From positions 116,126,001 to 116,190,000 of the forward strand of contig NC_135807.1 in the NCBI RefSeq assembly GCF_964213995.1: a DNA stretch of 64,000 nt, in the 5' to 3' direction. Positions within the stretch are counted from its first letter, which is position 1. Each line of letters begins with the position of its first letter. The notes beneath the pieces were generated by a model. That model did not search any database and was not told the DNA's origin. It worked only from the letters and a program-made list of their open reading frames with translations. The DNA comes from Mustelus asterias (lineage: Eukaryota). This document shows positions 1 to 64,000 of this stretch, one piece after another. The position numbers and the translations under genes were made by a program.

Positions 1-256
1 TGATCCCTACATATTTACCCGCTAATCCCTCTAACCTACGCATCTCAGGACACGAAGGGGCAATTTTAGCATGGCCAATCAAACTAACCCGCACATCTTT
101 GGACTGTGGGAGGAAACCGGAGCACCTGGAGGAAACCCACACAGACACGAGGAGAATGTGCAAACTCCACACAGACAGTGACCCAAGCCGGGAATCGAAC
201 CCAGGTCCCTGGAGCTGTGAAGCAACAGTGCTCACCACTGTGCTACCGTGTCGCCC
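1..256 (-). mobile_element. HE1/V-SINE-type tRNA-derived SINE (3' end cut by window edge)
   Basis: Minus strand: tRNA-like head with A box and GGTTCGATTCC B box, then V-domain-like core (GTGGGTTTCCTCC...TTTCCTCCCACAGTCCAAAGATGTGCGGGTTAG); near-identical to 713-1059. Confidence 0.9.
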
Positions 257-1300
257 CTTGACCAGGTGACATTAAAGGAACAGCAGTATCTTTCTAATTC
301 AGGCTAATGTGCGATTTGGATGAAAACTTGGAGGTACTGGTGTTTTCATGTGCCTGCTGTCTATGTCCTATTAGAAGGTAGAAGCTGTGCATTTAGGATA
401 TGCTTTCAAAGAAATATTGGTGAGTTGCTGTAGTACATCTTGTGCATCAGATGGTACAGACAACAGACATTGTGTGCTCATGGTAAAGGGATTGATTATT
501 TAAGATGGTGAATGGGATGTCAATTAAGTGTGCTTTTTCCGAGGTGGTGTTGAACTTTTTGAGTAGTGTTGGAGTTGTTGCACTCATTCAAGCAAGTGGA
601 GAACATTCCTTTGCACTTGTAGATATTGGAAATTGTTTTAAGGAGTCAGGAGGTAAGTTAATAGATGCAGAATACCAAAGTTCAACTTGCTCTTGTAGCC
701 ACACTATTTATTGGGCGGCACGGTAGCACAGTGGTTAGCACTGCTGCTTCACAGCTCCAGGGACCTGGGTTCGATTCCCGGCTTGGGTCACTGTCTGGGT
801 GGAGTTTGCACATTCTCCTCGTGTCTGCGTGGGTTTTCTCCGGGTGCCCCGGTTTCCTCCCACAGTCCAAAGATGTGCGGGTTAGGTTGATTGGCCATGC
901 TAAAAATTGCCCTTAGTGTCCCGAGATGTGTAGGTTAGAGGGATTAGTGGGTAAATATGTAGGGATATGAGGGTAGGGCCTGGGTGGGATTGTGGTCGGT
1001 GCAGACTCGCTGGGCCGAATGGCCTCTTTCTGTACTGTAGGGTTTCTATGATTTCTATGGCTGGTCCAATTCAGTTTCTGGTCAATGGTGACCCCATTAT
1101 GTTGATGTTGGGGAATTCAATGATGGTAATACCATTGAATGTCAAAGAGAGGGGATTATACCCTTTCTTATTAGATGTGGTCATTGCTTGGCACTTGTTT
1201 GGCATAAACGTTACTTACCACTTATGAATCGAAGCCTGAAAGCTATAAGGGTTTGCCACATTTTCTGAAGAGGAGTTGCAAATGGAACTGAATACTGTAC
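257..1300 (-). mobile_element. Old degenerate non-LTR (LINE) RT-region fragment, interrupted by the SINE at 713-1059
   Basis: Sequence resembles the RT region of the LINE family seen at 45630-47939 and reads through across the SINE; no open frame. Confidence 0.5.
713..1059 (+). mobile_element. HE1/V-SINE-type SINE, full length
   Basis: GGGCGGCACGGTAGCACAGTGG head, B box GGTTCGATTCC, V-like core, CR1-like tail GGGCCGAATGGCCT...TTCTATG repeats. Confidence 0.92.
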
Positions 1301-1899
1301 AATAATGAAAAGATTGAGAAGGGACTATTCAATTCCAAGTCAGTTCTGGAATTAATTAACTTAATAATGACTAAGATTTTAATGTGCTGCCACCATGGTG
1401 ATAGAAGAGAAAGACATAAAAGGACTTTCTACCACAAAGATGAGTGACTATTGATCATTGTGCAACATGATGAAAAGAAAAGGCTGTAAATAGAGCAAAG
1501 GGTATAATGGGCTCTGAGAAATGAGGCTGGATTCATTTCTATCCGATAATATCACATCTCGACTACTTATGTTCTCACCAATTAATACGTTTTGTCACCA
1601 CATTTGTGTACAGTATCAAGTTCAATGTTGCTTGCAAATGTGCTCTGCCACTAACTGCTCCTTCTGTAAGAAAGTAGCACTTTTTCTAGAGCCAGCTGGG
1701 ATACACAAGAACTGCTGTTCGATTCTACAAGTAGTTGTGATATGTATCAATTAGAATCTTCTTTGTGGGAGTTGCTCAAGATTTATTTGAGGCAGAATTA
1801 ACTATCTCTTATGTAGGGCCACATTTTGACATCGAGCAAGTTTAACTTGTTGCTTCTGTTCAGTACTGAAGAATATCCTTATAATGCCCATTGACCTTT

Positions 1900-2229
1900 A
1901 TAGAAACTCTACAGTGTAGAAGGAAGCCATTCAGCCCATCAAGTCTGCATCGACAACAATCTCACCCCAGGCCCTATCCCCACAACCCCACACATTTACC
2001 CCGCTAATCACTCTAACCTACACATCCCAGGACACTATGGGCAATTTAACCTGGCCAATCAACCTAACCCGCACATCTTTGGACTGTGGGAGGAAACCGT
2101 AGCACCCGGAGAAAACCCACGCAGACACAGGGAGAACATGCAAACTCCACACTGACAGTGGCCCAGGAATCGAACCCGGGTCACTGGAGCTGTGAAGCAG
2201 CCGTGCTAACCACTGTGCCACCATGCCGC
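1900..2229 (-). mobile_element. HE1/V-SINE-type SINE
   Basis: Reverse-complement match to 713-1059 along its length. Confidence 0.9.
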
Positions 2230-2330
2230 TCCACGTTGTTGGAATTTGTGAAGTTTTTGAATTCTCCCTCATGATTTCTGTCATCTCTTGGCAAGCAAGG
2301 TCAAGATGGCTGTTGGAATGTCAACCCTAT

Positions 2331-5300
2331 TGTAATATCACTTCAAAGAAATATACAAATGAGGACAGAACCAGGATGTAAAGCAGATGTGACCAATAAC
2401 TAGCTGGTTATGTATAGTGTGGTGTAGGAATTGCAAATGTGCTGTTCTTGTGAGCAATGTTTGCTGAATTCACCAAGTAGATCTATCAATTTTGATGCTA
2501 TGGGAAGCTTCAGACGTGATTCTGTACTATGCCTCAGAGAAATTGAAATTCCGTCAATCAATTTTCCGAGAAGGTGCAGTGTACGCATATAGGAAATGCT
2601 TAGAGCAGATTAGTTGCATAACAGCATATCTATCATATGCATCAATGCACCAACTGGCGTAGTTCTATCACATGCATGCTTGTTTGGTCTAAGATTGCTC
2701 TAACAAGATGCCCATGCATGATTCCGCCATTTGATTAATTGAATTCCAAATTCACAGGAGCAAAGTTGTTTTGCAAATTGGAATCCAAACACAGGTTTGG
2801 ATAGGTTCTTTTGGCAAAGGGATCTCAAGAAATCACTACTTTCAGATTGCCATTTGGAAGATACTACTTTTAGAGATTGCCGTTTCGTTATTCCATAAGT
2901 AAGGAACTGTTCCAGCAACATATGGACAGAATCTCAGAAAATATCCCTAGATGAGTACACAGCATCAATGCTACTGTGATGATGGGCAAAAACAAAAAAG
3001 GGCATGACCAAAAATGTACAATTGCTGATGGCAGGAGCTTGTTGCAAAGGACCCATCATCAACAGCAAGAAATTCCAGCCGAATGTAGATCAGGTTAACT
3101 TTTTCAGCCTTATTTATTCAAATTCCAGGATCGATCCTCACCCAGTTAAACTCAAAGATGCATGAGACATGCCTACCCCCAGGACAAAGAAAATTTGCAA
3201 AGATCCCTCAGAACTATCAACTTCTTAGCATCATTCTTTGCCAATAAAACACCATCACGAAGAGAGGTCTTGGGGACGGATGTTCAGTATGTATGGCAGA
3301 GGGAATCATCAACATGTTTTCAAGTCACTTAAACAGGCATTGTCAGAAGAAACATGTGTTCTACAATACTATGACCCAAGAGATGAGATGGCTTTAGGGG
3401 TTGACACATCACAATAAGGGTTTGGAGTGTGCACTACGCAAGATAGCAAACCAACTGCATTTGGCTACAAAAGTCATTCACAATCAAAATCCAACTATTC
3501 AAACATAGAGTGTGAGACACTCGCTCAGGTAATCTCTATCACATGATTCCACACGTATCTATTTGGCAAAAAACTCATTGTGGAAACTGACCGCCAACCA
3601 TTGGAAATGATTTGGTGCAAACCACAGACAAGTACACCATCAGATTACAACATCCTCTGGTAAAAATACAGGGGTACAACTTTGTTGCAAACTGAGTGGC
3701 AAACTAGTTACTTCAGACACATTGAGCAGGTTACCAAGTCCGACAATTTTGGATATCCGGAAATTTCTGCTGTATATGCAACTGATTGGCGTAGACATCA
3801 ACGTCAATCTAATGAATTTGGTCAACACAAATGCAACCAATGTCAGGAGTAGACAAATAATGCACGACTGAAGTCATTATGGAGAGTCATTGTAGAAGGT
3901 TGCCTGATATGGTACAAGACATGCCGGACACCCTGAGATGTTTTTGACCATACAGAAACGAAATAGGTTTTTCAAAAGGTCTGATTATCAAAGGAAAACA
4001 AGTGCTTGTACCTAAAGCTCTTCGCCAGGACATATTATCACAGCTACACCAGGGACATATGGGCATAGAGCCAACAAGGCACCTGGCAAGGGAAACTGTA
4101 TTGGACAGGGATCAACCATGATATTAAGAAGGTAATGAGAGTGTACAAAGCATGCCAGAGTCACCAATCACATCAACACAAAGAACCACTATAGCTTCAT
4201 CAGATTTCACTGATTACTTTTCCAAGTTTCCAATCATCAGACAGTTGAAGGATACCTCAAGGGCATCCATGGTTGACATAATGGGCAGGAATTTCCGGCT
4301 GCGCTTGCCCCAAAACTGGAAAATCCTGCCCAAGATCAAAGGACTCCAGCACGATTCCCATGGCAGGTGGGATGGGAAAATTCCACCCAGTGTGTGCAAT
4401 ATTCAGTTTGTTCAGTATGCCAAAAGAGATCATTTTGGATAACGGACCACACTGCACTGGCAGACCCTTTAGGGACATGGGTGCTAAATGGGGCATAAAC
4501 CATGTGGCAGCCTCGTCATATTAGTCCCAACCCAGGGTTCTTGTCGAATGAATGGTTCGCACCATTAAGGCATTAATCATGAAGTGCAGGTGATCAAATC
4601 AATCAATGTGCATGTTACACTTGACAGCAACACTTTTAGGTATGGGCTTACCATCACCAGTGGGAATTATGTTCATAAGGCAGTTAAGGCCAATCTTGCT
4701 CAACCATTGCTTATTCCCGTTCTTAGAGATATAGGAGAAACTTCTGGAAAAAACAACGGAGAATGAAGAAGGCATACAACCGACATGCAGGTGCAGAACT
4801 CTCTAGCCTGTGCATAGGACAGAAGATTCTGGTCATATATATATATCCTGTTCAGGAAAGCTGGTCACCCAGAGAGGTATCCAAAGTGTGCAGTGAGCCC
4901 AGATCGAATGAGGTCATGATACTGAACGGTGTGATGTTAAGGAGAAACAGAAGCCAGTTAAGGGAATTGTACAATCATATGTTGCCCGACACTTCAGCTG
5001 AATCAAAATCACATCCAAAGAACTTGGAAAGTGAAATTGGGCAAGACCACCATGAAAACAACCAAAACTCCAATATTACCCAGGATGTCAATGCACGTTT
5101 AAGATAAGGACACCAAAGTGACATGTCTAGATCTCAAAAAGTTCACACCATCACAAGATCTGGAAGGATTAGCAAACTACCCATAAATCATCAAGATTCT
5201 TGAAGTTTTTATCTCTTAAACAAAGATTTATCTTTTACATAAATAGTCTTCACAACCATCCTATTGTGCATGTATTTTTACTGTTAATGCATATGATGCT

Positions 5301-5460
5301 ATCTTGGGGATAACACTATCACTTTATGCAAATATACAAATGAGCAACTAACCAGGATGTAGAGCAGCATGTGACCCAGCTAGTCATGTGGTGTGGGGAT
5401 TGCAGATATACTGTCCTTGTAGGTAATGGTTGCTGAATCTATCAAGTGGATATGCTTGCT
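2331..5460 (+). mobile_element. Old degenerate Ty3/Gypsy LTR retrotransposon
   Basis: Diverged direct repeats at ~2331-2485 and ~5325-5460 (AATATACAAATGAG...ACCAGGATGTA...TTGCTGAAT). Interrupted pol relics: RNase H (LQYYDP...YSNIECETLA, VETDRQPLE ~3360-3610), integrase zinc finger (LHQGHMGIE ~4043) and core (IILDNGP ~4430). Confidence 0.8.
4283..4388. mobile_element. PIF/Harbinger-type MITE inserted in the Gypsy integrase relic
   Basis: Imperfect TIRs GGGCAGGAATTTCC / GGAAAATTCCACCC; similar to 8803-8912. Confidence 0.7.
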
Positions 5461-5660
5461 GATTTGATTTATTATTGTCACATGTATTAGTATACAGTGA
5501 AAAGTATTGTTTCTGGTGCACTATGTGGACAAAGCATACCATACATAGAGAAGCAAAGGTGAGAGAATGTAGTATTACAATCATAGCTAGGGTGCAGAGA
5601 AAGATCAACTTAATGCGAGGTAGGTCCATTCAAAAGTCTGATGGCAGCAGGGAAGAGTAC
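5461..5660 (-). mobile_element. LINE 3'-end fragment with (ATCAA)-like tail
   Basis: Matches 21500-21670 (GATTTATTATTGTCAC...TACAGTGAAAAGTATTGTTTC). Confidence 0.6.
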
Positions 5661-6357
5661 TTCCCTAAAGCCATCCTGTATAGTATCTGCAAATAAACCA
5701 AACCTATATATAGTTTCCCAGTATAGTATGAGACTGGTTAGCTTGTGTAAAGCAGATCTAGAAATGCAACAAGCTCCAAAACCCATTGCAGCAGCAAGAG
5801 CGTTGATAAGTGACAAATGTATGGTCTACTTAACTGAAGTTTCCAATACAAATGTCACTTCTCTTCCCACGCACTCGGTGACAAACTAAATGGAAGCAAC
5901 CTTGATGCATCCTAAATATGTCAAATAACTTCAACATGCATCCTGTGATGGTGTTTGAATAGTACCACTAAGGTCTGCTTTACCACGAAATTCTGAGCAT
6001 TAAATGCCAGACCTCTTCCCTATAACAACTGTCCTTCATCAACCCCTTTACTACTATGCCCTTTTCTAACTGACCCTTGGTCCCTTAACAAGTAATTCTT
6101 CTTCAAAATTGTTGTGATCTTCAGGGATGTCAGTGCTCCAAATATGTTGTGTTCTTTAACTGTATTAGGTCGACCACTGCTTATAGTGGAATATGGCAGA
6201 TGGGCCATATGAGTACACTTATTTTGCCACTGTATTGTCATTAAAGGCACTATTATGAATTTGTGCACAGAGGATACAAACATGTTAATGTGACATATTG
6301 TGCAAAGCACAGAATATAAGATTAATAGTTGCCTTTTGCAGTCAGCACTGACAGTCA

Positions 6358-6770
6358 AAGAACAAAAAAAAGTACAGCACAGAAACAGGCCCTTCAGCCC
6401 TCCAAGCCTGTGCTGATCATGATGCCCAAACTAAACTAAAAAAAACCTTCTGCCCTTACTCGGTCCATATCTCTCGATTCTAGGCACCCACCACTCTGCG
6501 TGAAAAACTTACCCTGCACATTTCCCTTAAACTTTCCCCCTCCCACCTTGAACCTGTACCCCCTTGTAATTGACACTTCTACTCCTGGGAAAAAGCCTCC
6601 GACTATCCACTCTGTCTATGCCTCTCATAATTTTGTAGACTTCTATCAGGTCTCCCCTCAGCCTCCGTCTTTCCAGTGAAACAATCCTAGTTTATTCAAC
6701 CTCTCCTCGTAGCCAACACCCTCGAGACCAGACAATACCCTCGTGAACCTTCTTTGTACTCTCCAATCTT
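6358..6770 (-). mobile_element. CR1 LINE 3' fragment
   Basis: Tail GTACAGCACAGAAACAGGCCCTTC and degenerate ORF2 C-terminus homologous to 41998-42480. Confidence 0.85.
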
Positions 6771-7047
6771 GATCTTAACAAGCTGTCCAAAAAGATTGAA
6801 CAGGCTTTAGAGCTTCAAGTTCCTCATTTCCTATGTGACTTTGCATCTGGTGTCATCTACTGGAGATTGGAGACATAATTAAGCAAGCTGATCAGCCAGT
6901 CAGATTGAAGAATTCTCACAGACAGCAAATGAGGAAGTAAAAAGCACAACATATAATTCAACTTCTCGTTAATTCACAGAAATGAAATAAGGATTCATAA
7001 ATGCACATGGGTTTAAAAGAGAAGATGAAATGTCTCAAAAAAAGCAT

Positions 7048-7980
7048 TGGTCTGAATTTTGTGATCACATTGTTGCACAATCACACGCAAGCCAAAAAAC
7101 AAGAATTTTGTTAATGAGGTCTCGTTTTTAATTTTTCCTCACCCCTTCACCAGTGACGTAATGAGGTTCCCATCCAGAGAACTTGTGAATTTCATTTAAA
7201 TAATTGTGAATGACATTAAAGAGCTTCCCTCACTGTACTGTCCCCCCACATCAGGATCTCCCCCCGCTCCAATGTGACATTATGATGGCGAGGTTTATAA
7301 CTGTTTGTTTTTAAATGGGAATGAAGCGAAGGGAACCTGCTGGGCATACAGCCCCTGGGGGAGCGGAAGATCACAGGGCAGTACTCTGGCAATGTCCTGA
7401 CACTGGACCAAGCACAGCTTCCTATCACTGCCCCTGGCACCCTGACACTGCCCCTGGCACCCTGACACTGCCCTGATACTACACCCTGGCAACTGCACCC
7501 TGGCACTATTCCCTGCCAGGCAGCAGTGCTGGGGGAGTGCCAGGGCCCAGTGCTATGGTGGTAGTACTGGAACAATGCCATTGGGCAGTGTCAAGATGCT
7601 AGGGGACAATGCCGGGGGCAGTGCCAAGGGAGCCCCTCTAGGGAGATCCGTTGGAGGTTTCTCGATATCCGGAGGAGGGGGAGGGGTGCATGGGCTGGGG
7701 TGAGGGGGGTTGTCCATATGCATGTGTGGGGGTACCATGTACATGTGGGGGTGTTCTTGTGTTTTTTTAATTGGAGATCAGGGTGCCATTTTTAAAAAGA
7801 TTCCCAGCCTTGCCGACTTCTCCCAGTCCCACCCATCAGCGTGACGACATGTGCCGCACCTCCATTCGTTTTTGCACAGAATGATGCACAATATGACAAG
7901 AAAAGCTAACTATGTAGCTTGAGAGCTACACGCCGGTTTCCTTGCCTCAGCCAGCACTCTGTACAAAAAATGCCCATTAT
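7048..7980. mobile_element. Probable non-autonomous Harbinger-like DNA element with GGCACTGCC-rich interior
   Basis: Starts GGTCTGAATTTT (TIR-like); interior tandem CACTGCCCCTGGCACCCTGA repeats (7427-7480) resembling 35150-35300 and 45290-45620. Confidence 0.5.
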
Positions 7981-8367
7981 TTTTAACATTTAAAAAAAGA
8001 ATGGAATTTTTAAATGTTGTTTTGAAGGATTGACACTCCACACGTATGAACTTAGTTTTTCAGGACCAGAGAGGTGGTTCCGCAATTATCATAGCCACAT
8101 TAGATTCAAAGTTACACCTCATTTAAAGTGTTTCCAGTTGTACATGCAGTGAGAATTGTGCATATAAAGTTGATGTTTGTATCAAATCACAAATTCTATA
8201 CTGATTGCAATGACAAAGCTGCAATAGCACCCAGTGGTAGAGAAGGGTATGACTGGCAGTAACCTGTGGATTTCAATGTATGCGGGCACCAGATATTCTT
8301 ATTAATATTACACAATAATGATAGCAGAAACTAATAGTTTCAACATCATTAAAAGTGCAATTTCGGG

Positions 8368-8602
8368 TGTAATGACTTCAGTCAGGCCATTGAGGTTGGC
8401 CAATTGGAGTATGAACTCGCTGATTAAGGATCCAATGGATAGGCCAATCAGGGAGTCTTTGCCTTGTACTTAACTGGGAGTGTCAGTTCCTCTGACACCC
8501 CAGAGGTAAACTACTAACAGCGAGCACTCTGGGTACTACTCTTAGAGTTGGTAAATAAAGGGATTTTGGTGAAGGGACTTCCGCCTCTGAAGACTTATTA
8601 TA
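8368..8602 (+). mobile_element. Candidate solo LTR
   Basis: Near-inverted termini TGTAAT...ATTATA, several CCAAT boxes, AATAAA at ~8554; no convincing TSD. Confidence 0.45.
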
Positions 8603-8802
8603 GCAGATAACTGTAATATGCCAATAGTTCTATATAACCCTTCAGCCTTCTGAGTTCAACTGCCTTCCAAGCTCTTTCACCTAAACTACTGTTTTTGTTA
8701 TGTTATGTGCCACATTTGCATAAATATTCTTAAATCCACGGGCGCATCAGGAGCGTATATGGAATTGTCAAAGTAATTTGAGGGTGAATTCAGGGAGACA
8801 GT

Positions 8803-8912
8803 GGGTGGGATATTCTGGCCGCGGTTGCCCCGAAACCGGAAAATCCCACCCGAGGTCAACGGATCTTTCCATGGTCTGCCCCTTGCCCGGGCAGAATGGG
8901 AAAATTCATCCC
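8803..8912. mobile_element. PIF/Harbinger-type MITE
   Basis: Imperfect GGG-starting TIRs; 3-bp TSD AGT/AGT. Confidence 0.75.
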
Positions 8913-9438
8913 AGTATTCCTGGTGGAAAGTCTTACTTAGGGGAGTACAGTTGGAGAATTAAATGTGGAGGTCACCGTGCCGAAATCAAAGCATTCCAAT
9001 TTCGCAATGATTGAAATCTATTACTGAGAAATCAGGGACATTTCAAACTGGAATGATTAAGCTCTGTGCGCAATTTGCTGTGGGGCACAATGCCAGGAGG
9101 ATGAACTCACTAAATTTATATTTAAAACATTTTGATTATATTTTACAGAAATAAAGAACATTATCAATGGATAATATAGACTGCATTGTATGTATAAAAA
9201 GTAAAACCGAGCTGGCAGATACAGGACAATAATTGAATCGCATACTCATGATAGGATTACAAACCACTTGAGTTTGACTCTTGTAGTTTATACATCATGA
9301 GAACCCACAATTCAATTACTGGTTTTATCTTGCTGCCGTCTATCTGCTATCAAGTGTGGAATCTCTCTATGCATTCACTTTCTCTGCATTAAAAGCATAC
9401 CCTAAATTATCATAAACAATGTAAGTAGAATCAATTGG

Positions 9439-9576
9439 GGCTGAATTTTCCAACCTCGCCCGTAAGCCGGAATCCTCCAGTCCCGCTGCAGAGAAACTAA
9501 TAGGTTTGCTGAACGCCAAATTCTCCGTTCTCGCTGGCAGTGGCAGCAGGGCATGAACAGCCGAAGAATTCCAGCC
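9439..9576. mobile_element. PIF/Harbinger-type MITE
   Basis: TIRs GGCTGAATTTTC / GAATTCCAGCC; interior similar to 10408-10543. Confidence 0.7.
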
Positions 9577-9619
9577 TGTGTGTCTGTGTCAGATTTAGAT
9601 CACAAAACCGCAAGATGTA

Positions 9620-10255
9620 ACAGATAAGGAGCAGAAGTAGCCACTCAGCTCATTCAGTCTGCTCCATCATTCACTGAGATCATGACTGATCTGATGTGAT
9701 AATCCTCAACTCCACTTTCCTGCCTTATCCCCATAACCCTTGATTCCCTTACTGATTAAAAATCTATCTATCTCCGTCTTGAACATATATAATGAACCAA
9801 CCTCTGCAGCTCTCTGCGGTAAAGAATTCCACAGATTCACTGCTGTCTGATGGAAGAAATTCCTCTTCATCTTTGCATAAAATGAGCACCTCCCCTCAGC
9901 CCTCCTCCATACTCTGAGATTATGCCCTCCGGTCCTAGATTCTCTCACAAGGGGAAACAACCTCTCAGCAACCTGTCAAGCTTCCTGAGAATCCTATATG
10001 CCCTGCTATTTGATTCTGTACAATCCGAGAATCATAAAATTCCTGCAGTGCAGAAGGAGGCCATTTGGCTCAGTAAGGTTGCCTCTCATTCTTCTAAATT
10101 CCAATGAGTAGAGGCCCAAGCTATTTAACCTTTTCTCTTAAGAAAATTACTCCACACCCTGGATCAACTTAGTGAACCTTCTTTGGACTGCCTCCAATGC
10201 CAATATATCTTTCCTTAGATAAGGGGACCAAAACTGTTCACAGTATTCCAGGTGT
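9620..10255 (-). mobile_element. CR1 LINE 3' fragment
   Basis: ORF 9706-9960 encodes the CR1 ORF2 C-terminus (MFPLVRESRTGGH...NLWNSLPQ...FKTEIDRFL). Confidence 0.9.
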
Positions 10256-10407
10256 ATTTTGTTGCAGAAACAACATCTCAGTGTTATTTTTCTGGGCAAT
10301 GTTGGTGCAGGAAAAGTAAGTATTTATTTACAGCACGAAGTTTGCTCAAAAGGTAAGAAGCTGCTGATGCCAGAATCTTTCAACATCGTAGCATCATGTG
10401 ATTCCAA

Positions 10408-10543
10408 GGCCGGAATTTTCTGGCCATTCATGCCAGCGGGATTCTCTGGTCCCACTGCAATGAATGCAGATTTGGCGAAGCGCCAAATTCTCCGTCCATA
10501 CTCGCAGCAGTGATGGGGTGTGAATGGCTGGAAAATTCTGGCC
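10408..10543. mobile_element. PIF/Harbinger-type MITE
   Basis: TIRs GGCCGGAATTTTC / GAAAATTCTGGCC; 3-bp TSD CAA/CAA. Confidence 0.8.
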
Positions 10544-11249
10544 CAAATTCTTGAAATGCAATTTTTAAGTTTGAACTAAACCTTCAATTTAATTCCAGGC
10601 AGGGTCTAATAACCCAGATTTCAGCAGTCACATCTGCCTTGACAATTAAGCAAATGAGATATGGCAAATGATAGAGCTTTATAATTTTTTAAAAGCCTTT
10701 TGTGAAAAATCACAGGCATCTCAATTCATTCCGAATAATGTAATTAGACATCAAGATACAGTCCTCATATCGCTTTGGCATTTCTATGTTTCATTGGCCT
10801 CCCACATTGAAGACAGAAGTAGACAGGGAATCACTGAGAATGTTCAAAATCATTGCATTTCAAAATACTCAGAGAGGTGCTAGACCAATATGTGGAAGTT
10901 GAATATTATCTATGAGGTTTTGGAAAGCCTCCTCAGTCAAGTCATTGAAAATCCAAGTTATGTTAATTTTCAGATCATAGAAACTTGCACTTTGAGAAGG
11001 AAAAGGGGAGTTAAAAATATAGAGAATAGGAAGGGAAGTGAGAGTATAAAGAACTTAAGACACAAGAAAAGGGGAGTAAAGAATGAGAGACACAGAAAGA
11101 CTTGCATTGATACACTGTCTTATGATGTTTCCTAGAAATGCCACAAAATAGTGACAATGCAATGAATCACTTTAAAGTGATTTAAAATGCTCCACAAGTA
11201 AATACAAAAGTAAATTTGCATACAGCTGGATGCTTTGAACAACAATCCA

Positions 11250-11500
11250 ATGACTGAACAGCTAATTTGTTTTGGTGCTGTTGGTTGAGAGTAAGGCGCT
11301 CGGCGGGTCACTGCGGGGGCTCTCCAATTTTTAATTACTGTCACGGGATTTTTAAGATCCATCTGTTCCACAGAACAGGCAGACAGGACTTCACTTTAAT
11401 TTCTCACCTGAAGACTGGCACTTCTGACAATGCAGCACTCCTTGAATATGACAGTGGAGCGACCACCTGCATCTTTGTTACAATTCTGCAGCATGGGAGA
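11250..11500 (-). mobile_element. Degenerate Deu-domain SINE (SacSINE1/AmnSINE-like)
   Basis: GGGATTTTTAAGATCCATCTG...GGCAGACAGG...AAGACTGGCACTTCTGACAATGCAGCACTCC resembles the reverse complement of the Deu central domain as I recall it. Confidence 0.65.
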
Positions 11501-11800
11501 GGCTTTGAACCCGGGGGAGAGGGGGACGACTTTGAACCCAGGGAATCAGGGTGTCTTTGAACCTGAGTGTTGGTGGGGGGAGGGCTTTGAACCCAGGGAG
11601 GCGGGGGGGGCTTTGAACCCGGGGGAGAGGGGGAAGACTTTGAACCCAGGGAGACAGGGGTGTCTTTGAACCTGAATGTTGGTGAGGGGAGGACTTTGAA
11701 CCTAGAGAGGCGGGGGTGTCTTTGAACCTGAGTGTTGGTAGTGCAGGGGGAGGTTTGAACCCTCAGGGTAGGGGGGTGTTTGAACCCAGAGTTGGGGGTG
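11501..11800 (-). repeat. G-rich minisatellite with 11 TTTGAACC cores and a ~108-bp higher-order repeat
   Basis: Cores every 25-34 bp; units 1-4 (11501-11608) are repeated as units 5-8 (11609-11717). Confidence 0.9.
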
Positions 11801-12384
11801 GGGGCACTGCTGTGAACTCATCCAAAAGCTTCCACCTTAAGAAAGTGAGAAAAAAGAGGTAACGCAAAGCAAAGTAACTGTTGGATATGTTTCAATATAA
11901 AGCAATCTGTGTATAAGATTTACTCTCCAACCTGCAACCTCAGATAAAACTATGACTTACTTTGAGAAAATGAAGGATTATGCCTAAATTGGTTTTATTT
12001 ATTGAATTCTTTCTCATTGCCCAGCTATGGGGTTAAAACTATTACTGAAAACTATGAAGGATATTCAACCCATGCTTACTCATATGTACACTTGAGGACA
12101 AGAGATTTAAAAAAGTTCAGGAAAATATCCATACCCGGTAAGCACCTGTCTATTATGCACTCTGCCCAACTCTTTTCTTTCATGGACTCTAATGGAAAGG
12201 ATAATCATGTGGTATTTATAATGGGAAACTAATCAATTTATGCTACTTTTACACAGTCGCCCTTTGTCCTTGGGACAAATGCAAGGTTGAAGGACTCCAT
12301 GTAGCAGTCCAGCATTTCAGGTAGCAACTATTTTTTAAGGTTCAGGGTGATGATGTGTATGAGGATAGGGAAAATAACATTTTT

Positions 12385-12720
12385 AAGTTTAAGTATTATT
12401 GACACAAGTAGGCTTACATCAACACTGCAATGAAATTACTGTGAAAATCCCCTCGTCCCCACACTCTGGCACCTGTTTGGGTACACCGACGGTGAGTTTA
12501 GAAACCGGAGTACCCGGAGGAAACCCACGCAGATACAGGAGTCGTGTCTGCCTAATTCAGCCTAATTAAAGAATATCTATATATAAATGATGAGACACTG
12601 AGACACTGTGCGGAGCCTGCAGAACGTGCAGACTCCGCACAGTGAGCCAAGCTTGAAATCGAACCCGGGTCCTTGGCGCTGTGAGGCAGCAGTGCTAACC
12701 ACTGTACCACCGTGCCGCCC
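12385..12720 (-). mobile_element. HE1-type SINE with alternative 3' tail, internally rearranged
   Basis: Same tRNA head and core as HE1; tail (plus strand) CACAAGTAGGCTTACAT...CACTGCAATGAA shared with 40665-40960 and 60430-60739. Confidence 0.8.
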
Positions 12721-12889
12721 TTGCGTTGTTCTTGGCAGTTCAGCCTAATTAAAGCTCAAAATGATGGCAAATATAATTTTTGTACTGAGTACTGTTATTT
12801 GTTTCTCGGTAATGTTCAATAAATCTGCCTGTTGGTTCATACTCCGAGTCATGATCTGATAGATATATTGTTCTGCTTACCAAAATTGA

Positions 12890-13330
12890 ACACAGGACCA
12901 GAGGAATAGTAGGTGACCATTTTCCCCTTCAAGTTTTTCAATTAGATCATGACACAACTTGATTTACCTGCCTTTGTTCCATATCCCTTGATGCCCATAT
13001 CTAATATAAATGTACTGATTTTAGGCTTGAACATTTCTATTGACCTAGTCTGCATGACCTTTCGCGAGGCACATTTCTGAGTTTCATTACCCCTTGAATA
13101 AATATGTGTTTTCTGATTTCACTCCTAAATAGTTTGGCCTAAATCACCTTCTTGAGGCACCCATCAGTGGAAATGATTTCTCTGCATCTCCACTATCCAG
13201 TATCCTAATAATTTAAATACCTCTATTAGACTTCCTATCAAACTCAAGGGAATACAACCAAGTTTATGGAACCTGCAATCAAAATGTAATATTTTATGTT
13301 CTGGTGTAATACTGGTAAATATTCAATATA
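12890..13330 (-). mobile_element. Very old CR1 3' fragment
   Basis: Weak colinear similarity to 9620-10200. Confidence 0.55.
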
Positions 13331-13364
13331 AATAAAAAATTAATAAAAATAAAAAAATAATAAA

Positions 13365-13580
13365 AATTTCTGGAACTCAGAATTTACTGATGACCATGAA
13401 TCGATTGTCGGAAAAACCCATCTGGTTCACTAATGTTCTTTAGGGAAGGAAATCTGTCATCCTTACCTGGTCTGGCCTCCATGTGATTCCAGACCCACAG
13501 CAATGTGGTTGACCCTCAACTGCCCTCCAAGGGCAACTAGGCTCGGCTGGTCAGCCAGCAACCCATGAATGAATAAAAAA
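13365..13580 (+). mobile_element. Bipartite SINE, 5'-truncated (family of 22149-22536)
   Basis: AAAAACCCATCTGGTTCACTAATG...CAAGGGCAACTAGG...ATGAATGAATAAAAAA. Confidence 0.85.
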
Positions 13581-13641
13581 AATATATACCTTCTGAAGTC
13601 AATATAACATTCTTAATATTTAGAAAAATAAAATGTCTACA

Positions 13642-14850
13642 GTGCAGCAGGTATACAACCTCACCATAACATTCCAACTCTTATACTCAATACTTTGATT
13701 TATAAAGGCCAATGTACCAAAAGCACTCTTTATGACCCTCTCTACCTGTGACGCCACTTTTAGGGAATTATGTATCTGTATTCCCAGATCCCTCTGTTCT
13801 ACTGCACTCTTCAGTGTCCTACCATTTACCTTGTATGTTCTACCTTGGTTTGTCCTTCCAAAGTGCAATACTTCACACTTGTCTGCATTAAACTCCATCT
13901 GCCATTTTTCAGCCCCTTTTTCTAGCTGGTCCAAATCCCTCTGCAAGCTTTGAAAACCTTCCTCACTGTCCACTACACCTCCAATCTTTGTATCATCAGC
14001 AAATTTGCTGATCCAATTTACCACATTATCATCCAGATCATTGATATAGGTGACAAACAACAATGGACCCAGCACTGATCCCTGTGGCACACCACTAGTC
14101 ACAGACCTCCACTCAGAGAAGCAATCCTCTACTACCACTCTCTGGCTTCTTCCATTGATGTGGAGATGCCGGCGTTGGACTGGGGTAAGCACAGTAAGAA
14201 GAGACTTACTGTTCTTCCATTGAGCCAATGTCTAATCCAATTTACTACCTCCCCATGTATACCTAGCAACTGAACCTTCCTAACTAACCTCCCATGCGGG
14301 ACCTTGTCAAAGGCCTTACTGAAGTCCATGTAGACAACATCCACTGCCTTCCCTTCATCCACTTTCCTGGTAACCTCCTCGAAAAACTCTAATAGATTGG
14401 TTAAACATGACCTACCATGCACAAAGCCATGTTGACTCTCCCTAATAAGTCCCTGTCTATCCAAATATTTGTAGATCCTATCTCTTTGTATTCCTTCCAA
14501 TAATTTACCTACTACTGACGTCAAACTTACCGGCCTATAATTTCCCACATTACTTTTTGAGCCTTTTTTAAACAACGGAACAACATGAGCTATCCTCCAA
14601 TCATCCGGCACCTCACCCGTGGATACCGATATTTTAAATATATCTGCGAGGGCCCCTGCAATTTCAACACTCGTCTCCTTCAACGGCCGAAGGAATACCC
14701 TGTCCAGTCCTGGGGATTTATCTACTCTGATTTGCCTCAAGACAGCAAGCACCACCTCCCATTTAATCTGTATAGATTCCTTGACCTCCCTACTTGTTTG
14801 CCTTATTTCCATAGACTCCAGGCCAGTTTCCTTAGTAAATACGGATGCAA
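13642..14850 (-). pseudogene. CR1 ORF2 reverse-transcriptase region
   Basis: ORFs 14132-14884 and 13620-14228 contain NYRPVSLTS, YMDFSKAFDKVPH, SGVPQGSVLGP and FADDTK; broken by a 53-bp insertion. Confidence 0.95.
14159..14211 (-). mobile_element. Penelope family B terminal micro-insertion
   Basis: Reverse complement of the 45455-45495 terminus; flanked by a 12-bp duplication TTCTTCCATTGA (14147-14158, 14212-14223). Confidence 0.8.
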
Positions 14851-15391
14851 AGGTCTCCCTGACTTCCCACATCCTGCCTGGCATTCTTTCTACTCTGAAG
14901 AAACAAAAACAACTTACTGGAACCTACCCTCGCCTCTGCCTGTTCATGCCGAAGCCTGTTTGAGCCAAAGCCGTCCCACTCTGCTCCCTCTCACTCCACT
15001 GCCCGCTCACAACGCTGCCCACTGGATAGAGTGGCCTGCTTTTTAAACCTTCCGCGCGCTACTGGCTGACATCAGGTGCCTGCGCAGTCTCGCTTTCCAC
15101 TCGCTGCCTCCCTTGCTCCGACTCAAAAAATTCACTGGGGCCTACTTCCGGTTTTACACTCCTGGCTGCCTTAGAGGAAAAGAAAACTCCGGAAAAAAAA
15201 GAGTAAGTTAAAAATACCTCTTACCCATTAGCTCTCCTCACTTGAACCACCACTCTAGCTGCTCCTCTGGAACAATGAACTCATCTACTGTGAGATCCTG
15301 GGTAGTAAGAAGCATGTATCTCATGACCCCAGTCTGTGGCTCCTGGCTGTGCTGCAATGGAAACTAAGATAGTGCCATCAGACATCATGGC

Positions 15392-15619
15392 TGATGCACT
15401 ATCAATTACGATACGAGGACTCCAGCGAGTGAGTGAAATAACAGGCTTTTAATCACAAAGAACTGGAGCACACCCTTGTAGCTAACCGGGCCCAGACTGA
15501 GGCAAGGAGGAGGAACCATCACCTTTATACCTCGTTCAGGTGGAAAGGGAGGAGTCTCGGGCCAGGTGCAGCAGGGGTGTGTCCAGGCATACAACATGTA
15601 ATTACAGTGGTTCACCACA
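15392..15619 (-). repeat. 3' LTR of Gypsy family 1
   Basis: Direct repeat of 19648-19895; adjacent polypurine tract AAAGAGGGGGTGAA on the minus strand. Confidence 0.97.
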
Positions 15620-15740
15620 TTCACCCCCTCTTTAAAAAAAGAGTCCGGCGGGGGTGAGATGGATGGAACAATATATACAGAGGCATGAAGATATATATAT
15701 ATATACAAGAGTCACGAAACTGAAGTAAGGCGTCGTCCCC

Positions 15741-17702
15741 TCACAGGTTCAGTCTGTCGGGCGGCTTGATCAGTCGCTGTGACCGCCGCAGTACCGGTTG
15801 TGGTGTTGCTTCCGATGGCAGGGTGGAACCGCTCGAGTCCGCCGTCGTCCCTTCTGGTCGGGTCCTGTGAGGCGACTCCGGGGGCTCAGGCGAGCTGCAT
15901 ACAGGGGACAAAGACGTAAGTGGACCTGGTGCTACCTGAACAACAGAGGGGTCTAGGGATGTGGGGTGGGGGGTCATAGTGGGCTCCGGGGCACCCGCAG
16001 GCACCAGGTCCCGGATAGAGACCGTGTCCTCCCGCCCATCGTGGTATGCCACATAGGCATATTGGGGGTTGGCATGGAGGAGCTGGACCTTTTCAACCAG
16101 GGGGTCTGACTTATGGGGTCGTACATGCCTCCGGAGCAGAACGGGGCCTGGGTACGTCAGCCACGGCGGTAGTGAGATTCCCGAGGAGGACTTCCTAGGG
16201 AAAGCAAACATCCGCTCATGGGGGGTGGCATTGGTAGCCGGACACAGGAGGGACCTAATTGAGTGCAGTGCATCTGGGAGGACTTCTTGCCAGCGGGTGA
16301 CTGGAAGACCTTTAGACCGTAGCGCTAGTAAAACGGCCTTCCAGACTGTCGCGTTCTCCCTCTCTACCTGCCCGTTTCCCCTGGGGTGATAGCTGGTAGT
16401 CCTACTCGAGGCTATGCCCTTAGAGAGCAGGTACTGACGCAGCTCATCACTCATGAAGGAGGATCCCCGGTCGCTGTGGATGTAGTTAGGGTAACCGAAC
16501 AGGGTGAAGAGGCCGTGCAGGGCCTTGACGACCGTGGTTGAAGTCATATCCGAGCAGGGAATGGTAAAAGGGAATCGGGAGTACTCATCTATAACATTGA
16601 GGAAATAGATGTTGCGGTCAGAAGAAGGAAGGGGCCCTTTGAAATCAATGCTGAGGTGTTCAAAGGGGCGGGTGGCTTTTATGAGGTGTGCCCTGTCCGG
16701 CCAATAGAAGTGCGGCTTACACTCCGCGCAGACCGGGCAGTGTCTGGTTATAGACCGGACGTCCTCAACAGAATGGGGCAGGTTGCAGGCCTTAATAAAG
16801 TGGTAGAGCCTGGTGACTCCCGGGTGACAGAGGTCATTGTGGAGAGTCTGTAGTTGGTTCGCTTGTGCGCTGGCACATGTTCCGCGAGACAGAGCGTCCG
16901 GAGGCTCATTGAGCTTCCCGGGTCGGTATAAGATATCATAATTGTAGGCGGAGAGCTCAATCCTCCACCTCAGTATTTTATCATTCTTAATCTTGCCCCT
17001 CTGCGCGATGTTGAGCATAAAAGCCACCGAACGTTGGTCCGTGAGCAAGGTGAACCGTCGGCCAGCTAAGTAGTGGCGCCAGTGTCGCACTGCTTCGACG
17101 ATGGCCTGAGCCTCCTTCTCGACAGAGGAGTGTCGAATTTCCAAGCCTTGGAGGGTTCGTGAGAAGAAGGCTACGGGTCTGCCTGCCTGGTTAAGGGTGG
17201 CGGCCAGGGCGAAGTCAGACGCGTCACTCTCCACCTGGAAGGGGATTGACTCGTCCACAGCGTGCATCGTGGCCTTCGCGATGTCCGCTTTGATGCAGTC
17301 GAAGGCCAAGCGGGCCTCTCCCGACAGGGGAAAAAGGGTGGATTTGATAAGTGGACGGGCCTTATCCGCATAATTCGGGACCCACTGGGCATAGTATGAG
17401 AAGAAGCCCAGGCATCTCCTCAGTGCTTTAAGAGTGGTGGGAAGGGGAAGTTCCATGAGGGGGCGCATGCGGTCAGGATCGGGGCCGATGACCCCGTTCT
17501 CCACTACACATCCCAGGATGGCGAGGCGGTGAGTGCGGAAGACACACTTCTCCTTATTGTAGGTCAGATTTAGGAGAGCGGCCATGCGAAGGAATTTATT
17601 GAGTTTTGTGTCGTGGCCCTGCTGATCATGGCCGCAGATGGTGACGTTATCCAGGTACGGGAAGGTGGCCCGCAGCCCGTTCTGGTCCACCATTCGGTCC
17701 AT
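15741..17702 (-). CDS. pol: Gypsy Pol: RT C-terminal half, RNase H, integrase (frameshifted from the upstream part)
   Basis: YLDN, VESDAS..EKEA..TDQ..DALSR, HHCC (LHNDLCH..CPVC), DDE (IDFKGP, HSDRGS, GQVERE); no chromodomain. Confidence 0.95.
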   Translation of the reverse strand: MDRMVDQNGLRATFPYLDNVTICGHDQQGHDTKLNKFLRMAALLNLTYNKEKCVFRTHRLAILGCVVENGVIGPDPDRMRPLMELPLPTTLKALRRCLGFFSYYAQWVPNYADKARPLIKSTLFPLSGEARLAFDCIKADIAKATMHAVDESIPFQVESDASDFALAATLNQAGRPVAFFSRTLQGLEIRHSSVEKEAQAIVEAVRHWRHYLAGRRFTLLTDQRSVAFMLNIAQRGKIKNDKILRWRIELSAYNYDILYRPGKLNEPPDALSRGTCASAQANQLQTLHNDLCHPGVTRLYHFIKACNLPHSVEDVRSITRHCPVCAECKPHFYWPDRAHLIKATRPFEHLSIDFKGPLPSSDRNIYFLNVIDEYSRFPFTIPCSDMTSTTVVKALHGLFTLFGYPNYIHSDRGSSFMSDELRQYLLSKGIASSRTTSYHPRGNGQVERENATVWKAVLLALRSKGLPVTRWQEVLPDALHSIRSLLCPATNATPHERMFAFPRKSSSGISLPPWLTYPGPVLLRRHVRPHKSDPLVEKVQLLHANPQYAYVAYHDGREDTVSIRDLVPAGAPEPTMTPHPTSLDPSVVQVAPGPLTSLSPVCSSPEPPESPHRTRPEGTTADSSGSTLPSEATPQPVLRRSQRLIKPPDRLNL

Positions 17703-18595
17703 TTCACGCTGGAAGACCGAAACCCCATTGGTGACGCCGAAGGGAACCCTAAGTGATAGAGGCGGCCATCCGCCTCGAAAGCCGTATATTTGCGGTCCTC
17801 CGGGCGGATGGGGAGCTGGTGGTAGGCCGATTTGAGGTCAATCGTGGAGAACACCCGGTATTGCGCAATCCGATTGACCATGTCGGATATGCGCGGAAGG
17901 GGATACGCATCCAGCTGCGTGTACCGGTTGATGGTCTGACTGTAATTGATGACCATCCGGTGTTTCTCCCCAGTTTTGACCACCACCACCTGCGCTCTCC
18001 AGGGGCTGGTGCTCGCCTCAATGATCCTTTCCTTCAGGAGCCGCTGGACCTCAGTCCTAATGAAGGTCCTGTCCCCCGCACTGTACCATCTGCTGTTGGT
18101 GGCAATGGGCTTACACTCGGGGGTGAGGTGTTCAAATAGCGAGGGAGGGGTGACTTGAAGGGTCGAAAGGCTGCAAGTGGTGCGTGGTGGGCAGTCTAGG
18201 AACTGTGGGTTGCAGACGGAGATCGGGGGAAGAGGCCCGTTGTACTGCAACGTGACACTCCTAAGATGGGTCAGGAAATCGAGCCCGAGGAGGACGAGAG
18301 CGCAGAGGTGTGGCAGCACCAGGAGCTTAAAATTTTCGTACTCGGTCCCCCGAACTGTAAGGGTCACCACACAGTGCCCGAGGACATCCACCGAGCGGGA
18401 CTTTGAGGCCAAGGAAATGGTTTGTTTGACTGGCAGCACAGAAAGGGCATAGCGGCGCACTGTATCGGGGGGGATGAAACTCTCCGTACTCCCGCAGTCG
18501 AACAAACAATTTCCCACGTGGCCGTTTACCTGGATGTCCATCATGGACCTGGCGAGTTGATGCAGACGGGATTGGTCTAGCTGGACCGCTGCCAC
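17570..18595 (-). pseudogene. pol: Gypsy protease and RT N-terminus
   Basis: LFDCGSTESFI protease motif, SPWRAQVVVV, DLKSAYHQ; frameshift near 17750. Confidence 0.93.
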
Positions 18596-18620
18596 CGTGG
18601 ATCCCGGAGAATGATTGACC

Positions 18621-18823
18621 GGCGTCTAAAATGGCAGCTCCCTTGTCTCACATGTGGCCGACGGCGTCCAAAATGGCGGTTCCCTTGACTCACACGCGGC
18701 CGATGGCCGTCCAAAATGGCGGTTCCCTTGACTCACACGTGGCCGATGGCGTCCAAAATGGTGGCTCCCTTGACTCACACGCGGCCGATGGCGTCCGAAT
18801 TTGTGGTTCCCTCGGGTCGCACG
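18621..18823 (-). repeat. 42-bp coding tandem repeat (~4.8 copies) between Gag zinc knuckle and protease
   Basis: Units start at 18621, 18663, 18705, 18748 and 18790; encode CESREPPFWTPSAT-like 14-mers. Confidence 0.92.
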
Positions 18824-18829
18824 CTACAC

Positions 18830-19619
18830 TGTTTGGCTTCGAGGACGACTTTGTCCTGCAGACTTTAACGTAGTGGCCTTTCTTTCCGCACCCAAAGCAG
18901 AACACTTCCCTCGCCGGGCAGCGTTGTCGGGGGTGCTTCCCCAGGCCGCAAAACTAGCACTTCAGACCCGCAACAGCCGCAGCAGTCGAATCGTTGGTGG
19001 GGCGCTGTGTGGCGTAAGTCTGTGGCCCTCCTAGATACTGGGGTGGCAGCGGCCGTGGTGCCCACGATGTAACCGCATGGTCGGGTGCGTACGCCTCGAG
19101 GTTATGGGATGCCACTTCTAGGGATTCAGCGAGTGTCACAGTTTTTGGTAGATCTAGCCCACCTTGCTCTAGCAGTCGCTGCCGAATGTAGTTGGACGAA
19201 ATGCCCGTAACGTAGGCATCGCTGATTAAGTCCTCCGTGTACTGCGCGGCGGATACAGCCTTGCAGTTACAGGCCCTGCCGAGTACCCGTAGTTCGCAGA
19301 GAAACTGTGCGCTCGATTCTCCCGGCCGCTGTCTTCGAGTAGCCAGAAGGTGCCTGGCGTAGACTTCATTTGTCCGTTTACTGTACTGGCTCTTTAGGAG
19401 CTCTAGCGCGTCCCTGCACATCTCAGCGTCACGGATGGTGGCATAAACCATGTCGCTTACCCAGGCGTGGAGCACGTGCAGCTTGTCTGAATCGGACTGG
19501 ATGGCAACAGAGGCTTCGAGGAAGGCTTCAAAGCACTTCAGCCAGTGATCGAAGCTGTTGGCAGCTCCCACAGCTTGCGGATCCAGGTTTAATTTATCGG
19601 GCTTTAGAATTTGCTCCAT
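18830..19619 (-). pseudogene. gag: Gypsy Gag with CCHC zinc knuckles (frameshifted near 18960)
   Basis: MEQILKPDKL..FDHWLKCF; CFGCGKKGHYVKVC; homologous to the family 2 Gag. Confidence 0.92.
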
Positions 19620-19647
19620 TCTGTTTTTTTATCTTTACGATTAAAAT

Positions 19648-19895
19648 TGATGCACCATCAATTAAGATACGAGGACTCCAGCGAGTGAGTGAAATAACAG
19701 GCTTTTAATCGCAAAGAACTGGAGCACACCCTTGTAGCTAACCTGGCCCAGACTGAGGCAAGGAGGAGGAACCATCACCTTTATACCTCGTTCAGGTGGA
19801 AAGGGAGGAGTCTCAGGTGGAAAGGGAGGAGTCTCGGGCCAGGTGCAGCAGGGGTCTGTCCAGGCATACACATGTAATTACAGTGGGTCACCACA
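19648..19895 (-). repeat. 5' LTR of Gypsy family 1
   Basis: Direct repeat of 15392-15619; TATA-like GTATAAAG and ATTAAA on the minus strand. Confidence 0.97.
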
Positions 19896-20026
19896 ATGGC
19901 TGGATATGCAAGTGTTCTCAACAAGTTGATAACCACTTACACAGTGGAAAGGATGGGCATCAAACTTCATGAACCCCTGCTCAAAGTTGGAGTCGGACTC
20001 CTTCCATTCTCTGCCGTGTTGACAAG

Positions 20027-20391
20027 ATCATAGAATCATAGAAACTCTACAGTGCAGAAGAGGCCATTCGGCCCATTGAGTCTGCACTGACTCTCTGTCT
20101 GAGTATCTTATCCAAGTGCTCAACCCTGCCCTATCCCCGCAACCCCATGCATTTCCCAAGGCTAATCCATCTAACCTAGACACCTTGAGACACTATGGGG
20201 TAATATATCATGACCAATCTACCTAACCTCCACATGTTTAGACTGTGGGGGGAAACTGGAGCAACTGGAGGAAACGCACGCAAATACGGGGAGAATGTGC
20301 AAACTCCACACAGTCACCCAAGTCTGGAATCGAACCTGGATCCCTGGCACTGTGAGGCAACAATGCTAACCACTGTGCCACCATGCTGCCC
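20027..20391 (-). mobile_element. HE1/V-SINE-type SINE
   Basis: Reverse-complement match to 713-1059, more diverged. Confidence 0.88.
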
Positions 20392-20409
20392 TCTGGTGGA
20401 CCTGTGAAT

Positions 20410-20970
20410 GCACATACCCATCAGCTTTTTCCTATCAAAGTCCTCATCTGTGTCCTATGCAGCAAAATCCCTATCCCCTGGTCAATCTGAATTGCAGTCA
20501 TACACAATGACTGACCATGTGCAGAACCTGCCTCTCTGGCACCCTCTAAAGTATGTACAGTTTCAGTATCTGAGCTGGTGGCTGTCAGTGTAAGATCAAG
20601 TGACTATATTTCCTCCTCTGAGATCTGTTGCTCGAGACCCTCACTTGCTGACCAATAATCGGGTACCTGAAAGCACAAATACTTAAGGGGAGAGTTGGGT
20701 TGTGGAGTAGAATTGGAGCTAGCCATGGTTATACCTCCACAGCGTGTGCATCATGCCAGTAGGTTGAAGGCGAAATAACATTTGAGAAGGTACATAAGGC
20801 AGAAACATATCATCATTCAGGATGGATTCAGGGACTCTGCTTGCCACAGCTTCAGTGACAGCCATTCCAGTTACCTTAGCACCATTCTCCGTAGGGTCGG
20901 CACATACAGCCTCGCCTGGCCATTGACAGTCTGCTGCTGCTGCCATCCATTCTGGTCTACTTTGTCCTGA
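20410..20970 (-). pseudogene. Relic of a spliced Harbinger Myb/SANT-like (MSANTD/NAIF1-like) gene
   Basis: After the acceptor CTATTCTCAG it reads DKVDQNGWQQQQTVNGQARLYV..., resembling the K.AHNRR..TGGG motif; second acceptor GCTTTCAG at ~20667; stops and frameshifts. Confidence 0.5.
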
Positions 20971-21086
20971 GAATAGAGGGAAGTGTGTCAGTGAATGAGT
21001 TGCAATTTTTTTAGCTGATGTGCCTGCTGTAGAAACATACAAAATTTACAGCACAGAAAGAGGCCATTCAGTCCTTCATTGTTGTA

Positions 21087-21410
21087 GGCGGCGCAGTGGT
21101 TAGCACTGCTGCCTCACAGTGCCAGGGATCCGGCTTCAATTCCAGCCTACGGTCACTGTCTGTGTGGAATTTGCACTTTCTACCCGTGTCTGCATGGGTT
21201 TCCTCTGGGTGTTCCGGCTTCCTCCCACAGTCCAGAGATGTACGGGTTAGGTTGATTGGCCATGCTAAATTGACATAATATCAGAGGGATTAGCAGGGTA
21301 AGTATGTGCAGCTGCGGGAATAGGGCCTGGGTGGGATTGTAGTCAGTACAGACTCGATGAGCCAAATGGCCTCCTGTACAGTAGGGATTCTTGGATGATT
21401 CTATGATTCT
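21087..21410 (+). mobile_element. HE1/V-SINE-type SINE
   Basis: tRNA head, V-like core, GATTCTAT tail. Confidence 0.88.
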
Positions 21411-21499
21411 AAGAACTATCTAGCCTAATTCCACTTTCCAGAACTTGGTTTGTAGCTGTAAAAGCACGAAGCATCAACGAGGAGCCCGATGAAATTAGA

Positions 21500-21670
21500 T
21501 TAGATTTGATTTGATTTATTATTGTCACGTGTATTCGGATACAGTGAAAAGTATTGTTTCTTGTGCGCTATTCAGACAAAACATACCGTTCATAGAGTAC
21601 ATAGGGAGAAGTGGAAGGAGAGGGTGCAAAATCTGGAGTTGCAGTTGCAGATAGAGTGTAGAGAACAATC
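21500..21670 (-). mobile_element. LINE 3'-end fragment
   Basis: (GATTT)n tail; matches 5461-5660. Confidence 0.6.
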
Positions 21671-22077
21671 AGTTTCACATATAGCAGGTCTCGGTGAAGC
21701 CAGCAGGGTTGCTTTGGGAGATATAAATTACTCTGAGATCAAGCTACATGTCTGAGGCAGGTTTAGGGAATAGGGAGGCTTCTGGAATCCGGCTTCGCTG
21801 TTCCTGCCTCTCATTCTTTTTTTATGTTTCATCTCATGCTTTCTAGTTTCGCTTGTTGCATGTTTCTTTCTCCCAGTGTTTGTTTTATCAAATGTCAGAT
21901 CAAATAGTGGGATTTGGCAAGCCAAGGCTTTTCCAGTTGCAACATATCTTTGAATTTTCTATCAAGCAAGTCGAGGCATTCCATTTAAATGAGGTCTGGT
22001 GTGTAACAGGAAATGCTGTGTGGGTTGAGTTTACAGTCATAGAGCTTGGCATCTGCATTGGTGAAGGCAGAATCACT

Positions 22078-22735
22078 GGAGTGGCTACACACCACCACTT
22101 GCAAATTCCCCTCCAATCCACGTGCACCATCCTAATTTCCAACTATGTTTTTTTTATTCATCCCTGGGACATGGACGTTGCTGGCTGGCTAGCATTTATT
22201 ACCCATCCCTTGTTGCCCTTGAACTGAGTGGCTTGTTCGACCATTTCAGAGGGCAGTTGAGAGTCAACCATATTGCTGTGCCTCTGGAGTCACGTGTAAA
22301 CCAGACCAGATAAGACGCAGATTTCCTTCCCTAAATGACATTAGTGAACCAGATGGGTTTTTCAGACAATCAAGGATGGTTTCATGGTCATCAGTAGATT
22401 CTAAATTCCAGATATTTTTTATTGAATTCAAATTCCACCATCTACCGTGGCAGGATTCGAACCCGGTTCCCCAGAACATTAGCTGAGTTTCTGGATTAAT
22501 CGGCGAGCGATAATACCACGAGGCCATCGCCACCCCTTATTATTGTCGGTCCTTCACAGTCATTGGGTCAAAATCCTGGAACTCCCTTCCTAACTGCACT
22601 GTGGATGTTCGACTGAATCGACTGCGACGATTTAAGAAGGCAACAAACCAGCACATTCTCAAGGGTAATTAGGGATGGGTAATAAATATTGGCCTAGCCA
22701 GCGACACCCACACCCCATGAACGAATATATAAAAA
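22078..22735 (+). mobile_element. 3' end of an APE-RT LINE, split by an antisense SINE
   Basis: Right part encodes SFTVIGSKSWNSLPN...RFKKATNQHILKGN* followed by AGGGATGGGTAATAAAT...CCCATGAACGAAT and an A tail. Confidence 0.75.
22149..22536 (-). mobile_element. Full-length bipartite tRNA-headed SINE
   Basis: A box 22516-22526, B box 22453-22463; body matches the LINE 5' ends at 38790-39092 and 47640-47939; tail matches the LINE 3' end at 22660-22735. Confidence 0.9.
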
Positions 22736-23127
22736 GAACTCATGTCTTTGTACAGCTTAAAAAGCAACTAGAAACAAAGGTCCATAAAGACTTGATATGT
22801 TGGCTTCTGAATAAAGTTGACTCCTGCTTGGGGGTCTCCATTGCAGATGGCAAAGTAAATCAACCTGCTGAACTTCGATCTCAATTGGAAGTCCTTGGCT
22901 TGCCAATACTATAATTAAATCCTGGAGGTATAACTCTGAGGGTATGAGCATGTGATATTCTAACCCTAAGACATTCATCCATGTCATGCCTGAAGATGTG
23001 ACATTTGTTCATGTAACCTGTATAAATGTCCCTGCATTTACCATATAAAGGTCAGGTCCCATATAGTTGAGTGTTTTTGCTTGTGATTTTGTACCAAGAA
23101 CCAAGGCACCTTGCGGGAGCAAGTGAA

Positions 23128-23810
23128 GAGGAAAAACAGAGGGAGGAGAATATGGAAATTGGGAGCAGTGATGAGGGAAAACTGAGGATAAAGAATAGGA
23201 TAAACAAGAGTGGGGAAGAGGGGAAAACGAGAGCCATGGCTATGGAAAACTGAAAGCTGGGAAGAGCAGGGATGAGGGGAAACTGCGGGGAAGGAGTAGG
23301 GGAAACTAAGGGAGGGGATGAAGGGAAAATAAAGGAGGAGGGTGGGAGGGAGCAGAAAATGTAGAATGTAGAGAGGGGAAATTGAGGGTGGGAGGGGAAA
23401 ATGAGGTTGGGTGGGAGGGAAGGAGGGAAAATTGAGGGCAGGAAAGAGTGCACCTGAGGACGGGGAGGATGGGACACTGAGGGCAGAGAAGAGTGAAAGT
23501 GAACACCGGAAAGCGAGGATGCTTAGGTGCTGAGGAAGGGAAATGGAGGGTGGGAAACATAGCATAAAGAAGAGGAAAAATGAGTCCCAGGAATAGAGAA
23601 AACTGAGGTTGGAAAATCAGGAGAGGAAACAGCATGAGATGGGGAAGAGGGGAAATTAAGAGGTGAAACGAGGGCAGGATAGAGGAAACAGAGCATGCAG
23701 AAGAGGAGAGACTGAAGGTCGAGAAACAGATAAACTATAAACGATGAAGTGGGAAAAGTTAGAGCGGGAAAACAGAGAGCAAGAAAAAGGAAGAGCTGAG
23801 GAAAGAATGG
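23128..23810 (+). repeat. Purine-rich (GA) degenerate minisatellite / low-complexity tract
   Basis: Recurrent GGGAAA(A/C)TGAGG motif about every 25 bp. Confidence 0.85.
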
Positions 23811-23844
23811 AACCTGTCTGTGTCATCTTCTGTTTGGCATCATA

Positions 23845-24545
23845 GATGTATAGAAACTAGAGCAGGAATAAGCCATTTGGCCCTTCAAGCCTGCTCTGCC
23901 ATTCATTTTAATCATGGCTGATCATCAAATTCAATATCCTGCTGCTCTCTTTCTCCCACATCCTTTGATCCCTTTATCTCCAGGAGCTATATCTAATTTC
24001 TTCTTGAAATCAGACAACATTTTGGCCTCAACTACTTTCTGTGATAGTGAATTCCACACATTCACCACTTTCTGGGTGAAGAAATTTCTCCTCACCTCAG
24101 TTATAAAAGGTTTGCCCCTTATCCTCAAACTATAACCCCTAGTTCCGGATTCCCCCACCATTGGGAACACTCTTTCTGAATCTACCCTATCTAACCCTGT
24201 TAGAATTTCACAAGTTTCTATGAGATCCCCTCTCACTCATCTAAACTCCAGTGAATATTATCCTAGCCATCATAATCTCCCCTTATAAGGCAGACCTGCA
24301 ATCCGAGGAATCAGCCTGGTAAACCTTTGCTGTACTCCCTCTATAGCAAGCACATCCTTCCTCAGATAAGGATATCAAAACTGCACATAGTACTCCAGGT
24401 TTGGCCTCACCAATGCCCTATGCAATTGCAGCAAAACATCTCTATTCCTATACTCAAATCCTCTTGCTGTGAAGACCAACATACCATTTGCCTTCTTTAC
24501 TGCCTGCTGTACCTGCGCACTTACTTTCAGCGACTAATGCACAAG
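23845..24545 (-). mobile_element. CR1 LINE 3' fragment
   Basis: ORF 23931-24236: MRGDLIETC..RRNFFTQKVVNVWNSL. Confidence 0.92.
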
Positions 24546-25613
24546 ATGGGGTTCTTCAGGGTTTGACTGTTTCCCCAGGAAAGCTACTTAAGACTGTTGT
24601 TTGTAAAAACCATAATTATTTATTTACAGCTCTATGTACATCTCTGTAGCTCCACACGAGTTTGGACTTGTTCTTCCTTCCAAATCTCTGTTACTTAACA
24701 TGTAACATGCATCTTACAGCTTGCACAGCAATCACATCAGTATCAGATGCCTTCTGATATTAACTCTTTATTCTACATTGCCCCATCCCCCCAAAATTTT
24801 TCTCCCAATTATTTACACACTCCTGAAACACCCACTCACCCTAAAGTCTCAGATTTTACAGCGTTCAGTCTCTGAGGTGCCTTGACCAATCTCCCCGATC
24901 TTGTTCCGATCTCATTCAGGTGTTGAGGACATTCTGCACTCTTTCTTTGCTGGATGTGAATGTCCTTCTCTTGGGCAGTCGTAGAGCTTTATCTTGTTTT
25001 TTTGTTCCTTATCTCCGTTAGGATCTGATTAGTCATTCTAAGTCTCTATTGGCTCCTTTCCAAGGATATTAAGATGCTGCAGTTTCTCCTGAGATTTACC
25101 TGATCTGTCTCAGTCCTGTAAGATCTTGGTTGTGGAGCTTTTTCTGTTATTCTGCTGTATTTGTTGGCCCCATATCCACACATTCTCCATGGACTGTAAC
25201 AGTGTTAAGTTTCATACTCTTTGCCTGAAGTTAAAATTACAAATCTGTTTGTGTCTCTGTTGCTCCTCACGCTTTTTAGTTATTCCACTATCATCCGAGG
25301 TAAGATTAGGTTATATTTTCTGTTGCAGAGCTGGGAATTGTGTTCTCAGCTATTTTCCCTTCAATCATGGTGAGCCATTCAGACTCGAAACATTAGCTCT
25401 GTTCTCTCTGCACAAATGCTGAGATTTTTCAGCCCTTTCTGGTTTGGTGCCAAATTTGCAGTTTGCACCCAATTTGGTTAATAGGGTACTTTTAGCTCAT
25501 TTTGCAAGGCTCTCACCCATTGATGCCATTAGGTGGACCACACATTCCAATGATTTGTTTAATTGAGGCAAGTCCACAGATTTTGGTTGAGCTATTGGGC
25601 TTTGGGATTGTGG

Positions 25614-28600
25614 TGTTATATATCTGGGATTACTGCTGTGTTGTTGCATTCACTTTAAGAGTGTAGTAACGTGTATAGTTCAATATGTCATTGGCTGCTT
25701 TGCGAGCTTTTGCTTTAGTCCTTGTAGAGTTAATAGCTATTCAATAAGCCTGTGATGTAGTTTGCACCCAACCCCATGTGGTGTGACTTCACATTCTGTT
25801 ATCCTACAAGTGCAGGATTTAAAAGGACACTGGCAATGAGGATCAGATAAAATTATTTTCAAGCAAAAGGAAAAGAAAATTGGAGCTGCACTTACCAACC
25901 GAAAACCTCAGAACTTTCAAACTGGGGCAGAATCAACAGCATGTGCACCAATTACTTTTGGCATCAGACCGGTAAGGTTGTTGGGCAGAAAAGGGAAAGG
26001 TCTATACCGAAAATTAAAACCGGTACCCCAAGGAGCTCAGGCTACAGAGCTCGCCACATACACAATTAGATTGAGGCGCGGAGGTAGAGTGAGACAGAGA
26101 GATCTTGTGCATTGCATCAAATCTAAGAAAAGCTGTTACAGCTGGCTCAGATTATGATTTGCAAAATAAGATAGACCACTGAGATAAAGGCAAATTTCTG
26201 AAGAAATGTTGCTGAGCAGATATTAGTATCACTGTAAAATAGCGGGACAGTTTGGTACCATTGGTCCATATGAGAAAGAATCCGAGAACTGGAAGACACA
26301 TACCAAGAATTAATAGACCAAGATACTGGAGGTCCATTATTCACCCAAACCATTAATTACAGTGGAGCATTTTAGGTCCCTCAAGAGAAATCAGCTGGAA
26401 AGCGAAGATATAGCATAATTTGTTGTGACTCTGAAGCGCCTCAGAGAGCATTGTGAAGTTGGTGACTCTCTGGATAATATAATTAAAGACTGTCTAGTTT
26501 GTGGGCTGAGAAGAGAGGCGATATAGTGGAGATTGCGAACTAAACAAAAGTTAAGTCTAAGTTAAGGCCTATTCTGCTATAAGAGATTACCTTCTAGGAT
26601 AGCATCAGCATCTACTTTATTCCAGTGGTCCATGAACCGGATCTTAAGTGGTTTACAGGGGGTACAATGGTACCTTGAGACATATTGATCACTGGTACCA
26701 ACAACCAGGAATACCTACGTAGCCGAAAAGCCACATTGAAACCCTTTTAGATGCATGGTCTTCGAGTTGAAAAAGTTAAGAGTGACTTCTTTCAAATTCA
26801 ATACAATATTTAGGCTATGTGATCAATAGTAATGGCTTACATAAGGCACCTAAGAAGGTGGAGCCTATCATGGAGGCTCCACGACCAACAAATGTAACAC
26901 AGTTAAGATCATTCTTCAATTATTATGGCAAATTTGTTTTGAATCTAGCAGCCCTACTCAAACCATTGCATAGTTTGTTGTGCATGAAACAAGCATGGCA
27001 ATGGACACCAGAGTGTGAAAAAGCATATCAGTCAGTTAAAGAGGCACTGAAGAAGTCAAAGTGTTGGTACATTTCAACCCTTGTCTGTGATGCCTCGCTA
27101 TATGGAATTGGAGTGGTAGTGTTGCACATACTAACATCAGAGGAAGAAAGACCAATAGCTTTCAGATTGCACACTGCTGAATTAACCAATTGGAGAAAGA
27201 GAGATTGTGTATTATTTTTGGTGTGAGGAAATTTCACCAATATCTCTGTGGTCATCACTTCACATTGCTGATAGATCACCATCCCTTAACAGCTATTTTT
27301 GGGTAACATAAGGGTATTCCATTGTTAGCTACAAGCAGACTCCTACAATGGTCTTTAATATTATCAACAGATTCCTACAAAATATCTTGGCAACATCTAC
27401 ACATTGACTTTGCTGGTCCATACAAGCAGCTCATGTTCACAATTGCCAGAGGTGCACACTTCAAATGGCTGGAACGTGTCCTAATGAAGTCAACAATGGT
27501 GGAACAAACCATTGAAAAGCGCAATTAAATTTTTGCCTGATTTGGGAAACTAGAACGAATGTTGACTGATAAATGACCACAATTCATGGCGCAAGAGTTT
27601 GAAGACTCTGTAAAAATGAGTAGTATCCAACACATAAAATCAGCACCATACCACCCATCAAGGAATAGATTAGTTGAAAGCTTTGTCCAGCCCTTGAAGC
27701 ACTCACTGAAAACCCCCAAGCACCAATGTTCATTAAATAGCTGTCTAAATAGTTTCTTGGTGATGTATCACAACACCACATACGCGGCTACTCAGAGTAC
27801 TCCAGCTTTACTACTACTGAAGAGAAAGTTGAGAACTACCTTTGATCTACTCTTACCGCAGGAGACATCTGAGATAGTAGAATGCAGTCGCAAATCTTAA
27901 GAAATGAAGGTAATTCCAAAAGACGCATGCTTCGACAAAAAGAGCAAGTTTTGGCGCACAACCATACCAAAAGCGAAAAGTTCCTGCAACTGTATTGGTT
28001 CAAACTGGCCCTATCTCCTATACAGTACAAACTGAAGATGAGCTAGTGTGGAGACGACATGCAGATCAGTTGTTAGCTGCGTGCACCCGTGTACCAGTAC
28101 CGTGTATGCCAGAGATAGCTCAGGATGAATCATCATCCATACTTACCGAGACTGTGACTTCGGGCCATTCAGCAGAAACCAAGACTGTTGAAGAATCTAC
28201 TGCTGCTACTGGTCTTCCTTCTACAAAAGAAACTGATATGGCTCCTAAGGTAGAGACATCCTCTGAAGAGCCGGAGACTACCTCTGAGGTCAAGAAGAAT
28301 CAAATCCCTGATGTGCGCAGGCAGCTAGTGTGGAGTAGACACCCAACAGATCTCCTTTCCTATTAGCTGTATTATTACTGTGAGAGTCAATTTAGCTCAG
28401 TTGGCTGGACAGTTGGTTAGTGATGCAGAACAATGCCAACAGCATGGGTTTAATTCCTGTACTGACTGAGGTTATTCATGAAGGCACACCTTCTTAACCT
28501 TGCCCCTCACCTGAGGCATGGTGATCCTTAGGTTAAATCACCACCAGTCACAGCCTATGGTCATCTGGGACCAAAGTGACTTTCCCTTTATTATTACTGT

Positions 28601-28913
28601 GTAATTAATGATTCATTGCCTGCCATTGCATATATGTTTTGTTAACTATGTACCAGCACTATAGTTATTTGTTGTTGTGGGACCTTAGAAGTAAAGGTGA
28701 AGGGATGTTATATATTTGGGGTTTGTTGTGTTGTTGCACTGTCACTTTAAGAGGCTAGTCACGCATATAGTCCGTGACGTCGTTGGCTTGCTTTAGTCTA
28801 GATCTGGCCTTTGTACACTTAACATACTATTCAATAAACCCATGCTGTTGTCTGCACCCCACCCCACAGGTATCACTTCACATTATTTTATCCTACAAGT
28901 GCAATATATAACA
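25614..28913 (+). mobile_element. Degenerate Gypsy element nested in the previous one
   Basis: LTRs 25614-25829 and 28706-28913 (TGTTATATAT...ATCCTACAAGTGCA...CA); PBS-like TGGCAATGAGGAT at 25831; PPT 28687-28705; relic ORFs with QLRSF..NYYGKF, CDASLYGIG, HIDFAGP, SAPYHPS. Confidence 0.88.
28384..28590 (+). mobile_element. tRNA-derived SINE (third family)
   Basis: A box TAGCTCAGTTGG and B-box-like GGTTTAATTCC; body unrelated to HE1. Confidence 0.6.
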
Positions 28914-29152
28914 TAAGGCCATTCTAGAACACCCCTTTGTTGGCATGGCTATTGGAGCGATAAACCGTTGCTGTAGTATGTACTCATTTTCACTCTTGGC
29001 CTTGTCCAACAGTGGGTGAGGGACCTTCCTCAGGGTGAAGAGTAAACTTGTTTAGCACCAGCTTAGAGTTACATTATATTTGGTTTTCAGCTTTCCTGAG
29101 CCTGTAAGTAATCAGCAACTTCATCAATCTTGTTGATCAGCTTCAGTTATAA

Positions 29153-29450
29153 GCAGGCCTTCCTGGTATTATCACTAGATTATTAATCCAGAAACTCAGC
29201 TAATGTTCTGGGGTCCTAGGTTCAAATCCTGCAATGGCAGATAGTGAAATTTGAATTCAATAAAAATATCTGGAATTAAGAATCTACTGATGATCATGAA
29301 ACCATTGTCAATTGTCCGAAAAACCCACCTGGTTCACTAATGTCCTTTAGGGAAGGAAATCTGTTGTCCTTACCTGGTCTGGCCTATATGTGACTCCAGA
29401 GCCACAGCAAGGTGGTTGATTGTCAACTGCCTTTGGGCAACTAGGGGTAG
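29153..29450 (+). mobile_element. Bipartite tRNA-headed SINE
   Basis: Matches the reverse complement of 22149-22536. Confidence 0.88.
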
Positions 29451-29902
29451 TCTAGCCACAAGGGGGAGAGTCCGAAGGTCAAGCCCTTGCCCCCAATCTG
29501 AGTACCCACTTCTGCAACCTCCAGGTCCCTAGGGGAACCCTCTCTCTGCAGCCTGGCAGCAGCAGAAGGGCATCTGGGCAGAGCATTAACCTCATTAATA
29601 CCCCTTGGGGTCCACCATGCCAGGTCCATGAATGTCAAGACTATGAGCCAAAGCCTGCCTGGTGCATTTCCCACTGGGGAGGTCTGTGCAACGTGGGAGG
29701 CCACTGAGTCAAGCTTCCAACCTGCAAATGAAATGCAAATCACTAGATTTGCATAATTATCGAGTTCCAGCCTGCTCTGGGCAAAAACCTGATCAGGGCA
29801 GGAAGGGCGAGCTGGGTGAGTGGTGACAGATTTGCTGCCTGGCGGGAACCCCATTTTAGCCCTGACGCTTGATTCAGCGGGATGTCAGGATTTCCTTCCG
29901 CA

Positions 29903-29946
29903 CCCCCCCCCCCCACCCCCACCCCCCCCCCCCCCCCCCCCCCCCC
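29903..29946. repeat. Poly-C tract
   Basis: Interrupted C run, directly visible. Confidence 0.95.
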
Positions 29947-29959
29947 ACACACACACTAT

Positions 29960-30290
29960 ATCACAATACGCTTATTTTTTTATTCATTCTGCCAAAATGG
30001 ATAATTTTACATTTTCCCACATTATACTCCATTTGCCAGAACTTTGTCCACTCATTTAACTTGCCTATGTCCAGTTGTAGTCTCTTTATAACCTGTTCAC
30101 AATTTACTTTCCTACATATCTTTGTGTCTTCAGCATATTTCACAGCCATACCTTCAGTCCCTTCATCCAAGGTATTGATATAAGCTGTAAAGATTTGAGG
30201 CCCCAGCACTGATCCCTGTGGCACACCATTTGTTACATCCTGCTGACCAGAAAAAGACCCATTTATGCCATATCCCAGTTTTCTGTTAAC
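29960..30290 (-). mobile_element. CR1 RT fragment
   Basis: PQGSVLGP..YAEDTKI..WQMEYNVGKC. Confidence 0.88.
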
Positions 30291-30749
30291 TAGAGACGAA
30301 TTAGTCTTGTATTAGGCACTGGTGCAGAGGTTCAAACATTCCAGTAGAAAACAATGTAGTTGAGGACCAGGCAATTGAAACATGGACAGAGCTCTGGCTC
30401 TTCTGTTGTTTTATTGGTGGAATCTGGCTGGCAGCCAACTTTACTTTGACAAGGCAATATTACAGGTAATAGCAGCTTGACTGAGGTGAAAGGTGGTCAT
30501 GTGACACAACTCCTGCTTATTTCCCATAGTTTGGACAAAGGATATATATTCCTGGTCTGGGTTTTTAAGGAGGTTAATATTTGACCCATTAATAAATTTA
30601 CCAGAGGATTCACTGTCCTATGTCTCCACAAATGGATTATCTCAATAGGCCAGGGCTTTGTCTCTGAAATGTACATGGGCCTTTACACATTACCTTGGGA
30701 TTTAATTTCTGTGGTCACAGGGGGCATTCGCAACTCTTTCGAAATAACA

Positions 30750-30873
30750 GGTAGTATTTTATGGCCTTGCTCTTCCTGAAACCGTAATATCCCATCCGAG
30801 GTTAATGGACCTTTCCATGGTTCACCTCTCGCCCGCTCTGACTCCCGTGGTGATGATACGGTAAAATCCCAGC
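30750..30873. mobile_element. PIF/Harbinger-type MITE (degenerate)
   Basis: Interior matches 8803-8912 (GAAACCG..ATCCCA.CCGAGGT.AA.GGA.CTTTCCATGG). Confidence 0.65.
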
Positions 30874-31708
30874 TATCAAGTTCACTGTGGTTCTCTGGAA
30901 GCTAGAAATTCTTTTTTCGTGAGTCGTAGACAATCATAGCTTCAGTGAGTGTAAAGCCTTAGTTCATTTATTAAAAATAATTTTAGAAAAAAGTCAGGAT
31001 GATATATATCTGTATGGTTTGTTTCATGACTTCTTGGCATGACATGTATAAAGGTCCTTAATAAATAAATCCACGCATTCACCCAGCTTTTATTTCTGCT
31101 TATTAAATTTTGCTCACTCAATAATCAAATTTGCATTTCAATATTTGAAAACTTCAGATTCCTAGAGGACTTCATAGTGAAAACTTGAACCTCATCAAAT
31201 CCAAATGTTGCTAATATGTTGTCAGCAATAGTTCCAGCTGCATAGAGTAAAGTACTAACCTGATCTTTTTGTTTCTTTCTGTGCAAACCTGATACTGTTC
31301 TGTATCTGGAAAACCTTTTTCTTCAGTTGTCCCAGTGTTGCGCCAACTGTGAACCTTCACCACTCTGGGAAGTTCCTGGGGGAGGCAATGTAGATTCCAT
31401 GCTTGTCCTGAGCTCTGGATCTGTTCAGTGATGTGGTTTGTTGATTTTTGTCTGTGCTCAATGCTGTCCAGACTCCAGGCCTGTGTCTCAGCTTGTATCT
31501 GCTGCACTCGCAATGATCTGAGTTTTTAGATCAGTCTTCAATTATTTTTCTTTTAAATCATTCTTCTCAGGATCTGTAGGTCTGTCAGATCGGTAGACTT
31601 CTCTAGCAGGTTTTCTTGGTTTTTTTCTAACTGTCTGCAGCCACCATGATTCATCTTATGTTTAGGGTCTAAATGGAGCTCTTCAGGATTTGGTTATTTC
31701 CTTAAGTC

Positions 31709-31995
31709 CGGGTTCGATTCCCGGCTCGGGTCACTGTCTGTGTGGAGTTTGCACATTCTCCTCGTGTCTGCGTGGGTTTCCTCCGGGTGCTCCAGTTTCC
31801 TCCCACAGTCCAAAGATGTGCGGGTTAGGTTGATTGGCCAGGTTAAAAATTGCCCCTTAGAGTCCTGAGATGCGTAGGTTAGAGGGATTAGCGGGTAAAT
31901 ATGTGGGGGTAGGGCCTGGGTGGGATTGTGGTCGGTGCAGACTCGATGGGCCGAATGGCCTCCTTCTGCACTGTAGGGTTTCTATGATTTCTATG
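31709..31995 (+). mobile_element. Young HE1 SINE, 5'-truncated at the B box
   Basis: Near-identical to 767-1059. Confidence 0.92.
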
Positions 31996-34429
31996 ACGAT
32001 TAAGAAAGCAAATTGAAACCATGATTAATTATTTACAGTTCTTTGTCCGTCTCAGTAACTCTACATGAGGTCGGACTTCTCCTTCCTTCCAGGTCTGTTA
32101 TTCAATTATGTAACATTGCATCACATTTACATCAGAATAAGGTGCTTCTGATATTAACCCTTTACTCTATATTGCCCTCCCCGCCGTTTGGGCTCCGTCT
32201 CCATTTAACAGCCCCATGTAACGCCAGAGGCATTTAAAGATATCACAGCCAGAATCAACACGGCATACCAGGATAACAAAGACGTGACTCTTTAAAGAGG
32301 CAAGTCTTCCCACCTTTCTTAGAAGAAGGTACTGCCTTCGAGAGCTACTAGCCAAACAGATAGCCAGCAGCTCTGTGGTCCCAGTGGAGCCAGACAGGTG
32401 TAATAGCCACTGCTGGTACTACAGGCAGTCCCACCACGCCAAGGAACCCGGGTATGTCCTGGGGTCGTAGCCTTTGCGAGGTGGATGAGAGGTGTTGGGG
32501 GCTGCGTTCAAGAGGCCAGGGTGAGGGGTTAATGGGGGATGGTGACTCTGAGGTGAGGAGTGGAGGCTATTATTTCCAGAAGGTCCAGGAAGCTCACAAA
32601 GCAAGTTCACCCCACCACTGTCCCCAAACCCCTCTCACACTTTGCACGTTACCACCCTGTGCAACTAAAACTCCTGGGCTTCCCATATGGTGTAGGTCTT
32701 CCCCTCTCGCGGATAAAATACCAGAGGCAATGGGATGAAGCACTTAACTGACTATTAATTGATTAAAAGGGATGTGTCTTGGTTCACTGAGAGTGAAGGG
32801 GTGGTTGGCATGAGGAACGGTCATGCAGTGCAGCAGAAAATTGAAACCGGTTGGTCTGCAATAAGTCAATCTAAATTGTAAATTGACTGATGACTTAAAC
32901 TGGTGTAAACTGTTGAAACATTTAATTGATAAGGTTGAAAGGGGGCAGGGAAATTGGTTTTTAAATGCCTTGTCAACAGAAGCATGAAAAGCAAAATTAA
33001 TTGAATAAACTTGAGCAATCATCTAAGGTGTAGTTATTATATTTTTAATCCTCTCCTGATCCAATTATCTTCCATCCTCTGGTAAAGGTGGAGACTCCTT
33101 GCTGTGTCAATAGAATGACCTCCTCATGAATGTCCAAATCATATGGTGCTGCTCTCAATCTTCTCCCTGCCTGGTGAGAGCCTCAGGCTCCTTTAACAAA
33201 TTTGGTGCTAAAAATAAGCAAATATCATTTGCTGATATTGATGAAGCATCTAGAAGAAGTAAAATCATGCTTGATAACAACACATTAGGTTCAAAAAGAC
33301 CGCATACCATGTTGTAAGTATGTTCTGTACATTACCTGAAAGCAGTAATTATAGGATTATGACCACAGTACATTTTGAGAGTGACAACAGAATCCTTTCA
33401 TTGCAGTGTGTCTGGATAGACTAAATAAGGTGCATTGCAAGACTCTACTGGGTTAATATTGGCAGGACTCATTTGACTTGGGACCCTTATGTCTGGTGGA
33501 CCAAAGGAACTTTCAATCTCAAGGAATGGCAGGTCCGACCCCAGTGTATCATTGCTTTTAATAAAACCAACTGCAGTCTTTCTTTGCAGACCGCAGTGCT
33601 CCATACTGGGATAACTATGCAAATATTTTAACAGTAAAGCAGAGAGGCAGCTCTTTATTATTATATCTCCAGCAAATCCGTTATTAAGTGCATATTGTTC
33701 TATAATTCTTGACATGCAAGCAGGAAATGGTTGTACATAAAGTACGGCCTATTGGGAATATCAAAGTTCACAGCAGAACTGATGAAAAATGTTACTGCAG
33801 CACTCTGCTGGCACAGTTTCACAGAGTCACTCTGGCTGTGCATTTTCCAACGATCCTCTTAGATTATTATCATTATTAAATGCATCATTCTCTCACCACT
33901 ATATGACAGTGCAACTTTAGTATATCAGATTTTCTTGGCACTGCATGATCTAATTTCATGGCACACGAACAATATCAGGTTGACTAGATTTGATATCAAG
34001 CTACACCTATCTGTGACCCCCTGCGTTAAATCAAATCAAGTCAAATGCTGTAGCAAAAAACAAGCTGGGAAACCAGAGCAGCAGTGAGCTAAATGAGCTG
34101 ATTTTATATGAGCTCTGATGCTTTGTCATTGATGACTATTGCTTTATCCAAGTCATTGAGATGGATACAGTTTATTTTGATGGACTTGAATCAGCTCCAG
34201 GATTGTTTTACGCCCATAAAATCATAAGAAATAGGGAACAGGAGTAGGCTGTGGATTAGCCATGATAAGATGAGCCTTAGTGTCAGGGGATACAGCAGGA
34301 TGAATACGTGGGGTTATGGGGATAGGGCCTGGGTGGGATTGTGATCGGTGCAGACTGTAGGGATTCTATGATTCTACGTTCAGCCACTCATTCTGCCATT
34401 CAATTGATCGTGGTTGATCCAACATGCCT

Positions 34430-34736
34430 TGATGCGCGATTAAATCACTCGGGAGGCTAGATTGTACCCGGGAAATAAAGGCTTTTATTACTAACAAGAA
34501 TGGAGCACACTATATACAATACAATCCCAGACTAAAGGGTCACCAGGCAGTGCAGTGACCTTTATACTTCCCCAGGTAGGTGGAGCCAACTGGAGTGTAC
34601 CACAGAACAATATCAACAGGTAGAACAGCCCAACCCTAACCCCAACAGTGACAACAGTAACATATCTACAAACACCCATAGTGCTGACCATCCATGGCTC
34701 AGCACTCATAGTGGTAACCAACTATGGTTCACCACA
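34430..34736 (-). mobile_element. Solo LTR of a third family related to Gypsy families 1 and 2
   Basis: Termini TGATGCG...TGGTTCACCACA; shared blocks GGCTTTTATT, CCCAGACT and CCTTTATAC; 5-bp TSD TGCCT. Confidence 0.93.
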
Positions 34737-34789
34737 TGCCTCGTGTCCACTTTCCTGTCCTTTCCCCATCGTGCAACACTCAGTCATCT

Positions 34790-35643
34790 TTATAGGGAAC
34801 GGTGAGTTTTGCACCGTTACTGAGGGGGGTGGGGCGGGTGGCAGGTGGGGGGTTGGGCACCGAGCCTAAAAGCGGTGTTGAGCTGGCTGCAGAAAACCTG
34901 GACATCATTTCGCCAGGACTTCCTAATCTCACAATGCACTTGGAGACCCCCTCCGACCTGCCATGGACATTAGGATCACCCCTCCCATCGGCGGCATGTT
35001 TTCACCTCCACTCAACACGGGTCACCCGTATTGGGGCATCATGACCTCCCAACCCCCCATCATGATTCCCTCACAATCCAGCCATGCACCACCTCACTCA
35101 CATAGCCTGCCCATCAAGGCCACCACCCAGGTCCCACCCCCACCCTCCCAGAACTGCTCCTGGCACATTGGCAGTGTCAACTGGTACACTGGCAGTGCTC
35201 AACTGGCACTGTCGTGGTTCCTGGTGGCCACTGCTGTGGTGCATATTGGGCACTACCAAGTGAGCATTGCCCGATGGGCACTGCTGGGCCATTTCTCTAT
35301 CACCCAGAGGTCTTCAATGGCTTCCAAGTCCCCTGGCGTGACCATCGCACCAGGTTTGTGCTAGTGGAGAGTAGTGATTCTCGCCATCATGGCACTGTGC
35401 CCAATGGCCAGAAGATTCCGTGTGCTGAGTTTCGATTGGGCTATGCATATTTAAATACTACTTTAAATATGTTAATTGGCTTTGCGCTCACTCTGGGTGT
35501 AAAGCAGTTCATTTCATTGGAGAGGGACCAGGAACACAGCTACCGTTTGACGCCCAGTGCCAATCGGACTTTTAGTGTTGCACGCTAGTTTCTCGGCTCA
35601 CCGCACTGTTTGCCGGACGCGGTGAGGTGGTAAAATTGCACCC
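34790..35643. mobile_element. Probable non-autonomous Harbinger-like element
   Basis: Ends in TIR-like GGTAAAATTGCACCC; GGCACT-rich interior. Confidence 0.5.
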
Positions 35644-35644
35644 A

Positions 35645-36060
35645 ACATCTTCCGTTAAATAAGGGGATCAAAACTGCTAATACTACTCCTCATACTGCTA
35701 TTAATTCACTAGCACCTTGTACAGTTGCAGCAAGACTTCCTCACTCTTATACTCCAACTCCCTTGAAATAGTCCAAAGATGTGCGGGTTAGGTTGATTGG
35801 CCATGCTAAATTGACCGTGTCAGGGGGATAGCAGGTTAAATGTGTGGGTTACAGAAATAGGGCCTGGGTGGGATTGTGGTTGGTACAGGTTTGATGGACC
35901 GAATGGCCTCCTTCTGTACTGTGGGGATTCTATGATTCCATTAGCCTTCCTGATTACCTGCTGCACCTGTGTGCTAGCTTTCTGTTTTTCATGCACAAGT
36001 ATCCCCAAGTCCTTTTGTGTTTCAGCTTTCTGAAGTTTTTCTCCATTTAAATAATACTCT
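35645..36060 (-). mobile_element. CR1 fragment with an HE1 3' fragment (35771-35937, plus strand) inserted
   Basis: Colinear with 24350-24545; SINE core and tail recognisable. Confidence 0.75.
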
Positions 36061-36274
36061 ATTTAATTTTATTAGTTGTCTAAAATTACTTCATGAAAGG
36101 AAGGAAACACTGTTTGTTTCTGTTAACATTAGCCCATTAAGGGAAGTACTAACAAAATAAATTTGTCCTGCTGTGTCGGGTCTGCTGGGTGCTAACGCTA
36201 TGATTTGGGAATTATTTGGCCGTTGTAATAGCTCTACTGGATCATTTGTGACAATTAAAACTCGGAGACATAGA

Positions 36275-36570
36275 AAAATAATCAAAGCAAATAACTGCGG
36301 ATGCTGGAATCTGAAACCAATGCAGTAAATACTGGAAAATCTCAACAGGCCTGACAGCATCTGTGGAGAGAGAACAGAGCCAACGTTTCAAGTCTGGATG
36401 ACTTTTCGTTAGAACTAAAGATAACTGGAAATAGGATGAGATTTGCAATGTTGTTGGGGTGGGTGGCAGAGAGCAGTTGGGACTGGATAGAGGGCAGTGC
36501 TAGGCAGAGGCTGGAGAGAAATTGACAAAGATGTCACAGACAAAAACAAAGGGAATGTAAATGTCTCCAT
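36275..36570 (-). mobile_element. Penelope family A pseudo-LTR fragment
   Basis: Reverse complement of 52470-52610, with a decayed hammerhead motif. Confidence 0.75.
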
Positions 36571-37499
36571 CATCAGTCATGTTAGTGTGGGCTTCTGTGG
36601 GGTCTTCAGTTTGAATTCAAGCTGATTGAAATGGCTTGTCTCTGCAAGGCTTTTGCCCAGTAGCAGATTTAGAGTTGGTGGGGCCCTGTATGCAGGCGAC
36701 ACCATGCCACCACATGGTTTGCTTCACTGTAAATTCTCAATTCTTTTTGGTACACTGAAAGAGAAAAGCGCCATCATGGATCATCACATCAAATAAATGT
36801 AGATGAACACAATGTGCCACTTTGAACCTCTTTATGAAAGTTTCAGCTGCATTATTTCTGTTTGTTGGGTCTGCCTGCAGTGGTGGATTTAGAGTTTGTG
36901 GCCTTGTGCTCAGCCATATTTTGAGCCCGCCATCATTTGCCACCGCGCGGTTTGTTTCGTGGTAGATCAGCCACTGCTTTTTTTTTTAAGAGAATATGAA
37001 CCTGTCTAGGGTGACATACTTGAACTGTGATTGTTCCCAAAACTGGAATTATTGAGTCCATGTAAGCTTGAAGAGTTTCTGTTGCATGAGTGAAAGTAGC
37101 GAAAAGTACCGAGAGTGAAGTTTATCACTCAAAATACTTGCTTGAGTGGCAACATCAATCAGAAGCAACACCGAGACGCCCGCGATCTCAACTGAGCAAT
37201 CCTTAAAATGCCTGGTGTTTTATTGTTCATGACAGTATACGTATGCTGTACCTCACGCTCGGGAAGCGATTCCTCCATATGTCAAAACAATTCAGTCCTC
37301 TTCTTCTGCACATCTTTGCAAAATAATTCCCCTTTAAACATAAGTTACACTTTTTCCTTAAAGCTGGACATAGCATTGTGAATCAGTGAGCACTCCACAA
37401 TTTGGGCATAGGTTTGAAGGTATCTGACTGTGATGGGGCACAAGTTGATGAGACTGCTGAGGTCTCTTTGTAATTCTTGCCCTTGAGTTGGTTGGACAA

Positions 37500-39092
37500 G
37501 CTTGTCTGCATTCTTCTGGCTCAGGATTGTTGCGAATGCTTCAACCTTATCTTTTGCACTGATGTGCTGGGCTCCCCCATCATTGAGGATGAGGATATTT
37601 GTGGACCCTCTTTCTCCAGTGAATTGTTCAATTGACCACCACCTTTCATGGCTGGACATAACAGGACTGCAGAGCTTAGATCTGATCCGTTGGTTGTGGA
37701 ATTGCTTTGCCCTATCATTTGCTGCTTAATGCTGTTTGGCACGCAAGTAGTCCTGTGTTGTAGCTTCACCAGGTTGACACCTCATTTTTAGGAATGCCTG
37801 GTGTTGCTCTTGGCATGTCCTCTTGCACTCTATATTGAAACAGGGTTGATCCCCTGCTTGGTGGTCATGGTAGAGTGGCAGATGTGCTAGGATATGAGGT
37901 TACAGATTGTGGCTGAGTACAAACCTGCTGCTACTGATGGTCCACAGGGTCTCATAGATGTCCACTCTTGAGTTGCTCGATGTGTTCAAAGTCTATCCCA
38001 TTTAGCATGTGCCACTCAACACGATGGAGGGTATGCTCAGTATGAAAATGGGACTTTGGCTCCACAAGGACTGTGCAGTGATCACTCCTACCGATACTGT
38101 TATGGACAGATGCATCTGCAGCAACCAGATTAGTGAGGATGAGATCATTTATGTTTTTCCCTCTTGTTCGTTCCCTCACCAGCTGCCGCATTGCCAGTCT
38201 AGCAGTTATGTCCTTTAGGATCTAGCCAGCTTGGTCTGTGGTGATACTATTGAGCCACTCTTGGTGATGGACATTGAAGTCCCCCACCCAGAGTATATTC
38301 TGTGCCCTTGCCACCCTCAGTGCTTCCTCCAAGTGGCATTCAACATGGTGGAGTGCTGACTCATCAGCTGAGGGATGTACGTGGTCAGCAGCAGGAGGTT
38401 TCCTTGTCCATGTTTAACCTGGTGCCACGAGACTCCATGATGGGATTCAGAGTTGATGTTGAAGACTCCAGGGAAACTCACTCCTGACAGTGTGCCACTG
38501 TGCCACCACCACCTCTCCTGGATCTGTTTTACCAGCGAGACAGGACATACCCAGGAATGGTGATGGTGGTGTCTGGGACATTATCTTTAAGGTATGATTC
38601 TGTGAGAATGATTATGTCAGGCTGTTGCTTGACAGGTCTGTGGGACAGCCCTCCCAATTTTGGCACTAGCCCCCAGACTTTGCACGGTTGATAGGGCTGG
38701 GTTTGCCATTGTTGTCTCAGGTGCCTAGGTCAATGCCATTTGTCCATCTGGCTCATTCTTTTTGTTTCCTTTTTGTAGCGATTGAATACAACTGAGTGGC
38801 CATTTGAGAGGGCATGTAAGAATCACCCATCACTTTTCTGTGGGTGTAGAGTCACATGTAGGCCAGACCAGACGAGGTAAGGATGGCAGGTTTCATTCCC
38901 TAAAGGACATTAGGGGACCAGTTGGTTTTTTTTAATGACAATCAACATGGTCATCATTAGACTTTTAATTCCAATTGTTTTATTGAATTTGAATTCCACC
39001 ATTTGCCGAGTTGGGATTCGAACCTGAGTCCACAGAGCAATACCGTGGGTCTCTGGATTACCAATCCAGCAACAATACCACTGTGCCACCAC
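37500..39092 (-). mobile_element. 5' part of a tRNA-headed APE-RT LINE
   Basis: A box 39078-39088, B box 39014-39024, then AP-endonuclease relic (GLVPKLG..KQQPDIIILTESY; DLILTN..IGRSDHCTV); colinear with 46240-47939. Confidence 0.85.
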
Positions 39093-39329
39093 TTTCCACA
39101 GTAAACAGACTCATAACCAAACACAGAAGAATTGGACACTATGATCTTCATACTAGATTGGGTAGGCTGGGGACAGATCAGATATTGGCCCTTGGGCCTC
39201 ATTTGTATTACATTGACAAGCTATGGATCCCTTCTGTGCATTCCCCAAGTGGATCTCTGGCCAAGTAAATTTAAACTGAGGGTTGTTGCATCAGTGACAG
39301 TGACCATCAGGTAGGTGCCAGGCTGGGTG

Positions 39330-39870
39330 GGGAGGCTGTCAGTAGTTTTCAGGACTGTTTTGGACTACAAGTTAGACTGGACATAGGCTTGGTTACCCTG
39401 AATGATGGGAAGGAGAGGGCAACCTCCTCACTCAAGCAGCTGTCGATAGTGGCTGAGGCAGACAGCAGTGGAACCAGCAGTAGCCCATCCAACCTGGAAC
39501 AGTGCACCCAGAGGATGTAGAACCTCACAAGGGTTGGGAAGGTTAGTAGCAGAACACTTTTGGATTGCAACTACCAAACTCTGACTTGCCCAGCATTCTC
39601 CCACACAGCGCTCCTCACGTCAACACTTAGCAGCATCATGTTTTCTCCTCTCTCTTTAAGCAGCCAACACTCGCACTCACCCTCAGTATATTACATTCTT
39701 GTAGCCACATCCCATTGTGATCTCCCACACACACTGTCCTTCCTTCCTCTCCGTAGAAGCCATTACAAACATTCACCTTTTTCTGCCTTCTCATCTTGCA
39801 GGAGAAGAGAGTGCACAGTTTGGGAAGAGGCATGGAAGCAGTGGGAACGGGAAGCGTGGTGGTCCGGCTG
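39330..39870 (+). pseudogene. Harbinger Myb/SANT-like gene relic (exon-intron-exon)
   Basis: VAEA..EQCTQRM*NLTRVGK|GTTAGT (cf. QCRKRFNDL), acceptor TCTTGCAG|GAGAAGAGA (EKRVH) at ~39801. Confidence 0.5.
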
Positions 39871-39889
39871 GCTGTTCGTGACAGGCATC

Positions 39890-40104
39890 TTGATGGCCAT
39901 TAGTAATGTGTGCCTGCCTGGTCCACTGTGAAGGAGATCTTGTTCCAGGAGAATGCAGATGGCAGCAGTGACCTGGCGTGAGAGCCTGACTCTCCTGAGA
40001 CACTGGTGCTCAGACATGCTGTGGGAATCAAGCCTCTGCCTGTATTGGGATCTCACCTCCAGATGGATCTTGGTGTTCAGCCCATCTGCCTCATGGAGAG
40101 GCAT
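39890..40104 (-). pseudogene. Harbinger transposase (HARBI1-like) N-terminal relic
   Basis: YRQRLDSHSMSEHQCLRRVRLSRQVTAAICILLEQDL..GRHTLLMAIK resembles the HARBI1-type HTH region. Confidence 0.6.
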
Positions 40105-40664
40105 TCGGCTGAGGCAAAGGCAGCTGGTGCTGCTACTGGTGCTACAACATCAGCTGCTAGAGCAGCTTGTGGTGGTTTGGCCTCTGTCTTGCCTCTCAGC
40201 AGAGAAGGAAGGTGGAGATGTATGAGCTGCTCCCAAGCCATGGTGAATGCTGGCAACACGGGAGAGCAGCTGAAGGTGAGTGAAGTGCAAGGCAAGTTGA
40301 AAATGACCTGTCAAGCAGTGAAAGCACTCTGTGAGAAGATGCACTTTGAACACCAGTCTCTCAATGGCCATGCTTCTTCAATTCTATTGATGAAAGTCTT
40401 CCCAGTTTCACTGAAGAAGATTTTCCTGCTCTGCATTTGTCTCGGAGACCTTGAGAAATTGCTGACAGGTCAGCAAAAACACCTCATGGCTGAAGAATCC
40501 AGAATTATGTGTTGTAATTGTATTTAATTGGCTTTTAAACTGCCATAACTGATACTTTACCTGCCAGAGGAGGGATTCCCTGCTTGTCCATCCCCTCCCC
40601 CCCCAGCCCCAACTTCCCCACCCCACTCCGCCCCACTCTAGCAGAAACCCAGAATAGGATGGGA

Positions 40665-40960
40665 GGGTGGCATGGTGACACAGTAGTTAGTATTGCTGCT
40701 CCATAGCACCAGGGACACGGGTTCGTTTCCTGGCTTGGGTCACTGACTGTGCGGAGTCTGAACATTCTCCCCATGTCTGCGTGGGTTTCCCCCGGGTGCT
40801 CCGGTTTCCTCCCAACCAAAAAACATTCTGCTTAGGTGCAGAATTCTCCCTTAATGTACCTGAACAGGTGCCGGACTGTGGCAACTAGGGGATTTTACTC
40901 ATAACTTCATTGCAGTGTTAATGTAAGCCTACTTGTGACACTAATAAACATACTTTTAAA
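40665..40960 (+). mobile_element. HE1-type SINE with alternative tail
   Basis: tRNA head, V-like core, tail ...TAACTTCATTGCAGTGTTAATGTAAGCCTACTTGTGACAC. Confidence 0.85.
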
Positions 40961-41997
40961 AAAAAGTAATGTTTGGATCCTAGTCCAATAACAATTTCAG
41001 GGGATTTAACTCACTGCACAGAAGAAAATCGATCTCCCATTGCCTGGGAAAACTTTGCTCCACCATTGAACATTATACTGGAGGAGATTTAAAACCCGGA
41101 GTGAGTGTTTTCTGTATTTTCGAATGACACACTGTTGTTTACCACAATGCTTGATAGAAATGAGGGATGAAGAACATAAAAATAGCATCATAACATTCAC
41201 TATAACACACAATTATGTGGGCTGGTGATGAGATTCAAAGCAAAATTTTATCACAGCTTTATTTGTCAAAACAAAGTGCTTTTGGATCCACATTCATACA
41301 AAAGTGACTGGTTAGTTCAAGAGATGACCAAGCATATTAAAGCCATGAAAGTTGAGACTCTTTCTAGAAGATCATCTCACACTGGTTCAGTTATTACTCC
41401 TCCCTTCTGGACCAAGTAATTAGTGAGGTAAGAATAGTAGACAAAGCTGAGGTTAGATAAATCTAAGGCTACGCGCTGCTGAACATATAAGAGTTTGCTA
41501 TAGTTGACCTATTAATGGCTGCTTTAAACAGATTTTAACAACAGTCATGAGTGAGCTGGTCCAGCTGCCTGTGTGACTGATGGAAAAGGGGGAGTGAAAA
41601 GGAAAACCATAGAGAGCATCAGCAGCTTTGAGAAGAGGGAGGAGGAAGAGGGAACTGTACAGGGGGCTCTACCCACTACAGGCATTCAGGGAACACTTCT
41701 ATGTGTGCTTCACTGAAGTTAGAAACCTTTGTTTAAGTTCTATCAGTGAAGTAAATCATATGTTGAGCCAAAGTACAAGCCTCAACAGAGGCATTGCCAG
41801 AACAGGAAGCAGGGTAGATCAGCAAGTACAGGGTTACAGTGAATTGTTGGACTGAGTCAAGATATGGGCAGCAGAATTATGAGCGCACGCACAATTGATA
41901 CCTGTAGAGATTTTCATCAATATAGTGCAATATTTAACTTGGACTGCACAAATGATATACTCATACCCAGATATACATACGTTCAATATACACACAT

Positions 41998-43052
41998 AAG
42001 AACAAAGAACAAAGAACAGTACAGCACAGGAAACAGGCCCTTCGGCCCTCCAAGCCTGTGCCGCTCCTTGGTCCAACTAGACCAATCGTTTGTATCCCTC
42101 CATTCCCAGGCTGCTCATGTGACTATCCAGGTAAGTCTTAAACGATGTCAGCATGCCTGCCTCCACCACCCTACTTGGCAGCGCATTCCAGGCCCCCACC
42201 ACCCTCTGTGTAAAAAACGTCCCTCTGATGTCTGAGTTATACTTCGCCCCTCTCAGCTTGAGCCCGTGACCCCTCGTGATCGTCACCTCCGACCTGGGAA
42301 AAAGCTTCCCACTGTTCACCCTATCTATACCCTTCATAATCTTGTATACCTCTATTAGATCTCCCCTCATTCTCCGTCTTTCCAAGGAGAACAACCCCAG
42401 TCTACCCAATCTCTCCTCATAGCTAAGACCCTCCATACCAGGCAACATCCTGGTAAACCTTCTCTGCACTCTCTCCAATGCCTCCACGTCCTTCTGGTAG
42501 TGCAGCGACCAGAACTGGACGCAGTACTCCAAATGTGGCCTAACCAGCATACTATACAGCTGCATCATCAGACTCCAGCTTTTATACTCTATACCCCGTC
42601 CTATAAAGGCAAGCATACCATATGCCTTCTTCACCATCTTCTCCACCTGTGTTGCCACCTTCAAGGATTTGTGGACTTGCACACCTAGGTCCCTCTGTGT
42701 TTCTATACTCCTGATGACTCTGCCATTTATTGTATAACTCCTCCCTACATTATTTCTTCCAAAATGCATCACTTCGCATTTATCCGGATTAAACTCCATC
42801 TGCCACCTCTCCGCCCAATTTTCCAGCCTTTCTATATCCTGCTGTATTGCCCGACAATGCTCTTCGCTATCCGCAATTCCAGCCATCTTCGTGTCATCCG
42901 CAAACTTGCTGATTACACCAGTTACACCTTCTTCCAAATCATTTATATATATCACAAATAGCAGAGGTCCCAGTACAGAGCCCTGCGGAACACCACTGGT
43001 CACAGACCTCCAGCCGGACTGCGGAACACCACTGGTCACAGACCTCCAGCCG
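41998..43052 (-). mobile_element. Young 5'-truncated CR1 LINE with open ORF2 C-terminus (42077-43039)
   Basis: SGVPQGSVLGP, FADDTK, RPHLEYC, ERVQRRFT, RGDLIEVYK, FFTQRVV; (AAGAACA)n tail. Confidence 0.97.
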
Positions 43053-43532
43053 TGTATATGTTATATGTTGTTTTGGGTGTTGAAGGGAGCTGTTCAGTGG
43101 CATTAAGCCTGAATAATAACTATTTATTGATGGCCATAACTATGTGCAGATATAAAAGACAGTAGGCTTCTTCAGACCAAGCCATGAGCTATCTCCATTC
43201 AGACTACTCCTTGTCATGTGATTCCCTTAACATCATCATGTGGGCAGACTGCTTCTCCAGTCCCACATTAACCCTTTCAGTCCTGAACACCCTGACGCCA
43301 CACCTCCCCCACAGTTTTTCATTCAAATCTATTTACATGCTACATTTTCTCCCTGCAGATCTCTGTTTTGGAGGTTTAAATGGTCTGGAAGTTTTTCAAC
43401 TCTCCCTAATCTTGACCTTTTGAAGTTTGGAGGATTGGTAGTCTTAACATGGATCTCTTTGTTCTGACTTGGCTGTTCTTCAGTAGAAGCTTTAGTGGAT
43501 GTTTTTTTTTGTTTGTTTGAAGTTCAACACTT

Positions 43533-43629
43533 GGGTCGGAATTTTACCATCTCGCATGCCACCGGAATCAGAGCGGGCGAGGGGCAGATCATGGAAAGGT
43601 CGGGATGAGCGAGGCCATAAAATCCCACC
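43533..43629. mobile_element. PIF/Harbinger-type MITE
   Basis: TIR-like GGTCGGAATTTTA / TAAAATCCCACC. Confidence 0.7.
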
Positions 43630-44384
43630 TTATCTTCCATTCCTTGCTGTTGTACTTTTCCCGATCAATAGTTTACCTTTCGTGGTCGGATGTCTTGAGT
43701 TTATTTCTTTTTTCACATTGACTATGCTACCTATCTTTGTTCATTGATTTGGCACTGTTTCTTTTTAACAATTTCATCCACCATGTTTTGCCTTGACAGT
43801 GAAGACTCCATGTAAACTCTGGTTCCTGAGTTTGGGAATTGTAAGTTGTGGTCTCCTGAGTTGAGGAAGGCATTTAGTTAATGTCTTGCTGTAATCCTGA
43901 TGTGGGAAGCAGGTCAATATTCTCTACAGGAGAAGAGGTGGACCTCATCTGATCTAGTTTTGTTTCTAGTACTGAAACCATTTTCTTATTTGCACCCTGG
44001 ACCACCAGTTCTGGTTGATGGATCTTTGTGAAGGGGTCAGTATTGATAGATGAATACATTATTGTACCTCTAGTTTTGACTTTAATCCTCGCTGATGATT
44101 TGCTGAGTGATCAAGAGCCATGGTTGCACTCCAGTATTCATTGGTCCAGCTGGTCTGTCTCCTCATTGGGCTGAAGGTTCCCTTCATCGGTTTGGAAAGG
44201 AGCTGGGTTATCTGCCTGAGCAAACTGCCAAGAATTCTGCACTGAAGCCCCATTCAAGAGCATCAGCATAGTTCAAAGGTTTGAGGGTCTCCAACCTGGC
44301 ATACTGAGTGACTGTCTATTCCTTGGCATTGGCTTCTGTTTTAATCGGGTTGAGGGCAACACAGGTGTCTCAGCTCAGGACAGA

Positions 44385-44760
44385 AAATTCCTGATACTGA
44401 AATGCCTGGATAGAGTGGATGTGGAGAAGATGTTTCCATTCGTAAGAGAGACCAGGAACTGAGGGCACAGCGACAGAATAGAGGGAGGACCCTTTAGAAC
44501 TGAGATGAAGAGGAATTTCTTCAGCCAGAGGGGGGTGAATCTATGGAATCCATTGTCATAGAAGGCTGTGGAGGCCAGGTCATTGAGTGAATTTAAAATG
44601 GACATTGATAGATTCTTGATTGGTTAGGGGATCAAAGGTTATGTGCAAAAAGCAGGAGAATGGGATTGAGAAACATATCAGCCATGATTGAATGGTGGAG
44701 CAGACTCGATGAACGGCCTAATTCTGCTCCTGTATCTTGTGGTCTTATGGCCTTATGGTC
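44385..44760 (+). mobile_element. CR1 3' fragment
   Basis: GATAGAGTGGATGTGGAGAAGATGTTTCC...AGGAATTTCTTCAGCCAGAGGG; (TCTTATGG) tail. Confidence 0.88.
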
Positions 44761-44931
44761 TGATTGTGGACCACATGTAGAGTCTCAAGTATCTGCTTGT
44801 TCCCACAGTGGAGTGATTCTAAAAGCATGCTTTTAACTTGTGGTCTGATCAATCCCTCCTGGCTGATGTGTCTGTTGTCCACAGCCAGATGTTGGCTGCT
44901 AACTGCCCTCTATCGGACAAGATTGCCACAA

Positions 44932-45625
44932 GGGGCTGATTCTCCCATCCCGCTGCACTGAGTTTTTTAGCACAGCTGGCTGGGAGATTTATGCGGTGCC
45001 GGATTAGCGCAATCTGCGTTGGGCACCCAGCCCCGAGCGCATCTCCCAGCACTGGATTTCCGGTGCCATCAGCTCTGTGCCAATTTATGCAGCCCTTCAT
45101 TTTAATATTATTTAAATGACATTAGCGGGCCTGGGACTGAAATCTCTGGGCCCGCTAGCTTCTACCCCACGCCAGAAGTATTTCACTCCAGTGGGGATTA
45201 CTCCAGCTCCCCACTTGCAGGGAGCTAGTGGCCCAAACCCGCTGAAGTGAAAGGGGGCAATCGGGCGGCGGGGGAATGCTGTTGGGCATTGGCGCCTTGG
45301 CAGTGCCAGCCTGGCTCCCTGGCACTGCCCAAGAGGAGTTTTAACAACACCAGGTTAAAGTCCAACAGGTTTATTTGGTAGCAAATACCATTAGCTTTCG
45401 GAGCGCTGCTACCAAATAAACCTGTTGGACTTTAACCTGGTGTTGTTAAAACTCTTACTGTGTTTACCCCAGTCCAATGCCGGCATCTCCACATCATGTC
45501 TGCCCAAGAGGGCCAAATTCCAATGCCCAGAGGGCACCTTGGCACTGCCCACTAGGCATGGGGCAGTGCCAAGGGGTGGGCCCTAATGGGGGTAGGGCCT
45601 GATGGGGGTGGTGCCACTGGAGGGC
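44932..45625. mobile_element. Non-autonomous Harbinger-like element (one end)
   Basis: GGGGCTGATTCTCCC resembles the TIR at 59397; GGCACTGCC-rich interior. Confidence 0.55.
45336..45499. mobile_element. Penelope family B fold-back mini-insertion
   Basis: Perfect 48-bp inverted arms 45336-45383 and 45407-45454; 12-bp TSD CTGCCCAAGAGG; matches 51450-51520. Confidence 0.88.
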
Positions 45626-45629
45626 CAGG

Positions 45630-47939
45630 TATGATGTCAACCAATGGAGAGTTTTCCTCCAATTCCCACTGACTCCAGTTTTGTTCGAGCTCCTTGATGC
45701 CACACACGGTCAAATGCTGCTTTGATATCGAGGGCAATCACTCTCACCTTATTTTTAGCATTCAACTCTTTTGTCCATGTTTGAACCAAGGCTGTAATGA
45801 GGTCAGGAGCTGAGTGACCTGGCAGAACCCAAACTGGGCGTCACTGAGCAGGCTATTGCTGGGCAGGTGCTGCTTGACAGAACTGTTGATGACCCCTTCC
45901 ATCACTTTATTGATAATCAAAAGTAGATTGAATGGACAGTAATTGGTGGGTAGGATTTGTCCAGTTTCTCGTATACAAGATATACCTGGGTAATTTTTCA
46001 CATTGCCGGGTAGATGCCAGTGTAGTAGCTGTACTGGAAGAGCTTGGCGCACAGCAAGTTCTGGAGCATAAGTCTTCAGTACTATTGCTGGAATATTGTC
46101 AGGACCCATCGACTTTAAAGTATCCACTGCCTCCAGATGTTTCTTGATGTCATGTGAAGTGAATTGAATTGGCTGAAGACAGACATCTGTGACACTGGGG
46201 ACCTTCGGAGGAAGCCGATATGGATCATCCACTCAGCATTTCTGGTTGAAGATTGTTGCGAATTCTTCAGCCTTATCTTTTGCACTGATGTGCTGGGCTC
46301 CTCCATCATTGAGGATGGGGATATTTGTGCAGTCTCCTCCTCCAATGTGTTGTTTAATTGTCCACCACCATTCTCAACTGGATGTGGCAGGGCTGCAGAG
46401 CTTATATCCGATCCGCTGTATGTGGGATCACTTAGCTCTATATATTAATGGCTGCTCATGCTGTTTAGCACAAAAGTAGTCCTGTTTTGTAGCTTCACCA
46501 GATTTACACCTCATTTGTAGGTATGCCTGGTGTTGCTCCTGGCATGCCCTCCTGCACTCTCCATTGAACCAGGGTTGATCCCCTGGGTTAGTGGCAATGG
46601 TGGGGGGTGGGGGGATGGGGGGAGTACAGATATGCTGGGCCATGCGATTACAGATTGTGGTTGAGTATAATTCTGCTGTTGCTAATGGCCCACAGCGTCT
46701 GATGGATGCCCAGTCTTAAGCTGCTAGATCTGTTTGCAGTTTATGCCATTTAGCATGGCGGTGGTGTCATACAACACGCTGGAGGGTATCCTTAATATGA
46801 ACAAAAGGACTGTGCAGTGGTCACTCCTACCGATACTGTCATGGACAGATGCATCTGTCCATAGGGGCTTAGAGCCTCGAAAGCTTGTGTGGCTTTTGCT
46901 ACCAAATAAACCTGTTGGACTTTAACCTGGTGTTGTTAAACTTCTTACTGTGTTTACCCCAGTCCAACGTCGGCATCTCCACAAGATGCATCTGCGGCAG
47001 GCAGGTCGGTGAGAATGAGGCCAAGTATATTTTTCACTCCTGTTGGTTCCCTTACCACCTGCAGCTATGTCCTTTAGGACCTGGCCAGGTCGGACTATGG
47101 TAGTATTAACGAGCCACTCTTGATGATGGACACTGAAGTCCCCCACTTAGAGTGCATTCTGTGCCCTTGACACCCTCAGTGCTTCTTCCAAGTGGTGTTC
47201 AACATGGAGGAGTACTGCATCATTAGCTGTGGGGGGATAGTGCTTGGTAATCAGCAGGAGGTTTCCTGATTCATGTTTGACCTGGTGCCATGACACTTCA
47301 TGGGGTGCAGAATCGATGTTCAGGACTCCCAGGGCACCTCCTTTCCAACAGTACACTTTGTGCCACCGCTCTGCTGGGACTGTCCTGCCGGCAGGACAGA
47401 ACATATCCAGGGTAGGTAATGGTGGTGTCTGGGGCATTATCTATAAGTTATGATTCTGTGAGAATGACTATATTGGGCTGTTGCTTGACTAGTCTGTGAG
47501 ACAGCTCTCCCAGTTTTAGCACCAGATGTTGCAGGGTTGACACGGTTGGGTTTGCTGTTGTTTTTTCTGGTGCCTAGATTGATGCAGGGTGATCCTTCGG
47601 ATTTCATTCCTTTTTGTTCCATTTGTAGAGATTGAATACAATTGATTGGCTTGCTAGGCCATTTCAGAGTCAACCGCATTGCTGTGGTTCTGGAGTCACA
47701 TGTACACGGGACCAGGTAATGGCGGCAGGTTTCCTTCCCTAAAGGACATTAGTGACCCAGTTGGGTTTTTAACCACAATTGACAATGGTTTTATGGTCAC
47801 CATTAGACTTTTAATTCCAGATATTTTACTGAGTTTTTAATTCCACCATTTGCTATTGTGGGATTTGAACCTGGGTCCCCAGAGCATTACCCAAGGTCTC
47901 TGGATTCCTCATCGAATGACAATACCACTGTGCCACCCC
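45630..47939 (-). mobile_element. tRNA-headed APE-RT LINE, 5' ~2.2 kb
   Basis: A box 47925-47935, B box 47861-47871; relic peptides GDFSVHHQEW, QPWFNGECRRAC, KSMGPDNIP, LSDAQFGF, DIKAAFDRVWHQG. Confidence 0.88.
46858..46983 (+). mobile_element. Penelope family B terminal micro-insertion
   Basis: Matches 45407-45493; 11-bp TSD AGATGCATCTG. Confidence 0.85.
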
Positions 47940-48343
47940 TATACAGTATTTTTTGTCCTGGAGCGTGTTTCTCATTTCATTGTTTAAGGAGCTGTGCCGC
48001 CATTGGGGGCTTTCTGTACTGTGGTTTATCATCCCCTCCAAATATGGCTCTATTTTTCTGATGGACCTCAGATTTTCTGATAATTTATGTAACATCCTGA
48101 AGAGTTAGATCTTGTTTGGTTTGAAGTAGATCAGAAAGAGTATCATTCATTATCCCAACTACTATGCAGTCCAATATCACAGCCTTCCACAACCAATATA
48201 AATACATTGGTGAAGGTGCCCACAGGTTCTCCAGGTTTTTGGAACCTTTTATTATAATTTGTTCTGTCCAAAATTTGTTACTCTTTAGGTTAAAGTAGCA
48301 ATCAAAGGATTTATGACCTCTCTAACTTTGTTAGGTGATTCAT

Positions 48344-48380
48344 GCTCTGATGAAGAATCATCCAGACTCGAAACATTAGC
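48344..48380 (+). ncRNA. Decayed minimal hammerhead ribozyme in a Penelope A fragment (48340-48445)
   Basis: GCT-CTGATGA-A-GAATC atcca GACTC-GAAA-CATT-AGC. Confidence 0.65.
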
Positions 48381-50526
48381 TCTGTTCTCTCTCCACAGAT
48401 GCTGTCAGACCTACTGAGATTTTCCAGCATCTTCTCTTTTTATTGTCATCAACGATTGGTCTGGCTATTACGTCATCAGCAATTGCACTGATTGAAAACA
48501 AAATTGTATTAACTTTTCAGTCTCTGATTAATATTTAAGCCTGATGCAATTCAGTATCTTAGAAATATCCTTCTCCATAGTGTTCAATTCTGTGCCTGGT
48601 TTGGTCTGGCCCATCCAGCTGCCCAAATCATTCTGGCAAAGAAAGTTTTGAGTCCATTGCTGCTTTCAGACCATTGGAGTTTTGCCTTCAACCTTGAAAA
48701 TGGTGCTGCAGTAATTGGATTTTCCCCGGTCTGATCGGGTTTTATTTCATATGCCCGCTATGGTTACTGAGCCATTTCAAACTTCCTCTGAATCTTAGCA
48801 ACAGTTGTCCAAATGATGATTAAGATCAGTCTGTTACTTTGCTGCTGCTGGAGGAACAATACTTAGTCAATGATTTTTTTCTCCTCTCTTTTGGTGACCA
48901 TGTGGACCTAGGTTGTTGTGAGTTTCCAGCCTCAAATTTAGAGTGAATTGTTGCTGAGTGCTGCCTGGTAACTGCGCCTTGTTTAGAAGCTCCTTTTAAA
49001 ACCTTTTTCAAAGTTTGCTCACCCCTTCTAGTTCATCGCTAGGCTCTTCAGGATTCTTCTTTGATCAAAATTTTCAAAGATCCTCCATATGCTATGGTGG
49101 AATCCTATGTGAGCTGTACAGCTGATTTTTTTCTCTACCTTCCAGCCTCCACATCTTTATCGAGCTTTCCTGGCCATTTCCCCCTGTTTCATCAAAGTCT
49201 TCTATTTTGGCACATTTTATTCAGGCCAGGATGCAGATTTTTCCACTTTTGTTTTTGGAGATTTCTAGGTCCTTCACCCACTGTTACCATGTTGTATGTG
49301 GTTGTGGTTGTCTAAGGAAGAGGTTCAGAGGTATAGAGGCTGAACAGTAACTATTTATTGTAGAACATAACGATGTGCAGACATACAAGATAGTAAGTTT
49401 CTTCAATCCAAGCCATGAGCTTTCTCTATTCAGACTTCAACCAGACTACTATTAAAATAAAGAACAGTACAGCATAGGAACAGACCCTTCAGCCCTCCAA
49501 GCCTATAGAGATCATGATGCCTGCCTAAACTAAAATTGTATACACTTACAAAGTCCATATCCTTCTATTTCCACATTAGTCATGTGATTCCCTGTACATC
49601 ATCATGTGGGCCATACTGTTTCCCCAGTCCCACATTAGCCCTTTCAGACCTGAACACCCCAAGCTACAGTGCATGCACATACCAGGCGCACATCACTCCT
49701 TCCTCCCAATTTGTAACTAACTCGCCTCAAAATAGACTCAGTACAGATATTTTACAAAATTTAGAATTGCAAGACTATTGTTCAATTTTCTGCTTTCAGT
49801 TTCTGAGGGAAATTGCAAATATCTTTAATTTGAAACTTATTAGAAAAATGCATTTATGTGGCAATAGTTGATGTTGATCAATTTGCTAAAACAAGTGTTC
49901 CAGTCAGGGGAAAGATGATTGGATTTGTTGCCTCTTTTTCATCTCTCGGACTGACTGAAGACAGTTGTGATTTTAAAAAGAAAAAGGAACTGTTTTAACC
50001 CTCTGAGTGCTGTAATTGTCAGAATCAGGCAAACAACGGGATTTCTCATAAGTTTCAAAAGAAAGATAAAAGTTTCTTATTCAGTGCCTGAATGTATACA
50101 AAATGAAGGCTTAAAGTGTTGTAGGCTTGTATTTCATATTTGGTGCATTGATGAAAAGAGGCTGGAGGTTTGGGAAGATAAATTTACTGTCATTTATTGC
50201 GTGTTGTAGCAGATTTCTCCTCTTCTGCTCCAGCTGAGGTGCAATCGAAGCCCTGTGGTGAAACATGGGTTTAGTTCCTCAAATGGAGAGGTAAAGGCCA
50301 GCCTGAATTCCCTGCCTGCTGATAGTTCTTAGGCAGAGTCTTGTTCCTTCACTGGTCTGGATATCTCTCCCTTTTCTGCTCCAAAAATGTGTCTATTAAA
50401 TGTCCTTATCCAAAACCTAGTTTTGGTCATGTGACAAGAGTGCTTCTGTCCATTATCCTTGTTGTCGATGGCTGGGTCATTGCCAATCAATGGGTTCCAA
50501 GTTTCACACAGCATCATGATAGATTA

Positions 50527-50626
50527 GGGTGGAATTTTTGCCTGCCACAGGAATCATGGCAAAGGTCTGTTGACGTCGGGCAGGATTTTCCAGCCTTGGA
50601 GCAAGTGTGGCCAGAAAATACCACCC
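50527..50626. mobile_element. PIF/Harbinger-type MITE
   Basis: TIR-like GGGTGGAATTTT / AAAATACCACCC. Confidence 0.7.
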
Positions 50627-50880
50627 TAGGTTTTTCTCACAACCATTTTGTGGATTTCAACTCTGAAGTTGAAAAGCCTGCAAGCAAATTTCCTGAAACC
50701 AAAATGCTGGAAAATCTCAGCAGGTCTGGCAGCATCTGGAAGGAGAGAAAAGAGCTGACGTTTTGAGTCCAAATGACCCTTTGTCAAAGCTAAAAGGCAT
50801 AGAAAGTGGGAGATATTTATACTGCAGGGGGAGGGAATGAAAGCTGAGTCATAGCCACAAAAACCAGGGGAAAAGACTAC

Positions 50881-51147
50881 CGTGGCCTCCTCTATATCGA
50901 AGAGACCAAGCATAGATTGGGTGATCGCTTTGCTGAGCATCTTCGGTCTATGCACAATCAGGACCCTGACCTTCCGGTTGATTGCCATTTTAACACACGA
51001 TCCTGCTCCCATGCCCACATGTCTGTCCTTGGCCTGCTGCAATGTTCCAGTGAAACTCAACGCAAACTAGAGGAACAGCATCTCATCTTTCAGCTCGGCA
51101 CTTTACAGCCTTCTGGTCTCAACATCGAATTCAACAACTTCAGATGA
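50881..51147 (+). pseudogene. Penelope GIY-YIG endonuclease C-terminus (family A)
   Basis: GLLYIEETKHRLGDRFAEH..HFN..LEEQHLIFQLGTLQPSGLN. Confidence 0.9.
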
Positions 51148-51445
51148 TTTGCTCTACCCCACCTTGACCCCTTTGTTTTCATTCTATTTTATTTAATTCT
51201 TTACTGTTCTCTACCTTTTACTTCTTTATTGTCTTTCTTCATTTTTCTCCCCCCCCCTCCACTCTTTCCCCCTACATTATCCCCCTTCCCTTACCTTTTC
51301 TCCCCCTTTGCTTCCCCTTTTCTAAATTTTACCTCTGTCCCATCCATTTCCCTCCCCTCCCCTCCCCCTACATCTTCATCTGTCACAGCTTACCCTCATT
51401 TTAGCTTCTCTGCCGTTTGGCCATTCACACTGTTTATTCTCTCTG

Positions 51446-52370
51446 TAAGAAGTCTCACAACACCAGGTTAAAGTCCAACAGGTTTGTTTGGTAGCAAATA
51501 CCATAAGCTTTCGGAGCACAGCTCCTTCGTCAGATGGAGTGGATATCTGTTCTCAAACAGTGCAAACAGACACAGAAATCAAATTACAGAATACTGATTA
51601 GAATGCAAATCTCTACAACTAGCCAGGTCTTAAATGTACAGACAATGTGGGTGGAGGGAGCATTCAACACAGGTTAAAGAGATGTGTATTGTCTCCAGAC
51701 AGAACAGCTAGTGAAATTCTGCAAGTCCAGGAGGCAAGCTGTGGGGGTTACTGATAATGTGACATAAATCCAACATCCCGGTTTAGGCCGTCCTCATGTG
51801 TGCGGAACTTGGCTATCAGTTTCTGCTCAGCAACTCTGCGCTGTCGTGTGTCGTGAAGGCCGCCTTGGAGAACGCTTACCTGAAGATCCAAGGCTGAATG
51901 CCCGTGACTGCTGAAGTGCTCCCCCACAGGAAGAGAACAGTCTTGCCTGGTGATTGTCGAGCGGTGTTCATTCATCCGTTGTCGTAGCGTCTGCATGGTT
52001 TCCCCAATGTACCCCATGCCTCGGGACATCCTTTCTTGCAGCGTATCAGGTAGGCAATGTTGGCTGAGTTGCAAGAGTAGGTACCGTGTACCTGGTAGAT
52101 GGTGTTCTCACGTGAGATGATGGCATCCGTGTCGATGATCCGGCACGTCTTGCAGAGGTTGCTGTGGCAGGGTTGTGTGGTGTCGTGGTCACTGTTCTCC
52201 TGAAGGCTGAGTAGTTTGCTGAGGACAATGGTCTGTTTGAGGTTGCGTGGTTGTTTGAAGGCAAGAAGTGGGGGTGTGGGGATGGCCTTGGCGAGATGTT
52301 CGTCTTCATCAATGACATGTTGAAGGCTCCGGAGGAGATGCCGTAGCTTCTCCGCTCCGGGGAAGTACTG
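51446..52370 (-). mobile_element. Penelope-like element family B (3' part) nested in family A
   Basis: GIY-YIG peptide YIGETMQTLRQRMNEH..VGEHF..EQKLI..GLN (51748-52074), upstream Cys motif, terminal repeat 51446-51545. Confidence 0.92.
51501..51537 (-). ncRNA. Minimal type I hammerhead ribozyme (Penelope B)
   Basis: CCAU-CUGACGA-A-GGAGC ugu GCUCC-GAAA-GC-UU-AUGG; palindromic stem III. Confidence 0.78.
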
Positions 52371-52471
52371 GGACAGCCATTAGCAGTCTTTTCCCCTGGT
52401 TTCTGTGCCTATGACTCATCTTTCATTCCCTCATCCTGCAGTATAAATACCTCCCACTTTCTATGCCTTTT

Positions 52472-52510
52472 AGCTTTGACAAAGGGCCGCCTGGACTCGA
52501 AACGTCAGCT
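52472..52510 (+). ncRNA. Minimal hammerhead ribozyme with U3-A8 core variant (Penelope A)
   Basis: AGCU-UUGACAA-A-stem II-GAAA-CGUC-AGCU; TATAAATA ~25 nt upstream; inverted second copy at 50753-50791. Confidence 0.7.
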
Positions 52511-53072
52511 CTTTTCTCTCCTACAGATGCTGCCAGACCTGCTGAGATTTTCCAGCGTTTTGCCTTTTGGTTTCAGATTCCAGCATCCGCAATAATTTGC
52601 TTTTAATTTGCTTTTAAGCAAATTTCCTGAATTTCCAACCGTTTTAAAGTAAAGTGTCCGTTTCGAATTTCAGCCAGTTCGGTTGAGTGTGACACAACCT
52701 TTTAATTGGTTGGCACAAGGATAGAACTAATCAGCTGTGTGGAGCAGTGATGTGCATCAATTGAACACGAGGCACGAAGCTTCGGTAACAGAAGGCTTTT
52801 ATTGTCTAACAATGGAACTAATAGAACGTAAACACACTATCCCAGACTGACGAGGTCCCGCCCGAGCAGGGGGTCTTATACCTCTCCCAGGAGGCGGAGT
52901 CCGACTGGGATGTGCCACAACAGTAACAACCACAGGTGTATCAATCCCACCCTAGACCAACAACAACATTAGAACAATCCCACAGTGGGAACCAACGATG
53001 GTTCACCACATTCACCCCTCCTTTGAGAACAAAGGCCGGCGGGGTACGAAAACAGACTAAAATGTCAACAGA

Positions 53073-54772
53073 TTATAAGTTCAGACGGTCTGGAGGACCG
53101 CACCGTCGTTGTGACCTCCTCAATACCGGCGGTGACACCGGAGTAGGTGCTTGCGATGGCGTTCTCCCCAAAACAGCGTCCAGCTGTTCTCCCACGGACT
53201 CACGGGCCGGTTGACCCTGATGAAGCGGTAGTGCAGGGGATCCCGGTACATTCTGCAATGGTGCCGATCTCCGGGGCTCAGGCAAGCTGTGCATTGGAGT
53301 AAAACTGTTAAGCACTGGTCCCGGTGCTGTCCGCGCGACGTCCGGGGGAGAAATAAGTGATAAGGGATTCGTCACTGGGGGTATGGGAGCGACAGGAGTT
53401 GCTACGTCCCCTGCGGGCGCCAGGTCTCGGATCGAGACTGTGTCCTCTCGCCCGTCAGGATATGCCACATAGGCATACTGAGGGTTGGCGTGGAGGAGGT
53501 GGACCTGTTCGACCAAGGGGTCGGACTTGCGGGCCCTTACATGTCGCTGCAGAAGGACGGGTCCTGGGTACGTCCTGGGAGACTGGAAGGCCTTTGGACT
53601 TCAGCGCCAATAGGACAGCCTTCCAGACTGTAGCATTCTCTCTTTCCACCTGTCCATTACCCCTAGGGTTGTAACTCGTGGTCCTACTAGAGGCAATCCC
53701 GTATGAGAGCAGGAATTGCCTCAAGTCATTACTCATGAACGACGAGCCCCTGTCGCTATGGATATAGCTGGGGTACCCGAACAGGGTAAAAAGATCACGG
53801 AATGCCTTGATCACCGTGGCAGTCGATGTGTGCGCGCAGGGGACAACAAATGTGAACCGGGAGTACTCATCTATTATGTTCAGAAAGTACACGTTCCGAT
53901 CTGTTAAAATCCACACTCAGCCTCTCGAAGGGGCGAATGGCCTTGACCAAATGTGCCCGGTCAGGTCGGTAAAAGTGCGGTTTGCATTCCGCGCAAATCC
54001 GACAGCTCCTTGTCACCGACCTGACGTCCTCCACCGAGTAAGGCAGGTTGCGGGCTTTGACAAAGTGGTAGAGCCGAGTGACCCCAGGATGGCACAGGTC
54101 ATTATGGAGGGCGTTCAAGCGATCCTCCTGCATAGTAGCGCATGTTCCGCGCGAGAGGGCATCCGAGGGCTCATTGAGTTTCCCTGGACGATACATGATA
54201 TCGTAGTTATAGGTGGAGAGTTCAATTCTCCACCGCAAGATCTTATCATTCTTGATCTTGCCCCTCTGCGTGTTGTTGAACATGAACGCCACGGACCGCT
54301 GGTCCGTGATCAGGGTGAACCGCTTCCCCGCCAGGTAATGGCGCCAGTGTCTGACGGCCTCCACAATGGCCTGGGCCTCCTTTTCCACCGCTGAATGCCG
54401 AATTTCGGGGCCTTGGAGGGTGCGGGAAAAAAACGCGACGGGCCTGCCCGCCTGGTTTAGTGTGGCGGCCAGGGCGAAATCAGATGCATCGCTTTCCACC
54501 TGAAAAGGGATGGATTGGTCTACCGCGTGCATCGTGGCTTTCGCGATGTCGTGTTTCAATTCCTTGAAGGCCAATTGGGCCTCTGGCGTGAGTGGAAAAG
54601 TCGTGGACTTAATAAGCGGACGGGCTTTGTCCGCGTAGTTGGGGACCCACTGCACATAATAGGAGAAGAAGCCTAGGCATCTTCTCAGTGCTTTTGCGCT
54701 AGCGGGCAAGGGAAGTTCAGCAAGGGGGCGCATACGGTCTGGATCAGGGCCAATGACCCCGTTTTCCACCAC
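53073..54772 (-). pseudogene. pol: Gypsy Pol RNase H and integrase, broken by small deletions
   Basis: ORFs 53867-54772, 53455-53916 and 53073-53516 align to family 1 Pol; a segment is missing near 53578. Confidence 0.95.
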
Positions 54773-56917
54773 TTATCCCAGGATGGCTAACCGGCGCGTA
54801 CGGAATACACACTTCTCCCTGTTGTAGGTCAAATTCAGGCGAGATGCAGTGCGTAAAAAGTTCTGGAGATTTGTGTCATGGTCCTGCTGATCACGGCCGC
54901 AGATGGTGACATTATCCAGGTACGGGAAGGTAGCCCGCAGCCTGTTCTGGTCCACCATTTGGTCCATAGCACGCTGGAAGACCGAGACCCCATTGGTGAC
55001 ACCAAATGGAACCCGAAGAAACTGATACAGATGACCATCCGCCTCAAAGGCCGTGTAGTGTCGGTCCTCTGGGCGAATGGGGAGTTGGTGGTAGGCGGAC
55101 TTAAGGTCTATGGTGGAGAACACCCGGTACTGCGCAATCTGATTGACCATATCAGATATGTGCGGGAGGGGATACGCATCCAGCTGCGTATATCGATTAA
55201 TGGTCTGACTGTAATCAATGACCATCCGGGGTTTGTTCCCGCTCTTGACCACCACAACCTGTGCTCTCCACGGACTAACACTGGGCTGTATGATCCCTTC
55301 TTTGAGGAGTCGCTGAACCTCAGATCTGATGAAGATCCAATCTTCAGCGCTGTAATGCCTACTTTTAGTAGCGATGGGCTTGCAGCCTGGTACCAGATTC
55401 TTGAATAAAGAGGGTGTGGTGATCTTTAATGTAGAAAGATTGCATGCGGGACGCTTTGGACAATTTGGAGACTGCAGCTGTTCCCCTACTGTCAGCGAAG
55501 GGAGTGGCCCACCGTACTGTAGGATCACACTCTTCATGTGGACCATAAAGTTTAGTCCGAGGAGAATTGGTGCGCAAAGATGCGGCAACACAAGGAGCCT
55601 GAATTGCTCGTAAATTGTGCCTTGCACTTTCAAGGTTACCACACAACGTCCTAGCACAGGGACAGACCGGGACCTTGATGCCATAGAGATTGTCTGTTTG
55701 GCAGGTTGAATCTGGAGTCCACACCTCTTTACAGTGTCAGGGTGAATAAAGCTCTCAGTGCTCCCGCTGTCAAACAGACAATAAATTGCACGACCATTTA
55801 CCTGTATATCCATCATCGAACAGTCAAGCCTGTGGTGCTTAGCCTGGTTCAGGGTGATCGACGCCACCGTTGGTCCGTGATCGTCACTGCAGGCAGCTGA
55901 GGTCGATGCTGAGGACCCCTGCTGGTCACTCATGGTCATCGTCGACCAAAATGGCCACCCCCATGAATCGCACATGGTTGAGGGCGCCAAACGTAGCGAC
56001 TCCTGGTGGTCATCCTCCTCCGACTCCGTCGACCACAATGGCGTCGTCCTGGACTCGCACGTGGACGAACCCCGTGAGTACTTCGACGTCGATGGTGATG
56101 ATCCCCGTTCCGAAGGGTCACAGGCCGCACTGCCGTTCTTGGGCTTCGATCTGCACACCTTCGCATAATGCCCCTTTTTACCGCATAGGTTATAGACCAC
56201 CGCTTTAGCGGGACACTTTTGTCGTGGATGCTTGGCTCCTCCGCAGAAGTAGCACCGCGGGCTGCATGGGGCTGCAGCCGTCGTCGGGTCTACATGGGAG
56301 CACGCCATAATACTGCACGTCGAGCCCGTGGGGCGAGGAGGGATTTGCGACTGCTCCTGCCACGTTGTCTCCACATGGTCCTCCGGATACAGGACCAAGC
56401 TCTTCGAAGCCGCCTCAAGCATTTCAGCCAATTCCATAGCTTGGGTCAGGTTGAGATTCCCCTTTTCTAGCAGCTTGAGACGGATGTATGAAGACCCTAC
56501 CCCTGCCACAAACGCATCTCGGGCAAGGTCATACATGTACTGCTCAGCCGACACAGCTTTGCAGTCACAGCCCCTGGCAAGCTGCAAGAGCTCATTGGCG
56601 TAATCCTCCATGGTTTCGCCCGACTGCCGACGTCGTGTAGCGAGGAGGTAACGAGCGTGGATCTCGTTGGGAGGTTTCGTGTAGCGCTTTTTTAAAAGCT
56701 CGAGGGCCCTCGGGTAAGTGGTGGCCGCACGGATCGGGAGGTAGACTGTGTCGCTTACCCTTGCATGGAGGACCCGGAGTCTGTCATCATCTGTGGTGAC
56801 CGCTGCGGAGGCTGCCAGGTAGTCTTCAAAACACTTCAGCCAGTGGTCGAAGGTGTTAGAAGCGCCCACCGCACGTGGATCTAGCGTCAGACGTTCTGGC
56901 TTAAGGATTTGCTCCAT
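54773..56917 (-). CDS. gag-pol: Gypsy Gag-protease-RT single ORF (ends at a frameshift)
   Basis: MEQILKPERL start at 56917, zinc knuckles, LFDSGSTESFI, DLKSAYHQ, PFGVTNG, YLDN. Confidence 0.95.
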   Translation of the reverse strand: MEQILKPERLTLDPRAVGASNTFDHWLKCFEDYLAASAAVTTDDDRLRVLHARVSDTVYLPIRAATTYPRALELLKKRYTKPPNEIHARYLLATRRRQSGETMEDYANELLQLARGCDCKAVSAEQYMYDLARDAFVAGVGSSYIRLKLLEKGNLNLTQAMELAEMLEAASKSLVLYPEDHVETTWQEQSQIPPRPTGSTCSIMACSHVDPTTAAAPCSPRCYFCGGAKHPRQKCPAKAVVYNLCGKKGHYAKVCRSKPKNGSAACDPSERGSSPSTSKYSRGSSTCESRTTPLWSTESEEDDHQESLRLAPSTMCDSWGWPFWSTMTMSDQQGSSASTSAACSDDHGPTVASITLNQAKHHRLDCSMMDIQVNGRAIYCLFDSGSTESFIHPDTVKRCGLQIQPAKQTISMASRSRSVPVLGRCVVTLKVQGTIYEQFRLLVLPHLCAPILLGLNFMVHMKSVILQYGGPLPSLTVGEQLQSPNCPKRPACNLSTLKITTPSLFKNLVPGCKPIATKSRHYSAEDWIFIRSEVQRLLKEGIIQPSVSPWRAQVVVVKSGNKPRMVIDYSQTINRYTQLDAYPLPHISDMVNQIAQYRVFSTIDLKSAYHQLPIRPEDRHYTAFEADGHLYQFLRVPFGVTNGVSVFQRAMDQMVDQNRLRATFPYLDNVTICGRDQQDHDTNLQNFLRTASRLNLTYNREKCVFRTRRLAILG

Positions 56918-57494
56918 ACTCTCCTTTCTTTTTCCCTTCCGTCGAGAGCTTAATGTTAGACAATAAAATTGATGCGCATCAATTGAACACGAGGCACGAA
57001 GCTTCGGTAACAGAAGGCTTTTATTGTCTAACAATGGAACTAATAGAACGTAAACACACTATCCCAGACTGACGAGGTCCCGCCCGAGCAGGGGGTCTTA
57101 TACCTCTCCCAGGAGGCGGAGCCCGACTGGGATGTGCCACAACAGTAACAACCACAGGTGTATCAATCCCACCCTAGCCCAACAACAACATTAGAACAAT
57201 CCCACAGTGGGAACCAACGATGGTTCACCACAAGCAGATAAGGCTGTTTGCTAAATTTTATTTATTTTCCTCATTTCCACCTTTCTCGGTGTCATTGTTT
57301 TCCTCCACATTTCACATAATCGTTGCATGTGACTCTTAAATGTAACAGTGCGGTTCTTCAAGAGCTGAGGGGATAATTCATCCAGTGTCCTTTCTACACT
57401 GTAGGCCATGCCTTGACTTGCATATTATTGTACCATACAAAATGAACTCTCGGGAAGATTTCTGTGAGGCTGTGCCCTCTGGGTTGAGTTGCAC

Positions 57495-57595
57495 TAATAA
57501 AACTGAAAATGGTGGAAATACTCGGCAGGTCAAGCAGCATCTGTGTAGAGAGAAACAAATTTGACATGTCAGGTCAATGATCTTTCATCAGAATC
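57495..57595 (-). mobile_element. Old Penelope pseudo-LTR fragment
   Basis: Similar to 50700-50790; CTGATGA core on the minus strand. Confidence 0.6.
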
Positions 57596-57689
57596 CTCAC
57601 TATTTGAGGAGGCAGAACAGAATATCAGAGCTGAAAGTTGAGATCCTTCACCCATTCAATGGGCAGAAAATTAAAACGCCTGTGCTACA

Positions 57690-58560
57690 TAGGAATCTGA
57701 GTACAGAAGTAGCCCATAAATCTGTTCTGGTCGTTAAGGAGATCAGGTTGATCTGCAACATACCTCCATATACCTGTCTTTGGCCATATCCCTTGTACCT
57801 TTGGTTAACAAAAATCTGTCGGTCTCAAATTTAAAATTAACAATTGACCTCACATTAATTGCCAATTGCAGAAGAGTGTTCCAAAATTCTACCCCCATTT
57901 CTGTGTAGACGTGTTTCCTAACTTCACTTCTGAAAGGTCTGGCTCCATTAGACTGTGCTCCCTAATCCTAGATTCTGCAGCCAGTGGAAATGGTAACAGC
58001 CTTATCTCTGACTCATACCTTCTTGTTTAGCAAGGCCCGGCTCCAGAGATACAGCCTGCTTGTATTTGTCCTTCAACTGCTTCACCGACACGTCAATATT
58101 GGTGTAGATTTTCATCTCCATTCCCTCAGCAGTAATCAGGTGGAGCAGATTGCCTGAATCTTCCCACCCTTTCCTCATGCCCCACTATCCCACCTACTTT
58201 TCTATATGTGTTAAGCCTCCTTTTAAATGGGTTATTGCTATCTGCTTCAACCATTCCATGTGGCAGTGAGTTCCACATTCTCAGCACTCTCTGTATAAAG
58301 AAATTGCTCTGAAATTCCTCATTTGACCTTTTGGGGTCTACGTTGTATTTATGCCCTTTTTTTTATAAACACCCACAAATCTCCACATGCACCCTATCAA
58401 ACCTCATAATTTTAAAGATCTTTAGCAAGTCTCCTCTTAGTTTTTTCTTTTGCAGAGTGATGTCCGCCCAATCTTTCCTGATAACTTGCATCCTCTTCAT
58501 TCTGGATAAATTTCTGTTTTTTTGTACTTTCTCCAGTGCTTCAACATCCTTTTATGTAGC
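57690..58560 (-). mobile_element. Old CR1 3' fragments
   Basis: Degenerate similarity to 9700-9950 and 23950-24250. Confidence 0.55.
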
Positions 58561-58715
58561 ATAAAAGGAAAGGATGATATTTATATAACACATTTTGCTA
58601 CCTCAGGCCATCCCAAAGCACGTTACAATCAATTAAAGCCTTTTGAAGTGTAGTCACTGTTGTAATGTCAAAATCCATTTCTACACCATGGAGACCATAA
58701 CAGTACACAACTCAC

Positions 58716-59061
58716 ATAGAACATAGAACATAGAACAGTACAGCACAGAACAGGCCCTTCGGCCCACGATGTTGTGCCGATCTCTATCTGAAACCAAGAT
58801 CAAGCTATCCCACTCCCTATCATCCTGGTGTGCTCCATGTGCCTATCCAATAACTGCTTAAATGTTCCTAAAGTGTCTGACTCCACTATCACTGTAGGCA
58901 GTCCATTCCACACCCCAACCACTCTCTGCGTAAAGAACCTACCTCTGATATCCTTCCTATATCTCCCACCACGAACCCTATAGTTATGCCCCCTTGTAGT
59001 AGCTCCATCCACCCGAGGAAATAGTCTTTGAACGTTCACTCTATAATTTGAACGTTCACTC
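58716..59061 (-). mobile_element. Young short CR1 3' end
   Basis: (CATAGAA)n tail; ORF 58800-59072 RFFTQRVVGVWNGLP. Confidence 0.92.
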
Positions 59062-59396
59062 AATATGATCACAATGGTGATCTAACCACAATTCCATATA
59101 AATTTAACATTAATTCTCTGCTTTTGTACTCCATTCATTTAGAAATGAGTCCCAGTGCATTTCACTGTTTTAGTCCTCATCAATTTGTGTTGCTGCTTCT
59201 TTAACTCTACTCGCAGATCTCTTTGTTTTTCTGTCCAATTTAGTATCCTACATCTTCCAAGGAATAAGTGATCTGCTTATTCCATGTTACAAAAAGAACA
59301 AACTCATACCTCACTATTACTTGCTAGCTATCTGAGAGCTTTGCAGACTCTTTTCTTTGCCACACTTTTCCACATTATTTGCCGTACCCCAATGTG

Positions 59397-59916
59397 GACC
59401 GGGATTCTCCCGAAAAAAATTCGAAGTTCCCACTGTGCGGGAAAATGGGAGTAATTCCCGTAGTTTTTTTTTGGGGGCGTACTTACCAGAGCGAATCTTC
59501 GACACACTGAGAACTGCAGAGTGCTTCAATGGGATTCACTCTGGTAAGTAGTGGGTGGGGCCTATTCCCGCCTGAGAGGTTGGCAGCATAGCACTGAGTG
59601 GGCCACTGTCAGAGCAGAGATCGGCGCATGCCGATCACTGGCCTTCTGATCGCTGGCTAGTCCCGCAACCTTCCTCCCGATCGCTGGCCTTCTGGACACT
59701 GTCCCAGGCCCGCTAATCATATTGAAATGCTTATTTCAATATGATAATCAGCTCTGCTCCAATATCTGGTGCAGTGTTAGTTACGCTCAAAAAGAGCGCC
59801 TGGGAGACACGCGAAGGCCCCGGCGTCCAGTGTGAATCCCATGAAACGGACACCGCTGATGTCTCCTGGCCCGCTGCACTACTCGAGCAGCGCAGTGGAT
59901 TGGGAGAATCCCGGCC
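59397..59916. mobile_element. Non-autonomous Harbinger-type element
   Basis: 15-bp TIRs GACCGGGATTCTCCC / GGGAGAATCCCGGCC. Confidence 0.8.
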
Positions 59917-60429
59917 ATGGGTATCAAATTAGCTGTCAGACTTATTTCTCTGGCCAGGATTTTTTAGGATGGCGGTGTTTTGCCTTCTTGTCTTCTGAGG
60001 CCTAAACAGAGAACATATTCCCGCCAATACTGTCTGTCCCGCAGTCATTTATCGCTCCAGCAAATGCTAATTGGCTGGAGGTGGGACATCATCCCCTCAC
60101 TTGGGCAAAAGATGTGCCTCAGAAAGCTACCAGCCAATTGGCCAGCAGCCCGTTAATCCCTGCAATGCCAGAAGCTGCAGTGGACTGGGGCTACAGGCAG
60201 CCCCCTGAGTGTAAACTCCAGGAGTACAGGACCAGGTGTGTTTTGGGGGTCTTAGGATGGGGTGGGGAGGTGAGGTCCGTGGGGGTGGACGGAGGCGTGT
60301 AATAGTGCTGGTGCGAGAGACCAGAGGTAGGGGTGGGGTAGTAGGACCTGCAGTGATCAGTACTTCTCGTGGGGTGGGGGGTGGGGGTGGGGTGGGGGGG
60401 GGGGGGGGGGGCGGTGGATGCTGATGCTA

Positions 60430-60739
60430 AAAGTTTTAAGTTTATGCAGCTTATTCATCAGTGTCACAAGTAGGCTTACATTAACACTGCAATGAAGTTA
60501 CTGTGAAAATCCCCCAGTCGCCACACTCCGGCTCCTGTTCGGGTACACTGAGGGAGAATTTAGCATGGCCAATCCACCTAACCAACACATCTTTCAGACT
60601 GTGGGAGGAAACTGGAACACCCAGAGGAAACCCATGCAGATGCGAGAAGAAATGCAGACTCTGCACAAACAGTGACCCAAGCCGGGAATTGAACTCGGGC
60701 CCCTAGTGATATGAGGCAGCAGCGCTAACCACTGTGCCA
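60430..60739 (-). mobile_element. HE1-type SINE with alternative tail
   Basis: Reverse complement of 40665-40960. Confidence 0.87.
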
Positions 60740-60819
60740 GGAGCCTGCTGATGGAGGCACCAGTCTTACCTTCTCTTACTCACTTTCTTTGGTCTCTTCT
60801 GTCTGAAAAAAATATATAC

Positions 60820-61320
60820 TAGCTTTAGAAGCAGTTCAAAGAATGTTCACTGAACTCATGCCTGGGATGAAGGAGTTATCTTATGAAGGAAAGTCAAATA
60901 GGTTCAGCCTAGACCCGTTGGAGTTCATGAGAGATGATCTTGTTTGAATATATACGATCCTGAGGGAACCTGATAGGGTGTTGTGGAGGAGACTGAAACT
61001 AAGGTATATAGTTTACCAATAATCGGATTGACTTTTAAGACAGAGATGAGGAGGATTTCTCTCTCCAAAAGGGTCATTGTGCGGACTCATTTTCTTCAGA
61101 AATTGGTAGAGGCAGCGTCATTGAACTTATTCAAGGCTGAGTTAGATAGATTGTTATGCAAGGGAGTCAAGGATTAGAATGGCAGTGGGGGGGGGGAGGT
61201 GGGCTGCTGGAGAGGGGATGGATAGGAAAGTGCACCTGGGACCACAACCAGATCAGCCATGATCTTATTGAATATTGGCTAAATGGCCAACTCCTGCTCC
61301 TATGTTCCTATGTTCCTGTG
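60820..61320 (+). mobile_element. Degenerate CR1 3' fragment
   Basis: LEAVQRMFTEL..GMKELSYEE, FKTEMRR, FKAELDR; (TATGTTCC) tail. Confidence 0.8.
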
Positions 61321-62598
61321 TTTCATGCCCCTTGACCTTTACACTGAATATGTTTTATGGTATCTTTTTGAAACCTCTTTGCAAGTCTGTGTGTTTGACA
61401 TTCACTACATTATTCTCTCCATTATTTCCTTAAAGAACTCAATAAATGGACTTGAATCATGAACTTCCTTTCAGAACTTAATGCTGACCAGTTTTATTGT
61501 ATTCTGCATCTCGAGATGCTTTGCTATGTAGTCTTTTAGTCAATATTCCATTTTCGTTCCCAACACTGCTGCAAAGGTAACTGATCTATGGTTCTCTGGA
61601 TTAGTTCCACTTCCCTTTTCGAAAATAGGAATGACATTTGCTGTCTGCCTTTCCGCTGGCACTCTTCTGTCTTCCGTCAATAATGGTGCATCTGTTTATT
61701 CAAATACTCAGATATCCAAATAAGCACCTCCCTTGCTTATTTGAATATCTGTGAATGTCATCCATTCACACTGAGACTTCTACTTAACATTGGTTAGTTT
61801 GTCTCTTTTTTATAATTGTAGCTGTCTCTTAGCTATTGTAATGTTCCTGTTCTTCTGCTATTGTCACTTTCACTTTCCCTTTGGTAACCCCATGCAAACT
61901 GTCCCAGTTGGCTGACTTTCAGCGGCAGGGAGGTTTCCCAGCTATTGGCTAGGGGGCAGATGAGTTGTCCACTCCATGGAGGCAGGCAGCTAATTTGAAT
62001 AAATGAAGCCATTTTATTGTATCACTGGCATTTGGCTGATGCCAGGCTGCTCCCCATCCCCCCTCACCTCCGCCAATGGCATGAGGAGGGCATCAGATTA
62101 ATGAAGGAACAGGGTCGAAGGGCTGAATGGCCTACTCCTGTTCCTATTTCTTATGGTCTTATAAAGGTGGCTTACCTGTGACAGCCCATGAGGCCATCAG
62201 AAATGGTGTCAGTATGCGCTGAGGAAGTTGAGGATGTGAAAGGTCAACCCCACAGCCCCAATGATCCCCCAGAGGGGTTTTCCCTGCAATTGAGGTGGCC
62301 GCCTAACCACAGCCATCCAATTTTTTTAATTTTTACTGAGCGATATGAAGGCACCTCCATCTTGAGTTGCCCTCAAGGTCACCTGCTTGCCTCCGCAGAG
62401 CCCACCTCCCCCAGCATTATTGCCAAGATTTCAGAACAGCTCGCTGCTGTCTGATTGGGCCGGCAGCATCAGGAACCCGCTGAGGATGGCGGACTCACAG
62501 GGAGCCAGTTGGGAGACCACCTCTGGTTAGATTGATGAGTCAGTCTCATTTTTCACCCCAAGAAGTCTGTGGTTTAAAAAAAAACAAATTGACCCACT

Positions 62599-62723
62599 GG
62601 CCAGAATTTACTGCCTCACCCACCCCAGAATCGAGGTGGGTGAGGTTCGCAGAACGGTATTCTCCATTGGCCTCGGGCAGGATCTTACCAGTCTTGCGCG
62701 GGCGAGGCGCTAAAATTCCGGCA
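62599..62723. mobile_element. PIF/Harbinger-type MITE
   Basis: TIRs GGCCAGAATTTA / TAAAATTCCGGC; 3-bp TSD ACT/ACT. Confidence 0.75.
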
Positions 62724-63169
62724 ACTGTCTGTGTTCCTGCATTTTAAGAATGTTGACCTAATCTTCCATGTGAACAATGACAGACATACAAGGCCTTCAG
62801 ATTCATCCAGCCTGTCCCACATAATTGTGATCCCTCTGTGTATTAAAATATATCCACTTCTTACCTTTTACAAAACTGCATGATGTTCTTGGAGTGTCAA
62901 GAAGACAGATAAAAACCCATGCTAATTTATGGGGGAAAGATCTGGAAAATTCACCGCCAAACCATCCAGGTGACTTATGCTTGTTCAGGAGATTGCTCTA
63001 GCCCCGTGTTCCCCGAATCTTTTCGAAGAGTTGCCACCTGACAAGCAGAAATAGGTTCAGTTTTTCCTTGATGGAATTCAGCGAATCCCAATCCATCATA
63101 TAACATGAGAGCATGTTTGAAAGGCCTGCTGTTCTTTGGGGAAAGAACCACTTCCTGGCCTCTCAAGAT

Positions 63170-63955
63170 GGGCGGCACAGTGGTTAGCACTGCTGCCTCA
63201 CAGTCCCAGGGACCTGGGTTCAATTCCGGCCTTGGGTGGCTGTCTGCTTGGATTTCCCCCAGGTGCTCCAGTTTCCTCCCACAGTCCAAAGATATGCAGG
63301 TTAGGTGGATTGGTCAGGCTGAATTGTCCCTTAGGGCTCAATTTTACCATCAAGTTGTGCCCATTTTCAGGCACAAAACTTGATAAAGTTGGGCGTGAGA
63401 CGAGTAGCGCAATCCGCGACCGCCTCTGTGCCGAATCCTCCTTTATCGAGGGCCGAAAATGGCCGCCATCGGAATGGCATACATTTAAATTGACATTTGC
63501 ATGCATTTAAATTGGCTTAATGGGCTGCATGCCCAAAGTTACCGGCACTTCCTCCTTTATCACCACGTTCACCCATCCAGATTCGGCACAAAACAGACAT
63601 GGTCTGCAAAGGTCCAATTCGGCGCTCCAGCTTCTGAGGCAGTAAGTTCCGAGCTTTTGGCGGCTTTCTTCTTCAGATGTGTTGCGTGGGGGGGGAGGTG
63701 TGGAGGGAGGTGGGACAGATGACTCTGTGTGTCAAATTGGTGGGGGGGAGGCGGGGGGGCAGGGGGTCAGATGGTTCTATGCGTCAAATTGGTGAGGGGG
63801 TGCAGGGGAGTCAGATGGCTCTGTGCGTCAGATCGGTGGTGGGGTGAGAGATAAATGCATAGAGTGGGGAAGTGGGCCAGGGTAAGATGCTCTTTGGAGA
63901 GTTGGTGCAGACTCAATGGGCTGAATGGCCTCCTTCTGCACTGTAAGTATTCTAA
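63170..63955 (+). mobile_element. HE1 SINE split by a Harbinger-like element (~63334-63850)
   Basis: Head and core at 63170-63332; TIR-like GGGCTCAATTTTACC at 63334; SINE tail resumes at ~63855. Confidence 0.75.
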
Positions 63956-64000
63956 TCTCGGTCTGGTCTCATACAATTTAAAATTGTGAAGATTGATCCT

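Follow-up and report, generated by a model that had tools for sequence, protein, structure and literature searches.

How does a retrotransposon begin minus-strand synthesis when no tRNA primer site follows its 5' LTR? The question is raised by element 1 (Gypsy family 1), which lies on the minus strand at 15392-19895 of the 64,000-nt stretch of Mustelus asterias DNA analysed here (the window). Its LTR edges were set by LTR/LTR alignment plus a GCCAT target-site duplication (TSD), and the 5' and 3' LTRs differ by six substitutions, one 1-nt indel and one 21-nt duplication. Pfam places PR, RT, RNase H and IN in Gypsy order, the best PDB match is Ty3 Gag-Pol (E 1e-79), and the closest named protein homologs are from rays and catsharks (up to 81% identity), followed by sea anemone and Seison. 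With the order gag-PR-RT-RH-IN between TG..CA LTRs, a polypurine tract and a TSD, element 1 is a chromodomain-less Ty3/Gypsy LTR retrotransposon. The features of this element and of a second one, E2, all on the minus strand, are the following:

19648-19895, minus: 5' LTR, TGTGGTG...CATCA, 248 nt (LTR/LTR alignment and TSD GCCAT)
19780-19785, minus: TATA box TATAAA, 83 nt 5' of the predicted cut (putative function)
19751-19756, minus: initiator (Inr) TCAGTC, its A at 19754 being the predicted transcription start and primer 5' end
19703-19754, minus: predicted self-primer, cap to AUUAAAA-3', 52 nt (from motif spacing and the ends of read-through products)
19720-19726, minus: TGCTCCA, predicted partner of the gag start region UGGAGCA (folding prediction)
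19703-19717, minus: primer segment pairing with the PBS, with ATTAAA at 19704-19709 inside (pairing analysis)
19700-19702, minus: GCC directly after the duplex; putative cut between 19703 and 19702
19645-19663, minus: AATTGATG/CATCAATT inverted repeat across the LTR end, a U5-IR-like hairpin (sequence and fold)
19647, minus: 1-nt spacer A between LTR end and PBS
19632-19646, minus: PBS position, which pairs with a segment of the element's own LTR and does not begin with TGG
18954-19619, minus: gag, ATG 28 nt past the LTR; premature stop in the window copy
15741-18625, minus: pol, encoding PR, RT with YLDN, RNase H and a chromodomain-free IN; divided between two frames in the window copy
15620-15633, minus: polypurine tract (sequence)
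15392-15619, minus: 3' LTR, 228 nt
52748-57232, minus: E2, a second family of the same lineage, TSD CTGCT

The U5-IR-like inverted-repeat motif is also present in E2. Between gag and protease, element 1 carries tandem repeats of 42-43 nt (18623-18834). Elsewhere in the window there are decayed RT-bearing pieces, probably LINEs (13620-14923 and 42077-43060), and repeat families D1-D3 with many SINE copies, which we take to resemble the shark HE1 SINE.

A first-pass annotation had read the PBS position as an inverted repeat of the element's own LTR, 1 nt from its edge, burying the ATTAAA hexamer in a duplex. Both points hold. The leader of element 1 opens A-TTTTAATCGTAAAGA, that is, the spacer A followed by the PBS position, and starts ATTTT instead of TGG. 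On the plus strand 19632-19646 reads TCTTTACGATTAAAA, and on the sense strand 19703-19717 reads TCTTTGCGATTAAAA; in the RNA they give 15 contiguous pairs, one of them G-U, beginning 1 nt past the 5' LTR end (19648) and covering ATTAAA at 19704-19709. When the first 25 nt of the leader were shuffled 3000 times, 15 pairs were never reached. The G-U pair, included in the original description of the duplex, is present in the window copy but is not a family trait, being decay private to this copy, the only carrier among 30 of its family. In E2 the duplex is a perfect 15 bp (57019-57033 with 56954-56968), the letters differ from those of element 1 and the offset is again 1 nt; here 11 of 3000 shuffles reached 15 pairs. 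The TATA-like box, said to lie about 65 nt upstream of the pairing segment, measures 63-68 nt from it.

Conservation of the pairing

Covariation among relatives had been named as a test of this pairing, and the duplex was found to be kept with different letters both within the own genome and outside it. The 30 best copies each of the element 1 and E2 families all start ATTTTA (60 copies), and the 30 of element 1 comprise 23 of the ATT/AAT type, six of the compensatory AATAAA/TTTATT type and one discordant copy. A pattern joining LTR end and gag start, blind to the duplex, gave 2234 matches in the own genome and none in the control. Among the first 30 of these loci, taken unselected, 21 pair over at least 10 nt at an offset of at most 2, and nine fail: six keep the register but carry point changes, one is missing the segment and two lack a PBS-like leader. 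Across subfamilies the PBS of own-genome loci matches the 5' LTR of its own copy, copy by copy. In an alignment of 13 hand-picked own-genome copies, 169/169 cells pair and six of the 13 pairs change on both sides; its score was reached by 0/500 shuffles, which do not account for relatedness, and shifted registers pair at 43-50%.

Scans of outside genomes returned 89 loci, 57 of them with a gag start and 56 of these with upstream DNA. A junction-free recount, taking in all loci including those left out of the family list described below, found at least 11 strict Watson-Crick pairs in 45/56, with letters that differ between relatives, as opposed to 0/50 control windows inside pol. The duplex starts 1-3 nt after a CA in 43 of these 45; of the 11 loci below 11 pairs, L086 and L136 show a duplex on closer look. 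Pairings across families centre on 5-8 nt, and the 13/812 that reach at least 12 are mostly among related families. Finally, 33 family representatives (8 own-genome, 25 outside) were hand-chosen among intact copies, with offsets limited to 1-2; L084 and L148 were dropped, the L151 junction was set by hand and that of L078 was moved 3 nt. In this set the first 12 pairs are Watson-Crick in 395/396 cases, whereas the predicted loop pairs include 51 G-U among 378. In none of the 33 families does the base opposite the spacer form a Watson-Crick pair, and a helix of at least 4 pairs begins right after the segment in 17/33 versus 6.0 expected. The pairing is thus lineage-wide, fixed near the LTR edge and kept by compensatory change. 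Variants occur in L136, L118 and L152, with a 2-3-nt offset or a segment without GCC after it.

The absence of the TGG of a tRNA primer site, noted for element 1 at first inspection, extends to the 60 own-genome copies of the two families and to 25 TSD-fixed loci, none of which starts with TGG. Of 14 LTR pairs from other Gypsy lineages of the same genome, run through the same pipeline, 12 had TGG, with self pairing limited to 5-7 pairs. The own genome also carries an abundant second Gypsy lineage (L383-L395) with a PNMA-like Gag, ORFs up to 1994 aa, long LTRs and the tRNA-type PBS TGGAGGCACCGC, a third lineage (L400-L401) with PBS TGGCGACGAGG, and large tandem tRNA gene arrays (L160-L209, contig C16) of about 1.8-kb spacing, mostly Thr and Lys calls.

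Ends of the putative primer

In all eight own-genome families a TATA box lies at -83 to -88 and the Inr A at -51 to -55 from the 3' end of the segment (-52 in E2), and the CAGT of the initiator is invariant in the alignment of own-genome copies (alignment A3). Outside families showed TATA and initiator at matching spacing in 1/25 only, and the motif spacing would support a primer length of 52 nt for the own-genome families alone. This length was predicted before the searches for read-through junctions. If the primer stays attached, the plus strand should read LTR end, spacer and then the inverted segment past the PBS, and aberrant products of this structure, LTR end, spacer and inverted copy of the paired segment, do exist. 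Three junction patterns gave 18, 27 and 2 matches (47 loci) and 0 control matches, and one of three BLAST searches added 13 loci, for a total of 60. They comprise six products that stop at the initiator, seven that stop elsewhere in the LTR, 12 fold-back elements, 11 insertion-type solo LTRs and 24 that are long, interrupted or without a verified TSD.

The six stops at the initiator, out of 13 inverted copies ending inside the LTR, fall 0-2 nt past the Inr A, three of them exactly on it. L336, L339 and L342 stop at -52, L274 at -53 (Inr -52), L240 at -54 and L249 at -55 (both Inr -53). They switch to six different internal sites with short microhomology, four belong to the element 1 family, and L249, L274, L339 and L342 have perfect 5-bp TSDs. 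With a tolerance chosen after the data were seen, the binomial P for 6/13 is 5.6e-8 (3-nt window) or 1.1e-6 (5-nt window); six of the nine products that reach -52 stop at the initiator (P 4.4e-8), a count from which the BLAST-query bias is removed. The other seven stop at -23, -25, -38, -45, -71, -164 and -167. L279, L283 and L273, interrupted by other repeats, and L268 and L277, with a poly-G alignment break, are omitted from the count. These products could also come from a plus-strand PBS copy annealing to an uncut second genome and running to its cap, a route that would still map the start and need a self-derived primer, without proving a cis 52-nt primer. It had been suggested at first that the primer might be internal and not the first nucleotides of the transcript. 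The pairing segment is indeed internal, but the primer appears to be 5'-terminal, about 52 nt long, with its 3' part pairing.

The 12 fold-back elements are flanked by TSDs, and 11 are independent (L326 and L327 share flanks). These mini-elements (L241, L243, L248, L252, L254, L255, L281, L286 and L326-L329) measure 395-437 nt and consist of LTR, A and inverted U3-R. Both of their ends are of the U3 type and their 5-bp TSDs are perfect, so that they would resemble MITEs.

At the other end, the primer is bounded by the mismatch at which the duplex stops, 1 nt from the LTR edge. The 11 insertion-type solo LTRs carry a short minus-strand piece inserted at the predicted cut, seven of them with perfect 5-bp TSDs, and nine resume at the GCC after the segment. 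Six of these nine coincide with an imperfect inverted repeat in U5 (6-10 nt), whose homology alone could place them, and for this reason they do not prove the cut; the longer repeat in these six also overturned the view that such solo LTRs have only 1-5 nt of microhomology. Better cases for a cut at GCC are L287, in which the minus-strand copy terminates precisely on the first G past the segment, together with L257, L272 and L282, which resume at that G with 0-1 A of upstream homology. In L288, otherwise a normal E2 copy, a further 8 nt of LTR complement replace leader sequence ahead of a normal gag, which would be the outcome expected from copying of the primer.

Self-priming of some form is very probable for this lineage, and we consider it likely, from the motif spacing and the product ends taken together, that minus-strand synthesis is primed by the capped first ~52 nt of the element's own transcript, pairing by their last 13-20 nt. 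Transcription would start at the A of TCAGT, and folding of the RNA in cis would bring the 13-20 nt at the 3' end of the 5' fragment onto the PBS. Cleavage would follow directly behind AWUAAA(A), the probable nuclease being the RNase H of the element, as in Tf1. The primer would often stay attached and be copied during plus-strand synthesis, so that the PBS is rewritten with LTR sequence; this renewal would explain why the pairing is almost purely Watson-Crick. For the first strand transfer, the short stretch from the cut to the poly(A) site would serve. The early suggestion that the lineage may self-prime gains support from compensatory pairing held at a constant offset, from the missing tRNA site and chromodomain and from the products ending at the predicted start.

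Alternative explanations and significance

The duplex could be only regulatory, masking the 5' poly(A) signal together with some of the gag start region, while a host RNA such as an internal tRNA fragment primes. In favour of this, AATAAA or ATTAAA lies inside the duplex in 24/33 families, and the tRNA comparison, of four leaders, spanned just 37 distinct host calls of 10 anticodon types, an incomplete set. However, within that set the best pairing was 6 strict Watson-Crick pairs, internal tRNA segments included, and only 1 nt at the CCA 3' end, and an Rfam search of the leader returned two chance-level matches, neither credible. The other 9/33 families pair GTTAAA, TTTAAA, GATAAA, ATTAAC or TGAAGA, the last (L100) resembling no poly(A) signal, and the AATAAA of L078 and L087 lies beyond the duplex, 26-28 nt downstream. 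Families whose paired hexamer is non-canonical or missing have the duplex all the same, so occlusion is not the conserved reason for it. Moreover, occlusion requires neither the 1-nt offset nor the avoidance of G-U pairs, and a fixed host RNA cannot follow a PBS that tracks the LTR letter for letter. We regard priming by a host RNA as quite improbable; silencing of the 5' poly(A) site may occur, but is probably secondary, a side benefit of the duplex. A search for poly(A)-tailed retrocopies that would map the poly(A) site gave 3 matches versus 5 in the control, none usable. Leaders measure only 16-52 nt, and folding often predicts that the region of the gag start pairs with RNA immediately upstream of the primer segment (in the window, 19720-19726 with 19612-19618, a fold prediction without a control); if this were true, primer cleavage might switch translation.

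Three further explanations concern the source of the primer and the nature of the junctions. The 3' copy of the segment could prime instead, if the 3' end of the genomic RNA were trimmed or cut back to AWUAAA(A) and paired with the PBS, circularising the RNA, with R running from the cap to the end of the segment. Such priming accounts for the same complementarity and the same Watson-Crick purity and would make R longer; many of the junctions extend across U3 as far as the LTR start (the 12 fold-back elements), and L263, L266, L285 and L289 continue into inverted internal sequence. Nevertheless, the pile-up at the initiator would need an extra step, the end of L287 and the resumption of L257, L272 and L282 fit a template beginning at the G after the segment, and a misdirected second-strand transfer also yields long inversions, which leaves priming from the 3' copy unlikely, though the least so of the alternatives. 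Somewhat less likely again is priming in trans, by an LTR transcript that is short and capped (a paused or prematurely terminated one, or one made from a solo LTR), with its 3' end trimmed to the duplex edge and the genomic RNA left uncut. It would give the same 52-nt primer and the same initiator-stopping products, and thousands of LTR copies could supply it; but the cis duplex, predicted at a probability of 0.86-0.99 in 29 of 30 folded families, would be expected to block such a primer, PBS and own 5' LTR agree in each copy, and products ending or resuming at GCC fit a cut template. Lastly, the inverted junctions could stem from rearrangement of host DNA, or from misassembly, at a short inverted repeat, and so be uninformative on priming. 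Short inverted repeats promote template switching, which lends this some support, and the junctions, of which the 24 interrupted or without a verified TSD are part, are known from the assembly alone. The 11 independent fold-back elements, four of the initiator-stopping integrants and seven of the insertion-type solo LTRs have, on the contrary, perfect 5-bp TSDs at integrase-type ends, and host events would not favour the initiator, so we give this explanation the least credence of all.

Priming by the transcript's own 5' fragment, which we prefer, points to a large and abundant animal lineage (2234 LTR-end/gag-start matches in the own genome) that self-primes with a different primer design. 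Such a lineage would be independent of the tRNA supply and would lack the site targeted by tRNA fragments, and annotation tools based on the PBS would miss or misassign it. TSD-flanked aberrant copies would offer a DNA-only way to map the primers and start sites of any self-primed element.

Relation to known elements

The 26 RT-RH rows of the lineage form one clade (support 100/99) apart from two tRNA-PBS lineages, the only outgroups in the tree; a chromovirus RT was sought as a further outgroup in seven own-genome chromodomain regions, which held none. As had been proposed, the lineage is without a chromodomain: neither this domain nor SH3_Tf2-1 was found in 31 polyproteins at E 0.01, nor in the proteins of the window or of L061. 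Retrotrans_gag matched 12/31 of the relatives' polyproteins, and the acidic RNase H motifs of a relative align with those of Ty3. No confirmed relative was found in the viral contigs scanned. Element size, single ORF and LTRs of about 245 nt presumably liken the lineage to Cigr-1 of Ciona, and the LTR ends bring to mind the CsRN1 clade, which we take to be tRNA-Trp primed. In own-genome families the ends TGTGGTG...CATCA fit the CsRN1 motif TGTGGYG...MSYYAMA as tabulated in PMC3601003 (Table 3), whereas most outside relatives begin TGATGTG or TGTTGTG. Name and range of the Cigr-1 clade are given in the main account of PMC6238403; among the supplement files searched of PMC6238403 and PMC8556966, both of which have further files that could hold the clade assignment, a motif search found nothing. 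Saci2/lennie was ruled out as a match by a 4-bp TSD and the tRNA sites reported in the relevant part of PMC12471100. The portions searched of the literature (including PMC7472051, PMC12471100, PMC6238403, PMC6934838, PMC2864245, PMC2836005, PMC13524379 and PMC2774666) held no description of self-priming in a chromodomain-less animal Gypsy clade; Repbase, GyDB or subscription papers may mention one. The group name 'Selfy' had no match in the literature searched, nor in the Ginger paper.

The RT active site is YxDN in 85/111 motif-bearing homologs and YxDD in 26/111; young copies with identical LTRs also carry YLDN (L061, L062, L067 and L068), and our search found no paper on YLDN with retrotransposons. 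This naturally common YxDN active site is a further testable oddity. In the window the motif lies near 17660 (element 1) and 54920 (E2). Gypsy elements, some with LTRs and TSDs, also occur in genomes filed as bacterial MAGs (L151-L159), likely as host contamination.

Retroviruses have a 5' poly(A) hairpin, a U5-IR stem and U5:AUG pairing, with a separate tRNA PBS. The leader described here would resemble theirs in the hexamer placed in a stem, the hairpin across the U5/PBS edge and the predicted pairing near the gag start. What sets it apart from the retroviral 5' poly(A) hairpin is that the PBS itself acts as the occluding strand.

For Tf1 of fission yeast self-priming is proven, and among animal elements it has been linked to the sushi relatives of Tf1; by the title of a paper on Tf1, its self primer is reportedly not removed. 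According to the sections available of PMC7175516, PMC4600332 and PMC5341516, the Tf1 transcript's first 11 bases pair with the PBS and are cut by RNase H. The same sections let the present lineage be likened to Tf1/Tf2 of S. pombe, Tj1 of S. japonicus and Tf1/sushi elements in the lack of a tRNA and in a PBS complementary to the own LTR RNA; in Tf1/sushi the primer is released by cleavage, which in the present lineage is inferred. In plants, self-primers of Tcn1 chromoviruses and TAR copia elements have been predicted by complementarity of at least 10 nt, 0-5 nt after the 5' LTR, in a survey that worked by complementarity alone (PMC6317226). The present lineage has the complementarity used there, but hosts and lineages differ from Tcn1 and TAR.

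As in Tf1/sushi, the PBS is complementary to the own 5' LTR and lies within 0-5 nt of it. Unlike the first ~11 nt that pair in Tf1, the paired segment of 13-20 nt starts about 37 nt after the predicted cap and ends at a poly(A)-like hexamer, in a putative primer of about 52 nt; the Inr and the read-through ends would place the primer start 52-55 nt upstream of the segment's 3' end. On balance we lean towards a widespread animal Gypsy clade, separate from Tf1/sushi and mostly YxDN, that would prime with a capped ~52-nt fragment cut after the poly(A) hexamer, retain this primer and renew its PBS each cycle, while failed copies record the primer 5' end to the base. The mechanism thus likely resembles that of Tf1, but in a lineage without a chromodomain and with a longer, differently built primer.

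Follow-up and report, generated by a model that had tools for sequence, protein, structure and literature searches.

A decayed, high-copy family of shark LINEs with a tRNA-type head at its 5′ end

Results

Two LINE copies with the same 5′ arrangement

The window, by which we mean the whole 64,000-nucleotide stretch of Mustelus asterias DNA analysed here, contains two copies of a LINE, copy A (39092-37514) and copy B (47939-45630). Both lie on the minus strand and run colinearly from a head into a coding relic. The order is the same in the two copies, namely A and B boxes, a 210-nt body, a leader of ~100 nt and an APE-RT frame, and both are broken off on the 3′ side, at 37514 and 45630, respectively. 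Their parts are as follows.

39000..39098, minus strand: copy A, tRNA-like head, with A box 39088-39078, B box 39024-39015 and an extra hairpin between the boxes
38790..38999, minus strand: copy A, body common to solo SINEs; it leaves the SINE path at the fork 38790/38789
38688..38789, minus strand: copy A, LINE-specific leader, A-rich and the most diverged part (71% to copy B)
38006..38687, minus strand: copy A, APE endonuclease relic with frameshifts and stops, recognized by profile and Pfam matches
37514..38005, minus strand: copy A, linker from APE to RT, broken off at 37514
47846..47942, minus strand: copy B, tRNA-like head, with A box 47935-47925 and B box 47871-47862
47640..47845, minus strand: copy B, body, with the fork at 47640/47639
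47532..47639, minus strand: copy B, LINE-specific leader
46797..47531, minus strand: copy B, APE relic into which an unrelated repeat (46861-46983) is inserted
45630..46796, minus strand: copy B, linker plus the beginning of the RT (profile positions 241-620 of 963); the copy breaks off at 45630

Copies A and B are identical at 1216 of 1518 aligned columns (80%), with identities of 79% (head), 81% (body), 71% (leader) and 81% (coding part). Near-equal values for head, body and ORF are as expected of units that were inserted whole, and the flanks of the two copies are unrelated to each other. The 123-nt repeat nested in copy B (46861-46983), possibly a Penelope-like end, has an 11-nt duplication at its ends; related pieces lie at 45336-45503 (an inverted pair), 51445-51523 and 14156-14201. 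The stretch adjoining the break of copy A (37000-37513) resembles by eye a decayed gag/protease relic of an LTR element. Contigs of the sequencing runs X3 and X5 closely match 38644-38867 and 38947-39226, one of them spanning the 5′ flank, and the insertion of copy A may be common to other samples or species.

The tRNA-like head and its Pol III boxes

A box scan finds the A and B boxes that the earlier note had read at the start of both copies. In each copy both boxes are intact and 53 nt apart (A and B box at 39088 and 39024 in copy A, and at 47935 and 47871 in copy B). Nine A and B box pairs of this kind occur in the window, compared with a mean of 0.22 per shuffled window (maximum 2 in 100 shuffles). 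Against the tRNA model of Rfam, copy A scores weakly (15.8 bits where the cut-off is 29, E 0.67), its variable region holding 22 inserted nt, and copy B gives no match; ARAGORN finds no tRNA. The extra hairpin forms a stem of six pairs in each of the four heads, those of the two LINE copies and of two solo SINEs. Between LINE copies and solo SINEs the stem differs by one two-sided change, which from four sequences is no more than a hint. A second abundant tRNA-headed SINE of the window, presumably HE1-like (713-1059 and ~12 related places), has the ordinary 33-nt box spacing and no real match to the head and body studied here (best E 0.2).

A single APE-RT frame without ORF1

A profile of 11 relatives matches copy A from position 19 on and copy B from 23 to 620 of its 963 positions. 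By profile and Pfam, the APE is present in both copies and the start of the RT in copy B only; the Pfam matches, to the endonuclease in A and the start of the RT in B, are fragments, both under the curated cut-offs. The colinear match from 19 to 620 describes a single ORF in which APE is followed by RT. The motif DIKAAFDRVWH, which the earlier note quoted in its entry on 37500..39092, belongs to the RT and sits in copy B instead. Between the start of the head and the start of the endonuclease lie ~410 nt with a longest stop-free frame of 62 and 72 codons in the two copies, so no ORF1 fits. The arrangement described earlier, a SINE-like body of ~300 bp followed at the same junction by an endonuclease relic with no ORF1, is borne out. 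Comparison of the two copies resolved no conserved in-frame start codon.

The nearest proteins are gene models of Heptranchias, Heterodontus and Rhincodon, and the APE motifs persist in both copies as well as in three shark genera. One Heptranchias gene model of an aldo-keto reductase (P0002) holds ~215 residues of the LINE ORF, matching 46586-45951, by exon capture or annotation error. In the ESM Atlas, matches were only to unnamed RT-like clusters.

Placement of the RT and relatives lacking a head

In a FastTree phylogeny of ~200 residues at the RT start (108 rows, without Repbase references), copy B falls into a clade of 18 (support 0.948) and then of 23 (0.985), alongside unnamed proteins and those of lancelet and moth. 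The CR1 of the window itself lies far outside this clade. The Zenon label of the clade derives from its member P0003, the ORF start of which matches by eye that of Zenon-1_Hmel (sequence printed in the supplement of PMC6740152). The RT, whose clade the earlier note had left open, groups in this tree with single-ORF Zenon-type CR1 elements, which places the LINE near Zenon-type CR1. CR1-Zenon-like LINEs are listed for the whale shark in the available part of bioRxiv 443036.

Zenon or CR1-Zenon LINEs of Lepidoptera and bivalves likewise have a single APE-RT ORF, a short 5′ leader and a length of ~3.3 kb, and the available text of PMC6740152 also gives them a short 3′ UTR with an A tail and internally deleted partners (Persaeus). 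Whereas the Zenon-derived 5′ end displays neither tRNA homology nor a Pol III promoter, the shark LINE has A and B boxes in both copies; moreover, its identity to Zenon-clade proteins is only ~30-50%, and its sense strand is poor in T runs. Bivalve partner LINEs mostly carry an ORF1, according to the portion of PMC11481361 at hand.

A metagenome profile scan provided the best 80 of 479 distant loci, among which 46 with a match of at least 1.5 kb served for T-run counts and 28 with an ORF start for a test of the upstream sequence. An A and B box pair upstream of the ORF was found in 0 of these 28 relatives, one of which belongs to the inner clade and three to the next, and a lone B-like match in three; Rfam searches on five relatives revealed no tRNA and no ribozyme. 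These headless relatives agree with the earlier proposal that a LINE gained a tRNA-type head, and the gain looks like one made in the shark lineage. The LINE may either have taken the head first and shed the SINE, or have regained the head from a SINE built on its own 5′ UTR. Searches for shark DNA copies in metagenome, genome and viral collections found none, the viral scan giving one short locus. In the closest relative with DNA, two near-identical 35-nt tandem units lie upstream of the ORF (L001:380-485), with no Rfam match.

Solo SINEs and the 3′ tail

The window also holds three solo SINEs and a 3′ fragment of a LINE.

22148..22536, minus strand: full solo SINE with the same head and body (73-75% to A and B) and a 75-nt tail ending in an A run
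29156..29460, plus strand: solo SINE with decayed ends, body shortened before the tail
13360..13583, plus strand: 5′-truncated solo SINE, body shortened before the tail
22537..22735, plus strand: LINE 3′ fragment of the same broad clade, with the last 46 codons, the stop 22670-22672 and a tail

The full solo SINE follows the LINE path up to the fork (38790 in A, 47640 in B) and then turns into its 75-nt tail; after the fork, copies A and B have a common leader and none of the solo SINE tail. The tail of the LINE 3′ fragment is 76% identical to the SINE tail, and its last 46 codons align with the final part of the profile built from relatives (probability 89%, E 2e-6). Since the SINE tail also ends this LINE fragment, the solo SINE consists of the 5′ 300 nt joined to the 3′ tail of a LINE. 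A protein search with the fragment returned nothing linking it to copies A and B, and we infer that it belongs to the same family. The short 3′ UTR with an A-rich end is seen on this separate fragment, which has no sequence link to A or B, and we estimate the length of the element at ~3.3 kb from the head region, ~960 codons and the tail. The tail folds no better than shuffles. The "short and non-coding" feature of SINE2 elements applies to the solo copies only; A and B continue into APE-RT coding relics.

The full solo SINE abuts, in antisense orientation, the 3′ fragment of the LINE that is its likely partner and probably sits inside this fragment; the site is AT-rich and shows no clear duplication. 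The stretch to its left (22090-22147) may be more of the LINE 3′ fragment and adds only 1-2 bits. In the SINEs at 13360-13583 and 29156-29460 the body passes into the tail ~30 nt sooner than it does in the 22-kb copy; they are a second SINE subfamily with a shorter body. SacSINE1 (a Deu-SINE) and HE1 (a V-SINE) are also tRNA-headed shark SINEs with LINE-derived tails. The label SacSINE1/Deu was rejected for the SINE studied here: its head and body differ by eye from the published SacSINE1 head (positions 2-78; PMC5786205 supplement), and the domain alignments of Deu, Meta and UCON3 (PMC7245038 supplement) show no match by eye.

The head belongs to the LINE family

The fork is identical in the two of two copies that retain the 5′ part. 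The earlier note had named a target-site duplication or an A tail between head and ORF as speaking against a shared architecture; neither stands at the fork in either copy, nor is there any SINE tail. At diagnostic sites in heads and bodies, copies A and B are set apart from the two solo SINEs by 19 sites, compared with 6 and 3 for the other pairings. The heads of A and B therefore form a lineage of their own and are not random SINEs.

A protein search with the APE start yielded three hits among 13 candidates, all of them whale-shark (Rhincodon) gene models. One starts with the translated body, one has 39 body residues across the fork and one has the leader; in two of the three, the translated body directly precedes the APE. 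This evidence consists of predicted gene models, in which the body is visible and the tRNA part is not.

Contig depth, which does not equal copy number, was taken from four runs of four studies and at least three organisms by their codes. Along 37511-39096 it ranges from ~400 to >1,000,000, and outside from 3 to 96. At 39082-39089, each run has ~200 loose ends that share a short G run before diverging; together with the drop in depth they mark one common 5′ boundary near 39098, with unlike flanks. On the LINE side of the fork (38785), depth in the four runs is 2496, 684, 448 and 1506. Depth within the element is lowest in the leader bin (418-1355), and none of the family contigs among those listed bridges head and ORF. 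The ORF, too, contains troughs of almost this depth in places where copy A is diverged, which suggests that the troughs follow the divergence of copy A itself.

The same fork, the diagnostic sites, the whale-shark models and the 5′ boundary of the contigs speak for family architecture and not for chance adjacency, as the earlier note had supposed. The tRNA-type head is very probably a fixed part of the family, with the single-ORF LINE starting with it. The two copies represent a high-copy, now decayed shark family of single-ORF LINEs, the 5′ end of which is a tRNA-derived head plus a 210-nt body.

T runs on the sense strand

Vertebrate Pol III requires a minimum of four T for termination. Copies A and B contain one and three runs of four or more T, respectively, none of five or more, and no T4 run common to both. 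Although these low counts confirm what had been noted by eye, they do not amount to depletion: 2.8 and 4.3 runs of T4 or longer were expected (p 0.21 and 0.36; 0.2-0.8 over nulls), and neither T4 nor T5 runs are below chance in base or Markov shuffles.

Runs of TTT are scarcer than expected, with 6 versus 13.0 in A (p 0.012) and 7 versus 18.6 in B (p<0.001, nested insert removed), in a test that was chosen after the T4 test had failed and for which the two copies are not independent. Runs of A, C and G are as expected in both copies, and two CR1 and two gypsy relics have no TTT deficit. The TTT ratios of 0.46 (A) and 0.38 (B) are below those of all 46 relatives (0.62-1.68), and the five lowest TT tiles among the 312 in the window all fall in A and B. 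When only columns with T in both copies are considered, a single TTT run is left against 5.6 expected (p 0.016), and none in 1118 ORF columns. Phe is encoded by TTT in 4 of 17 codons, versus 94 of 168 in other two-codon families (p 0.02 for the pooled copies and 0.11 for either one). When CpG and the products of its decay are kept fixed, the values become 6 versus 8.5 for A (p 0.21) and 7 versus 13.0 for B (p 0.03); under this CpG-aware null there is a TTT excess in all six control relics, and copy A is exceeded by 45 of the 46 relatives and copy B by all 46. With synonymous shuffles, p is 0.31 for A and 0.03 for B. Pol III ends at T tracts, as stated in the accessible part of PMC13675443, so the TTT deficit is what Pol III transcription predicts, though no proof of it.

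A distant T-rich element (L074:881-3559) has 10 T4 runs where 32 are expected and no tRNA-like head was found in it, so T-run avoidance can arise in a headless element. Conventional CR1 relics at 13620-14923, 42008-43290, 23875-24545, 29976-30302, 9750-10260 and 58200-59070 are normal or elevated in T-run content on the sense strand. Two gypsy-type LTR elements related to each other, which served as composition controls (15392-19895 and 52748-57232), are 74% alike in pol; their LTR pairs are 89% and 99% identical, and their long open frames have a few breaks.

Discussion

A candidate Pol III-transcribed LINE

As the best explanation we tentatively put forward an integral head, a coding RNA that would be made by Pol III and an APE-RT of the element's own, a combination that falls just short of an even chance. 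Given the architecture, Pol III transcription by itself is, on sequence grounds, about evenly balanced. The mechanism below follows from the anatomy of the element and from what is known of SINEs and LINEs. The head would have been gained in the family's lineage by a template switch from a tRNA or from the family's own SINE. TFIIIC would bind the internal A and B boxes, and Pol III would start at the G run at the 5′ boundary, read ~3.3 kb of T-run-poor sequence and stop where the flank offers its first T tract. Translation of the resulting uncapped RNA would be cap-independent, body and leader helping, and the APE-RT protein would bind the short 3′ tail and insert a copy by target-primed reverse transcription, which would restore the promoter in every full-length copy. 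The solo SINE would use the same APE-RT protein, a partnership that we infer. In its fullest form, the proposal describes an autonomous, protein-coding vertebrate retrotransposon of ~3.3 kb, transcribed by Pol III from end to end, with T runs purged from its frame and cap-free translation, that would be parent and motor of a shark SINE ranking among the most abundant; this version is possible, and somewhat less probable than the explanation in its general form.

The most serious competitor keeps the integral head but lets Pol II make the coding RNA, the captured head and body acting as or replacing a Pol II promoter. The boxes would then persist through TFIIIC binding or exchange with the abundant SINE, and the low number of T runs would result from CpG decay, amino-acid make-up or avoidance of U-rich signals. 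The available part of Kojima 2024 (PMC10886601) holds non-LTR retrotransposons, LINEs included, to be Pol II units and SINEs to be Pol III units, and SINE length to be limited by Pol III processivity, a limit that counts against the Pol III reading. A capped RNA, moreover, needs no special route of translation, the TTT deficit is smaller under the CpG-aware null, Phe is low in several relatives too (1.8-6.0%), and the unrelated locus L074 is poor in T runs without any head. On the other hand, Zenon-1_Hmel, a Pol II-type relative, has several T4/T5 runs by eye, CR1 relics of the same window with similar CpG loss show no deficit, and Phe prefers TTC while the other two-codon families do not share this bias. 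Taken together, transcription by Pol II is the less likely of the two readings, yet it is well ahead of the other alternatives.

A non-autonomous chimera, formed by recombination of a SINE 5′ part with a LINE ORF and mobilized in trans by a conventional LINE whose own 5′ end is a different one, would account for the lack of an intact copy among those seen, for a depth over the APE that exceeds that over the head in run X11 and for the thinly covered leader bin. We consider it improbable: among the loose ends listed at the APE start there is no other 5′ sequence, the sole one continuing into the same leader; the APE motifs have been kept in both copies and in three shark genera; and the ORF shows depth troughs as well where copy A is diverged. 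LINEs that insert sequence-specifically using host small-RNA genes exist, and the solo SINE leaves the LINE path exactly where its tail starts, as would be the case for a LINE inserting into the SINE between body and tail and co-transcribed from the SINE promoter. This target-specific scheme is less probable still, because the truncated 3′ fragment at 22.5 kb has no SINE body before it on the same strand (one case), the tail already contains the final codons and stop of its ORF, the heads of A and B are a lineage apart from the solo SINEs, and none of the 15 joints listed links variable LINE positions to the fork. Finally, SINEs might twice have landed upstream of truncated LINEs by chance. 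The SINE is abundant, with three more copies in 64 kb, and the A-rich leader could be a fossil A-tail; nevertheless, the identical fork, missing tail, common leader, diagnostic sites and same junction in the whale shark leave this coincidence hardly any probability, the shared junction refuting it.

Relation to known retroelements and implications

Bov-tA, AfroSINE and CoeSINE4 combine 5′ and 3′ parts of a LINE with a tRNA head (Kojima 2018, PMC5786205), just as the solo SINE described here comprises a LINE 5′ part and 3′ tail. In those systems the head is found on the SINE only and the donors are RTE or Vingi elements, whereas here the coding element itself, of the CR1 group, bears the head. 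The nearest printed precedent that we found is one sentence in the same paper on tRNA-like sequence in LINEs, namely RTE-1_DAn and elements related to it, which differ in belonging to the RTE clade and to an insect. Cassandra, Helenus and Ajax (TRIMp3), as far as the available text of PMC10886601 goes, are also non-SINE retroelements that gained a Pol III promoter, but they are non-coding, shorter than 1.3 kb and of LTR type. The accessible portions of the literature on SINEs and LINEs (including PMC5499810, PMC7245038, PMC10294476, PMC11481361, PMC3747384, PMC10468316 and PMC1845163) give no account of the family; Repbase and Dfam lie outside this scope and may hold it. The family is apparently an undescribed, abundant variant of a Zenon-type LINE with a SINE-type head.

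For repeat annotation the arrangement is a warning, as head-bearing copies will be split into a SINE and a headless LINE. Even under transcription by Pol II, the SINE would correspond to its LINE, with the head but with the middle taken out, in a clade that is not known as a source of SINE bodies. If Pol III transcription proves true, the family would break the rule, set out in the available part of PMC10886601, that LINEs are Pol II and SINEs Pol III units whose length is limited by Pol III, and it would provide a natural test of the export and translation of a long uncapped RNA.

What the first reader, a model, noticed from the sequence alone, without database searches (positions are those of the whole stretch)
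56954..57033. Gypsy family 2 has the same 15-bp PBS:LTR duplex with a different sequence (compensatory covariation)
Seen: 56954-56968 (TGTTAGACAATAAAA, again 1 nt from the LTR) is a perfect inverted repeat of 57019-57033, covering AATAAA on the sense strand. The 15-mer differs from family 1 at several positions and the LTRs are otherwise largely dissimilar, yet length, geometry and pairing are kept. The Gag ATG follows within ~30-50 nt of the LTR in both families. Inference: selection acts on the RNA structure rather than on complementarity to a fixed tRNA.
Basis: partly seen in the sequence, partly recalled or inferred. Interest (0 to 1): 0.85.

Follow-up and report, generated by a model that had tools for sequence, protein, structure and literature searches.

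The report
Self-priming Gypsy leaving palindromic LTR insertions
In a very abundant family of jumping genes in this fish-like genome, the site where DNA copying must start pairs with 15 letters of the element's own end-repeat instead of a tRNA end, so the element likely primes itself, and the genome also holds mirror-image insertions that likely arose when copying folded back on this pairing.

Summary
Confirmed. 56954-56968 is a perfect inverted repeat of 57019-57033. It is the primer-binding position of a Ty3/Gypsy element on the minus strand. The junction motif occurs 11,040 times in the genome (control 0). In 94 copies, positions 1-15 pair Watson-Crick in 83-94 copies and position 16 in only 26. 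The letters change on both sides, mostly by transversions, and G:U pairs are rare. A second, unreported helix between the LTR and the gag start codon does carry G:U (38 of 92). So the 15-bp match looks copied from arm to arm, not kept by compensatory selection alone. New here: 148 sites where the primer site runs on as an inverted LTR; 54 of 82 examined are palindromic insertions with exact 5-bp target duplications. Best reading: Tf1-like self-priming in a separate, chromodomain-less animal clade whose reverse transcriptase mostly reads YxDN. The duplex lies about 37 nt inside the predicted RNA start and hides the 5' poly(A) signal. Which repeat copy primes is unresolved; no RNA data. I found no paper on this clade's priming, but this scan noted the same signature earlier in other animal genomes.

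The parts
56970..57232 (-). 5' LTR, 263 bp, TG...CA
   Evidence: 3 mismatches to the 3' LTR
57097..57104 (-). TATA-like box (predicted)
   Evidence: lies 29-31 nt before the initiator in most copies where both were read
57064..57072 (-). Initiator-like TCAGT; predicted RNA start near 57070, about 37 nt before the duplex
   Evidence: no RNA data
57034..57040 (-). LTR arm of a second helix, predicted to pair with the gag start codon context
57019..57033 (-). LTR arm of the 15-bp duplex, including the AATAAA poly(A) hexamer; candidate self-primer
56969..56969 (-). one-base spacer between LTR end and primer site
   Evidence: required by the pattern and invariant in alignment A2
56954..56968 (-). 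primer-binding site, complementary to the LTR arm, no TGG start
53073..56917 (-). gag-protease-RT-RNase H-integrase region. Start codon at 56915-56917. This copy is interrupted by a stop near 54773 and by frame changes in the integrase part. RT motif YLDN; no chromodomain hit
53011..53024 (-). polypurine tract
52748..53010 (-). 3' LTR; its copy of the 15-mer is at 52797-52811 and has no primer site downstream
57233..57237 (-). 5-bp target duplication CTGCT (partner 52743-52747)
19632..19717 (-). same duplex in the related element at 15392-19895 (arms 19703-19717 and 19632-19646; target duplication GCCAT)

Best explanation
The 15 bases next to this Gypsy element's 5' LTR are complementary to a stretch of its own LTR that includes the poly(A) signal, and the element likely uses that stretch of its own RNA, not a tRNA, to prime minus-strand DNA. 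Shown: position, polarity, complementarity, covariation over many subfamilies, and integrated fold-back products. Inferred steps: (1) RNA starts at the initiator about 37 nt upstream of the duplex. (2) The 5' repeat folds onto the primer site, which hides the 5' poly(A) hexamer, and a second helix covers the gag start codon. (3) The RNA is cut at the end of the duplex, probably by the element's RNase H as in Tf1, and the freed 3' end is extended over U5. (4) Plus-strand DNA later copies the primer, so the primer site is rewritten from the LTR and both arms change together without G:U intermediates. (5) That plus strand ends in a sequence complementary to itself; sometimes it folds back, copies U3, and integrase inserts a palindrome with two U3 ends.
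For: The site is one base from the LTR end in 11,040 matches, control 0. Watson-Crick pairing at positions 1-15 in 83-94 of 94 copies and 26 of 94 at position 16; all four pair types at positions 8, 9 and 13; own pairing 7.27 of 8 against at most 4.81 in 2,000 shuffles of 37 types. RNAalifold finds both helices unaided; 99.5% of cells paired, 0 of 500 shuffles as high, slid controls 36-56%. Of 2,311 copies of one group, 12 are discordant at position 11 under the two patterns tried. ATTAAA copies: 94 of the 100 listed (155 in all) carry the matching primer-site change (counted by eye; 29 of 30 loci), mostly one lineage. Fold-backs: 148 matches; of 82 examined, 54 are palindromes with an exact 5-bp target duplication and 4 more have one mismatch; 17 primer-site types among 67 palindromic insertions. 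Hexamer predicted hidden in the 5' context (unpaired probability 0-0.26) and mostly open in the 3' context. One copy has ten A's 18 nt after the duplex end, a candidate poly(A) site that would leave a short repeat for strand transfer. Tf1 cDNA often keeps a single-stranded primer-site copy at its 3' end (PMC11042837, passages).
Against: No RNA, cDNA or biochemical data; no RNA holder was listed. A template switch anywhere inside the 15-bp tract gives the same joint, so fold-backs do not locate a cut and could arise by snap-back without self-priming; two carry 4-9 leader bases before the switch. No private compensated change was caught: 0 of 34 at position 6 (G/C), 0 of 30 examined (65 found) at position 7, 0 of 3 at position 12; most of those checked are 5'-LTR-only changes. 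Linkage and arm-mismatch tests did not tell the 5' from the 3' repeat. Six of 82 fold-backs (five independent) continue into the polypurine tract and integrase, which fits the 3'-end rival at least as well. The poly(A) case is one locus and its control also gave one match. Copies are related, so counts overstate independent events.
Confidence: 0.6

Rival explanations
1. Self-priming by the 3' end of the genomic RNA. The 3' repeat, cut just after the hexamer, pairs with the primer site and is extended. The 37 nt upstream then serve as the homology for strand transfer.
For: Explains why the duplex lies inside the repeat and not at the RNA 5' end. Six of 82 fold-backs run on into inverted polypurine tract and integrase sequence, so a long plus-sense 3' end was copied. 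One of them, L198, also has integrase-PPT-U3-R ending at the hexamer and continuing as minus strand.
Against: The 5' repeat is 50 nt away and is predicted to pair first. A plus strand ending in the primer-site copy could anneal to a second RNA's 3' repeat and give the same products. Simple palindromes outnumber these about 10 to 1.
Confidence: 0.2
2. The duplex only hides the 5' poly(A) signal and organises the leader. Priming uses another RNA or site, and the arms are kept matched by selection or by snap-back correction of the inverted repeat.
For: The hexamer is inside the duplex and predicted hidden only at the 5' end. Only AATAAA and ATTAAA form lineages. Zig-zag products show that strands switch template at this repeat. 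Poly(A) hairpins of retroviruses are a precedent (recalled).
Against: The LTR's right end is set by the primer's 3' end (established LTR mechanism), so the primer must pair with these bases. They take at least 17 forms that track the LTR and lack TGG. Hiding a hexamer does not need a fixed one-base spacer or a 15-bp cut-off. I did not screen the host's tRNA set.
Confidence: 0.12
3. Plain Tf1 geometry: transcription starts at the first base of the 15-mer, which is then simply the RNA's 5' end.
For: Explains the sharp 15-bp length with no trimming step. Tf1-group self-primers are at the RNA 5' end (10.1101/2022.12.06.519325, passages). Tf2 uses alternative start sites (PMC5341516, passages).
Against: TATA and initiator motifs keep 29-31 nt spacing and point to a start about 37 nt upstream. 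The start-codon helix needs bases upstream of the 15-mer: 89% of 92 copies pair at 6 or more of 7 positions against 4.6% at other LTR positions.
Confidence: 0.08

Closest known systems
Tf1, Tf2, Tj1 and the Tf1/sushi group (self-primed Ty3/Gypsy chromoviruses)
   Same: Primer site next to the 5' LTR is complementary to the element's own LTR; no tRNA end; Gypsy domain order; primer-site copy at the plus-strand 3' end (papers seen as passages: PMC4600332, 10.1101/2022.12.06.519325, PMC11042837).
   Different: No chromodomain hit. The duplex is mostly 15 bp (11 nt in Tf1, recalled), is predicted about 37 nt inside the RNA, and contains the poly(A) hexamer. The flanking 'pretzel' helices are not conserved. 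RT is mostly YxDN. The clade is long-branched and separate from all other sampled Gypsy sequences, though no named Tf1 or sushi sequence was in the tree.
TAR/Houba/Osr-1 copia and Tcn1 elements of plants (self-priming predicted from sequence)
   Same: Self-priming inferred from LTR-primer-site complementarity (PMC6317226, passages); shows the trick arose more than once.
   Different: Other superfamily or chromovirus lineage, other hosts.
Named animal Gypsy clades: Mag A/B/C, CsRN1, Cigr-1, MolGy, PolGy
   Same: Animal hosts, short LTRs, single gag-pol frame. LTR start matches the CsRN1 motif TGTGGYG (PMC3601003, passages). Gag is 26% identical to an unnamed element that I read as Mag-like from recalled motifs.
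   Different: Mosquito Mag elements use tRNA-Leu, -Ser or -Arg (PMC3286476, passages). No reference sequences could be had, so the clade may already bear one of these names; the mollusc and annelid surveys have no 'PBS' or 'self' in their main text.
Retroviral 5' poly(A) hairpin and U5:AUG pairing (recalled, no call)
   Same: 5' hexamer hidden by pairing; gag start codon paired with LTR sequence.
   Different: Retroviruses prime with tRNA; here the hiding strand is the primer site itself.

Membership tests
Ty3/Gypsy LTR retrotransposon | TG...CA LTRs, polypurine tract, target duplication | tested here: met
Ty3/Gypsy LTR retrotransposon | domain order protease-RT-RNase H-integrase | tested here: met
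   best solved relative is Ty3 RT, E 2e-51
Tf1/sushi group | primer site complementary to own LTR, not to a tRNA end | tested here: met
   host tRNA set not screened
Tf1/sushi group | self-primer at the very 5' end of the RNA | tested here: inconclusive
   motifs predict a start about 37 nt upstream; no RNA data
Tf1/sushi group | chromodomain at the integrase C-terminus | tested here: not met
   no Pfam chromo hit in a full-length natural frame or in the window's integrase ends
Tf1/sushi group | three-duplex 'pretzel' around the primer site | tested here: not met
   a U5-end hairpin forms in some subfamilies only; the consensus fold shows the primer helix and a start-codon helix
Tf1/sushi group | RT phylogeny inside chromoviruses | tested here: inconclusive
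   34 clade rows form one side of a branch, support 100, quick tree of 61 rows; rows were picked by likeness to the query and no named chromovirus was included
Tf1/sushi group | RNase H cut that frees the primer | not testable with these tools
   RNase H domain present; cut not observable
Mag / CsRN1 / Cigr-1 / MolGy clades | RT phylogeny with the named reference elements | not tested
   no reference sequence available; supplement search of PMC6238403 gave names and accessions only

The most novel reading that the evidence does not exclude
A large animal Gypsy clade outside the chromoviruses evolved self-priming on its own, in a new layout: one 15-bp duplex inside the repeat hides the 5' poly(A) signal, yields the primer, and is re-templated every cycle. 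A second helix gates the gag start codon, the RT works with asparagine in place of the second YxDD aspartate, and failed cycles leave integrase-inserted palindromes of about 500-620 bp. In the boldest form (about 0.2) the RNA's 3' end is the primer.
Probability: 0.5. Interest if true: 0.75.

Novelty: new variant of a known kind. Interest (0 to 1): 0.58.

Why it matters
Self-priming is shown by experiment only for fission-yeast Tf1 and is assumed for its kin. Here a clade with about 11,000 junctions in one vertebrate genome, and protein relatives in rays, sharks, a sea anemone, a tunicate and nematodes, carries the signature in another layout. The genome keeps fossil by-products of the reaction, which make the mechanism testable from RNA ends and cDNA. 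It warns that perfect covariation can come from copying, not selection. It names a source of near-perfect 250-bp inverted repeats in a vertebrate genome. It also offers a natural YxDN RT: the matching Ty1 change abolishes transposition (PMC2148107, abstract), yet this family expanded recently.

Tried and rejected
tRNA priming: rejected on the missing TGG and the many LTR-tracking forms; the host tRNA set was not screened. Assembly artefact for palindromes: rejected, since flanks are unique, target duplications exact and arms average 98.5% identity, like ordinary LTR pairs at 98.1%. Joints at the duplex end as proof of a cut: rejected, because a switch anywhere in the tract looks the same. Linkage of the 15-mer to U3 or to U5: flat, 0.32-0.42 with all segments in 59 copies enriched for discordant ones. 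Extra arm mismatches in the repeat's first 37 nt: 2.3% against 1.4% in palindromes, but ordinary LTR pairs lean the same way, 2.2% against 1.7%; not diagnostic. Multi-part discordant copies: 12 fetched; they look like subfamily recombinants, with 5' LTR, 3' LTR and primer site mixed in several ways, and fit no single scheme. An apparent CATAAA lineage was mostly one insertion duplicated with its flanks (8 of the 19 read). Whole-leader folding is only modestly better than shuffles (z -1.7 and -2.2). Metagenome and viral contig scans gave no clade member, so the duplex outside this genome is untested here. Ten paper searches found no account of this clade's priming, of YLDN in Gypsy RT, or of such palindromes; none of them used a palindrome or fold-back term. 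Levin's original papers and the Xenopus genome supplement were not held. Repbase notes were out of reach; I recall, unverified, that some Repbase animal Gypsy entries mention self-priming, so prior notice there is possible.

Full report
The observation. The window holds two related Ty3/Gypsy elements on the minus strand, at 52748-57232 and 15392-19895, each with TG...CA LTRs, a polypurine tract and a 5-bp target duplication. Pfam gives protease, RT, RNase H and integrase in Gypsy order and no chromodomain. Bases 56954-56968 are the exact reverse complement of 57019-57033. On the sense strand the LTR arm ends with the poly(A) hexamer plus one A, and the other arm begins one base after the LTR: the primer-binding position, with the polarity a primer needs. 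It does not start with TGG. None of 40 shuffles of the window gave such a repeat. The other element has 14 Watson-Crick pairs and one G:U, with ATTAAA.

The family. The host genome is 3.7 Gb; the closest named proteins come from rays and sharks. The junction pattern hexamer-GC-N35-65-LTR end-TTTTA matches 11,040 times, the reversed control 0 times. Many copies have frames over 1,300 codons, and LTR pairs are 95.5-99.7% identical in the 35 of 40 fetched copies that could be parsed, so the expansion is recent. Protein relatives include a sea anemone, a tunicate and nematodes. In a quick tree of 61 rows the 34 clade rows sit on one long branch with support 100; they were chosen by likeness to the query and no named Tf1 or sushi sequence was present, so this shows distinctness, not placement. 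The RT motif reads YLDN in all 34 copies where it was read and YxDN in 92 of 118 relatives with a readable motif, of 121; it aligns with YLDD of Ty3.

Covariation. In 94 copies with gag downstream (drawn from four searches, so not a random sample), positions 1-15 pair Watson-Crick in 83-94 copies and position 16 in 26; 61 duplexes are 15 bp, 18 are 16 bp, 9 are 13 bp. Seventeen perfect 15-mer types occur; positions 8, 9 and 13 show all four pair types. Re-pairing LTR arms with other types' primer sites drops the mean from 7.27 to 4.14 of 8 (maximum 4.81 in 2,000 shuffles). On 26 representative copies RNAalifold recovers the helix; 99.5% of cells pair, no shuffle of 500 reaches that, and slid registers give 36-56%. 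Related rows inflate these controls. Genome-wide, one group has 2,311 copies and 12 are discordant at position 11 under two patterns. ATTAAA copies carry the matching primer-site change in 94 of 100 listed, mostly one lineage.

Copying or selection. G:U pairs in the primer helix are sporadic (at most 3 of 94 per position), and steps between 19 perfect types are 16 transversions to 7 transitions (a crude spanning-tree count). The primer helix does not look so. I infer that one arm is copied from the other, as a primer site is copied from its primer. Against this: no private compensated change was found at positions 6, 7 or 12 (0 of 34, 0 of 30 examined of 65, 0 of 3). Most of those checked were changes in the 5' LTR alone, which neither model would expect to be compensated. 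The LTR arm of the second helix could also be a downstream promoter element (recalled consensus, not tested).

Fold-back insertions. One of the first 30 loci was an LTR, one A, and then an inverted copy of the LTR from the hexamer back to its first base, with a 5-bp target duplication. A pattern for this class matches 148 times, control 0, about 1.3% of the junction count, a rough lower bound. I examined 82 of the 100 listed (5 picked as unusual, the rest in list order): 54 palindromes with an exact target duplication, 4 with one mismatch, 5 without, 6 that continue into inverted polypurine tract and integrase sequence (two share flanks), and 13 other rearranged forms. They come from 17 primer-site types, and arm identity equals that of ordinary LTR pairs. 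They have two U3 ends and no internal genes, so they were likely made during reverse transcription and inserted by integrase. One long form ends at an LTR-end look-alike inside inverted integrase sequence and still has a target duplication (L199). The simplest source is a plus strand that ends in the primer-site sequence and folds onto its own repeat. Tf1 cDNA often has such an end (PMC11042837, passages). Since the plus strand gets that end by copying the primer, this supports an element-derived primer. It is not proof: snap-back after strand transfer gives the same joint.

Where the primer comes from. A TATA box and an initiator 29-31 nt apart predict an RNA start 50-54 nt before the duplex end. 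So the duplex is inside the repeat, unlike Tf1's 5'-terminal primer (10.1101/2022.12.06.519325, passages). Folding predicts the hexamer hidden in the 5' context and mostly open in the 3' context in both window elements. One locus has ten A's 18 nt after the duplex end (single case, control also 1). I favour a cut of the 5' repeat at the duplex end (0.6), then priming by the RNA's 3' end (0.2), poly(A) hiding alone (0.12) and plain Tf1 geometry (0.08): about 0.88 for self-priming in some form. Two tests meant to split the first two were flat.

What is known. Self-priming is shown for Tf1 and inferred for the Tf1/sushi group and some plant lineages (PMC4600332, PMC6317226, passages). This works like Tf1 but fails the chromodomain and pretzel tests, so I do not file it in that group. 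Ten searches found no paper on this clade's priming; most subscription papers, Repbase and GyDB were out of reach, and the clade may already have a name. Earlier notes of this scan report self-pairing primer sites in Gypsy elements of other animals, one in a ray-like genome; they are not independent support. Two look-ups for palindromic or snap-back insertions among those notes found none. The DNA of relatives outside this genome was not obtained.

Verdict. A real feature; a new variant of a known mechanism. Its added value is the palindrome class, the contrast between the two helices, and the YxDN RT. Interest 0.58.

Noticed in passing
window 54932-55252 (-) and homologues: RT active-site motif is YLDN, not YxDD, in 34 of 34 copies read and YxDN in 92 of 118 relatives; YxDD and YxDN are interspersed in the tree. 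The same change in Ty1 abolishes transposition (PMC2148107, abstract).
   Followed up: partly
window 57034-57040 with 56911-56917 (-): Conserved LTR arm that pairs with the gag start codon; could gate translation against packaging.
   Followed up: partly
L088 (G000:C5:91210529 region): Solo LTR with a 5-bp target duplication and about 22 bases of minus-strand sequence inserted right after the hexamer.
   Followed up: partly
L274, L275, L135: The 5' LTR 15-mer differs from the 3' LTR's and from the primer site at 1-2 positions while the flanking LTR bases shown are identical; a very short conversion tract, unexplained.
   Followed up: partly
L351-L370: The first A of the hexamer is changed to C in the 5' LTR alone in at least eight independent insertions; possible mutation or copying hot spot.
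   Followed up: no
G000:C10:51.6-54.4 Mb (L353-L358), C598, C693: One insertion with identical flanks occurs eight times: a segmental duplication array.
   Followed up: no
window 45336-45454: Hairpin with 48-bp perfect arms; the same repeat flanks L201. Possibly a Penelope-type terminal repeat (recalled, not tested).
   Followed up: no
window 18623-18834: 42-bp tandem repeat, about five copies, inside the gag-protease linker of the other element.
   Followed up: no
window 3-966: Two tRNA-SINE-like copies head to head, 254-nt arms 94% complementary, 456 nt apart.
   Followed up: no
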